Source: Candidatus Pacearchaeota archaeon
GTDB taxonomy: Archaea; Nanobdellota; Nanobdellia; Pacearchaeales; GW2011-AR1
Reading direction: 5' to 3'
Assembly: GCA_040879805.1 (NCBI GenBank)
Contig: JBBDJP010000006.1
Location: 3,699-67,698 of the forward strand
Length of the DNA: 64,000 nt
Shown here: positions 1 to 64,000 of the stretch, piece after piece
Layout of the letters: the number at the start of each line of letters is the position of its first letter
Position numbering within the stretch: the first letter of the stretch is position 1
The notes under the pieces: model-generated
Databases searched by the model: none
Told to the model about the DNA's origin: nothing
Seen by the model: only the letters and a program-made list of their open reading frames with translations
Program-made: the position numbers and the translations under genes

Positions 1-880
1 TCTCTCTGTTGCCGACCTAGTATTTGTAAAAATTAGTGTAGTCTTATGTTTTTTTATCAAGTCAGATATTAATTCATACATCTTTTGGTGAATATTTTTA
101 TCTTCAATTATGTTCTTTACAGGAGATAAAACCTGAACATCTATTTTTTTATTCAGATTAACTTTTGCTATTTTTACAGACCTGTCTTTCCCAATTCCTA
201 CAAGATATTTGGCAACTTCTTCCATTGGTTCAATTGTAGCAGAAAGACCTATCTTAACTGGCCATGTTTCGGAAACTTCATTAAGCCTTTCAAGAGTCAG
301 GCTCAAATAAGTCCCTCTTTTATTATCAAGAGAATGAATTTCATCAAGTATACAAAATTCAGTCTTTCTTAAATTTTCAACAAATTTTTTAGAAGTTAAA
401 AGGATTGCAAGAGATTCTGGAGTAGTTACCAAAACATGAGGGGGATTCTTTGCCATCTTTTGCCTTTCGTAGGGAGTCGTATCACCAGTTCTCAATCCTA
501 CACGAATCTTTTGAAGCTTAATCTTTTTCTTCTCTGCAATTTCATTTATTTCTTCAAGAGGTTCTATTAGGTTTTTGTGAATGTCATTGCTTAATGCTTT
601 TAATGGAGATGTATAAACTGTATAAATTCTATTTTCAAGTTCTCCTTTCTCTGCAAGAATTACAAGATAATTAAGAATAGATAAAAATGCTGTAAGTGTT
701 TTTGTTCCGCCTGTTTCTGCAGAGATTAAAATATTTTCTCTTTTCCAAATAGGTAAAAGTCCATACTGCTGAGTCAAAGAAAAGTCTTCAAATTTTGAAA
801 AAAACCATTCCTTAACTAAAGGATGTAAAATTTTTTCTATGTCTTTCTTTTTCCGCTTTCTAACACCAGTTATTTTTGTC
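1..880 (-). CDS. lhr: Lhr-type SF2 ATP-dependent helicase, N-terminal part (gene continues past the window start)
   Basis: Absent from the ORF track because it runs off the window. My minus-strand translation from the ATG at 880-878 reads MTKITGVRKRKKKDIEKILHPLVKEWFFSKF...ILISAETGGTKTLTAFL...VLVTTPESLAILL...FCILDEIHSL...IGLSATI...TLIFTNTRSATER. The motif order I / Ia / DEIH / SAT and the HPLVxxWF start are Lhr-like. Confidence 0.7.
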
Positions 881-990
881 ATTCTTATAAAAGACTATGA
901 GTAGTTTTTAAAGTTGGGGTTGAAAACCTTCGACCACTTGAGGATAGTTATAAACCTTTAAATATAACTTAATTTTGTTTAATTCGAAAC

Positions 991-1038
991 ATACAATTTA
1001 TGGATGACAAAAGATATTTAAACTACAATATGTTGTAT
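991..1038 (+). promoter_or_regulatory. candidate tandem NrdR boxes overlapping the nrdR promoter
   Basis: ATACAATTTATGGATG (991-1006) and CTACAATATGTTGTAT (1023-1038) match the bacterial NrdR-box consensus acaCwAtATaTwGtgt at 10/16 and 12/16 positions by my count. Their centres are 32 bp apart. A TATA-like ATATTTAAA (1014-1022) lies between them, about 26 nt before the ATG at 1044, which suggests a leaderless transcript. Confidence 0.4.
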
Positions 1039-1043
1039 GTTGC

Positions 1044-1478
1044 ATGGAATGTCCATTTTGTTCAGCAAACACTAGGGTAACAGATAGAAGAAAATCTCCT
1101 CGGGGAATAAGAAGGCGACGTGAATGTCTAAAATGTAAAAAGAGATTCACTACTTATGAAAAAATAAGTAAGAGGGAACTTTACATAATTAAAAAAGATG
1201 GTAGTCGTGAGAAATTCTCTGAAGAAAAACTTGAATCTGGAATCCAGAGAGCATTTGAAAAAAGACCAGTTTCAAAAGAAAAAATTGAAAATATGATAAA
1301 TAAAATTGAAGATCAATTGTTCAAAAAAGGAAAAAAGGAAATCTCAAGTGAGATTGTAGGAGAAGTCGTGATGAAAAACATCAAAAAACTAGACAATGTT
1401 GCATATATAAGATTCGCATCAGTTTACAGGGATTTCCAAGACGTTAAGGATTTTAGAAAAGAATTGAAAGGATTGTAG
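1044..1478 (+). CDS. nrdR: NrdR transcriptional repressor (Zn ribbon + ATP-cone)
   Basis: MECPFCSANTRVTDRR...RRRRECLKCKKRFTTYE followed by ...VAYIRFASVYRDFQDVKDF. This is near-collinear with bacterial NrdR (CPFC...RRRxC..C..RFTT...AYIRFASVYR). Confidence 0.9.
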   Translation: MECPFCSANTRVTDRRKSPRGIRRRRECLKCKKRFTTYEKISKRELYIIKKDGSREKFSEEKLESGIQRAFEKRPVSKEKIENMINKIEDQLFKKGKKEISSEIVGEVVMKNIKKLDNVAYIRFASVYRDFQDVKDFRKELKGL

Positions 1479-1545
1479 AAAAGAAATATGGAAATATATA
1501 TTCAAGTAAATATTAATTTAAAAATAAAAGAGGTAATAAAAAAAT

Positions 1546-4500
1546 ATGGCTGATAAAGAAACTGGGGGCTTGGAAAAAATATCTTTTAATGAAAATGTAG
1601 TGCCTGGATATAAAACAGTCCTTTTTGAAACAGGAGGGAAATATTCTCCCATGCTTCTTAATGGATACGATAGAGAAAGGCATATTCCTGTAGAAGATTC
1701 TTACAAACTAATTGAAAACCAAAATGATCAATACTTAGATGAAGGAAAGCTGGAAAAAGCCATTGAAAATGGGGAAATAAAGGTTTATGAGTTTAAAGGG
1801 GAAGAATTTTTAGATAGATTAGATGTAGGAAGAGTTTTCCATGAAACTTCTAAAGAAAAAGAAGGTGTAATAGTTGACAGATATTTCTCATCAGGATATG
1901 AAGACCCTCTCAATTCATCAGAGTATGATGTTAGACATTTGAAGATTCAAGATTTCAAAACAGGTGAAACTATCTTCGAAATAGAAAATGCGGAAATGCC
2001 CACATGGATGGATGATGTTTCCGCTCAAATTGTTGCTCAAAAATATTTCTTCAAACCAGACAAAAAAGAATGGAAAGAAAAAATAAAAAATACAATAGGT
2101 TCAGACCATGAATACTCTTTAAAACATTTAAACAAAAGAGTCGCTGACTTCTTTACTGACGAAGGATGGAAATTTGAATATTTCAAATCGGAAGAAGACC
2201 GAGAAAATTTTAGAAATGAATTATATTTTTTGCAGGCGAAAGGGATAGGCGCATTTAATTCACCAACACAATTCAATGCAGGATTATTTAATTCTTATGG
2301 AATAGAGGGAAGTCCTGGCATAAATTATTGGAAGGACCCTGAAACAGGTGAAGTAAAAAAAGTTACTAATGGAGAATATATACATCCTCAACTTCATGCT
2401 TGTTTTATCAAAGGTCCTAATGATAATCTTGAAAGTATAGCACAAAATGTTGTAGACGAAATAGCTATATTTTCTTCAGGATCCGGTATTGGACATGATA
2501 TTGGAAAATTAAGAGGAAATGGAGAAAAACTTTCGGGAGGAGGGCAAGCCTCAGGTACGATGAGTTTCTTTGAAATATATGATAAAGTTGCAGGAGCAAT
2601 TAAGTCCGGTGGAAAAACTAGGAGGGCTGCAAGAATGACAACCATGAGGTATAATCACAGAGATGTTATTGAATTTGTAAGGTCAAAAGTCAAGGAAGAC
2701 AGAAAGGCAAAAACCCTCATGGAAAATGGATTTAGTGGAGGAATGGATGGTGAAGCATATACAACTGTTGCCCTACAAAATACAAATTTATCTGTAAGAG
2801 CAGATGATGAATTTTTTAAGGCAGTAGAAGAAGGTAGAGAAATTGGATTACGTAATGTTAATGATGGAAAAATTGTAAAAAAAGTTTCTTCTGAAAGGAT
2901 GTTAAAGGAAATTGCTTTTGGAAGTTGGAGAATAGGAGATCCTGCAATTCAATATGAATCAAAAATTCAGGAGATGCATACTGCAAAAAACTCTGGAAGA
3001 CAGAATTCAACAAATCCTTGTTCAGAATATTTATTCTTAGATGATACTTCTTGTAGCCTCTATTCTTTAAGATTGACTCACTTTTTAGAAGAAGATGGAA
3101 GTTTTAATGTTGAAGATTTCAAAAAAGCAAATAGGGTCTTTTCTATCGCTCAAAATATAGCAAACAAATCGGCCTCATATCCTGTTAAAGAAATTGCTCA
3201 AATAAGTACTGAGTTTGAAACAATTGGTGCAGGGTATGCAGATCTTGGTTCATTGTTGATGAGAAAAGGAATTCCCTACAACTCTGAAAAAGGGCGTGCG
3301 ATTACAGGAGCAATAACCTCTGTATTAACAGGATCTGCATATGAAACATCTTCAGAAATTGCAAAAGCAAACGGATCTTTTACTCATTTTGAATTTAATA
3401 AGAAACCCATGGTTGAAGTTATGAAAAAACATAAGAAAAATCTGGATGATATTCTGTGGGAAGAAATTGATGATGAAAACCTCAAAAAAGCTGCATACGA
3501 TTCTTGGGGAAATGTTATAGAACAAGGAGAAAGGCATGGATTTAGCAATGCACAGGCTACGGTTTTAGCACCTACAGGAACCATTTCATACTTAATGGGA
3601 TGTAGTACTACAGGCATTGAACCCGCAATGTCTCTAAGAATAACAAAAAATTTGGCTGGAGGAGGAAATGTGATCATTGCGAATAAAGATGTTGAGATTG
3701 CATTAAATAACTTAGGATATAATGAATCTGAAATTGCAGATATTTCAAAATATGTTGGAAAACGAAATACTTTGAGGAATGCTCCTCATGTTAAACCTGA
3801 ACACTATCCTATTTTTGATACTGCTTTTGGAAATGTTGAAGGAGAAGGAAGTATTTCTTTTGAAGGACATCTAAGAATGGTTGGGGCTGCCCAGCCGTTT
3901 ATTTCTGGAGCAATATCTAAGACTAATAATCTTCCTGAAAGTGCAACAGTAAAAGACATTTATGATGGATACTTGCTTGGAAGGGATTTAGGTCTAAAAG
4001 CAATTTCTGTCTTTAGGAATAATAGTAAACCTATAAGTGCTGTCAGCTTTGGAGATAAAGATAATAAAAAATTTGGAAGAGGTGAAAAAGAAGATCTTCC
4101 TAATAGCAGAGACTCTCACGAATGGGAAGTTGAGATAGGAGGTACACCCTTACATATCATAACTAGTGAATATGAAGATGGGCGACCTGGACAAATTACT
4201 TTCCTAAGTTATAAATCAGGATCTACGGTTGGATCTTTACTAACTACTTCAGGAATTTCTGCATCCAAATCACTTAAGAGAGGAATACATCTAGACGATG
4301 TCGTGGCTGGATGGGAAGGCCAACAATTTGAACCTCTAGGATTAGTAAGAGGACACAAATATATCAAAACTGCTAATTCTCCTCTAGATTTTGCTCAAAA
4401 ATTGTTAAGATTAGAATATCGTGGAGATACTGATGTAGCTAACGAACCTGAAAAAGTAAATATTAACGATTTAAGAGGTTTCCAAAACGGTGCTTTCAGA

Positions 4501-4743
4501 ACCTATGAAAGAATGAACTTTGACGATTGGGATATAGAACAAGTTTTGAATGATTCCGAAACAGGAGGATTTGTAAAAAATTCAAATGGTAAAAATATTG
4601 TTAATGGAAAAAGAAATAATAAGAAAGGAAACAATTCTAATGGAAAATCATGTAGCACTTGTGGAAATTTGATGGTGCAAACAGCTCCAAATTGTTTTGA
4701 ATGTCCAAATTGTGGGGATAAGATTGGAGGGTGCGGAGCCTAA
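1546..4743 (+). CDS. nrdJ: class II (adenosylcobalamin-type) ribonucleotide reductase with C-terminal Cys-rich tail
   Basis: Contains SAQIVAQKYFF, the active-site region STNPCSEYLF, and the tail CSTCGN...CFECPNCGDKIGGCGA. It has no ATP-cone, and the N-terminal ~100 aa are unassigned. Confidence 0.85.
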   Translation: MADKETGGLEKISFNENVVPGYKTVLFETGGKYSPMLLNGYDRERHIPVEDSYKLIENQNDQYLDEGKLEKAIENGEIKVYEFKGEEFLDRLDVGRVFHETSKEKEGVIVDRYFSSGYEDPLNSSEYDVRHLKIQDFKTGETIFEIENAEMPTWMDDVSAQIVAQKYFFKPDKKEWKEKIKNTIGSDHEYSLKHLNKRVADFFTDEGWKFEYFKSEEDRENFRNELYFLQAKGIGAFNSPTQFNAGLFNSYGIEGSPGINYWKDPETGEVKKVTNGEYIHPQLHACFIKGPNDNLESIAQNVVDEIAIFSSGSGIGHDIGKLRGNGEKLSGGGQASGTMSFFEIYDKVAGAIKSGGKTRRAARMTTMRYNHRDVIEFVRSKVKEDRKAKTLMENGFSGGMDGEAYTTVALQNTNLSVRADDEFFKAVEEGREIGLRNVNDGKIVKKVSSERMLKEIAFGSWRIGDPAIQYESKIQEMHTAKNSGRQNSTNPCSEYLFLDDTSCSLYSLRLTHFLEEDGSFNVEDFKKANRVFSIAQNIANKSASYPVKEIAQISTEFETIGAGYADLGSLLMRKGIPYNSEKGRAITGAITSVLTGSAYETSSEIAKANGSFTHFEFNKKPMVEVMKKHKKNLDDILWEEIDDENLKKAAYDSWGNVIEQGERHGFSNAQATVLAPTGTISYLMGCSTTGIEPAMSLRITKNLAGGGNVIIANKDVEIALNNLGYNESEIADISKYVGKRNTLRNAPHVKPEHYPIFDTAFGNVEGEGSISFEGHLRMVGAAQPFISGAISKTNNLPESATVKDIYDGYLLGRDLGLKAISVFRNNSKPISAVSFGDKDNKKFGRGEKEDLPNSRDSHEWEVEIGGTPLHIITSEYEDGRPGQITFLSYKSGSTVGSLLTTSGISASKSLKRGIHLDDVVAGWEGQQFEPLGLVRGHKYIKTANSPLDFAQKLLRLEYRGDTDVANEPEKVNINDLRGFQNGAFRTYERMNFDDWDIEQVLNDSETGGFVKNSNGKNIVNGKRNNKKGNNSNGKSCSTCGNLMVQTAPNCFECPNCGDKIGGCGA

Positions 4744-4797
4744 TCATATATTCTCAAAAGGACAAATTAATTTAAATGATATTCGTTTTTCCTTTTT

Positions 4798-5577
4798 ATG
4801 GATTTTAAACCTATTAGTTTAGATATTGATGGTCGTGAAGAGAAACTTTCTAAAATAAAAAGATATGTTCATGAAAGATTTCCATTAATGTTTTACAGAA
4901 CAGATGATTTAATTCATTCTAAGAGAGTCCGATATCATTTAGAAGATGCTGCTGAGGATATTTTCTTTGTTTATGGTAAAGGATTTGATTTTGATTATGC
5001 ACGAACACTCGCAGAAGTTCATGATGATCTTGAGATACTTGAAGGAGATACTACCCTGTTTGAAAAGGAAAGAATGAGTCAAGAAGAATTAAGTTCTTTG
5101 GAAAAAGGAGAATTAAACTCGATTCCAAAATTTCTTGAAGAATATGGAGATTTTGTCAATGGTTACAACTATGAAGGTTTGCTTTTAGATGCAAAGACAA
5201 AAGGAAGTATTGAGGCAAAATTTGTTTCGTTTTTTGACAAGTACGATGGAGGCGGTGAAGCTTGGCATGAAGTTTGGGCAAGTAATCAGGATTTTGTTCT
5301 TCCTGCAGGAGGTAAGAATGGAATGACTGGTGGATATATAAGAAGGCTTAATGAGTTCCCAAGAAAGTATCTTCATATGAAAAATTTCTTTGAAATATTC
5401 CCAGAATATTTACCTGAGCCTTTTGACTTCAAATCTGCTGCAGACAAAGGAAAATTACACGCTTTAGAATCACTGAAAGAAGACAGCGGTTTTCCACTTT
5501 ATGAAAGATGGAAGAAAACGATAATTGAAAGAGAAGGGATTGAAAATCTTATTGTACCTGTAGAATTTAGAACATAA
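4798..5577 (+). CDS. HD-domain phosphohydrolase, possibly a YfbR-like 5'-deoxynucleotidase
   Basis: H...HD...D pattern (HSKRVRYHLED ... LAEVHDDLEILEGDT). The gene lies inside a dNTP-metabolism cluster. The function is inferred. Confidence 0.5.
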   Translation: MDFKPISLDIDGREEKLSKIKRYVHERFPLMFYRTDDLIHSKRVRYHLEDAAEDIFFVYGKGFDFDYARTLAEVHDDLEILEGDTTLFEKERMSQEELSSLEKGELNSIPKFLEEYGDFVNGYNYEGLLLDAKTKGSIEAKFVSFFDKYDGGGEAWHEVWASNQDFVLPAGGKNGMTGGYIRRLNEFPRKYLHMKNFFEIFPEYLPEPFDFKSAADKGKLHALESLKEDSGFPLYERWKKTIIEREGIENLIVPVEFRT

Positions 5578-5614
5578 AAATTTAAAAAATAAAGGACCTA
5601 TTCAAAAAAAGAAA

Positions 5615-6208
5615 ATGAAAATATCTGCCGTAAGAATTCTTGAGTTAAATGAAAAATACAATTTGATTGGAGGTCTTTCTGAAAGAGAATTAAAAAATCC
5701 TGAAGGTTCTGGAATCGATTTACGTGTTGGCCAGGTTCATAAAATAATTAGTGATAGTTTTCTTGGAGCAGACGGAACAAGTAGAGAAAGATATTCTTCT
5801 AAAACTGATTTGATAGGTGATGTAGAAAAAGATGGAAATAAATCGATAACTCTCAAACCAGGAGAATATGTCCTTGTTACAACAATTGAAGTCATAAATG
5901 CTCCTGCAGAAAAAATAAAATTTGATGAAAAATTTCCTGAAGGTTATATGATTCCGAAAATCTGGCCGCGAAGCTCTTTACAGAGAGGTGGGGTGAGTTT
6001 TCATGCAACAAAAACTGATCCTGGATACAAAGGTAAATTAGCTTTTGGAATAAAAAATCAAGGTTCTGAGGATTTCACTTTTGAACTGGGTGCAAGAATG
6101 TTTAATATTGAATATGAGCCAGTTCTTGGAGAGATTAATCGTGCTTATTCTGGTCAACATCAAGGTGGGAGAGTCACAAGTCAAGGAAAAAAAGAAGTTC
6201 AGAATTAA
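5615..6208 (+). CDS. dcd: dCTP deaminase / dUTPase-family protein
   Basis: IWPRSSLQRGGVSFHATKTDPGYKGKLAFGIKN is typical of the trimeric dUTPase/Dcd fold. The length (197 aa) fits. Confidence 0.8.
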   Translation: MKISAVRILELNEKYNLIGGLSERELKNPEGSGIDLRVGQVHKIISDSFLGADGTSRERYSSKTDLIGDVEKDGNKSITLKPGEYVLVTTIEVINAPAEKIKFDEKFPEGYMIPKIWPRSSLQRGGVSFHATKTDPGYKGKLAFGIKNQGSEDFTFELGARMFNIEYEPVLGEINRAYSGQHQGGRVTSQGKKEVQN

Positions 6209-6209
6209 A

Positions 6210-6647
6210 ATGGTTGAACAAACTCTGGCGTTACAAGAAAAACAAAATTATTGTGTGTGTGCAGTCTTGCAAAATATTTTTATAAAATATGATATTCATT
6301 TGTCTCAAGAAGATATTGCGAAAAGTTTAACACCATCTGAAAAAGGATTTTATGTGGATGATAAAAATTTCTATAATTTTATGAATCTTGTTGGACTTAA
6401 ATACAAATACTACTTCCACAATGAAACTCCTTTTAACGAGCCTGAAACGCTTCTTGAAGAAATGTCAAATACAAATGGATTTATAGGGCATCATAATCAT
6501 GTTTATCTTTTAGAAAATTTTAAGGATCCTATTGTTAAGATGGTAGATCCTAAAGACAATAGAATAATATCTAGAAATTTAGAAAAATTAATGTTAAATC
6601 TTAAATCTGGCCGCGGTTTTTTTGGACTTGTTAAAAGAGTTGAATAG
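6210..6647 (+). CDS. hypothetical protein with a papain/C39-like Gln-Cys...His arrangement
   Basis: I trimmed track ORF 6081-6647 to the in-frame ATG at 6210, directly after the dcd stop. QEKQNYCVCAVLQN ... GFIGHHNHVYLL ... DPKD resembles the Q/C/H/D order of small cysteine-peptidase-like folds. The assignment is weak. Confidence 0.35.
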   Translation: MVEQTLALQEKQNYCVCAVLQNIFIKYDIHLSQEDIAKSLTPSEKGFYVDDKNFYNFMNLVGLKYKYYFHNETPFNEPETLLEEMSNTNGFIGHHNHVYLLENFKDPIVKMVDPKDNRIISRNLEKLMLNLKSGRGFFGLVKRVE

Positions 6648-6666
6648 ATTTTGCATTACAATTATC

Positions 6667-6674
6667 TTTAAAAA
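6667..6674 (+). promoter_or_regulatory. TATA-like box (TTTAAAAA) for thyA
   Basis: CTTTAAAAATA starts ~30 nt upstream of the ATG at 6696. The same (A/C)TTTAAAA motif precedes S12, EF-2, EF-1a, the tRNAs and the SRP RNA. Confidence 0.45.
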
Positions 6675-6695
6675 TAAAGGTTATTTAGGAAAAAT

Positions 6696-7844
6696 ATGAC
6701 GGAACAATATCTTGAACATGCATTAAAAATTCTGACTTCACCTTATTCACAAGTTAAGGGAAATAGTAAGGAAACTGGATTAATCTCCCTTTTTGGAGGA
6801 GAATCTTATCATGATCTTCAGGAGGGATACCCTATTGTGACTACTAGGAAACTTCCAATAAAATGGGCAACACATGAACTTATATGGTTCTTAAAGGGAG
6901 ATACTAATATTAAATATCTTGAAGATAATGGAGTTCCATACTGGAGAAAAGATACTTTCCAACACAATCTTCCAAAAATGGTTGAAGAAGGAATTTATCC
7001 TGATGGACTCAAAAAATATTCTAATGAATGGGAGGAAGCAACTAAAGATTTTGGTCAAAGAATTATGGAAGATGAAACTTTTGCAAAAAAGTGGGGTGAT
7101 GCAGGTCCTGTTTATCCTGGACTCTGGAGACATTGGCCAGAATATATTCCCATAACATTAGATAATAAACCAATTCTTAAAGATGGAAAACCAGTGCAAC
7201 TTTATATAAGAGATAAAGAAGGAATTGACCAACTAGCAGAATTTTTTGAAAAGGCAAAGAAAAACCCTACAAGTAAAAGACATATAATTTCTGCATGGGA
7301 GGTTTCAGAAGTTCCAAATATGTCTCTTCCATCCTGCCATACGCTTTACCAAATAAATGTAAATCAAAGAAACGATTCACTTGAAGTTAAATTGCATCAA
7401 AGAAGTGGAGATTATTTCTTAGGAATTGCAGCAAACCAAGCTCAATATTCAGATCTTACAATAATTCTTGCAAACCAATTAGGACTTAAACCCGGAAGGT
7501 TCATACATAGTTTTGGAGATGCTCATTTTTATTTTCCTCTTGGAAAAACAGATAGGTGGCTTCGAGAAAATTTTGAAGAATTCCAACAAAATATAAAGAA
7601 TGTCAAAGATAGGGATGGATACTCTGAAGTACTTGATTGGATGGTTAAGGGAATTGATGAAAAAGATTCTGAAAAAAATGATTATAATCATGTAACTGCA
7701 ATTCTTGAACAATTATCAAGAGAACCATTTCCTAAAGCTAAAAGAGAAATTGCAAACAAGCCAATAGATCAATTAACAATTGATGATTTTAAGCTTATAG
7801 GATATAATTCACATCCTGCAATCAGAAGAAAAATGGCAGTTTAG
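6696..7844 (+). CDS. thyA: thymidylate synthase (ThyA type), with insertions
   Basis: PSCHTLYQINV (catalytic Cys), HQRSGDYFLGIAANQAQYSDLT and FGDAHFY are present. At 382 aa it is longer than typical ThyA. Confidence 0.85.
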   Translation: MTEQYLEHALKILTSPYSQVKGNSKETGLISLFGGESYHDLQEGYPIVTTRKLPIKWATHELIWFLKGDTNIKYLEDNGVPYWRKDTFQHNLPKMVEEGIYPDGLKKYSNEWEEATKDFGQRIMEDETFAKKWGDAGPVYPGLWRHWPEYIPITLDNKPILKDGKPVQLYIRDKEGIDQLAEFFEKAKKNPTSKRHIISAWEVSEVPNMSLPSCHTLYQINVNQRNDSLEVKLHQRSGDYFLGIAANQAQYSDLTIILANQLGLKPGRFIHSFGDAHFYFPLGKTDRWLRENFEEFQQNIKNVKDRDGYSEVLDWMVKGIDEKDSEKNDYNHVTAILEQLSREPFPKAKREIANKPIDQLTIDDFKLIGYNSHPAIRRKMAV

Positions 7845-7887
7845 AAAAGTAAATTTTATAAACACATTTCTATCTAATTAATTCAAG

Positions 7888-8208
7888 ATGTCAAACGTTA
7901 CAGAACTTGTTAATGGAAATGAATTTAATGATTTTACAAAAGAAGGTTTTGTTCTTGTAGATTTTTATGCTGACTGGTGTATGCCTTGTGTTATGATGTC
8001 TCCAGTGATTGATGATCTATCTGAAAAGTTTGATGGGAAAATAAAATTTGCAAAAATTAACGTTGATGAAAATCAAGAACTTGCCCAAAAGTTTCAAGTT
8101 GTTTCAATTCCAAATTTCATTTTTTTCAAAGACGGTGAAATCAAAGAAAGGTTCATGGGCGCTATGCCTTTTGAAGAATTCGAAGAAAAGTTGAATGAAC
8201 AATTATAG
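7888..8208 (+). CDS. trxA: thioredoxin
   Basis: VLVDFYADWCMPCVMMSP (CxxC active site, here CMPC) and VVSIPNFIFFKDGE. Length 106 aa. Confidence 0.85.
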   Translation: MSNVTELVNGNEFNDFTKEGFVLVDFYADWCMPCVMMSPVIDDLSEKFDGKIKFAKINVDENQELAQKFQVVSIPNFIFFKDGEIKERFMGAMPFEEFEEKLNEQL

Positions 8209-8264
8209 ATATTTCTGTAGTGAAAGAATAATTTTATAAACTATTTCACAATTAATTCTGTAGC

Positions 8265-8338
8265 GGCTCCGTAGCTCAGCCTGGCAGAGCACTGGACTTT
8301 TAATCCAGGTGTCGAGGGTTCAAATCCCTCCGGGGCCA
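8265..8338 (+). tRNA. tRNA-Lys (anticodon UUU)
   Basis: Cloverleaf read by hand: acceptor GGCTCCG/CGGGGCC, D arm AGCTC..GAGC, anticodon arm CTGGA-CTTTTAA-TCCAG, T arm GAGGG-TTCAAAT-CCCTC, discriminator A. Confidence 0.9.
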
Positions 8339-8342
8339 TTTA

Positions 8343-8669
8343 ATGAATAAATTGATGAGACAGTTCCCGTTTGCAACAATTTTTGCTTTGGCAGGATTCT
8401 TTGTAGGGATTTCTATATTATTTAGTCTTGATTTTTTTACAGCATATGATTTAAATCTAATCTCAGAAAATCCAATAGAATCTTTAATTGAATACTTTAG
8501 GGAATCTTTCTCACAAGCAGGAAAAGCTTTGATAAAAGGTGTTATTTTAGGTTTTGTTCTTGGATCTGTCCTAGGAATTGGAGGGTTTATTATAGACTTT
8601 TTGAGAAAAAATCCTGAACCAAAAGCCCTTTCAAGTAAGAAAAGCCAGAAAATATTGTATGAAAGGTGA
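8343..8669 (+). CDS. small membrane protein (hypothetical)
   Basis: Two hydrophobic segments (FATIFALAGFFVGISILF and VILGFVLGSVLGIGGFII). No recognised family. Confidence 0.45.
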   Translation: MNKLMRQFPFATIFALAGFFVGISILFSLDFFTAYDLNLISENPIESLIEYFRESFSQAGKALIKGVILGFVLGSVLGIGGFIIDFLRKNPEPKALSSKKSQKILYER

Positions 8670-8793
8670 AATTATACGAAACATTTAAAAACGAAAATTT
8701 AGTTTCTTTTATTATCGGGAAGTTATTATAAAAATATATAAGGGTACTTCGTGCCTATATTCCCTTACCTAAATTTGCTTGCAAAAACTCTAA

Positions 8794-9009
8794 ATGCATA
8801 TTCTACACCCAAAACACGTTAAGCTTGATGAAAAAGAAGTCAAAGATCTTCTTGGTGATCTCAATATTTCAAAGTCCCAATTACCAAAAATTCTATCAAG
8901 CGATCCAGGATTACCTGAAAACTGCAATGTAGGTGATATTGTTAGGATAGAAAGAAAAAGTCAAAAAGATGGAAAGGAGCAACATATATATTACAGAGTT
9001 GTTGTTTGA
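8794..9009 (+). CDS. rpoH: RNA polymerase subunit H (Rpo5)
   Basis: HILHPKHVKLDEKEVKDLL...LPKILSSDPG...GDIVRIERKS...IYYRVV. It sits immediately upstream of rpoB. Confidence 0.8.
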   Translation: MHILHPKHVKLDEKEVKDLLGDLNISKSQLPKILSSDPGLPENCNVGDIVRIERKSQKDGKEQHIYYRVVV

Positions 9010-9026
9010 TTGACAATTTTATTAAA

Positions 9027-12000
9027 ATGGAAGATAAACATATTATTGTAAAAAAATATCTTGAAGGACATTCTTTAGTAGAATCTAACATAACTTCTTT
9101 CAACAATTTTATAGAAAAAAGAGTTCAAGAAATTGTTGACGAAGTTTCAGAAACCATAAATAATGATGATTTTGAAATTACTTTAGGAAAAATAAAAGTT
9201 GGAAAACCTATAGTAATAGAGGCTGATGGCAGTTCTTCATTAATAACTCCTGCCGAGGCTAAAATGAGAAATTTAACATATTCTGCCCCTCTTACTATGG
9301 AGATTACTGTAAAGAAAGATGATCAAATTGATTCCGAGGTTGTAGAAATAGGAAAGATTCCAGTAATGGTAAAAAGCAAAGCATGTAATACTTATGGAAT
9401 GTCTGAAAAAGAATTGATAGAAAGTTATCATGATCCTTTAGATCCTGGAGGATATTTCATAATTAAAGGAAATGAAAGAGTTATGGTTATGGTGGAAGAC
9501 CTTGCAGAGAATCAACCCTTTATAGAAACTGATAGAAAAGGAAATCTAAACCTCAAAATATTCTCACTAAGGGGAACTTACAGAATTCCTATTGCAATAA
9601 CAGAAAGTAAAGAAGGCATTCTTAAAATTTCATTTAGTAAATTTAGAGAAATCCCTGTACAAGTTGTATTAAAGGCGCTTGGAATGACAAAAGAATCAGA
9701 AATTCAAAAATATATTGGAAAAGAAACAGATTCTGTGATTGTAAATCTTTACGAATTCGTTAATCTTGCAACAAGAGAAGATGCCATGATTTATATTTCT
9801 GAAAAGGCCAATTTTCATGGAACAAAAAAAGAAATTCTTGATAGAGTTGAGCAAAGAATTGATTCTTATTTATTCCCCCATATTGGACAAAAGAAAGAAG
9901 ACCGAAAGAAAAAGGCCGTAACTCTCTGTAAACTTATAAAACAATATATAACTGCAAAGCAAAACCCTGATTTTCATACAGACAAAGACCACTATGCAAA
10001 TAAAAGAGTTAGGCTTTCAGGAGATCTTCTTTCAACATTATTCAGAGTAAACCTTGGTATTTTAATAAGAGATATTCAATATTCTCTTCAAAAATCAACA
10101 AAGAAAAGGAAATATTTTTCTATTAAAGTTATTGCAAAATCTACTTTATTTTCCCATAGAGTTGAATCAGCAATTGCAACAGGGAGCTGGACAGGAAAAA
10201 GAGCCGGAATAACTCAGAATATGGATAAGACTAATTATCTTGCAACAATTTCTCAACTTCAAAGAGTATCAAGCATGCTTCCAAGTGAAAGAGAAAACTT
10301 TCAGGCAAGAACTCTTCATCCGACCCATTATGGAAGATTCTGTCCTATAGAAACTCCTGAAGGTACTGAAATTGGATTGAGAAAAAATCTTGCATTGCTT
10401 TCCCAAGTTTCAACAAGAATTGATCTTAATGAAGAAAAATTCATGAAAAGTCTTGAAAAAGAAGATCTTGACATTGAAGGGATTGATGGAGCAGAAGTTT
10501 TCTTTAATGGTATGTTTATTGGAAATATAAAATCTCCAAAAAAATTCATAAAAGGAATGAAAGAAAAAAGAAGAAATGGGGAACTTCCACTTCAAATGAA
10601 TATGAGGTATAACACTCAGTTTAATGATGTCACAATTTCAACTGAACCTGGAAGAGTTCTAAGACCTTTAATAATAGTTGATGAAGGTACACCTAGATTA
10701 AAAAATGAGCATCTTTTAAAAATGGAGCAAGGCCAAATGAAATGGCAAGATCTTATAAAAGAAGGTGTTGTTGAATATTTGGATGCTTCCGAGGAAGAAG
10801 ATGCTCTTGTAGCTCTTTATGGTGAAGAAGTAACTCCTGAACACACTCATCTTGAAATTGATTCTATAGACTTGTTTGGAGCGATTACATCTCTTGTTCC
10901 TTATGGAAACCACGACCAAAGTTCTCGTCTTAATAGGGGATCTAAAACTCAAAAACAGGCTTTAGGATTATATGCTGGAAACTATCTTACAAGACTTGAC
11001 ACAGATGTTTCAATATTGCAGTACCCTCAAAAACCAATAGTAAGGAGTTTTGTTTATGATACTCTTGATATTTATCCTGCAGGACAGAATCTTGTTGTAG
11101 CCATAATGACTTATGAAGGATATAATATGGAAGACGCACTTGTTCTGAATAAAGGGAGTGTGGATCGAGGTGTGGGAAGAAGCTTTTATTTTAAACCACA
11201 TTCAACTATAGAAATGAATTATGCTGGAGAATTGAAAGACGAGATAGCAATTCCTGAAAAAGATTCATCAGGATATAGAACTGAAGAAAGTTATAAATTA
11301 CTTGAGGAAGATGGAATAGTTTATCCTGAAGCAGATATTGGTGAGGGAGATGTTTTGATAGGAAAAATGTCACCTCCTAAATTCTTGTCAGAAGCAAGGG
11401 AGATATCTATAAGAGAGAAAAAAGAATCAAGTGTTTTCTTAAAACAAGGTGAAGGGGGGACTGTTGAATCTGTATTTATCACAGAAGATAGTGATGGAAA
11501 TAAAATAGTTCAAGTTAAAACAAGAGATCTAAGAATTCCAGAATTGGGAGATAAATTTGCAACATCTCATGGACAGAAAGGTGTTGTTGGAATGGTTGCA
11601 AGTGAAGAAGATGTTCCATTTACCTCTAAAGGGATTAAGCCAGATGTAATGTTCAACCCTCATGGACTTCCTAGTCGAATGACTGTTGGATATTTACTTG
11701 AACTTCTTGCAGGAAAGGTTGGATGTGTCAAAGGAGAAATAGTTGATGGAACATCTTTCACAGGTGAAAGTAAGGAAAATCTAGAAAATCAATTGAAAGA
11801 CCTAGGATTTAGATTTGACGGAAAAGAAACAATGTATAATGGGATCACAGGTAAGAAAATGAAAGCTAAAATATTCATAGGAAATCTTTATTACCTTAAA
11901 CTTAAATATATGGTTGCAAACAAACTTCACGGAAGGGCTTCTGGAAAAGTGGCTTTATTGACTAGACAACCAATAGAAGGAAGATCAAGAGGTGGAGCAC

Positions 12001-12278
12001 TAAGACTTGGAGAAATGGAACAACAAGCTCTTGTTGCGCATGGAGCTTCATTACTATTAAAAGAAAGATACGATTCTGATAAAGTAACTCTTCCAATTTG
12101 TACTAAGTGTGGAGCAACTGCAATAAAAGATAATATTAAAAATAAAGAAATATGTAGCGTTTGTTCAAGTGAGGATGTTGAATCTGTTGAAGTTTCATAT
12201 GCCTTCAAACTTCTCGTCGAAGAACTTCAAGGGCTACATATACATACAACTTTTGGTCTAAAAAACAAATACGAATAA
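9027..12278 (+). CDS. rpoB: RNA polymerase subunit B (unsplit)
   Basis: A full-length Rpo2-like protein: GYFIIKGNERV, HYGRFCPIETPEG, SHGQKGV, GEMEQQALVAHGA, and the C-terminal Zn motif CTKCG...CSVC. The track ORF starts at a TTG at 9006. I prefer the ATG at 9027 (MEDKH...). Confidence 0.95.
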   Translation: MEDKHIIVKKYLEGHSLVESNITSFNNFIEKRVQEIVDEVSETINNDDFEITLGKIKVGKPIVIEADGSSSLITPAEAKMRNLTYSAPLTMEITVKKDDQIDSEVVEIGKIPVMVKSKACNTYGMSEKELIESYHDPLDPGGYFIIKGNERVMVMVEDLAENQPFIETDRKGNLNLKIFSLRGTYRIPIAITESKEGILKISFSKFREIPVQVVLKALGMTKESEIQKYIGKETDSVIVNLYEFVNLATREDAMIYISEKANFHGTKKEILDRVEQRIDSYLFPHIGQKKEDRKKKAVTLCKLIKQYITAKQNPDFHTDKDHYANKRVRLSGDLLSTLFRVNLGILIRDIQYSLQKSTKKRKYFSIKVIAKSTLFSHRVESAIATGSWTGKRAGITQNMDKTNYLATISQLQRVSSMLPSERENFQARTLHPTHYGRFCPIETPEGTEIGLRKNLALLSQVSTRIDLNEEKFMKSLEKEDLDIEGIDGAEVFFNGMFIGNIKSPKKFIKGMKEKRRNGELPLQMNMRYNTQFNDVTISTEPGRVLRPLIIVDEGTPRLKNEHLLKMEQGQMKWQDLIKEGVVEYLDASEEEDALVALYGEEVTPEHTHLEIDSIDLFGAITSLVPYGNHDQSSRLNRGSKTQKQALGLYAGNYLTRLDTDVSILQYPQKPIVRSFVYDTLDIYPAGQNLVVAIMTYEGYNMEDALVLNKGSVDRGVGRSFYFKPHSTIEMNYAGELKDEIAIPEKDSSGYRTEESYKLLEEDGIVYPEADIGEGDVLIGKMSPPKFLSEAREISIREKKESSVFLKQGEGGTVESVFITEDSDGNKIVQVKTRDLRIPELGDKFATSHGQKGVVGMVASEEDVPFTSKGIKPDVMFNPHGLPSRMTVGYLLELLAGKVGCVKGEIVDGTSFTGESKENLENQLKDLGFRFDGKETMYNGITGKKMKAKIFIGNLYYLKLKYMVANKLHGRASGKVALLTRQPIEGRSRGGALRLGEMEQQALVAHGASLLLKERYDSDKVTLPICTKCGATAIKDNIKNKEICSVCSSEDVESVEVSYAFKLLVEELQGLHIHTTFGLKNKYE

Positions 12279-12279
12279 A

Positions 12280-15200
12280 ATGCAACAAAGAGTAAGAAAA
12301 AAAATCGGGGAAATGGGATTCTCTCTACTTAGTCCTGAAAAAATAAAGAAGATGTCTGTTGCAAAAATTGTGACACCTGAACTTTATGATATTGACGGAT
12401 ACCCTGTTGATGGAGGATTAATGGATTTAAGGCTTGGAGCTGTTGATCCTGGAGTTAGATGTAGAACTTGTGGGGGAAGAATAAAAGAGTGTCTTGGTCA
12501 TCCTGGTAGCATAGACCTTGCAAGACCAGTAATCCATCTGAGATATGTTCCGGCAATAGAGATTTGCCTAAGATCTTTCTGTCACGATTGTGGAAAATTA
12601 AAGCTTGATGAAGAAAAAATTAAAAAATATTCTCCTGGAGAAAGAGCGAAAAGAGCCAGAGACATAAAAAGATGTCCTTATTGTAATGCAGAACAAGAAA
12701 AAGTTAAAGTTGAAAAACCTACAACCTTCTACAAAGAAAAGAAAAGATTATTTCCTATAGAGGTTAGAGAAATGGTTGCAAATATCCCTGATGAAGAATT
12801 GAAAAAAGTAGGAATGAATTCAAAAGTTTTCCGTCCTGAATGGGGAATTCTAACAATGCTTTTGGTTCCTCCAGTAACTGTTAGGCCAAGTATTATTCTT
12901 GAATCTGGAGAAAGAAGTGAAGATGACATAACTCATAAATTATCTGATATTATTCGGGCAAATCAAAGATTATGGGAAAACCTTAATGCAGGTGCTCCAG
13001 AAGTAATTATTGAAGATTTATGGGATCTTCTTCAATTCCACATAACAACTTTCTTTGATAATACTGTTTCAAAAATACCTCCTGCAAGACATCGTTCAGG
13101 ACAACCTCTTAAAACAATTACTGAAAGAATAAAAGGAAAAGAAGGAAGAATTAGGAAAAACCTTGCAGGTAAAAGAGTTAATTATTCTGGAAGAACTGTT
13201 ATTTCACCTGATCCTTCCATAGAAATAAATGAAGTAGGAATACCTCTTCAAATAGCAAAGATAGTTACTGTAGCAGAGACTGTCAATGATATAAATCTTG
13301 AAAAATTGAAAAAGCTTGTATTGTCAGGTTCAGAATATCCTGGTGCAAGTTATGTGATAAGACCTGATGGGAAAAGGAAAAAAGTTAGTGAAGATCTTAA
13401 AGAAGAAATAATTGATGAATTAGCTCCAGGATATAGGGTCGAAAGACATCTTCAAAATGGAGACATATTATTATTTAACCGGCATCCAAGTCTTCACAGG
13501 GGAAGCTTGATGGCACACTATGTAAAGGTTCTTCCTGGAAAAACTTTCAGATTACATCCTGCTGTTGCAGCACCTTATAATGCTGACTTTGACGGGGACG
13601 AAATGAACATTCATAGCCCTCAAACAGAGGAAGCAAGATCTGAAGCTAAAATACTTCTTGAAGTAAAGAAAAACCTTATATCTCCAAAAAACAACTCTAA
13701 TTGGATAGGATGTGTTAAGGATGCAATCACAGGAGGATATCTTCTTGGGCTAGATGAATTCACAAAACAAGAAGCAAATCAAATTTTATACAGGGCAGGA
13801 ATAAATAAAAAAGTTTCAAAGAAAAATGTAGGGGGTAATGAAATTTTTTCAGAAATACTTCCTGAAGTTGACTTTTCTAATTCTTCAATAAAAATCAAGA
13901 AAGGAAAAATTTCTGAAGGAGTAATCGATAAAAGTCTTTTTGGTGATGAAGATGGAGATCTTGTCAGAGAATTAGACAAAAAATTTGGAAGAACTACTGC
14001 ATTCAAAACAATAAGAAATGCATTTAACTTAGGTAAAAATTATCTTACTGAGAGAGGAATCACAATCTCCTTAGAAGATCTTAATGTAAGTAAGGACGTA
14101 GTTTACTCAAGTGAAAAAATCATTAAAAAAGCAGAGGAAAAAACCAAAGATATTATTGAAGCTTACAATAAAGGAACTTTAGAAATTATTCAAGGTAAAA
14201 CCAAAGATGAATCAAGAGAAATAAAGATACTTAGAGTTTTGAACGAAGTAAGAACTAAGATTGGAGAGATTGTTAAGGATGATTTTCCTGAAGATAATCC
14301 TGTTACATATATGATGAGGTCTGGAGGTGGAGGAAGCATTCTAAATATAACTCAAATGGCATGTTCTGTAGGACAGCAAGATCTCGAAGGGAGAAGAATA
14401 GATTTTGGATTTTCAGGTAGAACACTTTCATTTTTCAAAAAGGGAGATTTATCTCCAGAAGCAAGAGGATTTATACAAAGCCCATTCATAAAAGGATTAA
14501 GGCCTGATGAATTTTTCTTCCAATCAATGACCGGAAGAGCTTCTCTTATGGACACTGGACTAAGAACTCCTAAATCAGGATACCTATATCGAAGACTTGC
14601 AAATGCTCTTCAAGATTTAAGGAAAGAATATGATGGGACAATAAGAGATAGTAATAACAATATTGTTCAATTTGTGTATGGGGATGATGGTATAGATGTT
14701 TCTAAAAAACACACTGGAGGTCAGCTTGATCCTGGTGAGGCAATTGGAGTGGTAACTTCACAATCTTTTGGAGAACCTTCCACACAGATGGTCTTAAGAA
14801 CTTTCCACTTCGCAGGTGTTTCAGAAATGCAAGTTACTCAAGGACTTCCAAGACTTATAGAAATATTTGATGCAAGAAAAAAACCATCCTCTCCAAAGAT
14901 GGAAATTTATCTAAAGAGTAAATACAATAATGAAAAATCTGCAATTTCATTTGCAGAAAAAATAAAAGAAGTGACTATAAAAGATTTGGCTTCAGAAATT
15001 GATCTCGACTTTAGTAATAAAAAAATAAAAATAGGAATTGATAAAGAAGTTATAAAACAAGGTCACATAAAAACTAAGGACATTCTTTCAAAACTTAAAG
15101 ATCTTGGATATGATACAAGAAAAGGCAAAGATTCTATATTCATAAATGCAGATAAAATGAACTTTAAAGAGATTTACTTGATGAAAGAAAAATTGAAAAA

Positions 15201-15768
15201 AACTATTGTTCATGGAATAAAGGGAATAAAACAAATTTTGGTTGTTAAAAAAGATAGAGATTATGTCGTAATGACTTTGGGAACAGGTCTTAAAAAATTG
15301 TTGAAAATGGATGAAGTTGATCCTGTCAAACTCCACTCAAATGATCTTCATGAGGTTGCAAAAGTTTTTGGAATTGAAGCTTCAAGACAATTGATAATTG
15401 ATGAGATTGATGAGGTTCTAAATGCCCAAGGATTAAATATTGATGAGAGGCACTCTAAACTTATTGCGGATGCAATGACTCACACTGGAGAGGTTAAAGG
15501 TGTTACCAGGATGGGAATTATTGCTCAAAAATCTTCAATTCTTGCACGTGCAACTTTCGAAACTCCTATCAAACAATTCATAAACTCTACGATAAAAGGA
15601 AATAAAGATAGGTTGACAAGTGTTGTAGAAAATATAATACTTAACCAACCTGTGCCAATTGGAACAGGACTTCCTGGACTTCTTGTAAAAGTTGTTGGCC
15701 CTCTTACAAATAAAGAAGAAGAAAGGAAAACTGCCGACGAGAAAGTTGTCAAGAGTGTTAATGAGTAA
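12280..15768 (+). CDS. rpoA: RNA polymerase largest subunit with A' and A'' parts in one ORF
   Basis: One uninterrupted 1162-aa ORF. It contains A' features (Zn sites CRTCGG / CPYCN, RHPSLHRGS, catalytic NADFDGDEMN) and A'' features (trigger-loop region SFGEPSTQMVLRTFHFAGV from about aa 831, and the C-terminal GxxRxGI... region). Confidence 0.9.
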   Translation: MQQRVRKKIGEMGFSLLSPEKIKKMSVAKIVTPELYDIDGYPVDGGLMDLRLGAVDPGVRCRTCGGRIKECLGHPGSIDLARPVIHLRYVPAIEICLRSFCHDCGKLKLDEEKIKKYSPGERAKRARDIKRCPYCNAEQEKVKVEKPTTFYKEKKRLFPIEVREMVANIPDEELKKVGMNSKVFRPEWGILTMLLVPPVTVRPSIILESGERSEDDITHKLSDIIRANQRLWENLNAGAPEVIIEDLWDLLQFHITTFFDNTVSKIPPARHRSGQPLKTITERIKGKEGRIRKNLAGKRVNYSGRTVISPDPSIEINEVGIPLQIAKIVTVAETVNDINLEKLKKLVLSGSEYPGASYVIRPDGKRKKVSEDLKEEIIDELAPGYRVERHLQNGDILLFNRHPSLHRGSLMAHYVKVLPGKTFRLHPAVAAPYNADFDGDEMNIHSPQTEEARSEAKILLEVKKNLISPKNNSNWIGCVKDAITGGYLLGLDEFTKQEANQILYRAGINKKVSKKNVGGNEIFSEILPEVDFSNSSIKIKKGKISEGVIDKSLFGDEDGDLVRELDKKFGRTTAFKTIRNAFNLGKNYLTERGITISLEDLNVSKDVVYSSEKIIKKAEEKTKDIIEAYNKGTLEIIQGKTKDESREIKILRVLNEVRTKIGEIVKDDFPEDNPVTYMMRSGGGGSILNITQMACSVGQQDLEGRRIDFGFSGRTLSFFKKGDLSPEARGFIQSPFIKGLRPDEFFFQSMTGRASLMDTGLRTPKSGYLYRRLANALQDLRKEYDGTIRDSNNNIVQFVYGDDGIDVSKKHTGGQLDPGEAIGVVTSQSFGEPSTQMVLRTFHFAGVSEMQVTQGLPRLIEIFDARKKPSSPKMEIYLKSKYNNEKSAISFAEKIKEVTIKDLASEIDLDFSNKKIKIGIDKEVIKQGHIKTKDILSKLKDLGYDTRKGKDSIFINADKMNFKEIYLMKEKLKKTIVHGIKGIKQILVVKKDRDYVVMTLGTGLKKLLKMDEVDPVKLHSNDLHEVAKVFGIEASRQLIIDEIDEVLNAQGLNIDERHSKLIADAMTHTGEVKGVTRMGIIAQKSSILARATFETPIKQFINSTIKGNKDRLTSVVENIILNQPVPIGTGLPGLLVKVVGPLTNKEEERKTADEKVVKSVNE

Positions 15769-15806
15769 TCCATAAGTTTATAAAATAATTGCTTCTACAA
15801 ATTTAT

Positions 15807-16220
15807 ATGGCAAGTACAATAAGTATGCAAGATATGAGGTATCTCAATCTTTTTGAAAAAATAATGAGGGTGAGAACCCGTTTTTGCTTTAAATATAATG
15901 ATGCTATATTTTTCTGTGTTCCAAGTCATTTAGTTTCAAAAGCAATTGGAGAAAATGGACGTAATATTAGAAAGATGAGTGAAATTCTTGGAAAAAGAAT
16001 TAGAATAATTACTGCCCCTTCGGGTTCTGAAGATATTGAAAAATTTGTGAAATCAATTGTAAGTCCCGTGACAATAAAAAAATTTGAAATAAAAGAAGGA
16101 GAGGTCATAGTTTCTGGAGGGAGTAATAAGGCTGCATTAATTGGAAGAAATAAAAGGCGACTTAACGAAATGCAAAAAATTGTTAAAGAATTCTTTGGAA
16201 AAGAGTTTAGGATTGTTTAA
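15807..16220 (+). CDS. nusA: archaeal NusA-like KH-domain protein
   Basis: RYLNLFEKI...AIGENGRNIRKMSEILGKRIRII...LIGRNKRRLNEMQKIV gives two KH-like GxxG segments. The position after rpoA fits. The start is moved to the ATG at 15807. Confidence 0.75.
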   Translation: MASTISMQDMRYLNLFEKIMRVRTRFCFKYNDAIFFCVPSHLVSKAIGENGRNIRKMSEILGKRIRIITAPSGSEDIEKFVKSIVSPVTIKKFEIKEGEVIVSGGSNKAALIGRNKRRLNEMQKIVKEFFGKEFRIV

Positions 16221-16266
16221 GCTTGTTTTGGAGTGTCATAATTCTTTTAAATTAATATGTTATTTT

Positions 16267-16707
16267 ATGGTCATTGTTGGGATTGAAAAAATAGTTGATA
16301 AGGTAATTTTAGAATATATTAATGCACCTGCCGCAGATTATGAAATTAGAATAAATAGAGAACACGGAGATGATACTATTGATGTAATGTCATACCTGGT
16401 AGATAATCCAAAAGAGGCTGCATTAAAATTATTGGAATATAATTCTGAATGCATAATTGCAATGAATACCTCAAACAACGGATTTAATAAAGACGAAAAT
16501 AAGTTGAGGCATTCTACTTATTTTGGTGCTGGATCTGAAAAAGGAAGATGGAAGGACCACTGGATGACAGAGTGGGAATTTTATTCTCAAGCTGAGTTGA
16601 CAAAAAGTGATCGAAAAATTCTTGAAGGAATAGTAGATATGAGAAATTGTCATGTTCTTTCATTGTATGAAATTGAAAAATTGAGAACTCATTTAGAAAC
16701 AAACTAA
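16267..16707 (+). CDS. hypothetical protein inserted between nusA and S12
   Basis: Track ORF 16141-16707 overlaps nusA, so I trimmed it to the in-frame ATG at 16267 (MVIVGIEKIVDK...). No recognisable motifs. Confidence 0.4.
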   Translation: MVIVGIEKIVDKVILEYINAPAADYEIRINREHGDDTIDVMSYLVDNPKEAALKLLEYNSECIIAMNTSNNGFNKDENKLRHSTYFGAGSEKGRWKDHWMTEWEFYSQAELTKSDRKILEGIVDMRNCHVLSLYEIEKLRTHLETN

Positions 16708-16727
16708 TTAATTTTTCTCTCGCAACA

Positions 16728-16735
16728 TTTAAAAA
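16728..16735 (+). promoter_or_regulatory. TATA-like box (TTTAAAAA) for the S12 operon
   Basis: ATTTAAAAACC lies 29 nt upstream of the ATG at 16757. This is the same motif as at other strongly expressed genes in the window. Confidence 0.45.
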
Positions 16736-16756
16736 CCAATTCTTCAATTTACTAAT

Positions 16757-17179
16757 ATGGGATTGAAAAACGCACGCAAACTTAAAAAAGTAAGAAGAAA
16801 ATTTAGGTGGAAGGATAGAAAGTATAAGGAAAAAGTATTAGATCTTTATGCTAAGTCTGATGCACTGGAAGGTGCAAACCAGGCTAAAGGAATTGTCCTT
16901 CAAAAAATGCAAAGAGAAGCTAAACAGCCTAATTCAGCTATGAGAAAATGTTGTAGAGTTCAGTTAACAAAAAACGGTAAAACAGTTACAGCATTTATCC
17001 CTGGAAATCTCGCTCAAAAATATATTGATGAACACGATGAGGTTATGATTGAAAGAATCGGAGGAAGCAAAGGACGAGCAAAAGGAGATATTCCTGGAAT
17101 TAGATTCAAAGTTCTAAAAGTAAATGACCAACCCTTACATCTTCTTGTAAGTGGGAAAATAGAGAAAGGAAGGAGGTAA
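16757..17179 (+). CDS. rps12: ribosomal protein uS12
   Basis: [40 protein letters not shown] is the canonical S12 core. Confidence 0.95.
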
Positions 17180-17184
17180 CTAAA

Positions 17185-17403
17185 ATGAAAAATAAAAGAT
17201 CTTTAGATTCTGGTATGAATGAAGTTTTTGATATGAATTCTTTGGGCTCTCCAATCCATACAATTGTTTCTGATGAAATATGTAAAAATTATAGGATACA
17301 AAAAGAATTTTATTCAGATGGAAGAGAAATAAGAAAATCCATTAATATTAACACAAATGAAATCATAGGAGAACATAAATTTCCCCCATATTCAGTAAAA
17401 TGA
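17185..17403 (+). CDS. hypothetical small protein between S12 and S7
   Basis: A 72-aa ORF whose stop overlaps the S7 start (ATGA). No family recognised. Coding status is uncertain. Confidence 0.3.
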   Translation: MKNKRSLDSGMNEVFDMNSLGSPIHTIVSDEICKNYRIQKEFYSDGREIRKSININTNEIIGEHKFPPYSVK

Positions 17404-18002
17404 CAGAAATAAAATTCAAAATTTTTGATTTGTATGAAACTGAAGAAATCTCTGTAGAGGATCAGGGGTTAAAGTCTGCAATAAATCTTGATTCTAAACT
17501 ATTATTAAAAAGTCATGGGAGAAATTTTCAAAAATATGGTCAGGCTAAAGTCAATATTATTGAGAGGTTAATAAACAAAATGGCAGTCGGAGGTCATAGA
17601 GGAAAGAAGCACAAGATCATGAAAGGGACTGCTACAGGAAAATACTCCAGAAATGCAAGAATACTCTTAGAAGCTTTTGAAATAATAAAAAATAAAACTG
17701 GAAAGAATCCTATTGAAGTTTTGATAAGAGCTGTTGAAAATTCTGCACCAAGAGATGAGGTAACAATGATTGAATATGGAGGTGCAAGATATCCTCAGGC
17801 CGTGGATGTTTCTCCTCTTAGAAGAGTTAATCTAGCATTAAAACATATTGTCCATGGTTCTTCAGATAAGGCTTTTGATAAAAAAAAGAAATTTTCTCAA
17901 GCAATCGCGGAAGAAATTATGCTCGCTGCAGAAGAAAATCAGGACAGTTTTGCCGTAAGAAAAAAGGTTGAAGCTGAAAAGCAAGCCGATAGCGCACGTT
18001 AA
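17400..18002 (+). CDS. rps7: ribosomal protein uS7
   Basis: The position after S12, and MIEYGGARYPQAVDVSPLRRVNLALKHI, which is S7-like. Confidence 0.9.
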   Translation: MTEIKFKIFDLYETEEISVEDQGLKSAINLDSKLLLKSHGRNFQKYGQAKVNIIERLINKMAVGGHRGKKHKIMKGTATGKYSRNARILLEAFEIIKNKTGKNPIEVLIRAVENSAPRDEVTMIEYGGARYPQAVDVSPLRRVNLALKHIVHGSSDKAFDKKKKFSQAIAEEIMLAAEENQDSFAVRKKVEAEKQADSAR

Positions 18003-18081
18003 GTTCAATATTCTTCTTCTTAACTATTCTCTCCACCAAAACTTTAAAAACTATTTTCTCGACAAATAATTATTCTAAAAC

Positions 18082-20247
18082 ATGGCAGATAAAAACACAG
18101 AAAAAATTCAGGAATTGATGGAAAAGCAAGACAGGATTAGAAACATCGCTATTGCTGCGCATATTGATCACGGTAAGACTACTTTCTCAGATAATCTTCT
18201 TGCAGGTGCAGGAATGATGTCTGAAGAACATGCTGGAAAACAAAGAGTTCTCGATTTTCATGAAGACGAATCTTCAAGAGGAATCACTATTGACTCTGCA
18301 TCTGTTAGCATGGTTCATACTCTTGGGGGAAAGGAACATCTAATCAATCTAATAGACACTCCGGGACATGTTGACTTTGGGGGAGACGTTACAAGAGCCA
18401 TGAGAGCTGTTGATGGATGTGTGATACTTACTTGTGCAGTTGAAGGAGTTATGCCACAAACAGAAACTGTAGTTAGACAAGCACTTAAGGAATTGGTCCG
18501 ACCAGTACTTTTCATAAACAAAGTTGATAGATTAATCAAAGAAGTTAAACTTACTCCAGAGGAAATGCAGAAAAAATTCATACATATAATAAATCATGTT
18601 AATCAACTTATTGAAAATATCGCTCCTGAAGAATATAAAAAAAAGTGGAAGGTTGGAGTGGAAGATGGAAGTGTTGCATTTGGATCTGCATTCCACAATT
18701 GGGCTCTTAGCTTTCCTTACATGAAGGAAAACGGAATAACCTTTACAGATGTAATTGAGGCATACAATAACGATAATTATAAAGAACTTGCAAAAAAAGC
18801 ACCTCTTCATGAAGTTGTTCTTAATATGAGTATTAGGCACCATCCAGATCCTGTTCAAGCTCAAAAATATAGAATTCCAAAAATCTGGCATGGAGAAATA
18901 GACTCTGAAATTGGAAAATCAATGTTAAACTGCAATCCTAAAGGTGAGCCTGTTTTTGTTCCCATAAAGATTGTCGTGGATAAACATGCTGGAGAAATTG
19001 CTGCTGGAAGACTCTTTTCAGGAACATTGCAACAGGGAGATGATGTTTATATGAATCTTGCAAAGAGAAAAACTAGAATCCAACAAGTTTCAGTTTATAA
19101 GGGTGCACAAAGAATCATTGTTGATAATGTTGAAGCGGGAAATATAGTCGGAATTGTTGGACTTAAAGATGTTTTTGCAGGAGAAACTGTGAGTAAAAAT
19201 GAAATGGAACCTCTGGAAGCAATTAAGCATCTTTTTGATCCTGTAGTTACAAAGTCTATTGAAGCAACTAAAGCGGCAGATCTTCCTAGACTTGTTGAAG
19301 TTTTAAAACAAGTCAAAAAAGAAGACCCTTCTATAAAAATTGAAATTAATGAAAAAACTGGGGAAAGCCTCATGTCAGGAATGGGAGAATTACATTTGGA
19401 AATCATTGAAAACAGAATCAAAACTGAAAAAGGTCTTGATGTAAAAACATCTCCCCCAATAATTGTTTATGGAGAAAGTGTAGGAAAAGAATCTTCTGCT
19501 TTTGAAGGAAGAAGTCCAAACAAACACAATAGTTTCTATATCAAGGTTGCTCCACTAGAAGAAAATATCTATCAGGCAATAAAGGAGGGAGAACTTTCTG
19601 AGGGAAGAGTTAAAAAAAAGAGTACAGCTGTTGCAGATTCTCTTTCAAAATTAGGTTGGGATGGAGATACAATAAGAAATGTAAGAGATATTTACAAAGG
19701 AAATGTTTTTCTTGATGAAACAAGAGGAGAAGTTCATATGCAAGAAGTTATAGAAATGGTTTTGGATGCTTTTGAAATGATTGTTGATCAAGGACCTTTG
19801 GCAAGAGAGCCATGCATGAAACTTAAAGTTTCTTTAGTTGATGTGAAACTTCATGAAGACGCAATACATAGAGGTCCGGCCCAAGTCTATCCTGCAGTTA
19901 GAGAAGCAATAACAGAATCTATGAGGAAAGCAAATCCTTATCTTCTTGAACCACTTCAAATTCATATAATTGAAATGCCTGATAAATTTCTTGGTCCTGT
20001 AACAAAACTTGTTAATGGAAAAAGAGGACAAATGCTTGAAGTTAAACAGGAAGGAACTCAGGCAGAAATGAAAGCAAAACTCCCCGTTGCAGAAATGATT
20101 GGATGGAGCAATGACTTACGTTCTGCAACAGAAGGAAGAGGAACCTCGTCACTTGTAGACCAGCTCTTCGACAAAATCCCTGCAAATCTTCAGGATGAAG
20201 TTATAAGGAAGATAAGAGAAAGAAAGGGTTTAAGCGAAAACCAGTAA
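18082..20247 (+). CDS. fusA: translation elongation factor aEF-2
   Basis: AHIDHGKTT and DTPGHVDF are present, with the diphthamide-site region LHEDAIHRGPAQ. Confidence 0.95.
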   Translation: MADKNTEKIQELMEKQDRIRNIAIAAHIDHGKTTFSDNLLAGAGMMSEEHAGKQRVLDFHEDESSRGITIDSASVSMVHTLGGKEHLINLIDTPGHVDFGGDVTRAMRAVDGCVILTCAVEGVMPQTETVVRQALKELVRPVLFINKVDRLIKEVKLTPEEMQKKFIHIINHVNQLIENIAPEEYKKKWKVGVEDGSVAFGSAFHNWALSFPYMKENGITFTDVIEAYNNDNYKELAKKAPLHEVVLNMSIRHHPDPVQAQKYRIPKIWHGEIDSEIGKSMLNCNPKGEPVFVPIKIVVDKHAGEIAAGRLFSGTLQQGDDVYMNLAKRKTRIQQVSVYKGAQRIIVDNVEAGNIVGIVGLKDVFAGETVSKNEMEPLEAIKHLFDPVVTKSIEATKAADLPRLVEVLKQVKKEDPSIKIEINEKTGESLMSGMGELHLEIIENRIKTEKGLDVKTSPPIIVYGESVGKESSAFEGRSPNKHNSFYIKVAPLEENIYQAIKEGELSEGRVKKKSTAVADSLSKLGWDGDTIRNVRDIYKGNVFLDETRGEVHMQEVIEMVLDAFEMIVDQGPLAREPCMKLKVSLVDVKLHEDAIHRGPAQVYPAVREAITESMRKANPYLLEPLQIHIIEMPDKFLGPVTKLVNGKRGQMLEVKQEGTQAEMKAKLPVAEMIGWSNDLRSATEGRGTSSLVDQLFDKIPANLQDEVIRKIRERKGLSENQ

Positions 20248-20277
20248 ATATTTAATCAAAAAAATGTCTTTTAACTT

Positions 20278-20892
20278 ATGAATAAAAAACAAATTAGATT
20301 CTTTTCTACCGGATTCTCACTAATACTATTCTTTTTTACATTATTTTTTGTTATTGGAGATATCCCTATAATTGATTTGATAATCAGTTCAAAAATAGTA
20401 AATTCTTGGGAGAGTGGATTTGACAACATCTTTATTTTCCTTGGAATATTTTTAAAATCAATATTGGTTTTCATTGCCTTAATTTTTATTTCATTTCTAT
20501 ACAAACAAAAAAGAAAAAAAGAATCACTCATCCTGTTAGTTTCACTATTATTGGGATATTTTCTTGAAAATATGATTAACTTGATTATTCAAAGGGAAAG
20601 ACCTTCAATGCAACTTATCGAAAATTTTGGTTATAGTTTTCCAAGTGGACATGCAGTATTTTCAATTATATTATTCTCATTATTAATCTACTTTTACAAA
20701 GATGAAATAAAAAATAAATTTTTTAAGAATCTATTTATCCTAACAAATATTTTTTTAATATTACTTGTAGGTTTAAGCAGAATTTATTTGAATGTGCACT
20801 GGTTCACCGACGTAATTGGAGGATTTTTTCTTGGGCTTTTTGTAACATCTTTAATCTTAAATTTAGAGAAATCCTTAGCAAAAAGTTTATAA
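20278..20892 (+). CDS. PAP2-family membrane phosphatase
   Basis: The three PAP2 motifs are present: ...RERP, PSGHA and SRIYLNVHWFTDV. The protein is multi-pass hydrophobic. Confidence 0.8.
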   Translation: MNKKQIRFFSTGFSLILFFFTLFFVIGDIPIIDLIISSKIVNSWESGFDNIFIFLGIFLKSILVFIALIFISFLYKQKRKKESLILLVSLLLGYFLENMINLIIQRERPSMQLIENFGYSFPSGHAVFSIILFSLLIYFYKDEIKNKFFKNLFILTNIFLILLVGLSRIYLNVHWFTDVIGGFFLGLFVTSLILNLEKSLAKSL

Positions 20893-21001
20893 ACTCATTT
20901 TTTTATTAAACATTGTTAAGATTCTGAAAAAGAATTTAATAAGGTCTCGGAACAATCTTCCGTGCCAAAAAGTTTAAAAATAAAAAAATAACAATATAAA
21001 T

Positions 21002-22288
21002 ATGGCAAAAGAAAAAAAGAATATGAATGTGGCCTTCGTGGGTCATGTTGATGCAGGAAAATCCACAGTAGTAGGAAGAATCCTTTATGATAGTGGAGCA
21101 GTTTCAGAGCAAGAAATGACTAAACATCGACAGGAAGCTGAAAAACACGGTAAGGTAGGGTTTGAGCTTGCTTATGTTATGGATAAAATTAAAGAAGAAA
21201 GAGAAAGAGGAGTTACAATTGACTTAGCTTATAAAAAAATATTAACTGAAAAATATCAAATCACAATTATTGATGCTCCTGGACACAGGGACTTTGTTAA
21301 AAACATGATCACTGGAGCTAGCCAGGCAGATGCTGCATTCTTAGTTATTGCTGCCCCTGCAGGAGTCCAACCGCAAACTACAGAACACTTATGGCTTCTA
21401 AGAACAATGGGTGTAAAAAATATTGCAGTTGCAATAAATAAAATGGATGCTGTTGAATACAAGGAAGAAAAATTTAACAGTGTAAAAGAAGAAGTTAGCA
21501 AATTATTAAAGGGTGTTGGAATAAATCCTGAAAACACTCAATTCGTTGCTTGTTCTGGATTGAAAGGGGATAATGTTGCAAAGAAATCTGAGAACCTGTC
21601 TTGGTACAAAGGACCTACTGTTCTTGAACAATTTGATAAATTCCCAGAACCTACATTGCCAACAGATCTTCCAATGAGAATGCCTGTTCAAGATGTTTAT
21701 GAAATTACTGGAATTGGAACAGTCCCAGTAGGAAAAATAGAGACTGGAATTATGAAGATAGGTCAAAAAGTTGTTGTGTTACCAGGAAGAACTGGAAAAG
21801 GAATTTCAGGAGAAGTCAGAACAATTGAAATGCACCACGAAACAATCAATCAAGCAGATGCAGGAGACAATGTTGGAATTAATATTAGGGGTGTAGGTAA
21901 AAAAGATATTGCTAGAGGAGATGTAATTTGTGAAGCAGATAAACCTGCAAATGTTGTTGAAGAATTTATTGCAACAATTACAGTTATAAATCATCCTACT
22001 GTTCTTGCAAAAGGATACACTCCAGTATTCCACGTTCATACTGCTCAAGTTCCTTGCCAATTTGTAGAATTAATCGAACAAATTGACCCTAAAACTGGTG
22101 AGGCTATAAAGAAAAATCCAGACTATTTGAAGAATGGGGATACTGCAAAAGTAAGGATTAAACCCCAAGGAAATCTTACTCTTGAAACTCAGAAAGAGAA
22201 CCCTTATATGAGTAGATTTGCTGTTCGAGATGCAGGATCAACAGTAGCTGCAGGAATGTGCACAGAGATTGTTAAGAAAAAGAATTAA
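21002..22288 (+). CDS. tuf: translation elongation factor aEF-1 alpha
   Basis: GHVDAGKST, DAPGHRDF and NKMD are present. Length 428 aa. Confidence 0.95.
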   Translation: MAKEKKNMNVAFVGHVDAGKSTVVGRILYDSGAVSEQEMTKHRQEAEKHGKVGFELAYVMDKIKEERERGVTIDLAYKKILTEKYQITIIDAPGHRDFVKNMITGASQADAAFLVIAAPAGVQPQTTEHLWLLRTMGVKNIAVAINKMDAVEYKEEKFNSVKEEVSKLLKGVGINPENTQFVACSGLKGDNVAKKSENLSWYKGPTVLEQFDKFPEPTLPTDLPMRMPVQDVYEITGIGTVPVGKIETGIMKIGQKVVVLPGRTGKGISGEVRTIEMHHETINQADAGDNVGINIRGVGKKDIARGDVICEADKPANVVEEFIATITVINHPTVLAKGYTPVFHVHTAQVPCQFVELIEQIDPKTGEAIKKNPDYLKNGDTAKVRIKPQGNLTLETQKENPYMSRFAVRDAGSTVAAGMCTEIVKKKN

Positions 22289-22334
22289 CTTTTTTTGAAA
22301 AAATTTAATTAAAATAAACTATTTATTATTTAAA

Positions 22335-22640
22335 ATGACTATTGACCATAAATTTGACAAAGATATTGAAGAACATTTTGATAGTATCAGATCTCTACTT
22401 AAGGAATCTAATATGGGAATATGGGATGTAATAGAAGAATATATGCAAAGTAATCCCAATCTTAAAGAAGAATTAAAAGAAAACAATACAAATATTATTG
22501 AAGCAGGTCATTATTTTTTAGGAAGGTCTTCATACCCAAAAGGACTTATCAGGGAAGCACATCAAATTGTTTACTCAGAAATGTTTGATCAAGTTCAACA
22601 ATCAAATTCAAAAGATTCAAATTCTTATAATAAATCTTAA
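22335..22640 (+). CDS. hypothetical protein
   Basis: A 101-aa ORF in the position where ribosomal protein S10 usually follows EF-1a. It has no S10 similarity. Confidence 0.35.
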   Translation: MTIDHKFDKDIEEHFDSIRSLLKESNMGIWDVIEEYMQSNPNLKEELKENNTNIIEAGHYFLGRSSYPKGLIREAHQIVYSEMFDQVQQSNSKDSNSYNKS

Positions 22641-22664
22641 ATACTTCTTAGTTTCTATAATTAT

Positions 22665-23213
22665 ATGGAAGTAATTTCAAAGTCTCAAATTGAAAAAGAA
22701 ATATCTGGAAAAGGTGAATTTATCAAAATAGACTATCTTACAAGATTTCTAAAAAAATCTACAAGTATTGATGTAAAAAAGTTTATTTTCTTAAAACTAG
22801 CAGAATCACATGAAAAAATAGGGATGTTAAAAGATGCTGCTAAAAATTATGGTAATGCAGGGATGGTCTCTATTCCTTTCTCTCAAAAAATTAATTATTT
22901 TGTTAAAGAAGCAAAAACTTATATCAAAGTAGGAGATTATGAAAGTGCAGATAATGCTTTAAAAAAAGCTTTAAGGGAAGCAAATTCTAAGGAAAAAAAT
23001 GAACTTTACTTAAGCATAAAAGATTTCTATAAAAAACAGGCTGAAAAATATGAGGAAGAACTTAAGAGAAGACATGCTGTTAAAATTTACGAAAAACTTC
23101 TTTATATGAAATTAGATGATTCTGAAAAAGAGGAGATTATGAAAAAACTTCTTGATCTATATGATCGGCTTAACCAGAGGAAGGAATACCTTTCTCTTAA
23201 GAAGAGATTATAA
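22665..23213 (+). CDS. hypothetical helical-repeat (TPR-like) protein
   Basis: Repeated A/Y/L helical pattern (e.g. AAKNYGNAG..., GDYESADNALKKALREA). Weak call. Confidence 0.4.
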   Translation: MEVISKSQIEKEISGKGEFIKIDYLTRFLKKSTSIDVKKFIFLKLAESHEKIGMLKDAAKNYGNAGMVSIPFSQKINYFVKEAKTYIKVGDYESADNALKKALREANSKEKNELYLSIKDFYKKQAEKYEEELKRRHAVKIYEKLLYMKLDDSEKEEIMKKLLDLYDRLNQRKEYLSLKKRL

Positions 23214-23368
23214 TTTTATTCTGGAAAAGCTTTTAAAGTCCTTAATCTTCTTTTATAGGTAGAGAAATACATAAGTATCACAGTATTAGCTCATATTCAA
23301 ATTCATTCAACAGAGATAGTATTAGATAATTGTATTTTTCTATGTAATTAAACTTATGGAGGTAAAAA

Positions 23369-24523
23369 ATGGCAAAAATAAGTCCAGTATCTATAAAATA
23401 TATGATACATGCAAATTTTAGAGTAGAAGGTGCACTAGAAAAGCCCGACATAATAGGTGCTATCTTTGGTCAAACAGAAGGACTTTTAGGGGCAGATCTT
23501 GAAATGAGAGAACTTCAAAAAGAGGGAAAAATTGGAAGAATTGAAGTTGAAGTTAACCGGGACAGAAAATTGACAACAGGTATAATAAAAGTCCCTACAG
23601 CTCTGGATCAATCTGAAACTACTCTTGTTGCGGCAGCAATTGAAACTATAGAGAAAATAGGTCCTTGTGATGCACAGGTTGAAATAGATAAGATCGAGGA
23701 TGTTAGAGGTAACAAACGAGATTATATAATTGAAAGAGCCAAAAAACTTATGTCTGAAATAGGCGGAACTGCAGATTCAAGAGAAATCTCAAAAATGATA
23801 AAGGATTCTGCTAAAGTTTCAAGCGTGCAGAAATATGGTGACGATGATCTTGCTGCAGGAGATCTTTCTGGGAAAGAAATAATTGTTGTTGAAGGAAGAG
23901 CAGATGTTTTGAATTTGTTGCGTGCAGGTGTAAAAAATGTTATTGCAATGAATGGGACAAAACTTCCGGAAACTGTTAAGAGTTTGAGTAAAGAAAAAGA
24001 CATAACTCTTTTTGTTGATGGAGATCGTGGTGGAAAGTTAATCATTAAGAATGTTCTTGACAATGCAAGAATAAAGTATGTCTGTATTGCTCCTGATGGG
24101 AAAGAAGTTGAAGAATTAACTGGGAAAGAAGTATTACAGACTCTTAGAAAAAAAGTCTCAGTAGAAGAATACCAGGAGAATTCTTCCGGTTCTCGTAAGA
24201 GTTCCGGAGGTTCTTCCTCATCTTCAAAAAAGAACTCTTTAAATCCTGAAAAAGTTAAAGAAAAACTTAAAAAAATTTCAAAAAAAATCGAAGGTTCAAA
24301 AAAAGCTATACTCTTTGATAATTCTTTAAAGGAAATGAAAAGAATCTCTGCAAGAGCACTTACAATTACATTAAAAAAATCACAGAAAAAACCTTTTGCA
24401 ATTATTCTTGATGGGACTGTAACAAAATCAACGATAAAAGCTGCTGAAAGAGCAGATGTCAAATTCATTGTTGCTAAAAACTTTACAACTACTGATACTC
24501 AACTTGAATTGGTGAGTTTTTAA
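23369..24523 (+). CDS. dnaG: archaeal DnaG-type (TOPRIM) primase/exosome-associated protein
   Basis: TOPRIM core IIVVEGRADVLNLLRAGVKNVIAMNGT ... LFVDGDRGG. The N-terminal region is typical of archaeal DnaG. Confidence 0.85.
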   Translation: MAKISPVSIKYMIHANFRVEGALEKPDIIGAIFGQTEGLLGADLEMRELQKEGKIGRIEVEVNRDRKLTTGIIKVPTALDQSETTLVAAAIETIEKIGPCDAQVEIDKIEDVRGNKRDYIIERAKKLMSEIGGTADSREISKMIKDSAKVSSVQKYGDDDLAAGDLSGKEIIVVEGRADVLNLLRAGVKNVIAMNGTKLPETVKSLSKEKDITLFVDGDRGGKLIIKNVLDNARIKYVCIAPDGKEVEELTGKEVLQTLRKKVSVEEYQENSSGSRKSSGGSSSSSKKNSLNPEKVKEKLKKISKKIEGSKKAILFDNSLKEMKRISARALTITLKKSQKKPFAIILDGTVTKSTIKAAERADVKFIVAKNFTTTDTQLELVSF

Positions 24524-24525
24524 GC

Positions 24526-24801
24526 TTAAATATATCTATCAACAGTTCTTTCTAAATCAGAATCTTCTTCATCTCTTCTAAAGTAATTTTTAATACAATC
24601 TTTCTTTTGATTTCTATAAACTTCTAATAACTCCATTGCCTCACTATCCCTTTCATCTTTGGCCCTTTTCCTTAGAGAATCATACTTATCATTAAGAGAA
24701 AGGACTTTCATTGCAAAATTTTTAGGAGTATCTTCATTTATATAAATTGATCTCAATTCATCCATTAAATTATAAATTTCCTTGGAAATAGCTGAACTCA
24801 T
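24526..24801 (-). CDS. hypothetical protein
   Basis: A 91-aa charged helical ORF. No family recognised. Confidence 0.35.
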   Translation of the reverse strand: MSSAISKEIYNLMDELRSIYINEDTPKNFAMKVLSLNDKYDSLRKRAKDERDSEAMELLEVYRNQKKDCIKNYFRRDEEDSDLERTVDRYI

Positions 24802-24883
24802 AACCTATATAGGAATGCTTACTATAAAAATATTTATTTGGTTTAATACAAACATTTTTATTACTCTTTTTTCTTCAGAAATT

Positions 24884-25666
24884 ATGGCTATAAAATTTGG
24901 ACCTGCCAGCCTTGGAGGAGTTAAAGAAGCAATCTTAAATCTTGAAAAATATAATCATTTAGGCTTACAAGCTTGCGAGATTGCATTTACTTATAGTGCC
25001 TACATAAAGAAAAAAGAGGATGCTGAAAAAATTGGAAAAGCTGCCAAAAAACTTGGAATAAAACTTAGTATTCACGCACCTTATTGGATAAACCTTAACT
25101 CTGATGATGAAGAAAAAATCAAAAGGAGTAAAGAGAGAATTTTAGAGTCATGTAAGGTAGGGACTTGGTTAGGGGCCTATAGAGTTGTTTTTCATCCCGG
25201 TTATTATGGAAAAAATAAGGAAGGTGCATATAAAAATATTAAAAATAATATTTTAGATATTCAAAGAACTATGAAAGAGGAGGGCTACACTCCAAAACTC
25301 GCTCCAGAAATTATGGGAAAGATCAATGTTTTTGGAAGTATTGATGAAATCCATAAACTAGTTGAAGAAACAGGATGTAGCTTTTGTATAGACTTTGCAC
25401 ACATTCTTGCAAGATACAAGGAATACAAATTTAAGGAAACGCTTGAAAAATTCAAGAAACATAAAGAATTACATATTCATTTTTCAGGAATAGTGTATGG
25501 GGAAAAAGGAGAAAAACATCATAAAAAAACAGGAAAGGAAGAGTGGAAAAAACTTCTTTCACATTTAAAATTATTTTCCAAGAGTAAAGAAATAACTATT
25601 GTTAATGAAAGTCCTTCTCACATTCAAGATGCTGTTGAAGGATTAGAGATCTGGAAAAGTAACTAA
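24884..25666 (+). CDS. nfo: endonuclease IV-like / xylose-isomerase-like TIM-barrel protein
   Basis: Metal-ligand-like segments SIHAPYWINL, VVFHPG, APEIMG, CIDFAHI and HIHFSG. The start is trimmed to the ATG at 24884. Confidence 0.6.
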   Translation: MAIKFGPASLGGVKEAILNLEKYNHLGLQACEIAFTYSAYIKKKEDAEKIGKAAKKLGIKLSIHAPYWINLNSDDEEKIKRSKERILESCKVGTWLGAYRVVFHPGYYGKNKEGAYKNIKNNILDIQRTMKEEGYTPKLAPEIMGKINVFGSIDEIHKLVEETGCSFCIDFAHILARYKEYKFKETLEKFKKHKELHIHFSGIVYGEKGEKHHKKTGKEEWKKLLSHLKLFSKSKEITIVNESPSHIQDAVEGLEIWKSN

Positions 25667-25751
25667 TTGTTACTCACATTTAGTACTTAATAATTAATAT
25701 TATTTGTTATCACCATAAAGTTTATAAGTAAAATCATTCTGGTTGAATATA

Positions 25752-25770
25752 CAGAAGACATGGTCTTCTG
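25752..25770 (+). other. perfect 8-bp hairpin in the 5' region of the surface-protein gene
   Basis: CAGAAGAC-ATG-GTCTTCTG lies 15 nt upstream of the ATG at 25785. Confidence 0.3.
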
Positions 25771-25784
25771 ACTAATTAAATAAA

Positions 25785-26996
25785 ATGGAAAACAAGATGA
25801 ATGTAAAGAAACTTATGGTTTCTTTCGCGATACTTGTAAGCGTTCTTTTCTTAGCCGTTAGCGTAAGTGCTCAAACAGCAGATAATGTTGTTGTTGAGGT
25901 TAATGGAATTGAAGCTAGCGAAAATCCTGCTATTGTTGTAGGTGAAACAATTTTCGTTAGAGTTGAATTCGAAGCTTTAGAGAGTGCCTCTGAAGTTACT
26001 GTAAAAGCTGAAATTGACGGTAATAGAGAAAGAGTAGAAGTAGAAACAAACTTGTTTGACATAGAGGAAGGACAAAAATACTCTAAGACTCTTGCCCTTA
26101 AGGTCCCTTTTGACCTTAGAAATGATCTTAGTGGAAATGTTGACCTCAATGTTAAAATAAGTGGAACTGATTTGATAACTTATCAATTAAGAGTTCAAAG
26201 AGAATCTTTTAATGTAGATATTTTATCTGTAGAAGTTCCTTCAACAGCTGAAGCGGGAAACTCAATTCCTGTTGATGTTGTCTTAAAGAACAGAGGATAT
26301 AATGACCTTGATGACTTGTTTGTAACTGTAAGAATTTCTGCTCTTAACATAGAAAGAACAGCCTTTTTCGGAGATCTAATTTCTCTCGAATGTAACTTCG
26401 ATGCAGAAAATGAAGATAACTGGGGTATTGATGTTGATAGAAAGTGTATTGAAAGAAAAACAGATACTTCAGCAGGAAGAATATCTCTAAATTTGCCTTT
26501 CGATGTTGAACCTGGAGTTTATGCTCTTGAGGTTAAAGTTGAAAGTGAAGACATCTCTGAAAGTGAGACTCTCCAGATAGTGGTAGAAAATCCTTTCTCT
26601 GAAGGGAATTTTATTATTTCTGGAAATCAGGTACTTATTGTGAATCCAACAAACAAGTTGGTTGTTTACAATTTAGTTCCTAAGTCTGTAAAAGGCACTT
26701 CTATAAGTCTAAGTGAAAGCCTTGTTGCAGTACCTGCAGGATCTAGCAGAACTGTTACAATGGATTTTGATTCAGACTCAGGAGAAGAAACTTTCTTTGT
26801 TGATGTATTCTCTTCAGATGGAACTTTTGTAGAAACTCTGGAGTTTGAAGAAGTTTCAGAAAGAAAAGACACTGCAAGCCCAATCGTTATCTTGACAATT
26901 ATCCTAGCAATAATCTTTGTTGTATTGCTTGTAGTATTAATTGTTTTGATTGGAAAGAAACCTAAAACCGAGGAATTCGGGGAAAGTTATTATTAA
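25785..26996 (+). CDS. secreted, C-terminally anchored surface protein (S-layer/CARDB-like)
   Basis: Signal peptide (KKLMVSFAILVSVLFLAVSVSAQ), acidic beta-rich body, C-terminal TM plus basic stop-transfer (IVILTIILAIIFVVLLVVLIVLIGKKPK). Confidence 0.6.
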   Translation: MENKMNVKKLMVSFAILVSVLFLAVSVSAQTADNVVVEVNGIEASENPAIVVGETIFVRVEFEALESASEVTVKAEIDGNRERVEVETNLFDIEEGQKYSKTLALKVPFDLRNDLSGNVDLNVKISGTDLITYQLRVQRESFNVDILSVEVPSTAEAGNSIPVDVVLKNRGYNDLDDLFVTVRISALNIERTAFFGDLISLECNFDAENEDNWGIDVDRKCIERKTDTSAGRISLNLPFDVEPGVYALEVKVESEDISESETLQIVVENPFSEGNFIISGNQVLIVNPTNKLVVYNLVPKSVKGTSISLSESLVAVPAGSSRTVTMDFDSDSGEETFFVDVFSSDGTFVETLEFEEVSERKDTASPIVILTIILAIIFVVLLVVLIVLIGKKPKTEEFGESYY

Positions 26997-27069
26997 TTAA
27001 TTTTTAATTTTTATTATTTTTATTTAACTTTTTTCGTTCCTCATTTTTATTTAATATGATTAAAATAAA

Positions 27070-27297
27070 ATGAAAAATAAATACTTTAAACCCGTCTTGA
27101 TTGGAACCGGCTTACTATTTTTTGGAGGGTTAGCTTCAAAAGTTTTAAACAAACATTCTAAGAATTTAAGGCCTATTTCAAAATTCACAGAAAATTGTTT
27201 AGGTCCAATAGTTCCTAATGAAAAAGATGGGACAAGTACCTATGTCCCCTATAGCCATGAACTCATAGAACTTTCTGAGGATAAATATAATAAATGA
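27070..27297 (+). CDS. small membrane-anchored protein (hypothetical)
   Basis: 75 aa with one N-terminal TM (PVLIGTGLLFFGGLA). Confidence 0.3.
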   Translation: MKNKYFKPVLIGTGLLFFGGLASKVLNKHSKNLRPISKFTENCLGPIVPNEKDGTSTYVPYSHELIELSEDKYNK

Positions 27298-27310
27298 TAA
27301 TTTAATAATC

Positions 27311-27919
27311 TTATATAAAAGGTACAAAAATAAATCCTGGAATTTCACTTATTGTTTTAAATTCATCTCCATCTCTCTTAATAATTACTATACTTTGTTC
27401 AAATCTAGGACCTTTGGGTGCTATAAGAATTCCTTTATCTTTTAACTGGTTTAGTAAATTCTGGGGAATTTCACGAACTGCAGCACTCATAAGAATCCTG
27501 TCAAAAGGAGCATCATCAGGAAGACCCTTCCATCCACTTTTGTTAAAAACCTGGATATTTTTGTAATCTTCAAGATTTTCTTTTGACTTTTTAGCCAGCT
27601 CATTTATAATTTCCATTCCAAAAACCTTTCCTTTTTTTCCAACAATTTTTGAGATTAGAGCAAGAACATAACCTGAACCAGATCCAACTTCAAGAACTTT
27701 TTGTCCTTTTCTTAAACTAAGTTCAGAAAGCATAAGAGCGATAGTATAAGGTTGAGAAATAGTCTGGCCTTCCCCTATGGGAAGAGCGGTATCTTCATAC
27801 GCTTTACTCTTAAGTTCTTCTGGAATAAAATATTCTCTTTTAACTGATGAAAATGCATCTAATATTTTCTTTTTAAAACCCATTGCTTTTAATTTGTTAA
27901 TGAGTTGTTCCTTGTTCAT
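27311..27919 (-). CDS. pcm: protein-L-isoaspartate O-methyltransferase
   Basis: ALPIGEGQTISQPYTIALMLSEL and VLEVGSGSGYV are canonical PIMT motifs. Confidence 0.9.
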   Translation of the reverse strand: MNKEQLINKLKAMGFKKKILDAFSSVKREYFIPEELKSKAYEDTALPIGEGQTISQPYTIALMLSELSLRKGQKVLEVGSGSGYVLALISKIVGKKGKVFGMEIINELAKKSKENLEDYKNIQVFNKSGWKGLPDDAPFDRILMSAAVREIPQNLLNQLKDKGILIAPKGPRFEQSIVIIKRDGDEFKTISEIPGFIFVPFI

Positions 27920-28000
27920 AAAAAGACGAAGGTAGGAGAATTTAAATATTATTTGTATTTCTTTTTTTAACTCTAACTTTTAGGCATTCTCAAAAATTGG

Positions 28001-28178
28001 ATTTAACATCAGAGATAAAAGAAGTTTTCGTAGCGTAGCAAAAAATTTGGGAAAAATACGAGCCGAGGCATTTTCCGGTTATCACTTGTTAGGCGAGGGT
28101 TTGATTTCTTTCCTTATTATATTATAAAGAAAAAGAAATCAAAAGCGCAGCGTCCCCTTGCGTTTGGGTTCTGGCGAC
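28001..28178 (+). repeat. GC-rich attC-like folded repeat, copy A
   Basis: ATTTAAC(28001-07)-atc-AGAGATAA ... TTATCACT-t-GTTAGGC(28088-94) forms an imperfect palindrome with terminal AAC/GTT cores and 2 unpaired bases on the left arm only. The inner block AATTTGGGAAAA.ACGAGCCGAG..ATTTTCC and the tail AAGCGCAGCGTCCCCTT..GCGTTTG are shared with copy B. Confidence 0.6.
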
Positions 28179-28631
28179 TTAGATTATTTTTTCCAAATAA
28201 ATAATATCTTCTCCGTCTGGAACACCAGATATACCCTTGGTTTTTAAGCATTTTTTGATTTGAAAACCAAATTTATAATAAAATGGAATTGCTGAAGTAT
28301 TTTTCCAATGCACCCAAAGAACAATTTTGCTTACTTTAGATTTAGTAATCTTTTTAAGAAAATAATACATCAAATTAGTTCCAATCTTCTTATTGCGAGC
28401 ACTTCTTAATACAGCGATGTCATTTATCTCGATTGCATCCTTTTTCATTACTGCAGAAATTGCAGCTATTATTTTTCCATTTTGTTTGTAAACCAAATTA
28501 TAATCAGGATGTTTTTTTAATCCTTCTAAAGTCCATTTTCTAATATCTTCGATATTAGCAAAAAGATTAGCATCTCTATACAATTTTACGACTGATTCTA
28601 AATCAGAAAAATTCATCTTTATTATAACCAT
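28179..28631 (-). CDS. GNAT-family N-acetyltransferase
   Basis: IAVLRSARNKKIGTNLMYYFL (R/Q-x-x-G-x-G/A acetyl-CoA motif), with the beta-strand pattern of GNATs. Length 150 aa. Confidence 0.8.
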   Translation of the reverse strand: MVIIKMNFSDLESVVKLYRDANLFANIEDIRKWTLEGLKKHPDYNLVYKQNGKIIAAISAVMKKDAIEINDIAVLRSARNKKIGTNLMYYFLKKITKSKVSKIVLWVHWKNTSAIPFYYKFGFQIKKCLKTKGISGVPDGEDIIYLEKII

Positions 28632-28690
28632 AAAAAATCAATTATTTCTTTAATTATATACTTTTGTTTCATTAGCCATAAACCTATTGA

Positions 28691-28868
28691 TTATAACATC
28701 GGCATTAACAGAAGTTGAGTTCTCCTCGTGACAGAAGGGAACAGAGCTGAGAACTCAATTTGGGAAAATCACGAGCCGAGTGATTTTCCTGTTAATGCCT
28801 GTTATACGAGGGTGAGGAGTGAAACGACGAAAGCGCAGCGTCCCCTTTAGCGTTTGCCGGAGCGCGCC
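28691..28868 (+). repeat. GC-rich attC-like folded repeat, copy B
   Basis: TTATAAC(28691-97)-atc-GGCATTAACAG(28701-11) pairs with CTGTTAATGCC(28789-99)-t-GTTATAC(28801-07). Inner stems are GTTGAGTTCTC(28714-24)/GAGAACTCAAT(28749-59) and GGAAAATCAC(28763-72)/GTGATTTTCC(28780-89). The tail is conserved with copy A to about 28868. Confidence 0.6.
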
Positions 28869-28907
28869 GAAAGTTATATAATTCAATTGAAACTAATTGA
28901 TTATAAT

Positions 28908-29528
28908 ATGAAATCTCAAACAATAACAAGTGAATGGTATAATGAGACTGGAGAAAAATGCTTGAGATTTTACAAGAAAAGTCAAGACAACGAAATAATA
29001 CAACTAAAAGAAGCGTTAGAAAAAATCCCTCGTAAATCAAAAATATTAGATGCTGGTTGTGGATTTGGAAAACCAGTAGCAAAATTTCTTTCACAAAAAA
29101 AATATCAAGTTACAGGAATTGATATTTCCAAAGAATTGATACAGCAAGCGCGGAAAAATGCTCCAAAAGCAAAATTCAAAGTAATGAGTATGTATGACTT
29201 GACATTTCCTGAAAAAACATTTGATGCGATTGTTTCCTTCTTTGCCATACTACATCTAGAAAAAAGCAAAGTTCTGCAAGTGTTTAAAAAATTTCATCAA
29301 ATTTTGAAAGATAATGGATATTTACTTTTTTCAGTAAATAGAGGCAAAGAAGAAGGTTATTTTGAATTCTTTGGAAAGAAGGTATTTTTCAGCGCATACA
29401 CAAAAAAAGAAATTGAAGAAATTTTACGTAAAACTGGCTTCAAGATAATTTGGAAGAGGGATTTTTTCTTTGAAACTCCTGATGGTTCTAAAGAACATCA
29501 ATTGTATTATTTTGTCCAAAAGAAGTAA
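28908..29528 (+). CDS. class I SAM-dependent methyltransferase
   Basis: ILDAGCGFGK (motif I) and AIVSFFAILHL are present. Track ORF 28854 starts at a TTG inside the repeat, so I use the ATG at 28908 (MKSQTITSEW...). Confidence 0.85.
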   Translation: MKSQTITSEWYNETGEKCLRFYKKSQDNEIIQLKEALEKIPRKSKILDAGCGFGKPVAKFLSQKKYQVTGIDISKELIQQARKNAPKAKFKVMSMYDLTFPEKTFDAIVSFFAILHLEKSKVLQVFKKFHQILKDNGYLLFSVNRGKEEGYFEFFGKKVFFSAYTKKEIEEILRKTGFKIIWKRDFFFETPDGSKEHQLYYFVQKK

Positions 29529-29592
29529 GGCGCGCGTAGGCAAATGTCGTATAACAAGATGTACTATTGAATTTATTCAGTAATACATTCTT
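29529..29592 (-). repeat. inverted, truncated copy (C) of the repeat
   Basis: GGCGCGCGTAGGCAAATGTCGTATAAC (29529-55) resembles the reverse complement of copy B 28801-28868 with an internal ~43-nt deletion. TCGTATAAC is an exact inverse of GTTATACGA at 28801-09, and GGCGCGC/GCGCGCC also match. It is followed by the hairpin AAGATGTA...TACATTCTT (29556-29592). No GTT core follows. Confidence 0.45.
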
Positions 29593-29646
29593 AAAAAGGG
29601 TGTAAACACAAATTATATAAATTTCCAAATTTAATTTCTTTTATAA

Positions 29647-32505
29647 CTAAACTTCCAGACTGACTATCTTACTGATGCCATCGTGCATACTGACTCCATA
29701 GATGTTTGAGGCCTTTGAGATGACTTCATCATTGTGAGTAATGACTATGTACTGGCCTTTCTGCATATACTTCTTAAGAAGCGCTGCAAGCCTCTCTGAG
29801 TTTCTTTTATCAAGAGCTGCATCTATCTCATCAAGCAAATAGAAATAATAAGGGTTATGCTCTTGAATTGCGAAAATTAACGAAAGAGCTACTAGTGTCT
29901 GTTCTCCTCCTGATAACGATTTAACATCAAAATACTTACCATGTCCGGTTTTAACTATGATATTAACTCCTGCTGAAAAAGGATCTTTTTTATTTTCAAC
30001 TTCAAGATAAACTTGTCCTTTAGTACTAAGTTGAGAAAAGTTCCTTGAGAAAAGTCCATTAATTTTTTCAAGAGTCTGAATAAATGCTTTCTTTTTCTTT
30101 ATATCAATTTGGTGGATTATCCTTAAAATCCCTTCTTTTTCATTGGAAATGGTTTCAGTTTTTTCCTGGATTTCATCATATTCTTTTTTAACTTCATCGT
30201 AAACTTCCAACGAACGTAAATTTACATTTCCAATTTTAGAGATTATTTCTTTTGCCCTTGATAGCCTATTGATCAGAGTTTCTTTTTTTGCCTTTATTAT
30301 TTGAATCTTTTCAAATTCAAGCATTTCAGTTTCAATATTTTCTCTTTCTGCATCTATTCTAGCCTTATCAATTTTAAGATTATTAAAAGAATTCTCAGAA
30401 TTATTAAGATAATTTTTATGGGAAAGGCTTTCAGATTCTTTTTCTCTTATTTTTGAATGTAATTGATCTCTTTCCGAGATAAGTTTCTTAAACTTTCCGC
30501 TCAACTCTTCATCTTGTCTTCTTTTTTCACTAAGATCTTTATTTTTTTCTTCAAAAGACTTTTTTAAAACAGAGAATTCTTTTAATATATCTTCCTCTTC
30601 ACTAACAATTTGTTTGAGGGAAATTTTCATTTTATCAATTTCTTTCTGCTTGAAGTTAACTTCAGAATCAATTGTCTCTTTAGTTCTTAGAGAAATGTCT
30701 TGAATTTCCATTTTAAGGTTTTCATACTTTTGATCAATATTAAAATTAGATTCTACAATTTTTTCCAGAGAGTTTTTTCTTTTTTCTAATTCTAAGATTT
30801 CTTCCTTAACTTTAGAAGATTTTTCATTAAGCTGTTTAATTTGAATTTTTTTATCTTCAATTCCAGAAATTATTTTTATATCAGATTCTGTTTTTGAAAC
30901 TTTTTGAGAAAGACTTTCAATATCTTTTTCAAGAATATCTTTCTTTCGATAAATTTCTCCTAACTCTTTGTCAGATTCGCTTATTTTATTTTTAAAAGAA
31001 TTAATTTTTGGAATAACTTCACTCTTTATTTCTTCCATATGATCAGGGGTTATTTTATTCTTACAAATAGGACAAATATCCATTTTTGAAATTTTTTCTA
31101 AAAGATTTCTCTGGTTTTTTATTTCAGACTCACTTACTGAACTCTGCTTTTCAAGTTCAAATTCTCTTTTAACTAGCTTACCCAATATAGACTTCTTATC
31201 TTCAACCTCAGACTTTATTTGATCAAGTTTCTTTTGACTAGATTTGTTATCAAAAATCTTTATAGACAAAGATTCTATCTGTCGTATTAACATATTTGAC
31301 TCATTCTCATAATTTTTCAAAAGACTTCTTTTATCTTCTAACCTCTCCTTAACTGAAGATAACTCTGATTTTACCATATAGAATTTTTTTCTTTGTGATT
31401 CAATTTTATCAAGAATCTTTTTCTTTTCCTCTATCTCTTTTTTCTTTTTGTCTGGGGTTGGAGATTCTTTTTGGATTTCCTTAAGAGAAGCAGTTATATC
31501 TGATATTGAATTTTTTATTTCTTCTTTTTGATTTTTCAAATCTGATAATTTAGATTCATAATTTTCAAGTTTTACTTTTATTCCTGCAAGTTCTGCCCTT
31601 AAATTTGCAATATCTTGATTCAATTTTTCTTGCTCAAAACCAGTAGATTCTTCTATATCGGAATTAATTTCATTTATTCTAGAATTATATTTTTTTATTT
31701 CAGATTCTATTTCAAAAATTTTCTTCTTTATTTTTTCAATTTCTTTATTCTTTTTTTCAATTTCTTTAAGAACATTTTCTCTTTCCTTATTCTTTTTTTC
31801 TAGATCATGGCTCAATATACTTGCCTTAAAATTTTCTATATCCTCTTTAAGTTTCTTATATTTTAATGCTTGCTTCCTCTCATTCTCAAGATTATTTAAA
31901 TAAGAAGTCCTTTCTCTAAGAACTGATTGAATTTCTTTAAGTTTTTCATCTGTTTTTTCCAATTCTTTAAGAGACTTTTCCTTTCTAGATTCATAAATTG
32001 AAATGCCCGAAACTTCTTCAATAACTCCTCTTCTCTCATCTGGCTGCATTCTTACAAAGTTCTGAATTTCTCCTTGAAGAATTATGTTGAATCCTTGAGG
32101 GTCTATTCCTGCTTGTGCAAGCACTGAAAGAACTTCTTGCCTAGTTTTTGTTTGTCCATTTATTTTGTAAATACTCTGACCATTCTTTCTAACAATTCTT
32201 TTCAAACTTAATTCATCCTTATCAATAGAAAAAGTTCCTTCAGAATTATCAAATATAATTTCTACAGAAGCCTCTTTTGCAGGTGAAGCTGCTTTAGATC
32301 CCATAAATATAAGATTACTTGCTTTGGCTGCCCGAAGTGATTTTATTGATAAACGTCCAAGAACAAAACAGATTGCATCAGAAACATTTGATTTTCCTGA
32401 ACCATTTGGTCCTAGAATAACATTAATACCTCTTGAAAAAGGCATTTCAGTTTTCTTTGGAAAGCTCTTAAATCCATGCATCACCAATCTTTTTATGTAA
32501 GACAT
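29647..32505 (-). CDS. smc: SMC-family ATPase with SMC-type head but a central CPxC zinc-hook motif instead of a hinge
   Basis: N-terminus MSYIKRLVMHGFKSF...ILGPNGSGKSNVSDAICFVLG...LRAAKASNLIF. C-terminus LSGGEQTLVALSLIFAIQ...FYLLDEIDAALD...YIVITHND. Heptad-rich sequence fills the space between. MDICPICKNKITPDH has its first Cys at aa 482 of 956 (nt 31063-31074). The start is moved to the ATG at 32505. Confidence 0.8.
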   Translation of the reverse strand: MSYIKRLVMHGFKSFPKKTEMPFSRGINVILGPNGSGKSNVSDAICFVLGRLSIKSLRAAKASNLIFMGSKAASPAKEASVEIIFDNSEGTFSIDKDELSLKRIVRKNGQSIYKINGQTKTRQEVLSVLAQAGIDPQGFNIILQGEIQNFVRMQPDERRGVIEEVSGISIYESRKEKSLKELEKTDEKLKEIQSVLRERTSYLNNLENERKQALKYKKLKEDIENFKASILSHDLEKKNKERENVLKEIEKKNKEIEKIKKKIFEIESEIKKYNSRINEINSDIEESTGFEQEKLNQDIANLRAELAGIKVKLENYESKLSDLKNQKEEIKNSISDITASLKEIQKESPTPDKKKKEIEEKKKILDKIESQRKKFYMVKSELSSVKERLEDKRSLLKNYENESNMLIRQIESLSIKIFDNKSSQKKLDQIKSEVEDKKSILGKLVKREFELEKQSSVSESEIKNQRNLLEKISKMDICPICKNKITPDHMEEIKSEVIPKINSFKNKISESDKELGEIYRKKDILEKDIESLSQKVSKTESDIKIISGIEDKKIQIKQLNEKSSKVKEEILELEKRKNSLEKIVESNFNIDQKYENLKMEIQDISLRTKETIDSEVNFKQKEIDKMKISLKQIVSEEEDILKEFSVLKKSFEEKNKDLSEKRRQDEELSGKFKKLISERDQLHSKIREKESESLSHKNYLNNSENSFNNLKIDKARIDAERENIETEMLEFEKIQIIKAKKETLINRLSRAKEIISKIGNVNLRSLEVYDEVKKEYDEIQEKTETISNEKEGILRIIHQIDIKKKKAFIQTLEKINGLFSRNFSQLSTKGQVYLEVENKKDPFSAGVNIIVKTGHGKYFDVKSLSGGEQTLVALSLIFAIQEHNPYYFYLLDEIDAALDKRNSERLAALLKKYMQKGQYIVITHNDEVISKASNIYGVSMHDGISKIVSLEV

Positions 32506-32546
32506 TAAAAGAAACAAGGAAAAAAGGTTTAAAAGATTTTATAGGG

Positions 32547-33224
32547 TTAAAATCCCAACTTCTTCTGACCAAATTTTCCTGCAGCCTTTTGCCAGGTTTT
32601 CCAACTTCTTCTAAACAACCCTTCTTTTGCAAGTATGTTCGCATTTTTTTCAACAAATGCCTTTGTTTTTGGGTCTGAAGGGTATCCTGATCCAACTTCC
32701 TCGCCATACTTCTTCTTTATCTTTTTCATTTGTCTTTCTCTTTCTTCTTTTGCAAGTATTGAGGCTGATGCGACAACAGGATAGTCTCTATCTGCTTTGT
32801 GCTCACAGACTATTTCTAAATTCGAAAGGTCTTCTATTTTTAATCTTACGCTCTCACTCCATTTTGTTCTATTTACTGAAGGACAATCAAGTATAATTCT
32901 GATTTTTCCAGGTATTTTATTATTTAATTTATTTATTATTTTTGAAACTAAAATTGCTTCTACCTCATTCAAATTAATTCCTTCTTCTAAACTTGCGTCA
33001 ATTTCAAAAGGAGTAATAATCTCTATGTGATATGCGAGAGACTTTTCCTTTATTTCCTTTTCAAGAAATGCTCTTCTCTTTGGAGTAAGATCTTTACTGT
33101 CCTTAGCCCCAAGTTTTTTTAGTTCATTCTCAATCTCTTTGTTCAGAAGACAACCTGCAATAATCATTGGACCAATAACTGGTCCGCGCCCAGCATCATC
33201 TACTCCTAAAAGAAGTGTTTCCAT
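32547..33224 (-). CDS. rnhB: ribonuclease HII
   Basis: LLGVDDAGRGPVIGPMIIAG and ...KADRDYPVVASASILAK are present. Confidence 0.9.
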   Translation of the reverse strand: METLLLGVDDAGRGPVIGPMIIAGCLLNKEIENELKKLGAKDSKDLTPKRRAFLEKEIKEKSLAYHIEIITPFEIDASLEEGINLNEVEAILVSKIINKLNNKIPGKIRIILDCPSVNRTKWSESVRLKIEDLSNLEIVCEHKADRDYPVVASASILAKEERERQMKKIKKKYGEEVGSGYPSDPKTKAFVEKNANILAKEGLFRRSWKTWQKAAGKFGQKKLGF

Positions 33225-33269
33225 GTCTAAAATAAATTGGTTTAGTTTTTAAAACTTTCAGGAAAAAAG

Positions 33270-33345
33270 TAGCGAGGGCGGGATTTGAACCACGCGACCT
33301 CCGGGTTATGGGCCCGGCGAGGACTCCAGACTCCTCCACCTCGCT
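33270..33345 (-). tRNA. initiator tRNA-Met (anticodon CAU)
   Basis: Minus-strand read: AGCGAGG-TG-GAGG..CCTC-G-CCGGG-CCCATAA-CCCGG-AGGTC-GCG(T)GG-TTCAAAT-CCCGC-CCTCGCT-A. The A1:U72 pair and three G:C pairs at the bottom of the anticodon stem are initiator marks. The T stem has one bulged U. Confidence 0.85.
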
Positions 33346-33427
33346 ATACAATAAATTACCTATGAAACACTTTTAAAACTTTCCAAATAAGAAATCTTTA
33401 AAACCCCTTAATTAATACTAAATGTAT

Positions 33428-33509
33428 GCCCAGATGGCGGAGTGGTTAACGCACTAGATTGCTAATCTAGACCCTTCGGGGTGCGCAGGTTCGAATCCTG
33501 CTCTGGGCG
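33428..33509 (+). tRNA. tRNA-Ser (anticodon GCU)
   Basis: Acceptor GCCCAGA/TCTGGGC, anticodon arm CTAGA-TTGCTAA-TCTAG, long variable arm ACCCTTCGGGGTG, T arm GCAGG-TTCGAAT-CCTGC, discriminator G. Confidence 0.9.
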
Positions 33510-33528
33510 TTTGGTTTAATTTCTTAAA

Positions 33529-34098
33529 ATGCCTCCAATATATCAACCCGCAGAAGATTCCTATTTAATGTCAGAATATCTTGAAAAAATTCTTCCAGAT
33601 ATTATTAAAGAAAATCCAAATTTAAAATTTCTTGAGATAGGAGTGGGCTCTGGAATAAATCTTGAAACTGCTAAAAAATCTGGTGTTAAAAAAGAAAATA
33701 TTCTTGGAACGGATATAAATCCTGAAGCTGTTAAACATTGTAAAGAACAGGGATTTAACTGCATTCAATCAGATTTATTTAATAAAGTTAAAGGAAAATT
33801 TGATTTGATTGTTTTTAATCCTCCTTATCTTCCTTTAGACGAAAAGGAACTCCTGAAATCGAGACTTGAAACTACTGGCGGGAAGAAAGGAAATGAAATA
33901 TCTATTGAATTTTTGAGGCAAGCAAAAAAATACCTTAGAAAATATGGGAAGGTTATTTTAATTACTAGTTCTCTATCAGAGAATATTGATTTTGAAGAGC
34001 TTGTATTTAAATCTAAAAAAATTGAAGAGAAGAAATTGTTTTATGAAAAGCTGGCTTTGTGGGAATGTTGGTTAAAAAAGTTGGCTAAACCTTTATAA
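33529..34098 (+). CDS. N5-glutamine methyltransferase (HemK/Mtq2-like, release-factor type)
   Basis: IYQPAEDSYLM start, FLEIGVGSGI (motif I) and the VFNPPYLP (NPPY) motif are present. Confidence 0.7.
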   Translation: MPPIYQPAEDSYLMSEYLEKILPDIIKENPNLKFLEIGVGSGINLETAKKSGVKKENILGTDINPEAVKHCKEQGFNCIQSDLFNKVKGKFDLIVFNPPYLPLDEKELLKSRLETTGGKKGNEISIEFLRQAKKYLRKYGKVILITSSLSENIDFEELVFKSKKIEEKKLFYEKLALWECWLKKLAKPL

Positions 34099-34120
34099 AC
34101 AATATTCTGTATATGTTACT

Positions 34121-34588
34121 ATGTTTAGAAGTATTTCAGAGGTGATGAATAATCCTGAAGCTTGGGCTTTTGGAGGTCTTCTTGCGATAGGAATATTTTT
34201 GGCAGTTATAATTTCTCTGGCAGTTTATATTTATTTTGCATTTGCATGGTACACAATTGCCAAAAAGAAGAAGCATGATAAGCCGTGGCTCGCATGGATT
34301 CCTTTTGCGAACATTTCTCTCTGGTTGCAAATGGGAGGATTCCACTGGGCATGGGTTTTCTTATTTTTGATTCCAATTTTAGGATGGCTTGCGATTTATG
34401 TATTATTCATAATTTCCACTTGGAGAGTATTTGAATCTCTGAAATATCCTGGATGGTTAAGCCTTTCGCCTCTGCTTGATATAATTGCTGGCGGAGCTGG
34501 AACCATTGCCTATGGAATCGTTGTAGGAATTGTTGCCTGGAAAGATAATAGAAAAGACAAAAAGTCAAAGAAGAAAAAGAGAAAATAA
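34121..34588 (+). CDS. multi-pass membrane protein with Lys-rich tail (hypothetical)
   Basis: Four hydrophobic segments and a KDKKSKKKKRK C-terminus. No family recognised. Confidence 0.45.
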   Translation: MFRSISEVMNNPEAWAFGGLLAIGIFLAVIISLAVYIYFAFAWYTIAKKKKHDKPWLAWIPFANISLWLQMGGFHWAWVFLFLIPILGWLAIYVLFIISTWRVFESLKYPGWLSLSPLLDIIAGGAGTIAYGIVVGIVAWKDNRKDKKSKKKKRK

Positions 34589-34591
34589 GAA

Positions 34592-35395
34592 TTATTTCTC
34601 AATCTCACTCGTTTTTTTTATAGGAATATAAAATTTATCTAAATTTTCTAAGGCTTCTTTTTTCATGTGAGCATTTCCAAGACCTTTCCAATCTAAGAGG
34701 AAAAAATCAACTTGTTCTTCTGTTTTATCAAAAGCCTCTTTAATCATTTCTTCAGTTAAAGGAAATGCATATGAAGAAACTACATGCGAAATTGCAACAT
34801 TTGAATTGAGTTGAATTTTATTAAAATTTGGACAATAATGTGGGCCTCCGATTGCAATAGCCACTTCACTGTAAGGATTTTCTTTAAAATTTTCGATAGT
34901 TTCAGATATTGTTTTTGCTATCACAAAACTTGCTTTCTTATGTGTCCACTCTTCTTCCGTAGACCCTACTTCAATAAACAAGCAGGGTTTTTCAATTAAA
35001 GGACCATGGTGTGTGGCCTCCATAGTAACCTTATAATCTTTAAGATTAAATTTTTTTTTATTCTCATTTAAACTTATAAACATCTGCTTCAATAATAACG
35101 CAGACGTTTTACAAACTCTCCCTTTTTCCCCTCCATGATCTGCAAAGCGCCAATTTCCGGGAGCATGAACGCAAAGACTTTTTTCCTTACTCTTTGATGA
35201 ATGTTTAGATGCAAAAATTATGAAATCATAAGAATTTATTTTTTTAATATCAATATTTTCAGTGTGAATTATATCTTTTTCAAAAACCTCTATATCAAAA
35301 TTCCCAAATTGTCTTAACTGAGTAACAATATTCATTCCTGCCTTATCTAACTTACTAGCAACAATCAAGAATTTTTTGTATTTCATATTTAGCAT
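34592..35395 (-). CDS. dtdA: archaeal-type D-aminoacyl-tRNA deacylase (DTD2)
   Basis: CVHAPGNW, MEATHHGP and IGGPHYCPNF match the DTD2 (tRNA_deacylase) signature blocks as I remember them. Length 267 aa. Confidence 0.75.
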   Translation of the reverse strand: MLNMKYKKFLIVASKLDKAGMNIVTQLRQFGNFDIEVFEKDIIHTENIDIKKINSYDFIIFASKHSSKSKEKSLCVHAPGNWRFADHGGEKGRVCKTSALLLKQMFISLNENKKKFNLKDYKVTMEATHHGPLIEKPCLFIEVGSTEEEWTHKKASFVIAKTISETIENFKENPYSEVAIAIGGPHYCPNFNKIQLNSNVAISHVVSSYAFPLTEEMIKEAFDKTEEQVDFFLLDWKGLGNAHMKKEALENLDKFYIPIKKTSEIEK

Positions 35396-35426
35396 AAAAG
35401 TTTCTAGTATAAAAGTTTTATCAAGT

Positions 35427-35732
35427 TTAGTTGCTTGTTTTAAACTCTTTATTCATCTGAGAGATTATCTTCTCAAATCCTTCTTTAACAGTAATTCCTA
35501 AATCCCATCCTTCAGAATCCGAAACAAACTTCCTAGTTTTAGGGGTAACGGAAATGTTAATACTATATTTATGCGCTTTTCCTTCACGATGGTATATTTT
35601 AACTCTAACTTCAATTGACTTTATTTCACCAACAATCCTCTTTATTTTAGATGAATAACTCTTAGTAAACTCATTAAGATCATTCTTTTGTCCTTGGCTA
35701 AAATTCTCCGTTCCAAAGAACTCAATTTTCAT
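35427..35732 (-). CDS. hypothetical protein, possibly HPF/RaiA-like (ribosome-associated) fold
   Basis: 101 aa. The pattern MKIEFFGTENF..S......EF...K..K... then ...VRVKIY.E.....YSINISV......FVSDSEGWDLGITVKEGFEKIISQMNK mirrors the beta-alpha-beta-beta-beta-alpha layout and spacing of HPF-family proteins. This is similarity by eye only. Confidence 0.3.
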   Translation of the reverse strand: MKIEFFGTENFSQGQKNDLNEFTKSYSSKIKRIVGEIKSIEVRVKIYHREGKAHKYSINISVTPKTRKFVSDSEGWDLGITVKEGFEKIISQMNKEFKTSN

Positions 35733-35808
35733 ATTTATATAAAGTCCTTAAATTATTTAAAGTTTATCCCTAACTTAAATTTATTAACTCTTATTTCTTG
35801 AAAATTTC

Positions 35809-36090
35809 ATGGAAGAATCAATAATGTTCATAATTGGGATTGTTATTCTTATCCTTGGTTTTCCTTTAGGAAATTTTCTTGCAAGGATTACAAAAGAGGA
35901 ATTAAAATCTGGACAAAAATGGTTTAAGATTTTAATAATACTCTTTTCTGTAGCATCAATAATAAGCATTCTTACAAAAAATGATATCTTGCTTTTCACA
36001 TTTCTATTTATGATTATAATCACAAGTAGAAGTCTAATTCAAAACTCAAATAAAAAATATAAAAAACTTAAGGAAATTTTTAAGCATTAA
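35809..36090 (+). CDS. small two-TM membrane protein (hypothetical)
   Basis: Hydrophobic segments IMFIIGIVILILGFPLGNFLA and ILIILFSVASIISIL. Confidence 0.4.
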   Translation: MEESIMFIIGIVILILGFPLGNFLARITKEELKSGQKWFKILIILFSVASIISILTKNDILLFTFLFMIIITSRSLIQNSNKKYKKLKEIFKH

Positions 36091-36253
36091 ACTACTTCTT
36101 CTTTTTAGGTTTTTTAGCTGCAGCTTTTTTCTTGGCCATTATTTGACCTCCTTTTTTAACTCATTAATAGAATATTTTTTTATTTTTAAATTAACCTTAA
36201 CACTAAAAAAGGACATCAATAAATAATAAAAAGCCTTAGTATCTTTTAACTTG

Positions 36254-36958
36254 ATGTTATGCTTGATTGGACTAGGGTTAAATGAAAAAGGATACAGTAG
36301 AGAAGCTTACGAGATAGTTTCAAAAGCTGATAAAGTTTACATTGAGAACTATACTGTTGAATTTCCTTACGACTTTAAAGAACTTGAAAGAGAGTTTAAG
36401 AAAGATTTAATTCCTGCAAATAGGGATTTAGTTGAATCTTCAAAACTTATAGAAGAGGCAAAAGAAAATGATGTTGTATTGCTTATTTATGGAAGTCCTT
36501 TAATGGCCACCACTCATATTTCTTTAGTTGAAGAAGCAAAAAAGAAAAATATTAGTGTTAAAATTATTCATGGAGGATCTGTTTTTGATTCTGTTGCTGA
36601 AACAGGACTCCAACTATATAAATTTGGTAAGATTGCCTCCATGCCAAATTTTAAGGCGGACAGCTATGTTAAAATTGTTCAAGACAATCAAAATATTAAT
36701 GCACATACCTTAATTCTAATTGATATAGGCATGGAATTTAAAGACGCATTAAAAAAACTAGATGAAGACTGTAAAAATAAGGTTAAACTAGAAAAAATAA
36801 TTATTTGTTCAAAATTAGGGACCGAAACTAAGAAAATTATTTATAAAAAAATTGGTAATTTGAATAAAATTAAAACAATAAATCCCCCCTTCTGCTTTAT
36901 TATTCCTGGAAAACTTCATTTCATTGAAGAAGAAGTCTTAACTTCTTTTGAAAATTAA
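36254..36958 (+). CDS. dph5: diphthine synthase
   Basis: MLCLIGLGLNEKGYS...ADKVYIENYT...VVLLIYGSPLMATTH is the tetrapyrrole-methylase-fold Dph5 pattern. Its EF-2 target histidine is present in the same window. Confidence 0.85.
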   Translation: MLCLIGLGLNEKGYSREAYEIVSKADKVYIENYTVEFPYDFKELEREFKKDLIPANRDLVESSKLIEEAKENDVVLLIYGSPLMATTHISLVEEAKKKNISVKIIHGGSVFDSVAETGLQLYKFGKIASMPNFKADSYVKIVQDNQNINAHTLILIDIGMEFKDALKKLDEDCKNKVKLEKIIICSKLGTETKKIIYKKIGNLNKIKTINPPFCFIIPGKLHFIEEEVLTSFEN

Positions 36959-36992
36959 GTAATATTATAAGTATATTTTTAATTAAATCAAT

Positions 36993-37265
36993 TTAGTTTA
37001 ATGGAATATAATTTTCATATAAAATTTCCTTAGCCCTTACAATATCTCCATTATGATTAAAATCACAATAATCAATTTTATTTGTTTGGCACCAAACCCT
37101 GTCATAAAGGCTATCTTTAAGAATTCCATAAAACTCTTTAACCTGTTCTCCAGAAAGTCCTTGGATTTTCTTTTCTATAATTTGGGCCCTTTCAAGAAGT
37201 TCTGGATTCCATTGATTCTTGACCGTACTATCTTCAGCATCCAATATTCTAAGTAGATCTATCAT
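36993..37265 (-). CDS. hypothetical protein
   Basis: A 90-aa ORF. No family recognised. Confidence 0.35.
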   Translation of the reverse strand: MIDLLRILDAEDSTVKNQWNPELLERAQIIEKKIQGLSGEQVKEFYGILKDSLYDRVWCQTNKIDYCDFNHNGDIVRAKEILYENYIPLN

Positions 37266-37353
37266 AAATATATGTTAAAATCTCTTATTTTTAAGAATTT
37301 ATGTTTAAAACAACAATAATCAATTTTAAAAAACCTTGATACTCTTTAATATT

Positions 37354-40206
37354 ATGGTTAGCATTAGCGATCAAGAAAAAGAAATTTTAGAATTTTGGAA
37401 AAAGAATAAGATCTTCCACAAATCTCTGGAAAAAACAGGGAAAAAGGAATCTTATGTATTTTATGATGGTCCTCCATTTGCTACAGGAATGCCTCACTAT
37501 GGCCATATTTTAGGTTCTGTAACAAAAGATGTTTTTGGAAGATTTCATACAATGCAAGGAAAATATGTAAGGAGAACTTGGGGATGGGATTGTCACGGAC
37601 TTCCTATCGAAAACATTGCTGAAAAAAGATTAAAAATTGATTCTAAAGATGAAATAGAAAAGATTGGAATAAAAAAATTTAATGATTATTGTAGAAAATG
37701 TGTTATGGAATATTCTGGTGCTTGGAAAGATGTTGTAGATAGGATCGGAAGATGGGTAGATATGGATAATGACTATAAGACTATGGATAATAATTATATT
37801 GAATCTGTATGGTGGGCATTCAAACAACTCTGGAATAAGGATTATATCTATGAAGGAGAAAAAGTTTTGATGTACTGTCCTAGATGTTCTACCCCTTTAT
37901 CTAAGGCAGAAATTGCAATGGATAATTCTTATAAAACAATTAAAGAAAACTCTATTGTTATAAAATTCAAATTAAAAGATGAGGATGCTTATGCTCTTGC
38001 ATGGACTACTACACCTTGGACCCTTCCTTCAAATCTTGCTTTGGCAGTAAATCCTGATTTAGACTACATCTACATAAAAGATAAAACTAATGGAGAAACA
38101 TATTTGATCGCTAGAGATGTTCTTGATGATTTTTACAAAAATAAAAAAGATTATGAAATAGTTAAAAATATTAAAGGAAAAAAATTGGAAGGGAAAGAAT
38201 ACGAACCTCTTTTTTCTTATTTCAAAAATACTAAAAATTCTTTTAAATTTGTAGTTGGAGATTTTGTCAATTCTGAAGATGGAACTGGAATTGTTCATAC
38301 TGCTCCTGCTTTTGGAGAAGAAGATTATGAAATCTGCAAAAAATATGAAATACCTACAATCCAGCCTGTTGATGAAAAGGGAAGATTCACTGAAGAGGTT
38401 AAAGATTTTAAAGGGAAATTTGTTCATCATTCAAACAAAGAAATAATTGAATTTCTGAAAAAACAGGGGAAGATTGTCCTTATTAAAAATATAGAGCATG
38501 AATATCCTTTTTGTTATAGGTGTGAAACTAAATTAATTTACAGAGCAATTCCTGCATGGTTTGTAAATATTCAAAAGATAAAACCAAAACTCATTAAGAT
38601 GAGTAAAAATATAAATTGGCATCCAAACTTTCTCAAAGATGGTCGCGTTAAACACACTATAGAAACTGCTCCAGATTGGAATATCTCAAGAAACAGATAC
38701 TGGGCTAGCGCAATACCTCTTTGGGTTTCAGAAGATGGGGAAAAAATAGTCATTGGAAGTGTTGATGAATTGAAGAAATACGCAAAAAATTTGAAAGGGA
38801 AAGTTGATCTACACAAAGATTTTTTAGATAAAATTATTCTCGAAAAAGATGGGAAAGAATTTAGAAGAGTTCCCGAAGTATTAGATTGTTGGTTTGAATC
38901 AGGATCTATGACTTTTGCACAATTTCATTATCCTTTCAAGAATGAAGAACTTTTCAAAAAAAACTTTCCTGCAGATTTTGTTGCTGAATATATTGCACAA
39001 GTAAGAACTTGGTTTTATTATATGATGGTTTTATCTGCAATTTTGTTTGAAGAAATTCCTTTTAAAAATGTGGTGACTACTGGAACCATTCTTGCAGAAG
39101 ATGGGGAAAAGATGAGCAAAAGCAAAAATAACTTTACAGATCCTCTAATTCTTGTGAATAAATACGGGGCTGATGCATTGAGATTTTATCTTATAGGAAG
39201 CAGTGTTATGAATGCTGAGGACATGAATTTTTCAGATAAAGGTGTTGAAGAAATTTATAAAAAAATTATTTTAATATTATATAACTCTTTGAGATTCTAT
39301 AAAATAGTTAGTAAAAACAGTGATGGTAAAATTGAAAAACCTTCTAAAAAAAACATAACAGACAAATGGATTTTATCAAGATTAGAAAAATTTGGAAATA
39401 ATGTTGAATCATATCTCAAAAACTACAACACTATAAAAAGTTGTTCAGAAATAAGAGAATTTGTAGATGATTTGTCTACATGGTATATTCGAGTTAATAG
39501 AGATCGGTTTGAAGAAAGTGCATCTGCTAGAGCAACCTTAAAATATATAATTGAAACTCTTTCAAAAATAATTGCTCCAATAATTCCCTTCATCTCAGAA
39601 AAAATTTACCTTGAATTGAACAAAGAAAAATCAGTTCATTTAGAAAAATATCCTAAATTTGATGAAAAGAATATAGATGATGAACTATTGGGTAAAATGT
39701 CAGAAGTAAGGGAAATTGTTTCATTAGGTTTGAAAGAAAGAGATAGAGAACAGATTGGGTTAAGATGGCCTCTGAGTAAAATTATAATTCACTCAAAAAG
39801 TAAAAAAGATTACAAAGAATTTGAACAAATAATTAAGGAACAATTAAATGTTAAATCTATTGTGTGGAAAAAATCAAAGTCATCAGAACAAGAAATTTCT
39901 GTGAAACTTGATACTAGTCAAACTCCAGACCTCGAGGCTGAAGGTTATGCAAGAGAAATTTCAAGGAAAGTTCAATCATTCAGAAAAAATCTTAACCTTG
40001 ATAAAAAAGATAGAATTAAGTTAACAATCGTCACTGATGGTGAATTCAAAAAAATATTAGAAAAAAATAATGCTTTCATAAAAGAAAGAACTGGATCAAA
40101 AACCTTCGAAATTGTCACAACTCTAAAGGAAAAATTTAAAAACAAAATATCCTTTAAAATAAAGAATAAAAGAGGTACATTAGGAATTACTGTTTCGGAA
40201 AAGTAA
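37354..40206 (+). CDS. ileS: isoleucyl-tRNA synthetase
   Basis: GPPFATGMPHYGHIL (HIGH region), WTTTPWTLPSN (editing domain) and KMSKSKNN are present. The start is moved from the TTG at 37336 to the ATG at 37354. Confidence 0.95.
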   Translation: MVSISDQEKEILEFWKKNKIFHKSLEKTGKKESYVFYDGPPFATGMPHYGHILGSVTKDVFGRFHTMQGKYVRRTWGWDCHGLPIENIAEKRLKIDSKDEIEKIGIKKFNDYCRKCVMEYSGAWKDVVDRIGRWVDMDNDYKTMDNNYIESVWWAFKQLWNKDYIYEGEKVLMYCPRCSTPLSKAEIAMDNSYKTIKENSIVIKFKLKDEDAYALAWTTTPWTLPSNLALAVNPDLDYIYIKDKTNGETYLIARDVLDDFYKNKKDYEIVKNIKGKKLEGKEYEPLFSYFKNTKNSFKFVVGDFVNSEDGTGIVHTAPAFGEEDYEICKKYEIPTIQPVDEKGRFTEEVKDFKGKFVHHSNKEIIEFLKKQGKIVLIKNIEHEYPFCYRCETKLIYRAIPAWFVNIQKIKPKLIKMSKNINWHPNFLKDGRVKHTIETAPDWNISRNRYWASAIPLWVSEDGEKIVIGSVDELKKYAKNLKGKVDLHKDFLDKIILEKDGKEFRRVPEVLDCWFESGSMTFAQFHYPFKNEELFKKNFPADFVAEYIAQVRTWFYYMMVLSAILFEEIPFKNVVTTGTILAEDGEKMSKSKNNFTDPLILVNKYGADALRFYLIGSSVMNAEDMNFSDKGVEEIYKKIILILYNSLRFYKIVSKNSDGKIEKPSKKNITDKWILSRLEKFGNNVESYLKNYNTIKSCSEIREFVDDLSTWYIRVNRDRFEESASARATLKYIIETLSKIIAPIIPFISEKIYLELNKEKSVHLEKYPKFDEKNIDDELLGKMSEVREIVSLGLKERDREQIGLRWPLSKIIIHSKSKKDYKEFEQIIKEQLNVKSIVWKKSKSSEQEISVKLDTSQTPDLEAEGYAREISRKVQSFRKNLNLDKKDRIKLTIVTDGEFKKILEKNNAFIKERTGSKTFEIVTTLKEKFKNKISFKIKNKRGTLGITVSEK

Positions 40207-40274
40207 TTCTAGTTGGTTACTCTTTTAACATAACAATCTTTAAAAAGAGATTGGACTATTAATAAATAAGAAAA

Positions 40275-41081
40275 ATGATTGTCAAAGAAGAATTTTTAAG
40301 TAGGCTGAGAAAGATTTTTGATTTAAATTTATATGAAGTTAAAGTATGGACTGCCCTTCTTTCACGGGGAACTTCTACTGCAGGAGAATTAAGTAATATT
40401 TCTGATGTCCCAAGATCAAGAACATATGATATTCTTGAAAGTCTTGAAAAAAAAGGATTCATAGTTATGAAACTTGGTAAACCTATAAAATTCATTGCCC
40501 TTAAACCAGAAGAAGTTGTTGAAAGAGTTAAAAAAAACTTGATGAAAGATGCTAAAGATAGGGCTAAAAGACTTGAAAAGCTTAAAGGAGATGAAGTTCT
40601 AAAAGAATTAGATGGTCTTTTTACAAAAGGAGTAAAATTTGTTGAACCTACTGATTTGTCTGGGAGCCTAAGAGGGCGTCAAAATGTTTACAACCATCTT
40701 GATATGATGATTCGTGAAGCTGAGGAAACTATCACAATAATGACTACTGCTGAAGGTCTTAATAGAAAAATGGAAGTTCTTATGCCAAGTCTTGAAAAAT
40801 GTAAAAAGAGGGGCGTCAAAATTAGAATAGCTGCTCCAATTAATAGTAACAATAAGAAAGTTGCTAATGATTTTAAGAAAGTTGCTGAAGTAAGAAATAT
40901 TGAAAAAATTAAAGCAAGATTTACTATAATTGATTCAAATCAATTAATGTTTATGCTCTTGGACGATGAAAAGTTCCATCCCAATTATGACATTAGTGTT
41001 TGGATAAATACTGAATTCTTTGCTCAAGCTCTTGAACAGTTATTTGAACTTGCCTGGAAAGAGATGAAGTCTGTTAAATAG
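40275..41081 (+). CDS. TrmB-family transcriptional regulator
   Basis: The N-terminal wHTH YEVKVWTALLSRGTSTAGELSNISDVPRSRTYDILESLEKKGFI is typical of TrmB. Confidence 0.8.
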   Translation: MIVKEEFLSRLRKIFDLNLYEVKVWTALLSRGTSTAGELSNISDVPRSRTYDILESLEKKGFIVMKLGKPIKFIALKPEEVVERVKKNLMKDAKDRAKRLEKLKGDEVLKELDGLFTKGVKFVEPTDLSGSLRGRQNVYNHLDMMIREAEETITIMTTAEGLNRKMEVLMPSLEKCKKRGVKIRIAAPINSNNKKVANDFKKVAEVRNIEKIKARFTIIDSNQLMFMLLDDEKFHPNYDISVWINTEFFAQALEQLFELAWKEMKSVK

Positions 41082-41574
41082 TTCTATTTTCTTCTAATCC
41101 ACTTAACGTATCAAGCCAATTAGTCCAAAGCATTGACATGACCTTTGAATCTTCTTTTCCTTTATTGATTCCCCTTGGAAGATAACTTAGAAAATTCCTT
41201 TTTTCAAAATCTTTTTCAGGAAAACCATCTTCTAAATCTAATGTAAGGTATTTTAATGAATTCTTCTTTGAAGGTACTGGGAATGTTATATTGCTTACTA
41301 ATCCTGTTTCCTTATTTTCTTCGTTTTTTAATAAAGTATAAGGATCATGAGAATTCAATACATTTATGGGTAAATTATCTTTTATAATGCCATACCTAAA
41401 AACCCTATCCACAATATCTCTTCCTTTTGCCTGCATTCTATTTATAACTTTTAATGGTAAAACAGTACTATAAAGTTTCTTTGCGAGTTCAACTCCTACA
41501 ATCGCTCCAGTGAATTTGGAATCATTATCATAGTAGATTGAAAACCCTTCTACATCTCTAAATCTCTTATTCAT
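41074..41574 (-). CDS. hypothetical protein
   Basis: A 166-aa ORF convergent with the trmB-like gene. No family recognised. Confidence 0.4.
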   Translation of the reverse strand: MNKRFRDVEGFSIYYDNDSKFTGAIVGVELAKKLYSTVLPLKVINRMQAKGRDIVDRVFRYGIIKDNLPINVLNSHDPYTLLKNEENKETGLVSNITFPVPSKKNSLKYLTLDLEDGFPEKDFEKRNFLSYLPRGINKGKEDSKVMSMLWTNWLDTLSGLEENRTI

Positions 41575-41631
41575 ACTATAGCAAAGATTCTCTTCTTTTT
41601 AAATGTAATAAAAAAATAAAAAAATAAAAAA

Positions 41632-41847
41632 TTAATATTCAAGTATTGCAGATATAATTCCAATTAAAGTTGTTATGATTACAATCCATCCTGCTATCTG
41701 AGCTACAACACTTCCACCTAGCCATAATGGTAAACTTAACGTTCCTGCTTCTGTACTTGCCATTGAGAAACCAACGGAAAGAGAAACAATTACTCCTGTA
41801 ATCCATGCAACAAAATTCAAAACTTTTCCACCTTTTTTCTTAGCCAT
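41632..41847 (-). CDS. small two-TM membrane protein
   Basis: A GGAGGT Shine-Dalgarno-like motif lies 8 nt upstream. Hydrophobic segments are NFVAWITGVIVSLSVGF and VAQIAGWIVIITTLIGII. Confidence 0.5.
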   Translation of the reverse strand: MAKKKGGKVLNFVAWITGVIVSLSVGFSMASTEAGTLSLPLWLGGSVVAQIAGWIVIITTLIGIISAILEY

Positions 41848-41937
41848 ATTTTATACCTCCTTTTACTTTTCTAATTTAAACTTGGAGAAAAATTCTCCCT
41901 GATTGATCATAAAAAGAAGAAATTAATAATTAAAAAA

Positions 41938-42393
41938 TTATTTCTTCTTTGTTTTTCTCTTGCCTGATGATTTCTTCTTAGCTTTTCTCTTTGTCATTTT
42001 CTTGACAGGAGACCTCTTCTTAACCTTCTTTTTCGAAGATTTTTTCTTTTTATCTCCACCAGAAATTCCTGAAAGAGTTGCCCTATAAGATATTGGCTTT
42101 TGATCAGTAACTAGTTTTATTGCTCTTTCTGCTACTTTTTTAGATCTTGATATATTATTTCTTATGTCTTTATCAAGCCTCTTAAGTTCTTTGTTCGTTT
42201 TTTTAACAGAAGACGCAAGTGCTCTTTCAGAAATTTTTCCAAAGAAAAACCTTTTACTTTCTTGATCAAATTCATTCAAAAGACCTTGTTTCTCATCCTG
42301 TCTTGCTCTAACAAGTTCACCAGCCACATTGAATTCTTTCAAAAATTTAGCAAAAGAATTCTCATTCATATGTTTTGTTTGAACCATTTTCAC
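41938..42393 (-). CDS. hypothetical protein with extremely Lys-rich C-terminal tail
   Basis: GGAGGTG lies upstream. The C-terminal ~45 aa are GGDKKKKSSKKKVKKRSPVKKMTKRKAKKKSSGKRKTKKK, a histone-H1-like tail. A nucleic-acid-binding role is only a guess. Confidence 0.45.
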   Translation of the reverse strand: MKMVQTKHMNENSFAKFLKEFNVAGELVRARQDEKQGLLNEFDQESKRFFFGKISERALASSVKKTNKELKRLDKDIRNNISRSKKVAERAIKLVTDQKPISYRATLSGISGGDKKKKSSKKKVKKRSPVKKMTKRKAKKKSSGKRKTKKK

Positions 42394-42440
42394 CTCCTTT
42401 AGTTTATATAATAAAATAATTACATTTAAATAAGTTTTGA

Positions 42441-44471
42441 TTATTTATTTTTAATCTGTAGTGCTCTAACTTCATCTAAAACTCTTGAATCTGGTGAAAG
42501 GATAAAAACATGATCTTCTTTTGACCTTAATGCACGATATACTTTTTGCAAAAATTCTCTTTTTGCTTTATCTTTATAAAATTCCCAATAATATTCTGGA
42601 TGAGTTTGTTTAATAACTTTCCAAAATATGTCTTTTACATTTGGGTTTGGAAATTTTGTAAAAATTATTGAGTTACAAATTTCTCCAGGAAAATCAACTC
42701 CTCTTCCACATTTTGTTGAAAATAAATTTGGAAACTTTCCTTTTTTAAAATTCTCTATCTCTCTTCCAAATTTATCTTGTCTCTGATTATGTATTAAATC
42801 TTCTTTAGAAATAAGATTGTGAAGTATAAATTTTTTTCTTTCATCTATAGAAGGAAGATCATTAAATGCTTGAACATGGATAAGTGTAGGATCTACAGAT
42901 CTTTCAACACACTCTGATAAAGATTCTAAATAATCTTCTCTTGAATATCTTCCCGAAATAAAATTTGAATACCTACAATCTATTTCCTTCCCTGTTTTTA
43001 TGATCTCAATATTTCCAGGGTGCATCATCTCAGCTTCAACAACCTTGTAATCTTTAATCTTAAAAATATGTTCTAGCACTTTTTTTGAATGTAATGTTCC
43101 TGTCATTAAAACAAGAGTTTTTGTTTTTGATAAAAGATCTTTTATTTTATAAGAGAGATTTGTGCTAACAATCTTAACAAACAAATTTTCATCCTCTTTC
43201 CTATAAGTTAAATAAACCCCTTCAGAATCTTCTGAAAAGTTTCTAGCAACTTCAAGAGCTTTATTTGCATAATTTAATTCATCAAGAGATATTTCTGCTT
43301 GAAGTTCCAAATTAGAATTTAATATTGTAAATATTTTTTTTAAGTTTGTTTCTTCGATTTTGAAAATTTTAGACTCATCTACTCCTATCGCTCTTTTATT
43401 TTTTTCTTCAAGACTTATTAACCTAATAATATCATTAACTGCTTCCTCAGAAGATTTTTCCACACCTAATGAAACTAATGATTTTGCAAGCCAGGATAAA
43501 TTTAAATCTGATTGCTCAAAGAAACTATCAAGAAATATATCTGCCTCATCAATTATGTCTACTTCAGTAAGTGGTTTTCTCCCTATGGCTATTTCGGAAT
43601 TGTACTTTGCAGAATTAAAAATTATTGCATCTGATTTTTTGTAAGAAAGATACTGATCATAATATGAACATCCGGGCTTCCTATGATAAAAAACATATTT
43701 TTTTTTATCGCATCCAACATACTCATATTTTTTCGAATCTGTTAAATGTTTTATTTCATAATCTGACCTAATTATGGGGCTCCAATGAGGATTTGCAGGA
43801 GCTATTGAAATTCTTCTTAATTTACTTATATCTCCAAAATCTTTGCTTTGAATAAATGGATTTTCCTGATAATAACCCCTAATCTGCTTTGAGTTTCTTT
43901 CAGTTATTTTTATTGTATCTGGAAGTGTTGGATCTGCACAAGAAACTCCTGGCCTTATTATTGAATCATGATTCTCCCTCCCCGTTATCATTGCTATTTT
44001 CATTTTATTTCCTGAGGGTTTTACAACATACATTTTTCCAGAATAATCTTTCTCATATTGAGTTTGAAGAGTTTTCACAGGAACAACTATTGAAGATTTT
44101 CCAACAAGGCGTGCAACATTCAATGCTATTGCACTCTTTCCAGTTCCACAAGCCCCATGTAAAAAAATAATTTTATTTCCTTCTTCAATTAAAGAATATA
44201 TTTCTTTTACAATATCTTCTTGTGTCTTTCCATTTGAGAATTTTAATGGTTTTAAAAAAGAAGTATTTTCATAAAGGCTCCAATAACTTTTTTCAAAAAT
44301 ATTTTCCATTTTAGGGGAATCTCCTTTTTCGGGTCTTAAAAAAGATAAAGAATCTGATGTTTGAAGCTTTCTTTCTGGATATTTTAAATCCTCAAAATTA
44401 TCTTCATCATTTCCATCCTCTTTTTTTACGCCAACAAATCTTCCTAAATTATCAAAAACTAGTTTACTCAT
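42441..44471 (-). CDS. DinG/XPD(Rad3)-related SF2 helicase
   Basis: Walker A LHGACGTGKSAIAL, IIDEADIF (motif II) and the C-terminal block FSTKCGRGVDFPGEICNSIIFTKFPNP typical of the DinG/XPD helicase C-domain. Only three Cys (incl. GCSYYDQY) occupy the place of the 4-Cys FeS module. The start could instead be 44537, overlapping argS by 23 nt. Confidence 0.65.
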   Translation of the reverse strand: MSKLVFDNLGRFVGVKKEDGNDEDNFEDLKYPERKLQTSDSLSFLRPEKGDSPKMENIFEKSYWSLYENTSFLKPLKFSNGKTQEDIVKEIYSLIEEGNKIIFLHGACGTGKSAIALNVARLVGKSSIVVPVKTLQTQYEKDYSGKMYVVKPSGNKMKIAMITGRENHDSIIRPGVSCADPTLPDTIKITERNSKQIRGYYQENPFIQSKDFGDISKLRRISIAPANPHWSPIIRSDYEIKHLTDSKKYEYVGCDKKKYVFYHRKPGCSYYDQYLSYKKSDAIIFNSAKYNSEIAIGRKPLTEVDIIDEADIFLDSFFEQSDLNLSWLAKSLVSLGVEKSSEEAVNDIIRLISLEEKNKRAIGVDESKIFKIEETNLKKIFTILNSNLELQAEISLDELNYANKALEVARNFSEDSEGVYLTYRKEDENLFVKIVSTNLSYKIKDLLSKTKTLVLMTGTLHSKKVLEHIFKIKDYKVVEAEMMHPGNIEIIKTGKEIDCRYSNFISGRYSREDYLESLSECVERSVDPTLIHVQAFNDLPSIDERKKFILHNLISKEDLIHNQRQDKFGREIENFKKGKFPNLFSTKCGRGVDFPGEICNSIIFTKFPNPNVKDIFWKVIKQTHPEYYWEFYKDKAKREFLQKVYRALRSKEDHVFILSPDSRVLDEVRALQIKNK

Positions 44472-44514
44472 AAGGACTTCTGGAAAAAGGGGTTTAAAAA
44501 ATTTGATGTCAATT

Positions 44515-46212
44515 TCACATTTCTTCAAGAACTTCAATCCCTAATAAATTTAATGAGTTTTTCAAAACTTGTCTGAAGGATTCAACCAGAGTCAATCTAA
44601 AAGATTCCTCGTCAGATCCAATAACTCTACACATATGATAAAATTCATTAAAAGTCTGTGCTAGTTGAAATGAATAATTAGCAATTAATGCAGGATTTAA
44701 ATTTTTAGACGCATTTAAAACGACTTCTGGAAAGAATGAAAGTTTCTTTATAAGCTCAACTTCCTTATCTTCTAATTCAGGAACTTCGAATTTCTTTTCT
44801 TTGGGAGCGTTTTTCATAATTGAACTAGCTCTTGCATAGCTATAGAGAATATAAGGTCCTGTATCTCCTTCAAATGAAACAGACTCTTTGGGATTAAAAA
44901 GTATATTTTTATTTATATCAACTTTAAGCAGCATGTATTTTATCGCAGCTAAAGCTACAATAAGGCTTCTCTTTTTAAGTTCAGATTTTGAGATTTTCTC
45001 TCTCTTGGAAATCTCTTTTTCAGCCATGACTCTTATTTTTTCAATTAAATCATCTGCATCAACAACAGTCCCTTCACGACTTTTCATTTTACCTGAAGGA
45101 AGATTCACCATCCCATATGAAATATTTGCCATCTCTTTGTCAAATCCCATCTTCTCTAAAACAGAAAATAAAACCTTAAAATGGTACTCTTGCTCATTTC
45201 CAGTTACATAAAGAGATTTGTCAAGATCATATTTATCAAACTTTAATTTTGCTAAGGCAATATCTTGAGTTATGTAAAGTGAAGTTCCATCACTTCTTAA
45301 AAGAATTTTTTCTCCCAATCCTTCATCTTCTAAATTTATTTTTACTTCACCTTTTTTTGTTTTTTCAAACAAGCCTTTATCAACACCCTCTAATATAATC
45401 TCTTTTCCTTTACCATAAATTTTACTTTCAAAAAAATCAACATCATGTTTAATTCCAAACTTCTTGTAAGTTTCTTTGAAACCTTTAAGAGCCCAGTTAT
45501 TCATAAGTCTCCATATCATTAATGTTTCCTTATCTCCATCTTCCCACTTTTTCAACATTTCTTGAGCTTCCTTCTCTAGTTTTTTTGTTTTTTTCTTATT
45601 AAATAATGTATAAAAATGTCCTACAAAATGATCTGGTTTTATTTTCTTGTCATCAGGAGTTTTTTCTTTTCCCCATTTTTTATATGCAAGCATAGACTTA
45701 CATATGTGTATTCCCCTGTCATTATCCAAGTTTGCTCTAATTACTTTTTCCCCACAGAACTCTAAAATTCTTGATATACTTTCACCAATTGCCATATTCC
45801 TTAAATGACCTAAATGTAATGGTTTGTTAGTATTAGGTGAACAAAATTCAACCATTGTTTTTTTCTTCTTCTTTGGTTTTATCTTTCCGTAGTCTTTCTT
45901 TTTCATTATGGCATCCCAAACAATTTGCCGAGCAAGGCTTTTCCTATTAACAAAAAAGTTTATGTAAGGACCTTCTGTCTGAATATCTTCAAAATCGGTT
46001 TCTGGAAAATTTCCAATCTTCTGCCTAATTTCAATTGCAATTTGAGAAGAATTGTCTTTGAGTTTTTCTGAAAAAGCAAAGCAAGGAAATGCATAATCTC
46101 CAAATTCAGGGTTGGGAGGAATTTCAATTAAATCAATTACTTCTTTTTTACTAATTTCAATTCCCTTTTCCTTCAGGGCCTTCATAACAACTTTTGCCAC
46201 CACTTCTTTCAT
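44515..46212 (-). CDS. argS: arginyl-tRNA synthetase
   Basis: SPNTNKPLHLGHLRN (HIGH) is present. The N-terminal add-on domain and C-terminal DALR-like anticodon-binding region are collinear with ArgRS. Confidence 0.95.
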   Translation of the reverse strand: MKEVVAKVVMKALKEKGIEISKKEVIDLIEIPPNPEFGDYAFPCFAFSEKLKDNSSQIAIEIRQKIGNFPETDFEDIQTEGPYINFFVNRKSLARQIVWDAIMKKKDYGKIKPKKKKKTMVEFCSPNTNKPLHLGHLRNMAIGESISRILEFCGEKVIRANLDNDRGIHICKSMLAYKKWGKEKTPDDKKIKPDHFVGHFYTLFNKKKTKKLEKEAQEMLKKWEDGDKETLMIWRLMNNWALKGFKETYKKFGIKHDVDFFESKIYGKGKEIILEGVDKGLFEKTKKGEVKINLEDEGLGEKILLRSDGTSLYITQDIALAKLKFDKYDLDKSLYVTGNEQEYHFKVLFSVLEKMGFDKEMANISYGMVNLPSGKMKSREGTVVDADDLIEKIRVMAEKEISKREKISKSELKKRSLIVALAAIKYMLLKVDINKNILFNPKESVSFEGDTGPYILYSYARASSIMKNAPKEKKFEVPELEDKEVELIKKLSFFPEVVLNASKNLNPALIANYSFQLAQTFNEFYHMCRVIGSDEESFRLTLVESFRQVLKNSLNLLGIEVLEEM

Positions 46213-46306
46213 TATCCAAGTTATGAATAGATAGTTAATAAAGATTTTGAAAATATATGAAAATCAAAAGGAGAAACTATTTAAGATGGGATTTTTTAAG
46301 TGATTT

Positions 46307-46528
46307 ATGGCAGATGTTAAAAAGGATAACTTGGAAAAGGCTCTTGAAAAAGAACAAGGATCTCAACCGATGTCTAAAGAATCTGAAATTGGTTTCCACC
46401 AAGGGGCTCTTAATACCTTGGTTAACGAGAGAAATGAATTGTTTAAAATGATTCAGAATGTTGAGAAAATTATGCAAGCACATCTGAAAAGATTGGAAGA
46501 GCTTGGAGTTAAAATACAAAAAAAGTAG
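46307..46528 (+). CDS. hypothetical small coiled-coil protein
   Basis: 73 aa, charged and helical. Its 3' end contains the promoter of the following tRNA. Confidence 0.35.
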   Translation: MADVKKDNLEKALEKEQGSQPMSKESEIGFHQGALNTLVNERNELFKMIQNVEKIMQAHLKRLEELGVKIQKK

Positions 46529-46535
46529 ATTTGAT

Positions 46536-46620
46536 GAGGGGGTGCCGGAGTGGTCAAACGGGCTGGACTTAAGATCCAGTGGTCTTGTACCTTACGCAGG
46601 TTCGAATCCTGCCCCCTTCA
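46536..46620 (+). tRNA. tRNA-Leu (anticodon UAA)
   Basis: Acceptor GAGGGGG/CCCCTTC (one G-U), anticodon arm CTGGA-CTTAAGA-TCCAG, long variable arm, T arm GCAGG-TTCGAAT-CCTGC, discriminator A73. Confidence 0.9.
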
Positions 46621-46654
46621 TGTTACTTTCTAGTGAAAATCCCTCTCCGAAAGG

Positions 46655-46662
46655 TTTAAAAG
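46655..46662 (+). promoter_or_regulatory. TATA-like box (TTTAAAAG) upstream of the structured RNA candidate
   Basis: AAGGTTTAAAAGT has the same motif as the tRNA/SRP promoters. Its centre lies ~26 nt before 46685. Confidence 0.4.
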
Positions 46663-46684
46663 TAAGAAAACTATTAAATATATT

Positions 46685-46738
46685 GTAGGGGGGGTCAACT
46701 TCGGTTGATGAGGATACTTCGGTATCTTTTCCTCCTAC
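46685..46738 (+). ncRNA. unclassified structured small RNA candidate (two UUCG hairpins in a closing stem)
   Basis: GTAGGGGG(46685-92)...CCTCCTAC(46731-38) is an 8-bp closing stem with one G-U. It encloses TCAAC-TTCG-GTTGA (46695-46708) and GATAC-TTCG-GTATC (46713-46726). The element is GC-rich in an AT-rich spacer, and T-runs follow at ~46763-46782. The 3' end is uncertain. Confidence 0.4.
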
Positions 46739-46884
46739 ACTAATATTCTTAAAAATTATTTTTCTTTATTCTTTTTGGTAAAAATATTCATTTTTTTATT
46801 ATTTTGAAATGAATATATAATATAACTATTTTAGAATTACTACAGAACAATAATCTTTATAAAGTGAAAAACTTCCTTTATAGT

Positions 46885-48180
46885 ATGAAAAATTTCATTA
46901 AGACTGGATTGATTGCTGCAGGAATTTCGTTAGCATCCATATTCAATACAAATTATGCTAATGCACAAAAAACTGATTCTCTTATGAAAGACCTAAAAAT
47001 TTACTCTCAAGAAGATTTAACTGTTACTGGAAAAAGTTTATTCTTAGTTTCAGATTATACTCCTCTTAATCTTTCAGAAGGAGAATATTATGATTTTAAC
47101 GAAAAACTAAATTCATCAGAAGGTGTAAATTATGGTATTATTGATCCTAAAAAACTAAAAGATATTATAAAAAACGATTCTTTAGATTCTGTCCTTAAAA
47201 GAAGATTTGAAAACTTATATGAAAAAGCTAATTTTGACAGTACAAGTTTAAGCAATCTTGAAAAGGTTGTTTCAGACGGAATTATAAATCATGATGAATT
47301 AGAAAATGTTAAATCAGGAGTTTATGGAGTTCATGCTTACAACTCAGAAGAAGGAGTTATTAGATTTATAGATATTCAAAAAAATTCAGATGAATATGAT
47401 ATTTCTGGAGTAGAAAATATTCAATATGATGTAATTGAGGACATTTTGAAAGAAATTGGTAATGAAAATCTTTATGAAGTTCCTAAAGATACTGTGGAAA
47501 AATCAACTTCAAAAGATAAAGAAAAATCTAAAGATATTCTTGAAGAAAAAGTTACAGAATCAGAGAAAAAAGAAGTTCTAAAAGAGACAAAATTGAAAAA
47601 AGAACGGGAGAAAAGGTTAAATTCTAAATTAGGTCTTGAAGCTTCATTTGGAACCAATAATGAATTTGTTTATGGGGCTTTTGTAGATATTCCAGTTACA
47701 AGAAACATAAGTGCAGAAATCTATGCAGACCATTATGCTTTAAGAGGAGATGCAATTCATTCTCAAAATTCTAGCGAAATTACAGAAAGAGAAAAACAAC
47801 TTATTGGTCCAGGAACATATAAAGAAAGAACAGATGAAATAATAACAGATATTAAAGAAAATATTGTTGCCGATTTTGGTGGCGGAATAACCTTCAAATT
47901 AGGAGAAAAAATAAGTCTTCCTTCTAGAGCCGGATTTGGTCTTGTTAAAAAAAATGAAAACCTTGAAGGAAAAAGTACAATAAAATTTGAAAGAAATATG
48001 GAACCTCTTGGAGAAGAATCTGTTATAACAAATACTAAAGAAAACGAAGAATTTAAGGGAGTTTTGACTTTTGGAACAGGTTTAGAATTTAATTTAGGAA
48101 AATTCTCAATTGGGGCTTCTTTCAATAAAGTTGGAGAAAAACAAGGTGGAAGATTAAATATGAGGTACAGATTTAAATGA
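46885..48180 (+). CDS. secreted protein with C-terminal OMP-like amphipathic beta-strand domain
   Basis: Signal peptide (GLIAAGISLASIFNTNYANA-Q) and an acidic/Lys-rich linker. About 190 aa of alternating-hydrophobic strands follow (LGLEASFG, FVYGAFVDIPV, ISAEIYADHYAL, IVADFGGGITFKL, RAGFGLV, GVLTFGTGLEFNL, FSIGASFNKV, GGRLNMRYRFK). The start could be the GTG at 46864. Confidence 0.55.
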   Translation: MKNFIKTGLIAAGISLASIFNTNYANAQKTDSLMKDLKIYSQEDLTVTGKSLFLVSDYTPLNLSEGEYYDFNEKLNSSEGVNYGIIDPKKLKDIIKNDSLDSVLKRRFENLYEKANFDSTSLSNLEKVVSDGIINHDELENVKSGVYGVHAYNSEEGVIRFIDIQKNSDEYDISGVENIQYDVIEDILKEIGNENLYEVPKDTVEKSTSKDKEKSKDILEEKVTESEKKEVLKETKLKKEREKRLNSKLGLEASFGTNNEFVYGAFVDIPVTRNISAEIYADHYALRGDAIHSQNSSEITEREKQLIGPGTYKERTDEIITDIKENIVADFGGGITFKLGEKISLPSRAGFGLVKKNENLEGKSTIKFERNMEPLGEESVITNTKENEEFKGVLTFGTGLEFNLGKFSIGASFNKVGEKQGGRLNMRYRFK

Positions 48181-49655
48181 AATCAAAATTATTAATTATT
48201 CCTTTAATGGTTATCTTCTTTATCTCAATTGTCAGTGCAGCTAGTGTTACTACAAGCCTTTTCTTTGAATCAACAACAGAAGATTCATTCTCAATAAACT
48301 ATGGTGAAGGAGAAGGAATTATAATAAGTGCAGATTCAATTTTTGAACCAAGCATGGATATAACTCTAGAACTTTTAAATAATTCAGGAGATGTTATTGC
48401 TGAAATACTTAATGTAACTACTACAAGTGATTCATATTCCAATTATATCGTTGTTGGACCTGCTATTTATCCATCTCCAGGGGAATACACTCTTATTTCA
48501 ACAGTGGTTGCTGAGGGTGGAGATACAGATACTTCTGAACTTTACTTAACTGTTAGAGAAACAACACCTGAAAACAATGTTCCAATCATATTGTCAACTG
48601 CACCTTCTGAAGTTAATGAAGGCCAAATATATAGTTACAAAGTCACAGCTACTGATGAAGATGGGGATGTATTGACATACTCTTTAACTGAAAATCCTTC
48701 ATGGTTATCAATAGATTCTGAAACTGGTTTGATTTCTGGGACTGCTCCTGAAGTTGATGAAGATTATCAGTTTATTGTGACTGTAGAAGTTTCAGATGGA
48801 AAAGATTCAACAACACAAACATTCACAATTGATGTTCTTGATACTGAAACATCTGAAAACAATGTTCCTGTTTCCGAAAATTTAAGTGTTGTAACAGACT
48901 TTGAAACAGCTGTAACCATTGCTCTTGAAGCTACTGATGAAGATGGGGATGTATTGGTTTTTGAAATAGTTGAGGGCCCTAATGATGGATCCTTATCTAG
49001 TTTTGATTCTAATGAAGGAACTGTGACATACACTCCTGATACAGATTTTTCAGGTCCTGACACATTCACATTTAGAACAAATGATGGTGAAGATTATAGT
49101 AATGTTGCAACAGTTTCAATAACTGTGAATTCTGAAAATGTTGATGAAAATAATGCTCCGGAAATTACTTCTAATCCTTTAACTGAGATTAATGAAAGTG
49201 AATTTTATGAGTATCAAATTATTGCTGAAGATGAAGATGGGGATGTATTGACATACTCTTTAACTGAAAATCCTTCATGGTTATCAATAGATTCTGAAAC
49301 TGGTTTGATTTCTGGGACTGCTCCTGAAGTTGAAGAAAATACTGAGTTTAGTGTAAGAGTTATGGTTTCGGACGGAGAGGATGTGGATGATCAAAGTTTT
49401 AATGTAACGGTGTTTGATGTTTTTGAGGATGATGAAAAACCTAAAAGGAAGAAATCTACTCAAGAAAAAGAAGGTCCAATAATTTTTGAAGATGAAGATG
49501 ATTTTACTCCAAGAATTTATGATGATCCTATTGATTTGACTGGTGAAGAAAAAAGCTTTTTTAATGAGAATACCTTGATTTGGATGGTTCTTATTATTTT
49601 GGCTGTCTTGATCGCCATTGTGACAGTATATCTTTCAAGATATTTGGAATATTAA
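48177..49655 (+). CDS. surface adhesin-like protein with three cadherin/dystroglycan-type Ig-like repeats and a C-terminal TM anchor
   Basis: Signal peptide. Repeats contain ...ATDEDGDVLTYSL(T)ENPSWLSIDSETGLISGTAPEV... (x2) and ...ATDEDGDVLVFEIVEGPNDGSL...TYTPDTDFSGPDTFTFRTNDG... The C-terminal TM is LIWMVLIILAVLIAIVTVYL. The start overlaps the upstream stop (ATGA). Confidence 0.7.
   Translation: MKSKLLIIPLMVIFFISIVSAASVTTSLFFESTTEDSFSINYGEGEGIIISADSIFEPSMDITLELLNNSGDVIAEILNVTTTSDSYSNYIVVGPAIYPSPGEYTLISTVVAEGGDTDTSELYLTVRETTPENNVPIILSTAPSEVNEGQIYSYKVTATDEDGDVLTYSLTENPSWLSIDSETGLISGTAPEVDEDYQFIVTVEVSDGKDSTTQTFTIDVLDTETSENNVPVSENLSVVTDFETAVTIALEATDEDGDVLVFEIVEGPNDGSLSSFDSNEGTVTYTPDTDFSGPDTFTFRTNDGEDYSNVATVSITVNSENVDENNAPEITSNPLTEINESEFYEYQIIAEDEDGDVLTYSLTENPSWLSIDSETGLISGTAPEVEENTEFSVRVMVSDGEDVDDQSFNVTVFDVFEDDEKPKRKKSTQEKEGPIIFEDEDDFTPRIYDDPIDLTGEEKSFFNENTLIWMVLIILAVLIAIVTVYLSRYLEY
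48654..48757 (+). repeat. 104-bp perfect direct repeat, copy 1 (inside the adhesin gene)
   Basis: GATGAAGATGGGGATGTATTGACATACTC...CTCCTGAAGTTGA is identical to 49230-49333 in my base-by-base comparison. Confidence 0.9.
49230..49333 (+). repeat. 104-bp perfect direct repeat, copy 2
   Basis: Identical to 48654-48757 and in the same reading frame, 576 bp downstream. Confidence 0.9.
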
Positions 49656-49689
49656 TTAAATTTTTAATATCTTTTTTCCTTAAAACCTT

Positions 49690-50415
49690 ATGGATATAAA
49701 CAGAGGAAACAAAAAAGACTTGATTCTTATTGTTTCTCTTATTTTCATTTTGTTTATTTTAAATTATAATTCTCTAGATAATGCTTTGGAAAATTTTCTT
49801 GAAAATGCGCAAACAGAAATTATTTCTGTTGATAGAATCATTGATGGAGATACAATTGAGAGTAATGGTACTAGCATAAGATTATTAGGGATTAATTCTC
49901 CTGAAAGAGGCGAACCTTATTTTAATGAAGCTAAAAACTTTTTAGAAGAACTTATTTTTAATGAAACAATCCAGTTGGAATTTGTAGGACAAAAACAAGA
50001 TAAATATTACAGAAGTTTGGGATACCTTCACTACAAGGGAGAAAACATAAACATCAAAATGGTTGAAAACGGGTTGGCAAATTATTATTTTTTTGATGGT
50101 AGAGATAAGTATTCTGATGATCTGGAAATTGCATGGAATTCTTGTTTGGAAAAAGAAATTAATTTATGTAAACCATCCGAACATATTTGCTCAGAGTGTA
50201 TTGAAATTAATGGAGATAGAATCATAAATCAATGTGGCTTTAGTTGTAATATTAATGGTTGGGAAATAAAAAGTGAAGGCCGAGATAAGGTTGTTTTAAA
50301 TGGAACTCTTGGAATTGATGAAGGCCGTGAGTTTGATTTAGATCTATCTGATTCAGGTGGTAGTTTGTTTTTGCGAGATGCTGAAGGGGGGTTAGTTTCT
50401 TGGAAGAATGGTTAA
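49690..50415 (+). CDS. membrane-anchored/secreted staphylococcal-nuclease-like (SNase) protein with C-terminal lamin-tail-like domain
   Basis: N-terminal TM. The SNase core is VDRIIDGDTIE...IRLLGINSPERGEPYFNEAKNFL...DKYYRSLGYL...NIKMVENGLA. The C-terminus is NGWEIKSEGRDKVVLNG...GGSLFLRDAEGGLVSW (LTD-like). Confidence 0.8.
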   Translation: MDINRGNKKDLILIVSLIFILFILNYNSLDNALENFLENAQTEIISVDRIIDGDTIESNGTSIRLLGINSPERGEPYFNEAKNFLEELIFNETIQLEFVGQKQDKYYRSLGYLHYKGENINIKMVENGLANYYFFDGRDKYSDDLEIAWNSCLEKEINLCKPSEHICSECIEINGDRIINQCGFSCNINGWEIKSEGRDKVVLNGTLGIDEGREFDLDLSDSGGSLFLRDAEGGLVSWKNG

Positions 50416-50441
50416 ATCCTTCTTCACCCCAACAAAAACCC

Positions 50442-50448
50442 TTAAATA
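50442..50448 (+). promoter_or_regulatory. TATA-like box for the SRP RNA gene
   Basis: AAACCCTTAAATACT lies ~25 nt upstream of the first paired base of the RNA. Confidence 0.4.
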
Positions 50449-50467
50449 CTCTTTTTTATCCTTATTT

Positions 50468-50730
50468 ATGTAGACCAGGTTGGCGGGATAGTCCTCCGCT
50501 GCTTGCAAACGGACTTCATGGCAGACTGCAAGGAAGGGCGTGATGGATGAACTGAAAAGTCCTTGTTCGGACGTTGACGTTTTGTCCGCTTCGATCTTGC
50601 AGATGCGAAACGGGTCAGGCCTTGATCGGAGCAGCCCTAAACATTTGTTAAGGTGCTTAGCGGGTCGCAGAACTGAGGAAGAATAAGGGTCACTTTTTTG
50701 GGATTCTTAAGCAAACTTCCGGGTCTACAT
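50468..50730 (+). ncRNA. ffs: probable signal recognition particle (7S) RNA
   Basis: This is the only long GC-rich non-coding stretch. The ends pair (ATGTAGACC 50468-76 with GGTCTACAT 50722-30). It contains GGGTCAGGCC..(loop)..GGAGCAGCC, resembling the conserved helix-8 motif GGUCAGGxCC-GNAR-GGAAGCAGCC. A T-run follows. I could not complete the secondary structure by hand. Confidence 0.55.
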
Positions 50731-50788
50731 ATTTTAATTTTTGAAGGGAACACCAAACATTAATAAAATACTTTTTCTAATTCTATCT

Positions 50789-51343
50789 ATGAAAAAAGAG
50801 GTTAAGATTAGAAATCTCCTTATTGAAAAAAGAGGTCAGTATTATCTAATCTCAGCTATCATTTTAGGAGTTTTAATTATAGGCATTGTAGCTGTTTCTA
50901 ACTACCTTGAGAGAGGATCTTCTGAAAATATTAACAATCTAGAAGAAGAAATAAAAATAGAAAGTGCAAATGTTTTAGATTATAGTTTAAATCAAGGACA
51001 AAACTTTGAAAGTTTTCATAATACGATGTTAGATTTTACACAAAAGTATATAGAATATTATGGTTCAGATATGGATATCTATTTTTTATTTGGAAGTAAT
51101 TCTAATATGACTCTCAAAGGAGTTCAAAATGTTGATAAAACAATTACACTAATATCTGGAGAAAATAGTGTTGGAGTTACATCTGAAAAAGGGCAATTTT
51201 TAGGAAGTATTAATCCTAGTGGTGAAGAAATTTCATTAGAAATTGAAGAAATAAAATATGATTTTAATTTAAATACTGAAAGGAACTTTAATTTTGTTCT
51301 AGCAGAAAGAGTTTCTGGAAATGAATATATAATCTCTGGATAA
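50789..51343 (+). CDS. type IV pilin-like protein (class III signal peptide)
   Basis: MKKEVKIRNLLIEKRGQ-YYLISAIILGVLIIGIVAV has a basic stretch, then G/Q, then a hydrophobic helix. The start is trimmed from the TTG at 50741. Confidence 0.55.
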   Translation: MKKEVKIRNLLIEKRGQYYLISAIILGVLIIGIVAVSNYLERGSSENINNLEEEIKIESANVLDYSLNQGQNFESFHNTMLDFTQKYIEYYGSDMDIYFLFGSNSNMTLKGVQNVDKTITLISGENSVGVTSEKGQFLGSINPSGEEISLEIEEIKYDFNLNTERNFNFVLAERVSGNEYIISG

Positions 51344-51344
51344 A

Positions 51345-51905
51345 ATGAATAAACAAAAAAATAAAATATATCTTGATAAGAAAGGAATAAGTCCTATGAT
51401 AGCTTATATACTTCTTGTGGTTTTTGCGATCATAATTGGTGCAATAGTTTTTCAATGGCTTGAAACATTCGTTCCTGCTGAAAATTTACAATGTCCTGAG
51501 GGAACATCTATCTTAATTAGTGAGGCAACACTTAATTCAAGTAATTCTGAACTTAAAGTAAGATTAAGAAATAATGGAAGATTTAATATTGTGGGATATT
51601 TTATCCATATTACAAATGAATCTGAAGAAGAACTTCCCACAATAGATATTTCAGATGAACTAGATTCAGGGGAATCTTCTGGAAATCCCATAAATTCTAG
51701 TGGAGCAATCTTCTTTAGGGGGGGACAAGAAAATCCATTTAGTCCTGGAGGACAAGAATTACATATTTTTGATCTATCTGGTTCAGGAATAGGAACTCCT
51801 TATCTATTAAGTATTACACCTACAAGACAACAAGAACACGATGGAGTTTCAAGACTTGTCAGCTGTGGAAGATCAAGAAGAACAACATCTGTAGAAATAG
51901 TCTAA
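51345..51905 (+). CDS. archaeal type IV pilin (N-terminal KGISPxIA motif)
   Basis: DKKGISPMIAYILLVVFAIIIGAIVFQW is the archaeal pilin N-terminal domain signature. Confidence 0.75.
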   Translation: MNKQKNKIYLDKKGISPMIAYILLVVFAIIIGAIVFQWLETFVPAENLQCPEGTSILISEATLNSSNSELKVRLRNNGRFNIVGYFIHITNESEEELPTIDISDELDSGESSGNPINSSGAIFFRGGQENPFSPGGQELHIFDLSGSGIGTPYLLSITPTRQQEHDGVSRLVSCGRSRRTTSVEIV

Positions 51906-51967
51906 TATGAGAATTAATCGTAAATGTTAAGTTTTATAAATTTAATAAAACTAATAAAAAAGTGAAA

Positions 51968-52447
51968 ATGAGAAAAATAAAAAATTCAAAAAAAGGGGTT
52001 TCTCCAATCATAGCCACAGTTCTTTTGGTAGCGATTGTAGTTATCATAGGTCTAATAATATTTTTGTGGTTTAGAAGTCTTACTGAGGAAGCAGTAACAA
52101 AATTTGGAGGTCAAAATATACAATTGGTTTGTGAAGATGTTGAATTTTTAGTGAGTTATTCTTCTTCAGGAATTTTTTCCATTTCTAATACTGGAAATGT
52201 CCCAATAAATAATATTAATTTGGAAATCTCTGAAGGAAGAGACCATAGAACTAAAAGTCTCTCCGAGTTATCTGATGACTGGTCTACGCTTGGTTTGCGA
52301 CAAGGAGAAAGTTTCTCTGGAGATCTAAGTGAGGAATTTTCTGAAGCAGATGAAGTGTTTGCAATACCTGTCTTAATGGGAACTTCTGAAAGTGGTGAAA
52401 AACCACATGTTTGTGAAGAAAGACATGGAAAAGAGGTTTCAATCTAA
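51968..52447 (+). CDS. archaeal type IV pilin
   Basis: SKKGVSPIIATVLLVAIVVIIGLIIFLW. The start is the ATG at 51968 (the track uses the GTG at 51962). Confidence 0.75.
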   Translation: MRKIKNSKKGVSPIIATVLLVAIVVIIGLIIFLWFRSLTEEAVTKFGGQNIQLVCEDVEFLVSYSSSGIFSISNTGNVPINNINLEISEGRDHRTKSLSELSDDWSTLGLRQGESFSGDLSEEFSEADEVFAIPVLMGTSESGEKPHVCEERHGKEVSI

Positions 52448-52462
52448 ATTCCTGGTTAAGAA

Positions 52463-53002
52463 ATGGTAAACAAAAAACCTTATGTTTTAAAAATTAAAAA
52501 TACAAAAGGTCTTTCTGTAGTCATAGGAACTGTTCTTTTAATTGCCTTAACTCTTTTTATTGTAGCAATTGTTTGGGGAATAATAAATAATATTGTCCAA
52601 AGCGAAACAGAAGGAGCGAGTGCATGTTTTGGATCTTTTGAAGAAGTTAAACTTAACCAAAGATTTACATGTTATAATTCTTCTGGAAAAGAATTGCATT
52701 TTTCAATAAATGTTAAGGAAGTTGATTTAGATGGAATTTTGGTGGCAATCTCAATTGAAGGGAGTAGCATAAATTTTGAACTTGAAGAGGAAAGTTCTTC
52801 TATAGAAAATTTGAGAATGTATAGTGGAGGAGAAGTTTCTGCTCCTGGAAAAAATTCAGGTCTTACATATATATTTGATCTTGGAAGTGCGGGTTTTGAA
52901 GAATCTCCAGATACGATAAGAATAGCACCAAAAATTGACGGGATTCAATGTGAAGTATCAGATACTATTACAGAATTTGAATCTTGCTCATCTCTGAACT
53001 AA
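52463..53002 (+). CDS. archaeal type IV pilin
   Basis: NTKGLSVVIGTVLLIALTLFIVAIVW is present. Confidence 0.7.
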   Translation: MVNKKPYVLKIKNTKGLSVVIGTVLLIALTLFIVAIVWGIINNIVQSETEGASACFGSFEEVKLNQRFTCYNSSGKELHFSINVKEVDLDGILVAISIEGSSINFELEEESSSIENLRMYSGGEVSAPGKNSGLTYIFDLGSAGFEESPDTIRIAPKIDGIQCEVSDTITEFESCSSLN

Positions 53003-53049
53003 AAAGAAAAATATTAAAACACATTCTGTTTAAGTTTATAGTAATCATT

Positions 53050-53607
53050 ATGATAATGAAAAAGAAAAAGGTGATTTTTTTGAAAAATAAAAAAGGGCAA
53101 ATTTGGATAGAAACAATAATCTATACTCTTATAGCCTTTGCTTTAATAGGCCTTGTTCTAGCTTTTGTAAAACCTGAAATAGAAGAAATTCAGGATAAAG
53201 GATTTATTGAGAGATCTATAGATGCTTTAAAGGAAATTGATTTTATAATTAACACAATAGGAGAGCCTGGAAACCAGAGAGTCATAGGTCTTGGAATTAA
53301 TAAAGGTTCATTTAACATAGATGGTGAAAATAATACTCTCTTCTTTGAAATTGAGAGTAGACACGAATACAGTGAACCTGGAGAGGATATAATTGATGGG
53401 AATGTGATAATTACTACTGAAGAAGTATCTGGAATAAGCATGGTTACTCTTAAAATAAACTACACTGAAAGATATAATATAACTTTTGATGGAAAAGAAA
53501 CCTCTAAAAGAATCTCTCAATCTCCAACCCCTTACAGCATACTTATAGCAAATAATGGAAAAGATGATCAAAACAAAACTATTATTAATCTGAATGTAGT
53601 AGATTAA
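53050..53607 (+). CDS. type IV pilin-like protein with Glu at +5
   Basis: MIMKKKKVIFLKNKKG-QIWIETIIYTLIAFALIGLVLAF. If cleavage follows the Gly, Glu is at +5, as in bacterial T4 pilins/pseudopilins. The start is trimmed from the TTG at 52984. Confidence 0.6.
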   Translation: MIMKKKKVIFLKNKKGQIWIETIIYTLIAFALIGLVLAFVKPEIEEIQDKGFIERSIDALKEIDFIINTIGEPGNQRVIGLGINKGSFNIDGENNTLFFEIESRHEYSEPGEDIIDGNVIITTEEVSGISMVTLKINYTERYNITFDGKETSKRISQSPTPYSILIANNGKDDQNKTIINLNVVD

Positions 53608-53622
53608 ATAAAAAAGATAAAA

Positions 53623-55173
53623 ATGGCTAAACAAACAATACAAGATTACCCAAGAGTGCCCATAAATTTCTCTCCACAAATTCCTCCTTTAAAAAAAGTT
53701 AAAGATAAAACTAAGATTGATGTTAGATATTGTGTAATTGCTCCCTATGCTTATATACACATTTATTGGGATCCTAAAATATATGAAGTTGTCTGTGAAA
53801 TAGAAGAACCAAAACTTAACGAAGCTGAGGTAGCTTATAGGGAGCAAATTCTTACTGCAATGAGGGATATGATTGATTTTGATACTGTTGTTGAAAAAGA
53901 TATAGAAAAACTCTTAGAATATATAGATAAAAGGTTTAAGATAATTGCTTTTGAACTTGGAATAAATATGTCTTATGAAACTTACAAAAAAATATACTAT
54001 TATCTTGTTAGGGATTTCCTTGGATTTAATGAAATAGATCCTTTACTTAGAGATTATTTTGTGGAAGATATTGAATGTAATGGTGCTGGAGGCCCAGTTT
54101 ATGTTGTTCACCGTGTTTTCAGAAACCTAAAAACAAATCTTGTTTTTCAAGACATGGACCGTCTTGAAAGTTTTGTTGAAAAGCTAGCTCAACGGTCTGG
54201 AAAGCACATTTCTTACGCATCTCCTATCCTTGATGGAAGTTTACCTGATGGAAGTCGAGTAAATGCAACTTACACTAAAGATATAACTTCTAAAGGACCT
54301 ACATTTACTATAAGAAAGTTCACAAAAACTCCTTGGACCCCTCCACAATTAATCTCTTTCAGAACTCTAAGTCCCGAAATGTTAGCATATTTATGGATCC
54401 TTATTCAATATGATATGAACATCTTAATAACTGGCGGAACCTCTTCTGGAAAAACCACTTTACTTAATGCTATTGGATTTTTTATACCGCCTGAAGCAAG
54501 AGTTGTTTCAATTGAAGATACTCGAGAAATTAATCTTCCAAGAGAAAACTGGCTTCCGAGCGTTGTTCGTGGGGCAATTGGGACTGGAAATGTTGGAGAA
54601 ATTGATTTATTCGCACTTCTTAAAAGCTCATTCAGACAGAATCCTGATTATGTTATTGTAGGAGAAGTTCGTGGAAAGGAAGCTTATGTTCTCTTCCAGG
54701 GAATGGCTTCAGGACACTCTTCTGTAAGTACAATGCACGCAGACTCTGTAGACACTGTTATAAAAAGACTTGAAACTCCTCCAATTGAGCTATCTCCAAC
54801 TTTGTTAAATGTTCTTGACTGTGTTTGTATCATGACTCACGCCAGAGTTAAAAATCAAGAAACTAGAAAGGTTAAAGAAATTGTTGAAATAATAAATATA
54901 ACAAATGAGGGAATTGCCATGACAAATACTCCTTTTGTATGGAATCCTAATGAAGATCAATTTTACTTTAAAAAAAATAGCAAAATTTTTGAGAAAATTT
55001 CTAAAAGATTTGGATTAACAATGGAAGAACTACAAACTGAATTCAGAAGAAGATCTCAGATAATTTACAAGGCACATGAACAAAAAATCTATGAATTCCA
55101 AAAATTCCAAGACTTAATTACTCAATATTATAAAAAACCTGAAGAAGTCCTTAAAAAATTAGGGATAGAGTGA
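53623..55173 (+). CDS. type IV filament assembly ATPase (FlaI/ArlI-PilB/VirB11 superfamily)
   Basis: Walker A ITGGTSSGKTTLLNA, Asp box SIEDTREI, Walker B DYVIVGEVRG and His box GHSSVSTMHA are present. Confidence 0.9.
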   Translation: MAKQTIQDYPRVPINFSPQIPPLKKVKDKTKIDVRYCVIAPYAYIHIYWDPKIYEVVCEIEEPKLNEAEVAYREQILTAMRDMIDFDTVVEKDIEKLLEYIDKRFKIIAFELGINMSYETYKKIYYYLVRDFLGFNEIDPLLRDYFVEDIECNGAGGPVYVVHRVFRNLKTNLVFQDMDRLESFVEKLAQRSGKHISYASPILDGSLPDGSRVNATYTKDITSKGPTFTIRKFTKTPWTPPQLISFRTLSPEMLAYLWILIQYDMNILITGGTSSGKTTLLNAIGFFIPPEARVVSIEDTREINLPRENWLPSVVRGAIGTGNVGEIDLFALLKSSFRQNPDYVIVGEVRGKEAYVLFQGMASGHSSVSTMHADSVDTVIKRLETPPIELSPTLLNVLDCVCIMTHARVKNQETRKVKEIVEIINITNEGIAMTNTPFVWNPNEDQFYFKKNSKIFEKISKRFGLTMEELQTEFRRRSQIIYKAHEQKIYEFQKFQDLITQYYKKPEEVLKKLGIE

Positions 55174-55235
55174 TCCATAATAACATTTTATCTTCAAAAA
55201 GAAAAATTTAATAACAAAGATTATCTTTTAAGATT

Positions 55236-55406
55236 ATGATAAAAGAGGAAGATATCTCTGGTATAAGGCAACTTGTTTCAACATTAGAAGAATTTTATTT
55301 AAAATTAAAAGATTCTTATGAAAAAAAAGATGTTGAAAAATTTAATAAAATAAAGGGTGAGCTTATCAAAACACAAAAAGAAATCTTGAGTAGGGTGAAT
55401 TCTTAA
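55236..55406 (+). CDS. small coiled-coil protein (hypothetical), below the track size cut-off
   Basis: My translation is MIKEEDISGIRQLVSTLEEFYLKLKDSYEKKDVEKFNKIKGELIKTQKEILSRVNS (56 aa). The stop abuts the next ATG (TAAATG). Confidence 0.35.
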   Translation: MIKEEDISGIRQLVSTLEEFYLKLKDSYEKKDVEKFNKIKGELIKTQKEILSRVNS

Positions 55407-56756
55407 ATGGCAGAAAATATAATCTCTGTTGAAAATCTTGGGAAAGAAATTTCTCTCGAAAAGAAGATAATAGGAGAAATTGAGTCTTTTATGAGTCACT
55501 TAAAAAATTCTGGAAGCGGAAAAGAACGAAGAATGATTGAATCTCAATTAAATCCTTTAATCGAAAATTTGAAAAAAGCAAGTAATAATGTGTTAAATCA
55601 CGTAGAAGAAGTTTCACTGACAAAATCACTTTCTCAAAACTCTGGGAATGAAAATAATGTATCTGAAGATGTAAAAACTCTTTCAAAAAATACTCCCCAG
55701 TTCCAACCTTTGCAACAAAATTCTATTCAAACAGGTCAAAATAATCTAAACAAAAAAGAAGATAATAGTCTTACAGATATGGAACAACTTTCTGTGACTC
55801 GTTTAAAAAATAAAGAGGAAAAAGTTGTCAAGAAGAAAAAGAAAAGGCCTAGTGGTTTTGTGAAAGTGTCTAGTAAATATTTCTACAAGCTTTCTTCTTC
55901 ATTTATAAAAAAAAATATGTTTGAGGATTTGAGAAGAAATTTGATTAAAGGGAATATTGATTTTGTTCCTGCAGCATATATTTCAATGATTTTCTTTTCT
56001 ACACTTCTATCCCTAATCACATCAATATTCTTGGTAGCATTTTTTTCATTTTTTACAATAACCTTTTCTCCACCATTCATAATAGGAGTAGATGAAAGTT
56101 TTGGGGGAAGATTTCTTAAATTCTTTTGGATACTCTTCGCAGTTCCTTTAATAACTTTCTTAATTACCTATTCTTATCCATCTCTGGAAAGAAAATCTCT
56201 GGAAAGAAAAATTGAGACTGAGCTTCCTTTTGCAACAATACATATGTCTGCAATATCTAACTCTATGATTGAACCAAGCAAAATTTTTGGTATCCTTGTT
56301 TCAACAGGTGAATACCCTTTTCTTAGTAAGGAACTTATTAAGCTTCAAAATGAGATAAATATTTATGGATATGACCTTGTCACCGCGCTAAGAAATAGGG
56401 CTTTTAATAGTCCCAGTAGAAAACTTGCTGAACTATTTAACGGACTTGCAACAACTATAACTTCTGGAGGAAATCTTCCTGTTTTCTTTGATAAAAGGTC
56501 TCAAAGCCTTCTCTTTGAATATAGGCTTGAAATGGAAAAACAAGGAAAAGCTGCAGAAACTTTTATGGATATTTATATTAGCGTTGTTATTGCAGCACCA
56601 ATGGTGCTTATGCTTTTATTAATGATGATGAGTATAAGTGGTCTTGGAATAGCTCTAAGTCCAGGGACAATTTCTTTGATTATGATTTTATCAGTCACTC
56701 TAATAAATATAATGTTCTTGGCATTTTTACAGCTAAGACAACCTGAAAGCAAATGA
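55407..56756 (+). CDS. type IV filament membrane platform protein, first T2SSF-like domain (FlaJ/TadB-like) with long hydrophilic N-terminus
   Basis: LPFATIHMSAISNSMIEPSKIF...YGYDLVTALRNRA...LAELFNGLATTITSGGNLPVFF, flanked by TM segments. Confidence 0.75.
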   Translation: MAENIISVENLGKEISLEKKIIGEIESFMSHLKNSGSGKERRMIESQLNPLIENLKKASNNVLNHVEEVSLTKSLSQNSGNENNVSEDVKTLSKNTPQFQPLQQNSIQTGQNNLNKKEDNSLTDMEQLSVTRLKNKEEKVVKKKKKRPSGFVKVSSKYFYKLSSSFIKKNMFEDLRRNLIKGNIDFVPAAYISMIFFSTLLSLITSIFLVAFFSFFTITFSPPFIIGVDESFGGRFLKFFWILFAVPLITFLITYSYPSLERKSLERKIETELPFATIHMSAISNSMIEPSKIFGILVSTGEYPFLSKELIKLQNEINIYGYDLVTALRNRAFNSPSRKLAELFNGLATTITSGGNLPVFFDKRSQSLLFEYRLEMEKQGKAAETFMDIYISVVIAAPMVLMLLLMMMSISGLGIALSPGTISLIMILSVTLINIMFLAFLQLRQPESK

Positions 56757-57592
56757 AGTTTAAAAAAACTCATGGAATTTGGATCATAATTTCATTAGCT
56801 CTTATTGGATCTTCATTTTTCGTAGGCGATAGATTTTCTTTCCTTGTCATGGGTGTTGGAATATTAATTGGGGCTGCTCCTTTTGTATTTTCAGCAATTA
56901 AAGAAACTAAAGAAAATGCTGAAAAAGAAGATATGTTCTTAGAATTTTCAAGAAACCTTGTAGAAAGTGTAAAAACGGGAACTCCAATAAACAAAAGTAT
57001 AATCAACGTTAAAGACAAACCATACGGAGTTCTTAGTAAGCATGTTAAAAAACTAGCTAATCAAATTTATATGGGAATTCCTTTAAATAAAGCTCTTAGA
57101 ACTTTTTCAAAGGATATAAGCAACAAAACAATTTCAAGATCTTTGACTTTAATAAGTCAGGCAGAAAGAAGTGGAGGAGAAATTGGAGAAATCTTGGAGG
57201 CAGTTACTGAAGCTGTGAGTATGGCTGAGAAATTAAAGAAAGAAAGAAAAGCTGCAATATCTACCTTGGTTGTTCAGGGTTACATAATTTTTTCAGTTTT
57301 TATTATCATTATCTTGGTGTTGCAATTCCAAATAATTCCTTTACTTGGAGGCATCTCTCTTGACACAGGAACAACAGATGCAGGAATATTTGGATCTGGA
57401 GGGGCCCCTATAGATCAAGAAGAAATCTCTTCTGCATTTTTATATTTATTAATGGTTCAAGGTCTTTTTACAGGATTAGTAATTGGAAAGCTTTCTGAAG
57501 GAAATATTAAAACAGGTATTAAACACTCATTCATCCTTGTACTAATTGCTTTCATGGTTTCTACAGGAGCAAATATTTTATTCGGAGGATAA
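56753..57592 (+). CDS. type IV filament membrane platform protein, second T2SSF-like domain (FlaJ/TadC-like)
   Basis: LVESVKTGTPINKSI...LANQIYMGIPLNKALRTF...LISQAERSGGEIGEILEAV plus TM segments. It overlaps the previous gene by 4 nt. Confidence 0.75.
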   Translation: MKFKKTHGIWIIISLALIGSSFFVGDRFSFLVMGVGILIGAAPFVFSAIKETKENAEKEDMFLEFSRNLVESVKTGTPINKSIINVKDKPYGVLSKHVKKLANQIYMGIPLNKALRTFSKDISNKTISRSLTLISQAERSGGEIGEILEAVTEAVSMAEKLKKERKAAISTLVVQGYIIFSVFIIIILVLQFQIIPLLGGISLDTGTTDAGIFGSGGAPIDQEEISSAFLYLLMVQGLFTGLVIGKLSEGNIKTGIKHSFILVLIAFMVSTGANILFGG

Positions 57593-57593
57593 T

Positions 57594-58316
57594 ATGAAAT
57601 TAAAAAATAAAAAAAAAGGATCTCATGTAGGAATCATGCTCTCTTTTGTTATGTTTGTCATGTTTGTTTTTTTTATTTATATGATTGTTCAACCTTCATT
57701 GTCAAATCAAGAAACGGGTAACTTCATTGAAGGGTTAGAGACAATAATCTTTGACCAAGCTTCCATAGAATTAAAAACAATCTCAGTGAAACTTAATACT
57801 CTTGACGATAGCTGTGTTGAACTAAACAATTTTCTAGATGAAGTGGATATTGATAAAAGAGTTGTTGCAAAAGATTCTGAAGATTCTTCTTTGATTGTAG
57901 GAAACTCCGGATCTTCAAGTGATCTTGGAATTAATAGTAATGGCAAGACTTTTTTTAGAATTTATCATTCTGATGAATTTGAAATAATTGGTGTAAGTCT
58001 AAGTGATTGTGACAGTTTAGATTTAGGGACTGGATATGAAATAGGATTATTAAAATCTGATAAAATCATATTTGAACCAAAAATTGAAAACATTCTGCAA
58101 GAATATGAAGATAATCCAAATAGTTTCAAATCAGAATTAAATATATCTGAAGAAAATGAATTCAGTTTAGGATTTATATATAGTAATGGGACTTCAATTA
58201 TTGTAGGAGAAGAAAATCTTCCTGAAACAAGTATTTATCTTGATAAGATTCTTGTAAAATATATTGATGAAGATGGCTCAATAAAACTTGGATACTTAAG
58301 AATTGGAACATGGTAA
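57594..58316 (+). CDS. type IV pilin-like protein
   Basis: GGAGGA lies 4 nt upstream. MKLKNKKKGS-HVGIMLSFVMFVMFVFFIYMIV is present. The start is trimmed from 57546. Confidence 0.55.
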   Translation: MKLKNKKKGSHVGIMLSFVMFVMFVFFIYMIVQPSLSNQETGNFIEGLETIIFDQASIELKTISVKLNTLDDSCVELNNFLDEVDIDKRVVAKDSEDSSLIVGNSGSSSDLGINSNGKTFFRIYHSDEFEIIGVSLSDCDSLDLGTGYEIGLLKSDKIIFEPKIENILQEYEDNPNSFKSELNISEENEFSLGFIYSNGTSIIVGEENLPETSIYLDKILVKYIDEDGSIKLGYLRIGTW

Positions 58317-58741
58317 ATAAGATGATTAAAAATAAAAAAGGTTGGATAAAAATAGTAGAATCATTCCTAGCAATACTATTAGTTGCAGGCATAGTTATTG
58401 TTGTAGTAGGAGGTGAAAATACAGAGGAAGATTTTTCTGAAATAAAAATTATGCAATCTTCAATTCTGATGGAAATTCGAATGGATAATTCAATAAGGGG
58501 AGAAATAATTGAAACAGGGGGAGAAGTTTCATGGGAAGATGTTCAATTTCCAAATTCTATAAAGAATAAAGTAATTGATGCAACACCTATTTCTTTTGAA
58601 TGTGAGGGAAAAATTTGTGATCCTGGAGAAGATTGTTCTATTGAAGAAAAAGATTCAAATATTTTTTCTAAATCTTCAATAATATTTGCAGACATTGATA
58701 ATTATAACCCTAGAGTTCTGAAACTTTACTGTTGGGATTAA
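58310..58741 (+). CDS. type IV pilin-like protein
   Basis: MVNKMIKNKKG-WIKIVESFLAILLVAGIVIVVVG is present. Confidence 0.55.
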   Translation: MVNKMIKNKKGWIKIVESFLAILLVAGIVIVVVGGENTEEDFSEIKIMQSSILMEIRMDNSIRGEIIETGGEVSWEDVQFPNSIKNKVIDATPISFECEGKICDPGEDCSIEEKDSNIFSKSSIIFADIDNYNPRVLKLYCWD

Positions 58742-58749
58742 ACTGATAA

Positions 58750-59928
58750 TTATGGTCTAAATTTTTTATGTTTGCCTTCACCTTGCCAATTAATAAAAGG
58801 ATTCAAATGATTTATTATTTTTATTGATTTCTTTTGTAGTTCCAAAATTTTGAAGATATTTTTATATACTTGGGGGGCCTCATCTAAAGTATCTCGAGAA
58901 AAATTTCCCACAATCCCTTTTTCTTCCATTTCAACTTTGAAATTTTCAACATTAATTTCTTCTTTAGCTTGAGTCCTACTTAACACCCTTCCTGCACCAT
59001 GGGATGAACTAAAAAGAAATTCTTTACTTCCCTTACCTTCTACCAAAAAAGTTCCGTCCCTCATATTTCCAGGAATAATTCCTTTCTCTCCTTTCTTAGC
59101 AGGAGTAGCTCCTTTTCTATGAACAAAAAAACCTTTCTCTTCAACAGCATGATTGTGATTTCTATTGGCCCATACAACATATCTTATTTTTTTTTCTAAT
59201 ATTTTTTCTATAGCAGAAATTGTTTGGTAAACAATTTCTGAACGGTTTAACCTTGCAAACTTCATTCCAAATTCAAGTAAGTTTTCATATTCTTTACCTT
59301 CTTGGGAATCAATATTAAGGGGATGTGTAGCCTCAAATTTCTTTTTATTTCCTGAGGATTTTTTCATATAAAACTTTGCAGCCCAGTGACCTACAGACCT
59401 AGAACCAGAATGAATAACTATCCAAGGGTGTCCTTTTTCACCAGAATTTAACGAAATAAAATGATTTCCAGAACCAAGACTTCCAAGATTTTTCATAGCT
59501 TTTCCCGACTTAAGGAATTGTAAAACTTGTTTATTATGAGGTTTCTTTTCAAAATCAGAAAGGATTTTCTTATATTCTTCTTTTGTCTTTTGCATTAATT
59601 TACTTTCAGATCGATTAATTTGACCAAGTCCCATTGGAACTCTCTTTTTTACTTCTTCATAAATTTTTAAAGAATTCATTTTTAAAAGACTCAGAATGTT
59701 TTTGGGTAATCTTACTGCAGTTAATCCACAACCAATATCATAACCAACCCATGCAGGAACAAGATAATCTCTAGTGATTAGAACAGATCCAATCGGTGCT
59801 ACATATCCTAAATGAGCATCTGGCATTATTGCAGCTTTTACAACATAGGGTTCAGAATAACATTCTTTAAATTGTTTAAGTGTTTCTTTATCTGCATCTT
59901 CTGCAAAATTTGATACTTTCTTTACCAT
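58750..59928 (-). CDS. rtcB: RtcB-family RNA 3'-phosphate ligase (short form)
   Basis: MPDAHLGY, GYDIGCG, GSGNHF and SSSHGAGR are the metal/GMP-His motifs of RtcB. Length 392 aa. Confidence 0.9.
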   Translation of the reverse strand: MVKKVSNFAEDADKETLKQFKECYSEPYVVKAAIMPDAHLGYVAPIGSVLITRDYLVPAWVGYDIGCGLTAVRLPKNILSLLKMNSLKIYEEVKKRVPMGLGQINRSESKLMQKTKEEYKKILSDFEKKPHNKQVLQFLKSGKAMKNLGSLGSGNHFISLNSGEKGHPWIVIHSGSRSVGHWAAKFYMKKSSGNKKKFEATHPLNIDSQEGKEYENLLEFGMKFARLNRSEIVYQTISAIEKILEKKIRYVVWANRNHNHAVEEKGFFVHRKGATPAKKGEKGIIPGNMRDGTFLVEGKGSKEFLFSSSHGAGRVLSRTQAKEEINVENFKVEMEEKGIVGNFSRDTLDEAPQVYKNIFKILELQKKSIKIINHLNPFINWQGEGKHKKFRP

Positions 59929-59977
59929 ATATGAAAAACGGAGCTGTAGTTTAAGAAAGTTGTGGGATTCATAAAAT

Positions 59978-62452
59978 CTACTCTATGTAAAATCTTGGCA
60001 TTGATGGTTTGACATTCTTCGACATATTTTCAGGATCATATTTATCTTTATCTGCAACAGAATAAACCATTACCTCTACCCCAATTTCCTTAGATATTCT
60101 TTTTCCATCAATTCTATTCACCTCTGAAGGAATAGAATAAACATAAACTTTTTTGAAGTTTTTTTCTTCAGGTTTTACTTTTCCTAAATAACTTTTCAAA
60201 TCTCCTATAATTTTTTCATTCAAATCTATCTCAATCTTTTTCTTTTTTAATTTTGATTTATCTACACTTGGCCATTTGCTAACTGAAATAAATTTTTTAT
60301 TATCAATTTTTTTCCCTAATTCTTCCGAAACATGTGGGCAAAATAAAGAAAACATTTTGAGAAAATCACTAAGACTTTTTTTAGAAACTTCCTTTTCTTT
60401 AGATATTCTATCAAATAGTTCTCTCAATTTTATTACCGCTTTTCGATATTCAATATTTTCAATATTTTCTGTCACTCCTTTAATTGTTTTATTTAAAAAT
60501 ACCTCAAAATCTTCAGAGTTTTTTCCTATCTTTATCTTTTCAAAATTATTTGCTAATTTTTTCACAAATTTGTAACTTCCTTTCATTATCTTTTTATCCC
60601 AATTTGTATCTTTGTCAGGTGCCGCAAAACTCATAAGGGCCAATCTTAAAGAATCTGCACTATACTCTTTTATAGTTTCCATAGGGTCAATTGTGTTTCC
60701 TAAAGATTTACTCATTTTCCTTCCATCTTCAGAGTGGAGCATTCCTTGATGAAAAAGTTTTTTTGCAAATTCACTGAATTTAATCAGTCCTAAATCTCTT
60801 AAGAACTTTGTATAAAATCTTGCATAAATTAGATGCATGCAAGCATGTTCAGCCCCCCCGACATAAAGATCGACAGGACACCATTTTTCTACTTTCTTGC
60901 TGTCAAATATTTTTTCTTTATTTTTAGGGTCGCAATATCTAAGAAAGTACCATGAAGAATTCACAAAAGTATCCATCGTATCTGTTTCTCTTTTTGCAGG
61001 TTTTGAACATTTGGGACATTTTGTTTCAACCCATTTTTTGTTTGTTTCAAGTGGATTTCCCTTTCCAAATTTTACTTTTTTTGGGAGAGTCAAGGGAAGG
61101 TCCTTTTCATCAAGAGGAACTTCTCCGCATTCATTACAATAAACAATAGGTATTGGAGTTCCCCAGTATCTCTGTCTTGATATAAGCCAATCTTTTAATC
61201 TATATTTGATCACTTTCTTTGCAAGATTCTTTTTAATCAAAAATTCAGTTATTTTTTTCCTTGCTTCTCCACTTTCCATCCCATCAAATTCTCCTGAATT
61301 AACAAGAGTTCCTTCTTCTGTGTAAGCTTCTGGAATTTGTCCATTCCTTTCATAAATATCATAATCCTTTGGTTCAACAACGACCTTTATTGGAATGTTG
61401 TATTTTTCTGCAAATTCAAAATCTCTTTGATCATGAGCTGGAACAGCCATCACCATTCCGCTTCCATAATCTGCCACAACAAAATTTCCAACCCATATTG
61501 GTACTTTCTCTCCATTAGCAGGGTTAATTGTATAACTCCCTGTAAAAACACCTTCCTTCTCCATCTTTTCAGCTTCTTTTTCCGAAACAGACTTTATCTT
61601 TTTCAAAAATTTCTCAACATCCTTTTTTTTCTCTTTAGTTACAATTTCCATTAGTTTTGGATGTTGAGCAGAAATAACCATGAAAGTTACTCCAAATAAT
61701 GTATCTGGCCGAGTTGTGAAAATTGGAAATTTTTCATCCTCTTTATTAAATAATTCAAAATCAATTTCTGTCCCATGACTTTTTCCTATCCAGTTTTTCT
61801 GCATTGCAATTGTCCTTTCAGGCCAGTCAAGTTTTTTATGCCCTTCTAAAAGTTCGTCCGCATAATCTGTAATTTTGAAAAACCACTGGTCTAACTCTTT
61901 TATTTCCAACTCAGAACCACATCTTTCACAAACTCCTCCTTGAGATTGTTCATTTGCTAAAACAGTCTTACATGAAGGACACCAGTTCACAAGTGCTTTT
62001 TTCTTATATGCTAAACCTTTTTCGTACATCTTTAAAAAAATCCACTGATCCCACTTATAATAATCAGGGTCCGCAGTATTAACAAGAGTAGAATAATCAT
62101 AACTAAGACCAAGAGCTTTCTGTTGTTTCCTGAAATTCTTAATAGAATTGTTTGTGTAATCCTGTGGATGTGTCCCTTCTTTTATTGCAGCGTTTTCGGC
62201 AGGAAGTCCTAACGAATCGTAACCAATAGGATAAAGTACATTAAATCCTCTCATTCTTTTATATCTTGCAAAAATATCTGATATTGTGAAATTAAGAGCA
62301 TGGCCCATATGAAGGCCAGAACCAGAAGGATAAGGAAACATTTCTAAAACATAAAATTTTTCTTTTTTAGATTTCTTAGACGCTTCAAAAACTTTTTTTT
62401 CCTCCCAAAGTTTCTGCCACTTTTTTTCTATCTTATTTGAATCATAATCCAT
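59978..62452 (-). CDS. leuS: leucyl-tRNA synthetase (bacterial-like architecture)
   Basis: MFPYPSGSGLHMGHALN (HIGH), PIGYDSLGLPAENAAIKEG and KMSKSLGN are present. Length 824 aa. Confidence 0.95.
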   Translation of the reverse strand: MDYDSNKIEKKWQKLWEEKKVFEASKKSKKEKFYVLEMFPYPSGSGLHMGHALNFTISDIFARYKRMRGFNVLYPIGYDSLGLPAENAAIKEGTHPQDYTNNSIKNFRKQQKALGLSYDYSTLVNTADPDYYKWDQWIFLKMYEKGLAYKKKALVNWCPSCKTVLANEQSQGGVCERCGSELEIKELDQWFFKITDYADELLEGHKKLDWPERTIAMQKNWIGKSHGTEIDFELFNKEDEKFPIFTTRPDTLFGVTFMVISAQHPKLMEIVTKEKKKDVEKFLKKIKSVSEKEAEKMEKEGVFTGSYTINPANGEKVPIWVGNFVVADYGSGMVMAVPAHDQRDFEFAEKYNIPIKVVVEPKDYDIYERNGQIPEAYTEEGTLVNSGEFDGMESGEARKKITEFLIKKNLAKKVIKYRLKDWLISRQRYWGTPIPIVYCNECGEVPLDEKDLPLTLPKKVKFGKGNPLETNKKWVETKCPKCSKPAKRETDTMDTFVNSSWYFLRYCDPKNKEKIFDSKKVEKWCPVDLYVGGAEHACMHLIYARFYTKFLRDLGLIKFSEFAKKLFHQGMLHSEDGRKMSKSLGNTIDPMETIKEYSADSLRLALMSFAAPDKDTNWDKKIMKGSYKFVKKLANNFEKIKIGKNSEDFEVFLNKTIKGVTENIENIEYRKAVIKLRELFDRISKEKEVSKKSLSDFLKMFSLFCPHVSEELGKKIDNKKFISVSKWPSVDKSKLKKKKIEIDLNEKIIGDLKSYLGKVKPEEKNFKKVYVYSIPSEVNRIDGKRISKEIGVEVMVYSVADKDKYDPENMSKNVKPSMPRFYIE

Positions 62453-62566
62453 TAAAATAAGACTAATTGTATTTTTATAAAATTATTGATTAAACTCTTT
62501 TGAAGAAATATAAAAATGTTTATAAAAGCAATTTCACTATATTAGCCGTAAAGAGGATGACATATA

Positions 62567-63109
62567 ATGAAACACTACAAAAAGTCCCACAATACTCATA
62601 ATCCTCACCACAATACACACCCTAAAAAGAGAACAAAAAGAATGGACCATCATAAAAAACTCATATTGGCTATATCAATAATTTTTGCTTTAATAATTAT
62701 TTCTGTAGTTTATATTTTAATTTCCAGTGACGATTTAGGTGTTGAAGATATATCTGAAGAACCTTCACCTATTCTTGAACAATGTGAATTTGCATGTAAT
62801 AGCGGACAAAAAACTTCTTTCTGTAATGTACAAAGAAATGTTGATGAAAATTTAAGAACTACTTGTTATGAGCTTGCTACAAACCCTGATTATGCTAATT
62901 ATGGTGTTGAAAGTTGTGCAGAAATAATTTGTGAAACTCAAGAAGAAGAATCTGATTTTACTTGTGAAGGAGGACTAAATAGCGAGTGGGTTGATTCTAC
63001 TTCAGATGGTTCATGTCCTGAAAGAGAAGGAATGTTCTCCAGATTAAGAGATGAAGCTTCTGACAGTCCTCCTGAAGAAGGGCAAGTATGTTGTTTTTAT
63101 TATGATTAA
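62567..63109 (+). CDS. membrane-anchored Cys-rich acidic protein with His-rich N-terminus (hypothetical)
   Basis: The N-terminus is MKHYKKSHNTHNPHHNTHPKK...HHKK, followed by a TM (LILAISIIFALIIISVVYILI). The extracytoplasmic part has 12 Cys. Confidence 0.45.
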   Translation: MKHYKKSHNTHNPHHNTHPKKRTKRMDHHKKLILAISIIFALIIISVVYILISSDDLGVEDISEEPSPILEQCEFACNSGQKTSFCNVQRNVDENLRTTCYELATNPDYANYGVESCAEIICETQEEESDFTCEGGLNSEWVDSTSDGSCPEREGMFSRLRDEASDSPPEEGQVCCFYYD

Positions 63110-63267
63110 TTCTTTCGATAATAAATTTCTTGCTTTTTAGAATATTTTCTTAAAATTTTGAAATTTCAAAGTCTTAAAATACTTAATCTACTCTTTAGTG
63201 ACAACAATTAGAAAGATTTAAATAGTAAGTTAATTATAATATTATTACCTTAAATTAGTGGTTTAAA

Positions 63268-64000
63268 ATGGTTAAAAACTCTCTAGGAAGTTTGAAAAAT
63301 CTTGCAAAATATGGATTGTTAGTAGGGACTCTTTTATTCTCTTCTTGTAAAGATACTCCTGTAGGTCCTGAAGAAAAAGAAACTCCAAATCCAAGTGCAA
63401 TAGTTAATGTAAGTCCTGTTGAAGGATATTCTCCTCTTGAAGTAGAACTTATGTGTTCTGGAGAGCATCCTGAAGGTGTTGAAAATATCGGAAAGTATAT
63501 GTTGAAAGTTAAAAAAGAAAATATTTCTATTGAAAGTGATAATCCTATTGAAATCTCACACAATTTTGAAATTTCTGGAAATTATGGTGTTGAATGTTCT
63601 GTTTACTCTGGAGATAAAGAAAATTCTGATTCAGAAACAGTCGTAGTTCATGATCCTGGAAAACCAAGAGCCCTATTAAATATAGGAGAAACAAACGGAA
63701 GAATTCCTTTCAGAACAAATTTCGAATTGGACGGAGAGCATCCTGAGGGATTTGGAATTGTTGAATATAATTTAAAAATTGGTGAAGACAAATTTTCAAA
63801 CAGCTCACCAATTGAGAAAAATTATGTGTTCACAAATTCGGGTGAGGAAAATGTTTATGCATGGGTAATTGATGAAAATGGTAAAAGTAGTGACACAACA
63901 AGTGCTTCTATAAAATTGGAGGATATAGTTACTTCTTTTGGATTGGTAGGAAACAATGATCATCCTGTTGATCTTAAATATTCTGCTTCGGTTGGAAATG
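63268..64000 (+). CDS. lipobox-containing surface protein with PKD-like repeats (3' end beyond the window)
   Basis: Absent from the track because it runs off the window. My translation is MVKNSLGSLKNLAKYGLLVGTLLFSSCKDT..., with two repeat units containing G(E)HPEG(V/F)... and NYG/NVY beta patterns. The frame is open to 64000. Confidence 0.6.
   Translation, partial: MVKNSLGSLKNLAKYGLLVGTLLFSSCKDTPVGPEEKETPNPSAIVNVSPVEGYSPLEVELMCSGEHPEGVENIGKYMLKVKKENISIESDNPIEISHNFEISGNYGVECSVYSGDKENSDSETVVVHDPGKPRALLNIGETNGRIPFRTNFELDGEHPEGFGIVEYNLKIGEDKFSNSSPIEKNYVFTNSGEENVYAWVIDENGKSSDTTSASIKLEDIVTSFGLVGNNDHPVDLKYSASVGN

Follow-up and report, generated by a model that had tools for sequence, protein, structure and literature searches.

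The spacer between pcm and smc in a Candidatus Pacearchaeota genome, a DPANN archaeon, carries two accessory genes and a set of folded repeats, which raises the question of whether it is a gene-capture locus and, if so, of which kind. An initial annotation of the window (the whole stretch of DNA analysed, 64 kb long) had seen no integrase there but had proposed cassettes of the integron type, set off by attC-like sites. The following features of the locus are used throughout:

27311-27919, minus strand: pcm, flank of the two-cassette interval
28000-28007, plus strand: site A junction and R-box 5' arm (GATTTAAC), its AAC invariant in the family alignment
28003-28093, plus strand: Y-shaped core of site A, decayed (nhmmer E = 7e-33)
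28097-28159, plus strand: tail of site A, with GGG, an AT-rich hairpin, AAAGCGCAGCGTCCCC with a GCGCAGC mini-hairpin, and GGG/CCC closure
28163-28175, plus strand: left arm of the GNAT inverted repeat (TTTGGGTTCTGGC), degenerate, recognized by eye against 28675-28689
28179-28631, minus strand: GNAT acetyltransferase ORF, 150 aa (Pfam Acetyltransf_1/7/10 and layout statistics)
28675-28689, plus strand: right arm of the GNAT inverted repeat (GCCATAAACCTATTG), degenerate, from inspection and the family rule
28690-28697, plus strand: site B junction and R-box 5' arm (ATTATAAC), from the family alignment and relatives' breakpoints
28693-28805, plus strand: Y-shaped core of site B, intact, from folds and family covariation
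28810-28847, plus strand: tail of site B (GGGTGAGGAGTGAAACGACGAAAGCGCAGCGTCCCCTT), with GTGAAAC and GCGCAGC mini-hairpins
28853-28868, plus strand: left arm of the methyltransferase inverted repeat (TTTGCCGGAGCGCGCC), complementary to 29529-29544
28908-29528, plus strand: ORF for a class I SAM-dependent methyltransferase, 206 aa when started at the 28908 ATG (Pfam Methyltransf_11/23/25/31)
29529-29544, plus strand: right arm of the methyltransferase inverted repeat (GGCGCGCGTAGGCAAA), abutting the methyltransferase stop codon
29544-29571, plus strand: attI-like, dif-like site, its motif found also upstream of the integrase in related loci
29647-32517, minus strand: smc, opposite flank of the interval, with its stop codon at 29647

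With high probability, the interval 28000-29571 is what remains of one end of an integron-like platform for gene capture, decayed and lacking an integrase. The two cassettes in it, GNAT (28007-28696) and SAM methyltransferase (28697-29554), carry the genes on the strands originally assigned to them, and they sit inside a smc-pcm spacer that varies among relatives, in which smc and pcm are adjacent, the spacer measures 24-977 nt with unrelated content, and no folded site of the window's type was found in it in the relatives compared. A tblastn search against all fetched loci recovered no homologue of either gene in other arrays. Exact look-ups for the GNAT and pcm proteins of the window led only to short contigs in Logan, which end inside the repeats and gave no further context. 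The GNAT and methyltransferase genes are best described as acquired cargo at a variable smc-pcm spot, and not as members of the core neighbourhood. The GNAT cassette shows the canonical order of an ORF followed by an attC, read on the minus (top) strand, with the stop codon 3 nt away from the inverted-repeat arm and the site A tail and the start about 65 nt from junction B. The methyltransferase has the minority orientation for cassette ORFs (3 of 37 gaps elsewhere). The evidence inside the window consists of two sites, one of them decayed, and one half-site, and two same-orientation sites 690 nt apart with GNAT between them and an attI-like half-site make up a CALIN-type layout. No integrase or other tyrosine recombinase was found in the 64-kb window.

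All sequence features originally quoted for the two repeats are present. A and B are indeed direct repeats, sharing a 57-nt block that is 81% identical and an 18-mer (AAAGCGCAGCGTCCCCTT) that is identical in both, but they are longer than first given, extending over about 28000-28175 and 28690-28868, so that the conserved tail belongs to the repeat unit. Both conserved blocks occur exactly twice in the window, against 0.00-0.03 occurrences expected by chance. The GC-richness ascribed to both is clear for B (0.40-0.54 vs 0.18-0.30 around it) but only modest for A. In site A the inverted cores form helix P1 (TTAACA/TGTTAG), followed by a TC bulge, by P2 (AGAGATAA/TTATCACT, with one mismatch), and by a short P3 and an imperfect P4 with the loop GAGCCGAG. 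Site B has the same plan, with P1 (ATAACA/TGTTAT), the TC bulge, P2 pairing 28701-28710 with 28790-28799 (GGCATTAACA/TGTTAATGCC), P3 as a long hairpin, and P4 pairing 28763-28772 with 28780-28789 around a GAGCCGA loop. Compared with shuffled sequences, the site B fold is strongly stabilized (-29.9 kcal/mol and z = -7.9 with DNA parameters; z = -4.7 with RNA parameters), whereas the core of site A folds no better than its shuffles (z = +0.44), and A is therefore regarded as a decayed copy. The site A tail gives z = -2.7, and the GGG/CCC pairs that close the tail are invariant.

Beyond the window, the family comprises 86 copies at 48 genome loci of CPR bacteria and DPANN archaea, and the folded repeats are real, not products of chance. 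The Y-shaped core has 96% of its cells paired and compensatory changes at 21 of 34 pairs, values attained by none of 500 shuffles. Helix 1 is 100% paired, and its AAC and GTT are invariant in all 34 aligned copies, while the strict RYYYAAC and GTTRRRY consensus is matched by only 9 and 8 of the 34. Helix 2, 10 bp long and L-box-like, has compensatory changes at nine of its ten pairs, the central part varies in length through insertions in P3, and the folded site measures 89-116 nt. The spacer asymmetry noticed in A and B (3 nt against 1 nt) turned out to be a constant of the family, with ATC or GTC on one arm and T on the other. The L-box helix has no extra base, and the sole asymmetry is a 2-nt TC bulge that separates the R helix from the L helix on the 5' arm of whichever strand folds better. 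That strand is the plus strand, opposite to the cassette ORFs: all 34 cores fold more stably on it than on the minus strand, and C-GNA-G motifs, triloops that are a signature of DNA mini-hairpins, number 100 on the plus strand and none on the minus. The orientation adopted in the initial annotation thus has to be reversed, with the minus strand as the cassette top strand and the plus strand as the 'bottom' strand. With this reversal the tail, correctly seen as conserved, no longer follows the attC in the next cassette but lies between the ORF stop and the attC. In several copies (L001, L014, L033, L038, L039) the arms are non-complementary. Another genome hit, bringing the hits to 49, came from high-GC Actinomycetes (L044), had no nhmmer support and was set aside as a chance match. 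We also rejected a pseudoknot between the P4 loop and the tail, for which no complementarity was found, and a group IIC-attC intron remnant as the source of the tail, which has neither a GUGYG start nor a domain V-like sequence.

The arrays found in other genomes keep all copies in one orientation, with a single ORF between neighbours, and of 37 gaps 34 have their longest ORF on the opposite strand, its stop abutting the folded element. Read on the plus strand, a cassette consists of the Y-shaped site (an R-box helix, ..TAAC(A/G) with TGTTA.., the 2-nt bulge, the 10-bp L-box-like helix and a three-way junction), a tail of small GNA-loop hairpins, an inverted-repeat arm, the ORF, usually on the opposite strand, a second arm and the half-site ..TCGTATAA. 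The same cassette is found in different genomes and contexts, and similarity stops exactly at ..TATAA| (pairs L025/L032, L030/L049 and L035/L037). Two of these shared cassettes lie at the attI-like site in one genome (L030, L035) and beside another folded site in the other (L049, L037). Boundary polymorphism is seen at AA|C, and not at the G|TT of the initial annotation; G|TT on the plus strand was rejected as the main crossover, since similarity between shared cassettes runs up to the following site's AAC, beyond which the Y core differs. Hence the breakpoints show an apparent crossover between the A and C of AAC, at the 5' end of the folded plus (bottom) strand, which by its position is both that of integron attC recombination and the arm-spacer border of Xer/dif. 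By the same rule, the crossover of site A would lie between 28006 and 28007, making it the left end of the GNAT cassette, and that of site B between 28696 and 28697, the predicted boundary between the GNAT and methyltransferase cassettes.

Each cassette also has an inverted repeat of its own. An exact reverse-complement match of at least 11 nt directly before the next junction was found for 33 of 45 tails, compared with 5 of 37 and 4 of 45 in the controls. In the degenerate GNAT repeat, the left arm agrees with its partner at 9 of 13 positions. When cassettes were circularized in silico, the private arms and the R box came together in a single long helix from which the tail branches off as a hairpin, and all 19 self-joined junctions examined were more stable than their in-array counterparts; the long helix formed on circularization may thus serve to stabilize the folded site.

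The array end adjoins a divergent tyrosine recombinase of about 270 aa in nine genome loci, an arrangement that recurs in the independent metagenome contigs L059, L065, L069, L070 and L083. At seven of the nine loci (L009, L016, L017, L020, L030, L036, L042) a dif-like site (ATGTCGTATAA-N6-TATAtGCGA) lies at the array end, where the first cassette stops as at an attI; the distance from this site to the recombinase gene downstream is 47-127 nt. These sites read aTgTCGtATAA-N6-tATAtGCGAa, an 11-6-11 layout by eye, with breakpoints after ..ATAA. At L002, L015, L024, L034, L035, L047 and in the window, such a site ends the array with no recombinase alongside. The motif occurs once in the window, with an intact left arm (ATGTCGTATAA, 29544-29554), a 6-nt spacer (CAAGAT) and a right arm (TGTACTATTGA) that is degenerate against the family's tATAtGCGAa; its crossover would fall at 29554|29555. 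What had been described as a third, inverted and truncated repeat copy (29529-29557 for the letters quoted) is accordingly no repeat copy at all but the private inverted-repeat arm of the methyltransferase fused to the left arm of this attI-type site. Since the integrase gene is absent, the right arm of the dif-like site decayed and site A unfolded, the window locus has probably lost its activity, except if site B is served in trans by a recombinase. The search for repeat copies and an associated IntI that the initial annotation had recommended thus produced many copies and a linked recombinase, but one that is Xer-like. It is collinear with XerA, with XerA 5HXY as the best PDB match (E = 4e-48), and scores above the XerA_Arch cutoff of NCBIfam; the integron integrase model TIGR02249 matches it in two separate stretches, below cutoff yet almost as well. 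It aligns to VchIntIA only at 13-185 and 246-319, residues 186-245 (60 residues) being replaced by 16, so that the IntI-specific additional domain, around patch III, is missing. Longer relatives of about 312 aa turned up in the metagenome scan, none of them with folded sites nearby.

From this comparative anatomy a mechanism can be proposed in which the Xer-like recombinase would insert circular cassettes by recombining a folded single-stranded site with the dif-like site, and would excise them through recombination between two folded sites, in the manner of IntI. The chemistry and the choice of strand could differ from those of integrons, given the bulge on the other arm and a recombinase that lacks the base-reading domain. 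A further reading, which we hold to be somewhat less likely than not, is that the platform is a separate, cross-domain lineage of integron-like elements in CPR and DPANN, whose Xer-like integrase either never gained or has lost the IntI domain. This enzyme would read a composite site instead, in which the R/L helix is bulged on its 5' arm and is joined by the conserved three-way junction, a tail of GNA hairpins and a private inverted repeat that zips up when the cassette circularizes.

The likeness to classical integrons is extensive, covering same-orientation arrays, the order of ORF and folded site, inverted AAC...GTT cores, a second helix with variable tip, sites of 89-116 nt, a better-folding bottom strand, the AA|C crossover, a divergent tyrosine recombinase with the insertion site just upstream, and one cassette that occupies attI in some genomes but a place between two attCs in others. 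One may therefore ask whether the window is simply a classical remnant (CALIN), with ordinary attCs served in trans by a canonical IntI and the short recombinases incidental. In classical attC sites such as attC_aadA7 and VCR, extrahelical bases lie on the R''-L'' arm of the bottom strand, where they set strand choice and are read by the IntI-specific domain. In the present family, by contrast, the folding strand has its 2-nt bulge on the 5' arm, the three-way junction at the tip is conserved in sequence, the site is extended by a hairpin tail and a private inverted repeat, the insertion site looks like a symmetric dif-like 11-6-11, and few copies fit the strict core consensus; the cassettes of the initial annotation therefore stand, but not as classical attC cassettes. 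Archaeal integrons offer a precedent for a CALIN, since cassette arrays and CALINs have been documented in archaeal MAGs, some of them of Nanoarchaeota (DPANN), with evidence for cross-domain attC sharing and with archaeal attCs recombined by IntI1 (Ghaly et al., 2022; PMC9668308). The IntIs of that study, however, carry the additional domain, neither a family shared by CPR and DPANN nor a short recombinase is described there, and the conserved motifs GAGCCGAG and GCGCAGCGTCCCC, as well as the contig prefixes, are absent from its supplement. Moreover, the recombinases beside our arrays are exclusively of the short type (nine genome and five metagenome loci), and the relatives of about 312 aa recovered from metagenomes lack such sites nearby, so that a CALIN of ordinary attCs appears quite improbable.

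A different possibility is that the cassettes are small integrative elements exploiting the host's dimer-resolution Xer in the manner of CTXphi-type IMEX, the attI-like site being the chromosomal dif and the recombinase the housekeeping XerA/Xer, with no dedicated platform at all. CTXphi integrates via folded single-stranded hairpins that mimic dif, and with it our system shares a Xer-type recombinase, a dif-like double-stranded target whose arms end in ..ATAA and TTAT.., a folded single-stranded partner site and tandem accumulation at the target; the arrays that end at a dif-like site without a recombinase alongside would also fit. The similarity to XerA counts in the same direction: our recombinase, at about 270 aa, has the collinear two-domain build of XerA, XerC, XerD and the Xer-related 'Cand' recombinases of candidate phyla. 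The 'Cand' enzymes have been suggested to take the place of Xer (Smyshlyaev et al., 2021; PMC8138268). Against this, the recombinase gene is tightly linked to the site in lineages of both domains, unlike that of IMEX, shows no sign of a dimer-resolution role, and is nearly as good a match to the integron-integrase model despite the missing segment; its 39-47% identity between bacteria and archaea suggests a dedicated, horizontally transferring unit. The cargo consists of single ORFs without replication or morphogenesis genes, as in integrons, rather than of phage or island genomes, and the folded sites remain between cassettes, allowing exchange cassette by cassette. The window's relic, lying between smc and pcm, gives no sign of a terminus, although GC skew there tracks gene strand and is silent on this point. 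On balance we consider the use of housekeeping Xer unlikely. In the pdif modules of Acinetobacter plasmids, too, Xer-type sites delimit discrete sets of genes that move from one replicon to another; there, the flanking sites are ordinary double-stranded XerC/D sites in inverted pairs, and the modules are not known to have folded hairpin sites, unidirectional arrays or a linked recombinase.

Were the repeats instead RNA elements, whether genes for structured RNAs or parts of UTRs (riboswitch, ribozyme or sRNA), strong covariation for a defined fold would be expected of them, and the conserved G.T positions would become G.U in a plus-strand RNA. The favoured strand, however, is antisense to the cassette ORFs, the C-GNA-G triloops are confined to that strand, and the elements mark the exact edges of exchangeable gene units and end at a recombinase-linked site. 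With Rfam 15, only four tRNAs in the whole window pass the gathering threshold (ARAGORN likewise gives four ordinary tRNAs), and at E up to 10 nothing in 27900-29700 exceeds 18 bits, which leaves an RNA origin highly implausible. A MITE-like or IS-derived repeat inserted independently into intergenic spacers, the fallback of the initial annotation, is hardly credible: the copies do break assemblies, with many at contig ends and the Logan contigs stopping inside them, and terminal inverted sequences are present, but array copies are always co-oriented with one per ORF, the inverted repeats flank the ORF and not the element, and neither target-site duplications nor an associated transposase were seen. 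A three-block pattern scan of viral contigs (IMG/VR) returned 0 matches and so no link to viruses there.

A separate lineage with a Xer-like integrase would, if true, either represent a surviving intermediate on the way from Xer/dif to integrons or mean that cassette capture was invented independently, and it would also be a direct gene-sharing route between two groups of ultra-small episymbionts. No description of this platform was found in the literature on integrons and attC in Patescibacteria/CPR and DPANN, or on XerA. What defines an integron is that its integrase has a special domain for reading the extrahelical bases of the folded attC, and IntegronFinder requires this IntI-specific domain. 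Tools with such a requirement would not call these platforms complete, so that cassette-borne gene flow in CPR and DPANN genomes may be under-counted. A natural and widespread cassette platform that works with a domain-less Xer-like enzyme and a folded site of different build would make the transition from Xer/dif to integrons testable with real components; so far, this origin has been approached by mutating IntI (Escudero et al., 2016; PMC4792948).

Some observations weigh against the integron-like reading. Many of the loci come from MAGs, and one contig (L005, the same as L043) has been binned both as archaeal and as bacterial. At the loci L004 and L041, the Y core is present as different alleles, with the tail and ORF common to both, which, like the non-complementary arms of several copies, suggests that exchange also occurs inside the sites or that some assemblies are chimeric.

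The GNAT acetyltransferase and SAM methyltransferase genes named in the initial annotation are borne out by precomputed Pfam matches, and its central observation, that folded repeats lie around these two accessory genes, is confirmed. The genes of the interval are:

27311-27919, minus strand, pcm
28179-28631, minus strand, GNAT ORF
28908-29528, plus strand, SAM methyltransferase ORF
29647-32517, minus strand, smc

Copies A and B are indeed direct repeats, with a 57-nt block 81% identical and one 18-mer identical, and their full-length alignment gives three common conserved blocks, each occurring exactly twice in the window against 0.00-0.03 occurrences expected by chance. The repeat lengths first assigned were too short, the unit spanning approximately 28000-28175 (A) and 28690-28868 (B). 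With DNA parameters, site B forms a Y-shaped fold far beyond shuffled sequence (-29.9 kcal/mol, z = -7.9) and site A folds no better than its shuffles (z = +0.4); no Rfam family matches. The main interest lies beyond this locus, in the family of repeats that it reveals.

An exact scan with the three conserved blocks, one genome per species, returned 49 loci, among them L044, rejected as a chance match in a high-GC genome. A profile built from the recovered loci counts 86 copies across the 48 real loci plus the window, which itself belongs to a Candidatus Pacearchaeota MAG. Bacterial records are labeled as CPR/Patescibacteria, uncultured Gammaproteobacteria, Pseudomonadales, Bdellovibrionales, or plain "bacterium," and archaeal records as DPANN (Woese-, Nano-, Aenigm-, Iain-, Alti-, and Nanohaloarchaeota) together with other archaea. 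Contigs of 918 kb and 1.0 Mb are among the loci, so the presence in two domains is independent of small bins. One 1,948-nt contig was found 100% identical in a Nanoarchaeota MAG (L005, 1-1948) and a Patescibacteria MAG (L043, 2-1949) of the same study series; short repeat-bearing contigs are thus binned ambiguously, and host labels of short loci need care.

In loci with multiple copies, all copies run in the same direction at 0.4-2 kb spacing, and of 37 gaps between copies, 34 have their longest ORF encoded opposite to the elements. It follows that the window's top strand is its minus strand, contrary to the orientation initially assigned. As a rule such an ORF takes up the whole gap, stopping 0-100 nt short of one element and starting about 50 nt away from the following one, which is the ORF-then-attC order of integron cassettes; the GNAT gene has exactly this layout (stop 3 nt from the end of A, start about 65 nt from B). 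A TATA-like AT-rich box (TATATAAT / TTATATAA) stands about 25-30 nt upstream of both cassette ORF starts (window 28632-28696 and 28869-28907), and hence each cassette may carry its own archaeal promoter, rather than rely on a platform promoter.

Where two loci have a cassette in common, their similarity extends exactly up to the AAC of the following site and no further. L025 and L032 are identical through ...CAAATGTCGTATAA and then diverge; L030 and L049 are identical through ...GTCGTATAAC, as are L035 and L037, and in both pairs the first locus continues with the recombinase-proximal (attI-like) site and the second with another Y site. This is the pattern that attI x attC and attC x attC exchange would give, and it puts the putative crossover, in the strand that folds, at AA|C. 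Left cassette ends are less tidy: L004 and L041 have different Y alleles with tail and ORF in common. In five copies (the Y cores of L001, L014, L033, L038, and L039) the P2 arms, and in L033 also the P4 arms, are non-complementary, each arm deriving from a different site allele, with allele switch points at differing conserved stretches. These five cores could be either real inter-site recombinants or assembly chimeras, and together with the L004/L041 alleles they indicate that recombination within sites, or assembly chimerism, also occurs. Compared with L025/L032 (distal tail TTTGAGAGTGTGCC, then GT..), L017 has a different ORF with the same private inverted-repeat arm, and diverges just past ..GCCGT; many private arms are followed by GTTA, and TTA precedes the partner arm, which hints at an additional exchange point farther inside, where the extended hairpin has its tip.

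A tblastn search, in which an approximate IntI1 sequence served only as bait, matched genes of about 270 aa in nine loci. The gene lies downstream of the last element and on the element's strand, and is thus divergent from the cassette ORFs, like intI. These short recombinases share 39-47% identity across bacterial and archaeal hosts, and score above the cutoff of the NCBIfam model XerA_Arch ("site-specific tyrosine recombinase/integron integrase"), while TIGR02249, the integron-integrase model, gives a match that is split into two segments and stays under its cutoff. For recombinases of the L036 type, bit scores are 193-237 with TIGR02249 (despite about 45 missing profile positions), 218-250 with XerA_Arch, and about 183-200 with XerC/XerD, a spread that places the short recombinases between XerA and IntI by sequence. 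The best match among solved structures is XerA, collinear throughout; the alignment to VchIntIA skips residues 186-245, the IntI-specific domain, where the short recombinase has only 16 residues. In seven of the nine loci a conserved site, aTgTCGtATAA and tATAtGCGAa separated by a 6-nt spacer, forms a dif-like inverted pair 47-127 nt upstream of the recombinase gene. A scan with the recombinase alignment recovered the same arrangement on the independent metagenome contigs L058, L059, L064, L065, L070, and L083, and more weakly on L069; the longer recombinase relatives (about 312 aa) in that scan have no such sites alongside.

Covariation argues strongly that the Y fold is under selection: among 34 distinct copies the structure is 96% paired, with compensatory changes at 21 of 34 pairs, none of 500 shuffles reached any observed pairing measure, and sliding the partners by 1-3 columns lowered pairing to 40-54%. 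Its build is the same throughout: in the R-box helix ..TAAC(A/G) pairs with TGTTA..; unequal spacers (ATC or GTC on the left, T on the right) leave a 2-nt bulge; a 10-bp helix of freely variable sequence comes next; and a three-way junction bears two hairpins, one of them variable (GAAGTT...AATTTG) and holding an invariant G.T. The folding molecule is DNA, on the strand opposite the cassette genes. The plus-orientation strand is the more stable in all 34 cores (mean -17.6 versus -14.9 kcal/mol, DNA parameters), and C-GNA-G triloops (GCGAAGC, GCGCAGC, GCGTAGC, ACGAAGT) number 100 on this strand and 0 on its complement. In DNA, mini-hairpins of the type d(GCGNAGC) have unusual stability, and attC_aadA7 carries one on its bottom strand.

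The tail, initially read as an extension after the GTT core, has to be recast, as it separates the Y core from the ORF stop. It consists of mini-hairpins closed by an invariant GGG/CCC, and copies in which the profile matches only to position ~113 carry other tail variants, rather than being tail-less. Past the tail is a 12-24-nt stretch whose exact reverse complement is found at the far end of the ORF, directly ahead of the following ..TCGTATAAC junction; such matches reach 11 nt or more for 33 of 45 tails, the median being 14 against 9 in two controls. Each cassette thus has, a short way in from both termini, an inverted repeat that is private to it. Were a cassette excised as a circle, the joined ends would let the repeat arms pair and TCGTATAAC pair with GTTATACGA, the tail protruding as a side hairpin. 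For 19 of 19 cassettes, folding predicts greater stability for the self-joined junction than for the in-array context (mean -44.0 versus -30.1 kcal/mol), with -52.5 kcal/mol for the joint of the window's methyltransferase cassette. We infer that the extended helix may be functional, for example in stabilizing the folded site or in helping a recombinase that lacks the IntI domain to recognize it. The supposed third, inverted copy in the window (29529-29557) is instead composed of the right repeat arm GGCGCGCGTAGGCAAA, which pairs with TTTGCCGGAGCGCGCC (28853-28868), and, after it, the dif-like site's left arm.

The integron-type reading stands in substance, as to arrays, exact boundaries, and recombinase with insertion site, and calls for revision as to orientation, tail, and third copy. 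The system has the architecture of classical integrons, but departs from them in two defining features, the IntI domain and the extrahelical-base geometry. Judged from sequence, its functional likeness would be both to integrons and to Xer-exploiting elements, which present a folded hairpin to dif. A 2022 report described archaeal integrons, for the most part clusters lacking an integrase and with Nanoarchaeota among the hosts; the integrases it did find have the additional domain (PMC9668308). The survey of Smyshlyaev et al. contains a Xer-related "Cand" group from candidate phyla, its function undescribed beyond a possible Xer role (PMC8138268). Our literature search, incomplete in coverage, found no description of cassette arrays tied to a short Xer-like enzyme, nor of a site family spanning CPR and DPANN.

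The window locus itself is a decayed relic. Across the 64 kb the count is just two Y sites, a single junction motif, and no tyrosine recombinase; the dif-like site retains its left arm (29544-29554), its right arm is unrecognizable, and the end of smc lies 90 nt beyond. Site A no longer has its fold, the repeat arms of the GNAT cassette match at only 9 of 13 positions, and the methyltransferase ORF has the minority orientation for a cassette ORF, for which an inversion between that cassette's repeat arms is one possibility. Six further loci have the dif-like site as their end and lack a recombinase, so relics of this kind are not rare.

Three relatives, whose pcm is 71-72% identical, keep smc and pcm adjacent in unchanged order, with no Y sites between them. 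What separates the two genes is 24 nt, a ParE-type toxin pair plus a further small ORF, or one ORF of 208 aa, so that the interval is a variable spot and the window's 1.7-kb content is lineage-specific. In L052 (6000-6100), the final ~35 nt of smc (..ATTTCTAAAATTATTAGTCTTAAAGT.TAG) occur twice, at a distance of about 60 nt, immediately ahead of a DUF7557/ParE toxin-antitoxin pair, which looks like the scar of another insertion in this spacer. The Smc of a relative (L056, 2513-6976) is 1,487 aa long and contains an intein that has a LAGLIDADG endonuclease domain (Pfam Intein_splicing, LAGLIDADG_3), and that of the window is 956 aa without an intein. As far as about 27 kb, every ORF of at least 180 aa in the window runs along the plus strand, with one exception (23722-24468, within a plus-strand ORF); in the compared stretch 27300-33200 orientation turns to minus, starting at pcm, where the sign of the GC skew also flips, and the cassette relic lies about 1 kb beyond this strand switch at 27.0-27.3 kb.

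Follow-up and report, generated by a model that had tools for sequence, protein, structure and literature searches.

An archaeal condensin-type SMC protein whose hinge appears to have been exchanged for a Rad50-like zinc hook

What kind of protein is encoded by a gene that joins an SMC-type ATPase head to a Rad50-type CPxC motif? This question is raised by a gene at positions 29647 to 32505, on the minus strand, of a 64,000-nucleotide stretch of DNA from a Candidatus Pacearchaeota archaeon (the window), which the initial annotation had read as an SMC head combined with a zinc hook and no hinge domain. In the ORF list the gene encodes 952 residues followed by a stop codon at 29647-29649; all features given below lie on the same strand. 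Read mechanically, the ORF extends to an upstream TTG start (29647-32517, 956 residues), and the ATG start gives 952 residues. All orthologues start at MxYIK, and since this ATG is common to them the residue numbers used in the initial annotation are 4 too high. Its proposal that the first Cys, at residue 482 of 956, lies at the midpoint of the chain holds for the position and fails for the numbering: the protein has 952 residues, and the cysteines are C478 and C481, not 482 and 485. Every motif quoted there was found in the protein, with coordinates checked, and the VITHN motif is present. The Pfam family SMC_N matched residues 3-945 (3.7e-47), and a database entry 100% identical to the protein (P0001) carries the name chromosome segregation SMC family protein and the organism label Candidatus Pacearchaeota archaeon, in keeping with the DPANN origin that the initial annotation had presumed.

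We show that the heads are canonical SMC heads with intact ATPase motifs. The N-terminal half of the head comprises residues 1-168 (32002..32505), as delimited by the 5xei alignment and invariant columns, and contains the Walker A motif GPNGSGKS (32389-32412) and the Q-loop residue Q144. The C-terminal half, delimited by alignment with the Pyrococcus Smc head and again by invariant columns, comprises residues 827-952 (29650..30027) and contains the signature motif LSGGEQ (29899-29916), the Walker B motif FYLLDE (29827-29844) and the H-loop residue H924. Across 60 orthologues, none of these elements (Walker A, Q-loop, signature motif, Walker B and H-loop) varies. In the same set the coiled coil adjoining the head (residues 181-214) is nearly invariant, as would fit a retained partner site.

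Against curated profiles, the protein scored 564.1 bits with SMC_prok_A (TIGR02169) and 522.2 bits with SMC_prok_B (TIGR02168). These values are below the equivalog cut-offs (729.4 and 567.35, respectively), which the hook-type family does not reach because the hinge is missing; the SMC match falls into two stretches and skips the hinge region. Competing models scored 138.6 bits (ASRP), 58 bits (SbcC, cut-off 478), 54 bits (RecN), 49.5 bits (arcadin-4) and at most 126.5 bits (Rad50 models, with cut-offs of 700-1087; the best was NF041034, cut-off 1000). When PDB sequences were searched, Pyrococcus Smc heads ranked first (7.6e-108), followed by SMC2/3/1/4, and Rad50 reached 8e-15. The N-terminal head half matched the Pyrococcus Smc head 5xei (residues 1-257) with 222 bits, and the C-terminal half matched the C-terminal part of the Pyrococcus Smc head with 149 bits. 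The Walker B/D-loop region reads DEIDAALD, where the Rad50 equivalent is LDEPT..LD. Profile scores and PDB ranking thus favour SMC over Rad50, SbcC, RecN and arcadin, corroborating the SMC-type head originally proposed, and a Rad50 identity was ruled out on the same two grounds.

These scores also bear on whether the protein is a member of the ASRPs (ClsN/coalescin, Sph1, Sph2), in which case the hook architecture would already have been described. ASRPs are archaeal, SMC-like members of the SMC superfamily without a hinge, most of them with a zinc-hook motif (Yoshinaga et al. 2022, PMC9389158), and the NCBIfam ASRP model NF045487 does match the protein at 138.6 bits. This match, however, covers partial stretches only and is far under the cut-off of 300, and the SMC models (564 and 522 bits) score 4 times higher. 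The Pyrococcus Smc head is matched at E 7.6e-108, the published tree sets ASRPs apart from SMC as a separate clade, and Nanoarchaeota, Woesearchaeota and Pacearchaeota are unmentioned in that paper (PMC9389158). The arms and the locus, moreover, are collinear with those of a true hinge-bearing SMC, as described below. We consider membership in the ASRPs highly improbable; as an identity for the protein it was rejected on curated scores and PDB ranking, and by its head the protein is a canonical SMC.

If the heads are those of an SMC, what has become of the hinge? Three methods agree with the earlier statement that there is no globular hinge. The Pfam scan of the protein returned zero matches to SMC_hinge (PF06470), even at E<=1. 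A custom hinge profile built from relatives recovered 99 hinge-bearing representatives, 0/99 of which had CPxC, and matched none of the CPxC-bearing representatives. The AlphaFold2 model contains no globular interruption, only long helices and a 12-residue loop (residues 475-486). The two coiled-coil strands were delimited by this model and by collinearity with P0148, a hinge-bearing Woesearchaeota SMC of 1142 residues. The N-terminal strand spans residues 169-474 (31084..32001), with predicted helices at 169-344, 352-415 and 424-474 separated by breaks at 345-351 and 416-423. The C-terminal strand spans residues 487-826 (30028..31047), with predicted helices at 487-586, 590-604, 609-729, 741-758 and 764-826 and breaks at 587-589, 605-608, 730-740 and 759-763. 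Between them lies the zinc-hook loop MDICPICKNKIT (residues 475-486, 31048..31083), which is the sole non-helical stretch at the apex and contains the putative Cys ligands C478 and C481 (CPIC, 31063-31074). The model accordingly places the CPxC where the initial annotation had expected it, at the point where the two strands of a continuous antiparallel coiled coil meet.

Among SMCs with a hinge, the closest heads belong to Woesearchaeota. In a BLASTP comparison, residues 1-471 and ~490-952 of the window protein were collinear with residues 1-474 and ~690-1142 of P0148, with 41% identity in the N-terminal half and 35% in the C-terminal half. Canonical archaeal SMCs (Pyrococcus 5xei/5xns/4i99; Woesearchaeota P0148/P0152) therefore share with the window protein a strong head match and equal arm length, and in Woesearchaeota the rnhB-smc locus as well, but they have SMC_hinge where the window protein has none: the ~210-residue hinge module of P0148 is replaced by a hook of ~17 residues. 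The protein is 190-207 residues shorter than the nearest hinge-bearing SMCs (1142 and 1159 residues), close to the ~200 estimated at the outset.

The only Cys residues in the whole protein are C46, which lies in the head, and C478 and C481, which form CPIC at residues 478-481 of 952. Given how rare Cys is in the protein, chance would place a CxxC no more than 10 residues to either side of the midpoint about 2e-4 times. The Cys pair was invariant in every orthologue examined, including a survey of DPANN loci, as the initial annotation had anticipated. The pattern CP[LVI]C-K-x-K-I-T-x-E-H, with its CP[LVI]C core, recurs in 120/120 of the closest protein clusters, in 33 more distant sequences among the top 150 representatives at 50% identity, and in each of the 80 top GTDB species loci. 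Residues C478, P479, C481, T486 and H489 do not vary among 60 orthologues, and the Cys pair and the Pro remain invariant in sequences down to ~40% identity. The hook-carrying sequences bear the labels Pacearchaeota, Nanoarchaeota or Woesearchaeota; a few homologous contigs have been assigned to bacterial bins.

The resemblance to the Rad50 zinc hook, pointed out in the initial annotation, is seen both in sequence (Pfam, PDB) and in predicted fold. The consensus from 208 distinct hooks, D-[IV]-C-P-x-C-K-x-K-I-T-x-E-H, parallels the PfRad50 sequence CPVCGRELTDEH. Pfam Rad50_zn_hook (PF04423) scored 17.8-17.9 bits on the window protein, under the gathering threshold of 24.3, and rose above that threshold in the orthologues P0066 (26.5 bits) and P0078 (24.6 bits). 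The best PDB sequence match of the hook segment was the PfRad50 hook 1l8d (E 3.3e-4, single sequence). A family profile of the segment again placed 1l8d first, with a weaker E of 0.07, and we therefore relied on the Pfam scan of individual members and on the fold search. In the former, 26/31 family hook segments matched Rad50_zn_hook at E<=0.01, with 2e-7 as the best value, and this was the one family that recurred. In the latter, the hook segment, modelled as a helix-loop-helix with pLDDT 95.5, was compared with 350,542 PDB chains, and the top five matches were the Rad50 hooks 1l8d_A/B, 5gox_A and 6zff_B/A, with TM of 0.45-0.79 normalised by query length (best, 1l8d) and Foldseek E-values (5e-3) that are modest, as expected for helical hairpins.

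Could the CPxC instead make a structural turn, or form a metal-binding or redox site inside a single chain, with any dimerisation occurring only via heads and arms? Pacearchaeota SMCs of ~800 residues (P0141-P0143, P0146) have neither hinge nor tip Cys, so a tip dimeriser may be dispensable in this lineage. Two Cys per chain, on the other hand, cannot by themselves make up a tetrahedral site, as is established for zinc sites; the Rad50 hook is matched in sequence and in fold by the motif together with its flanks; and the Cys pair and Pro are invariant down to ~40% identity. We regard this alternative as very unlikely. The initial annotation had named a Rad50/SbcC head, unconserved cysteines and a cryptic hinge fold as observations that would speak against its reading, and none of the three was found.

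Gene order places the protein within its lineage. The RNase HII gene rnhB (32547..33224; Pfam RNase_HII, 1.9e-47) lies immediately upstream of smc on the same strand, confirming the order reported earlier. The same arrangement was found in 55/64 GTDB hook-SMC loci, and rnhB is also upstream of smc in the hinge-type Woesearchaeota loci L005-L007; rnhB is thus a conserved neighbour that marks the ancestral smc locus. Because the rnhB-smc order is common to hook-type and hinge-type loci, the window gene looks like the SMC orthologue of the lineage and not a paralogue. Two hook-SMC loci of one assembly (L037 and L038) encode proteins that are 100% identical, which rules them out as paralogues and points to assembly redundancy.

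The window smc has rnhB, methyltransferases, GNAT, PCMT and DtdA as neighbours. As noted initially, ScpA, ScpB and Mre11 are not adjacent: a scan of 30 window ORFs, flanking genes included, revealed none of these families. Precomputed Pfam labels, read over +/-10 kb, likewise showed no ScpA or ScpB among the smc neighbours in the related loci L001-L007 and no Mre11 in the related loci read in this way, and a Pfam scan of 10 unannotated neighbours in related loci found neither a kleisin/Kite partner nor Mre11. With no ScpA/ScpB in the window or beside related smc genes, a kleisin-bridged complex is assumed.

This gene content bears on a further alternative, a shift toward a Rad50-like role in which a protein with SMC-derived heads would chiefly tether DNA ends or sister DNA, or act in repair, in place of serving as the condensin that organises the chromosome, perhaps without a kleisin. 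The window protein shares with Rad50/SbcC an ABC-type head, a long antiparallel coiled coil and an apical CxxC hook that resembles PfRad50 1l8d/6zff in both sequence and fold. The zinc hook is a Rad50 hallmark, and hooks can link complexes (PMC7752040). ScpA/ScpB were not found in the window or beside related smc genes, and in the reduced genomes of DPANN archaea one protein might cover two roles. Nevertheless, the heads are not Rad50-type, scoring far higher against SMC than against Rad50, and there is no adjacent gene for an Mre11-type nuclease. The near-invariance of residues 181-214 is what one would expect of a retained partner site, the rnhB-smc locus is the same as that of the hinge-type SMC of the sister lineage, and arm length is exactly preserved. 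Such a shift is in our judgement unlikely.

A head-only neighbour-joining tree did not recover strict monophyly of the hook sequences: three of the tipless Pacearchaeota SMCs of ~800 residues nest inside the hook group. The clan of hook sequences and their tipless derivatives had a moderate bootstrap of 48/100, and we read the tipless proteins as secondary losses. The source is a metagenome-assembled genome, and this, like the few homologous contigs under bacterial bins, could be taken to indicate a mis-assembled or decaying gene, such as a hinge-less SMC pseudogene or a chimeric contig. Full-length intact ORFs, mostly of 951-958 residues, are nevertheless present on independent assemblies (JGI, ENA, NCBI, Logan), the ATPase motifs are invariant and gene order is conserved. 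We give an artefact practically no credence, the intact ORFs and invariant motifs having already refuted it.

Taken together, we think it likely that the window gene encodes the lineage's orthologous condensin-type SMC, in which the ~210-residue hinge was swapped in situ for a Rad50-like hook of ~17 residues while both strands kept their ancestral length. We hypothesize that each chain folds back on itself to give one ATPase head, an intramolecular coiled coil of ~300-340 residues per strand and the CPxC loop at the tip. Two chains would be permanently linked tip to tip through a single Zn2+ coordinated by four cysteines, with each CPxC supplying two, and, as in any SMC, the heads would come together and separate with ATP. 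The resulting V- or rod-shaped dimer, presumably with a kleisin partner, would organise the chromosome and help its segregation. The hook-type protein may be the only SMC in its host genomes, in which loci were read over +/-10 kb. Far from being a one-off, the architecture is standard for the SMC of a large archaeal clade.

The closest known system is an engineered Bacillus subtilis Smc, Smc(Zh), in which the Pyrococcus furiosus Rad50 zinc hook replaces the hinge and growth is normal (Burmann et al. 2017, PMC5344682). Both proteins have SMC heads on full-length SMC arms that end in a Rad50-type CPxC hook, and since the chimera supports growth, a hook-on-SMC design can work. Smc(Zh) is, however, a bacterial laboratory construct, whereas the window SMC occurs naturally and has become fixed throughout a large archaeal clade, with its own hook (CP[LVI]CKxKITxEH) and arms collinear with those of hinge-bearing relatives. 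Conversely, fission-yeast Rad50 with a MukB hinge is functional (PMC6969161). Hinge-less SMC variants have been described from metagenomes of marine Actinobacteria (PMC12153180, 2025); like the window SMC they join SMC heads to a hinge-less coiled coil, but they are bacterial and explicitly without CXXC, whereas the archaeal family has a conserved hook instead of the hinge. The initial annotation did not know such a hybrid as described. This stands for a natural SMC with a zinc hook, of which we found no description in the literature searched (coverage being thin for subscription journals), but not for related designs, since the ASRP hooks (PMC9389158) and Smc(Zh) (PMC5344682) are known. Conservation in at least 80 species genomes of DPANN archaea suggests that nature repeated a domain swap otherwise found, in that literature, only as a laboratory construct.

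It has long been asked what the hinge does besides dimerising, and DNA binding, a DNA entry gate and head contact during loop extrusion have been proposed. It is quite possible, although we advance it tentatively, that a whole order-level DPANN radiation (Pacearchaeota and relatives) has a natural Smc(Zn-hook) as its only SMC. If true, SMC function in nature does not require the hinge, any more than it does in engineered B. subtilis. An ancient and widespread natural hook SMC would show that evolution reached the chimera's solution and kept it under selection, and the unchanged arm length fits the 'tuned arms' idea of PMC5344682. It would also be a documented case of dimerisation modules being exchanged between the SMC branch of the superfamily and the Rad50 branch, and provide an annotation rule for family members now labelled merely 'chromosome segregation protein SMC'. 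The family offers a compact SMC of 952 residues for structural and single-molecule work and, within one clade, a natural comparison set of hinge-type, hook-type and tipless SMCs. In the ~800-residue sister variants the distal arm is gone, as is any recognisable tip dimeriser, and no kleisin was found in the loci read; this lineage may thus be able to run a minimal SMC machine.

The smc gene of the window (- strand) can be read as a 956-aa ORF from an upstream TTG (29647-32517) or as a 952-aa ORF from an ATG four codons further in (29647-32505). Since 59 of 59 aligned orthologues start at that Met, with an MxYIK start common to all, the 952-aa product is the correct one, and the 956 aa of the initial annotation must be replaced, its residue numbers being 4 too high. 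Every motif quoted there was found in the protein and traced to the DNA, with Walker A (GPNGSGKS) at 32389-32412, the apical loop MDICPICKNKIT at 31048-31083, the signature LSGGEQ at 29899-29916, and Walker B (FYLLDE) at 29827-29844, all on the - strand. The whole protein has three cysteines, C46, C478, and C481; given this Cys frequency, about 2e-4 CxxC motifs would be expected by chance in the 10 residues to either side of the midpoint.

Profile searches against SMC, Rad50, SbcC, RecN, and arcadin-4 together with the PDB ranking identify the head as SMC-type and not Rad50, as had been proposed from the motifs. Pfam SMC_N matched residues 3 to 945 (3.7e-47), and NCBIfam SMC_prok_A and SMC_prok_B scored 564 and 522 bits, each in two stretches with the middle skipped. 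Both scores lie below the equivalog cut-offs (729 and 567 bits), a shortfall consistent with the missing hinge portion of those profiles. The model for archaea-specific SMC-related proteins (ASRP) gave 138.6 bits (cut-off 300), the Rad50 models at most 126 bits (cut-offs 700-1087), and SbcC, RecN, and arcadin-4 gave 58, 54, and 49.5 bits. The top PDB sequence matches were Pyrococcus Smc heads (5xei, 7.6e-108; 5xns, 1.8e-97; 4i99, 8e-88), followed by Bacillus subtilis Smc and eukaryotic SMC2/3/1/4, while Rad50 did no better than 8e-15. Walker A, the Q-loop (Q144), the signature, Walker B/D-loop, and the H-loop (H924) are invariant columns in a 60-sequence family alignment, as are many positions between residues 181 and 214 in the coiled coil next to the head. 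Judged by its sequence, the protein looks like a working SMC ATPase.

The absence of a hinge, also claimed in the initial annotation, was borne out by three approaches. Pfam SMC_hinge (PF06470) did not match the protein even at E<=1. A custom hinge profile, built from four relatives with a Pfam-recognized hinge and iterated over the 150 best representatives, found no hinge in it either; this profile detected a hinge in 99 of the 150, and the CPxC motif occurs in none of these 99. The AlphaFold2 model of the full-length protein, computed from an alignment of 60 sequences (mean pLDDT 73; 72-91 for most of the arms), contains no globular insertion; helices are predicted at residues 169-344, 352-415, and 424-474 on the N-terminal strand and at 487-586, 590-604, 609-729, 741-758, and 764-826 on the C-terminal strand, with a 12-residue loop (475-486) between them.

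Orthologues keep the CxxC at this tip: CP[IVL]C is the sole CxxC in 120 of the 120 closest protein clusters (62-100% identity), recurs at the corresponding place in 33 of the 150 top-ranking 50%-identity representatives (the most distant at ~39% identity), and is present in the best 80 of at least 582 GTDB species-representative loci. The consensus of 208 distinct hook sequences is E-K-I-S-K-[MLI]-D-[IV]-C-P-[LVI]-C-K-[SN]-K-I-T-x-E-H, in which both cysteines and the proline are fixed (100%) and T and H nearly so (97%). When aligned, the hook of Pyrococcus furiosus Rad50 (KGKCPVCGRELTDEH) has the same C-P-x-C-x3-[IL]-T-x-E-H spacing as the family.

The likeness of the central CPxC to a Rad50 hook, proposed in the initial annotation, holds in sequence and predicted fold alike. 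The two best PDB sequence matches of the central 120 aa are P. furiosus Rad50 hook structures (1l8d, 3.3e-4; 6zff, 1.4e-3); a family profile of the hook performed more weakly than the single sequence, again with 1l8d first (E 0.07). Pfam Rad50_zn_hook scored 17.8 bits against the window protein, under its 24.3 cut-off, and exceeded the cut-off in two orthologues (P0066, 26.5 bits; P0078, 24.6 bits). Among 31 family hook segments, 26 matched it at E<=0.01 (best 2e-7), and no other Pfam family was matched by more than two. A 116-aa hook segment was modeled as a helix-loop-helix (pLDDT 95.5), for which the Foldseek top five of 350,542 PDB chains were all Rad50 zinc hooks (1l8d_A, 1l8d_B, 5gox_A, 6zff_B, and 6zff_A; E 5e-3 to 0.13, TM up to 0.79). 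Such modest E-values are expected for a helical hairpin, and for the modeled segment the ranking of Rad50 hooks is unambiguous. All tests applied (conservation, sequence, and predicted fold) point to a zinc hook of the Rad50 type at the tip. A tetrahedral site needs more than the two thiolates that a single chain supplies, and the natural inference is therefore zinc binding and dimerization through the CPxC in the manner of Rad50, in which two chains would share one zinc.

The hook-type proteins, which databases label as SMC and nothing more, form a large family. A GTDB scan returned at least 582 stretches encoding relatives, the best 80 of which are all full-length and hook-type (45-66% identity). 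Their length is narrow, with a mode of exactly 952 aa and most loci among the best listed GTDB matches at 951-958 aa. Long or almost complete contigs with the gene include JBAZWF010000001.1 (856 kb), CAYJQB010000001.1 (660 kb), JGI Ga0376277_0000080 (608 kb), and DAHWKL010000001.1 (453 kb). The proteins carry the names Pacearchaeota, Nanoarchaeota, and, in some submissions, Woesearchaeota. A few loci among the listed GTDB matches lie in bins labeled Bacillota (L009), Omnitrophota (L067), or Dojkabacteria (L081), and P0078 is filed under a Patescibacteria group bacterium; these are probably mis-binned DPANN/archaeal contigs. In one MAG (assembly CAZOAN01), hook-SMC genes that are 100% identical occur on two contigs (L037 and L038), both next to the same rnhB; we rejected paralogy for this pair, as identical genes with an identical neighbor indicate assembly redundancy.

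When heads are compared, the hinge-bearing proteins at the smallest distance are Candidatus Woesearchaeota SMCs with lengths of 1142-1159 aa. In BLASTP with the nearest of these (P0148, 1142 aa), residues 1-471 of the window protein aligned with 1-474 (41% identity, few gaps) and residues ~490-952 with ~690-1142 (35% identity). The sole large difference is at the tip, where about 210 aa with the hinge (508-618 by Pfam, 503-647 by the custom profile) correspond to about 17 aa with the hook; since both alignments are collinear, arm length is therefore kept. Gene order is shared as well. An RNase HII gene precedes smc on the same strand in the window, as the placement of smc after rnhB had indicated, at the divergent hook locus L003, in 55 of the 64 listed GTDB hook loci with enough upstream DNA, and also at L005-L007, which are hinge-type Woesearchaeota loci. 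At both a Pacearchaeota (L001) and a Woesearchaeota locus (L007), the gene directly upstream of smc is a His_Phos_1 gene. A neighbor-joining tree of the heads alone places all 21 of the full-length hook sequences (20 representatives plus the window protein) in one clan, which also includes three Pacearchaeota SMCs of ~800 aa without hinge or hook (bootstrap 48/100). On these comparisons, the smc gene of the window looks like the lineage's SMC orthologue after a putative module swap rather than a paralogue, and it is not a one-genome oddity.

Several relatives depart from this plan. Some hook-SMC orthologues (P0002, P0020, P0033, P0123, and P0128; loci L068 and L069) reach ~1465-1487 aa through an intein of ~525-535 aa with Pfam Intein_splicing and LAGLIDADG_3, inserted after Lys38 of Walker A, between GPNGSGK and SN, and running from C to HN. 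The Lhr-type helicase upstream of smc at Woesearchaeota L005/L006 (1-3033, - strand) also contains an intein with these two domains. Four tipless SMCs (P0141, P0142, P0143, and P0146; 779-804 aa) have complete SMC heads without a hinge or any CxxC; their cluster members are named Pacearchaeota (e.g., PIU75690.1, or P0291, from the P0141 cluster), and P0141-P0143 are nested inside the hook clade of the head tree. For three of the four (P0141, P0142, and P0146), homology to the window protein ends at ~341-441 and restarts at ~589-612, a pattern that suggests deletion of the hook and distal arm close to the coiled-coil break predicted at 345-351/605-608. In the hinge-bearing mini-SMCs P0149 (943 aa), P0157 (963 aa), and P0207 (818 aa), the arms are much shorter and the hinge is at ~344-560; P0149 and the window protein share a single BLASTP match, which spans residue 345 and thus the break point of the tipless SMCs.

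No ScpA, ScpB, or Mre11 family was found in the 30 scanned window ORFs, flanking genes included, in agreement with the earlier remark that none is adjacent, nor beside smc in related loci (+/-10 kb around each gene). For seven window ORFs of 91-259 aa (4798-5577, 16267-16707, 22335-22640, 24526-24801, 35427-35732, 41074-41574, and 41938-42387), Pfam gave nothing at E<=0.01, and none is ScpA- or ScpB-like. An archaeal type IV pilus-like locus (50789-58741, + strand) encodes a T2SSE ATPase (53623-55173) and, at 55407-56756 and 56753-57592, a pair of T2SSF membrane proteins. The N-termini of several small ORFs there are of the Pilin_N type, and this locus may be what the initial annotation called the "cassette-like region".

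Known zinc hooks are those of Rad50/SbcC and of ASRP (ClsN, Sph1/2), the latter a clade separate from SMC (PMC9389158); the window protein falls under the ASRP cut-off and is an SMC by its head. Hinge-less SMC variants of marine Actinobacteria were reported in 2025, explicitly without a CXXC motif (PMC12153180), whereas the window protein has CPIC at its tip. In a full-text literature search that covered few papers from subscription journals, a naturally occurring SMC with a zinc hook was not found described for DPANN or any other group. The finding is not categorically new, as SMC and hook are both known and so is their combination as an engineered protein. B. subtilis Smc with the P. furiosus Rad50 hook replacing the hinge supported normal growth, from which the authors concluded that the type of dimerization domain matters surprisingly little and arm length is critical (PMC5344682); the opposite swap, Rad50 with the MukB hinge, was functional in fission yeast (PMC6969161). 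From these engineered proteins, an SMC with a Rad50 hook is known to be a viable design, and the arm length kept in the window protein fits the finding on arm length in B. subtilis Smc.

The interpretation with the best support is that of a homodimeric SMC whose arm tips would be constitutively held by a shared Zn(Cys)4 site, whose canonical heads would engage, driven by ATP, and whose role would be chromosome organization and segregation, like that of Smc-ScpAB in bacteria and other archaea. For the SMC field, a protein of this kind in nature is of clear interest.
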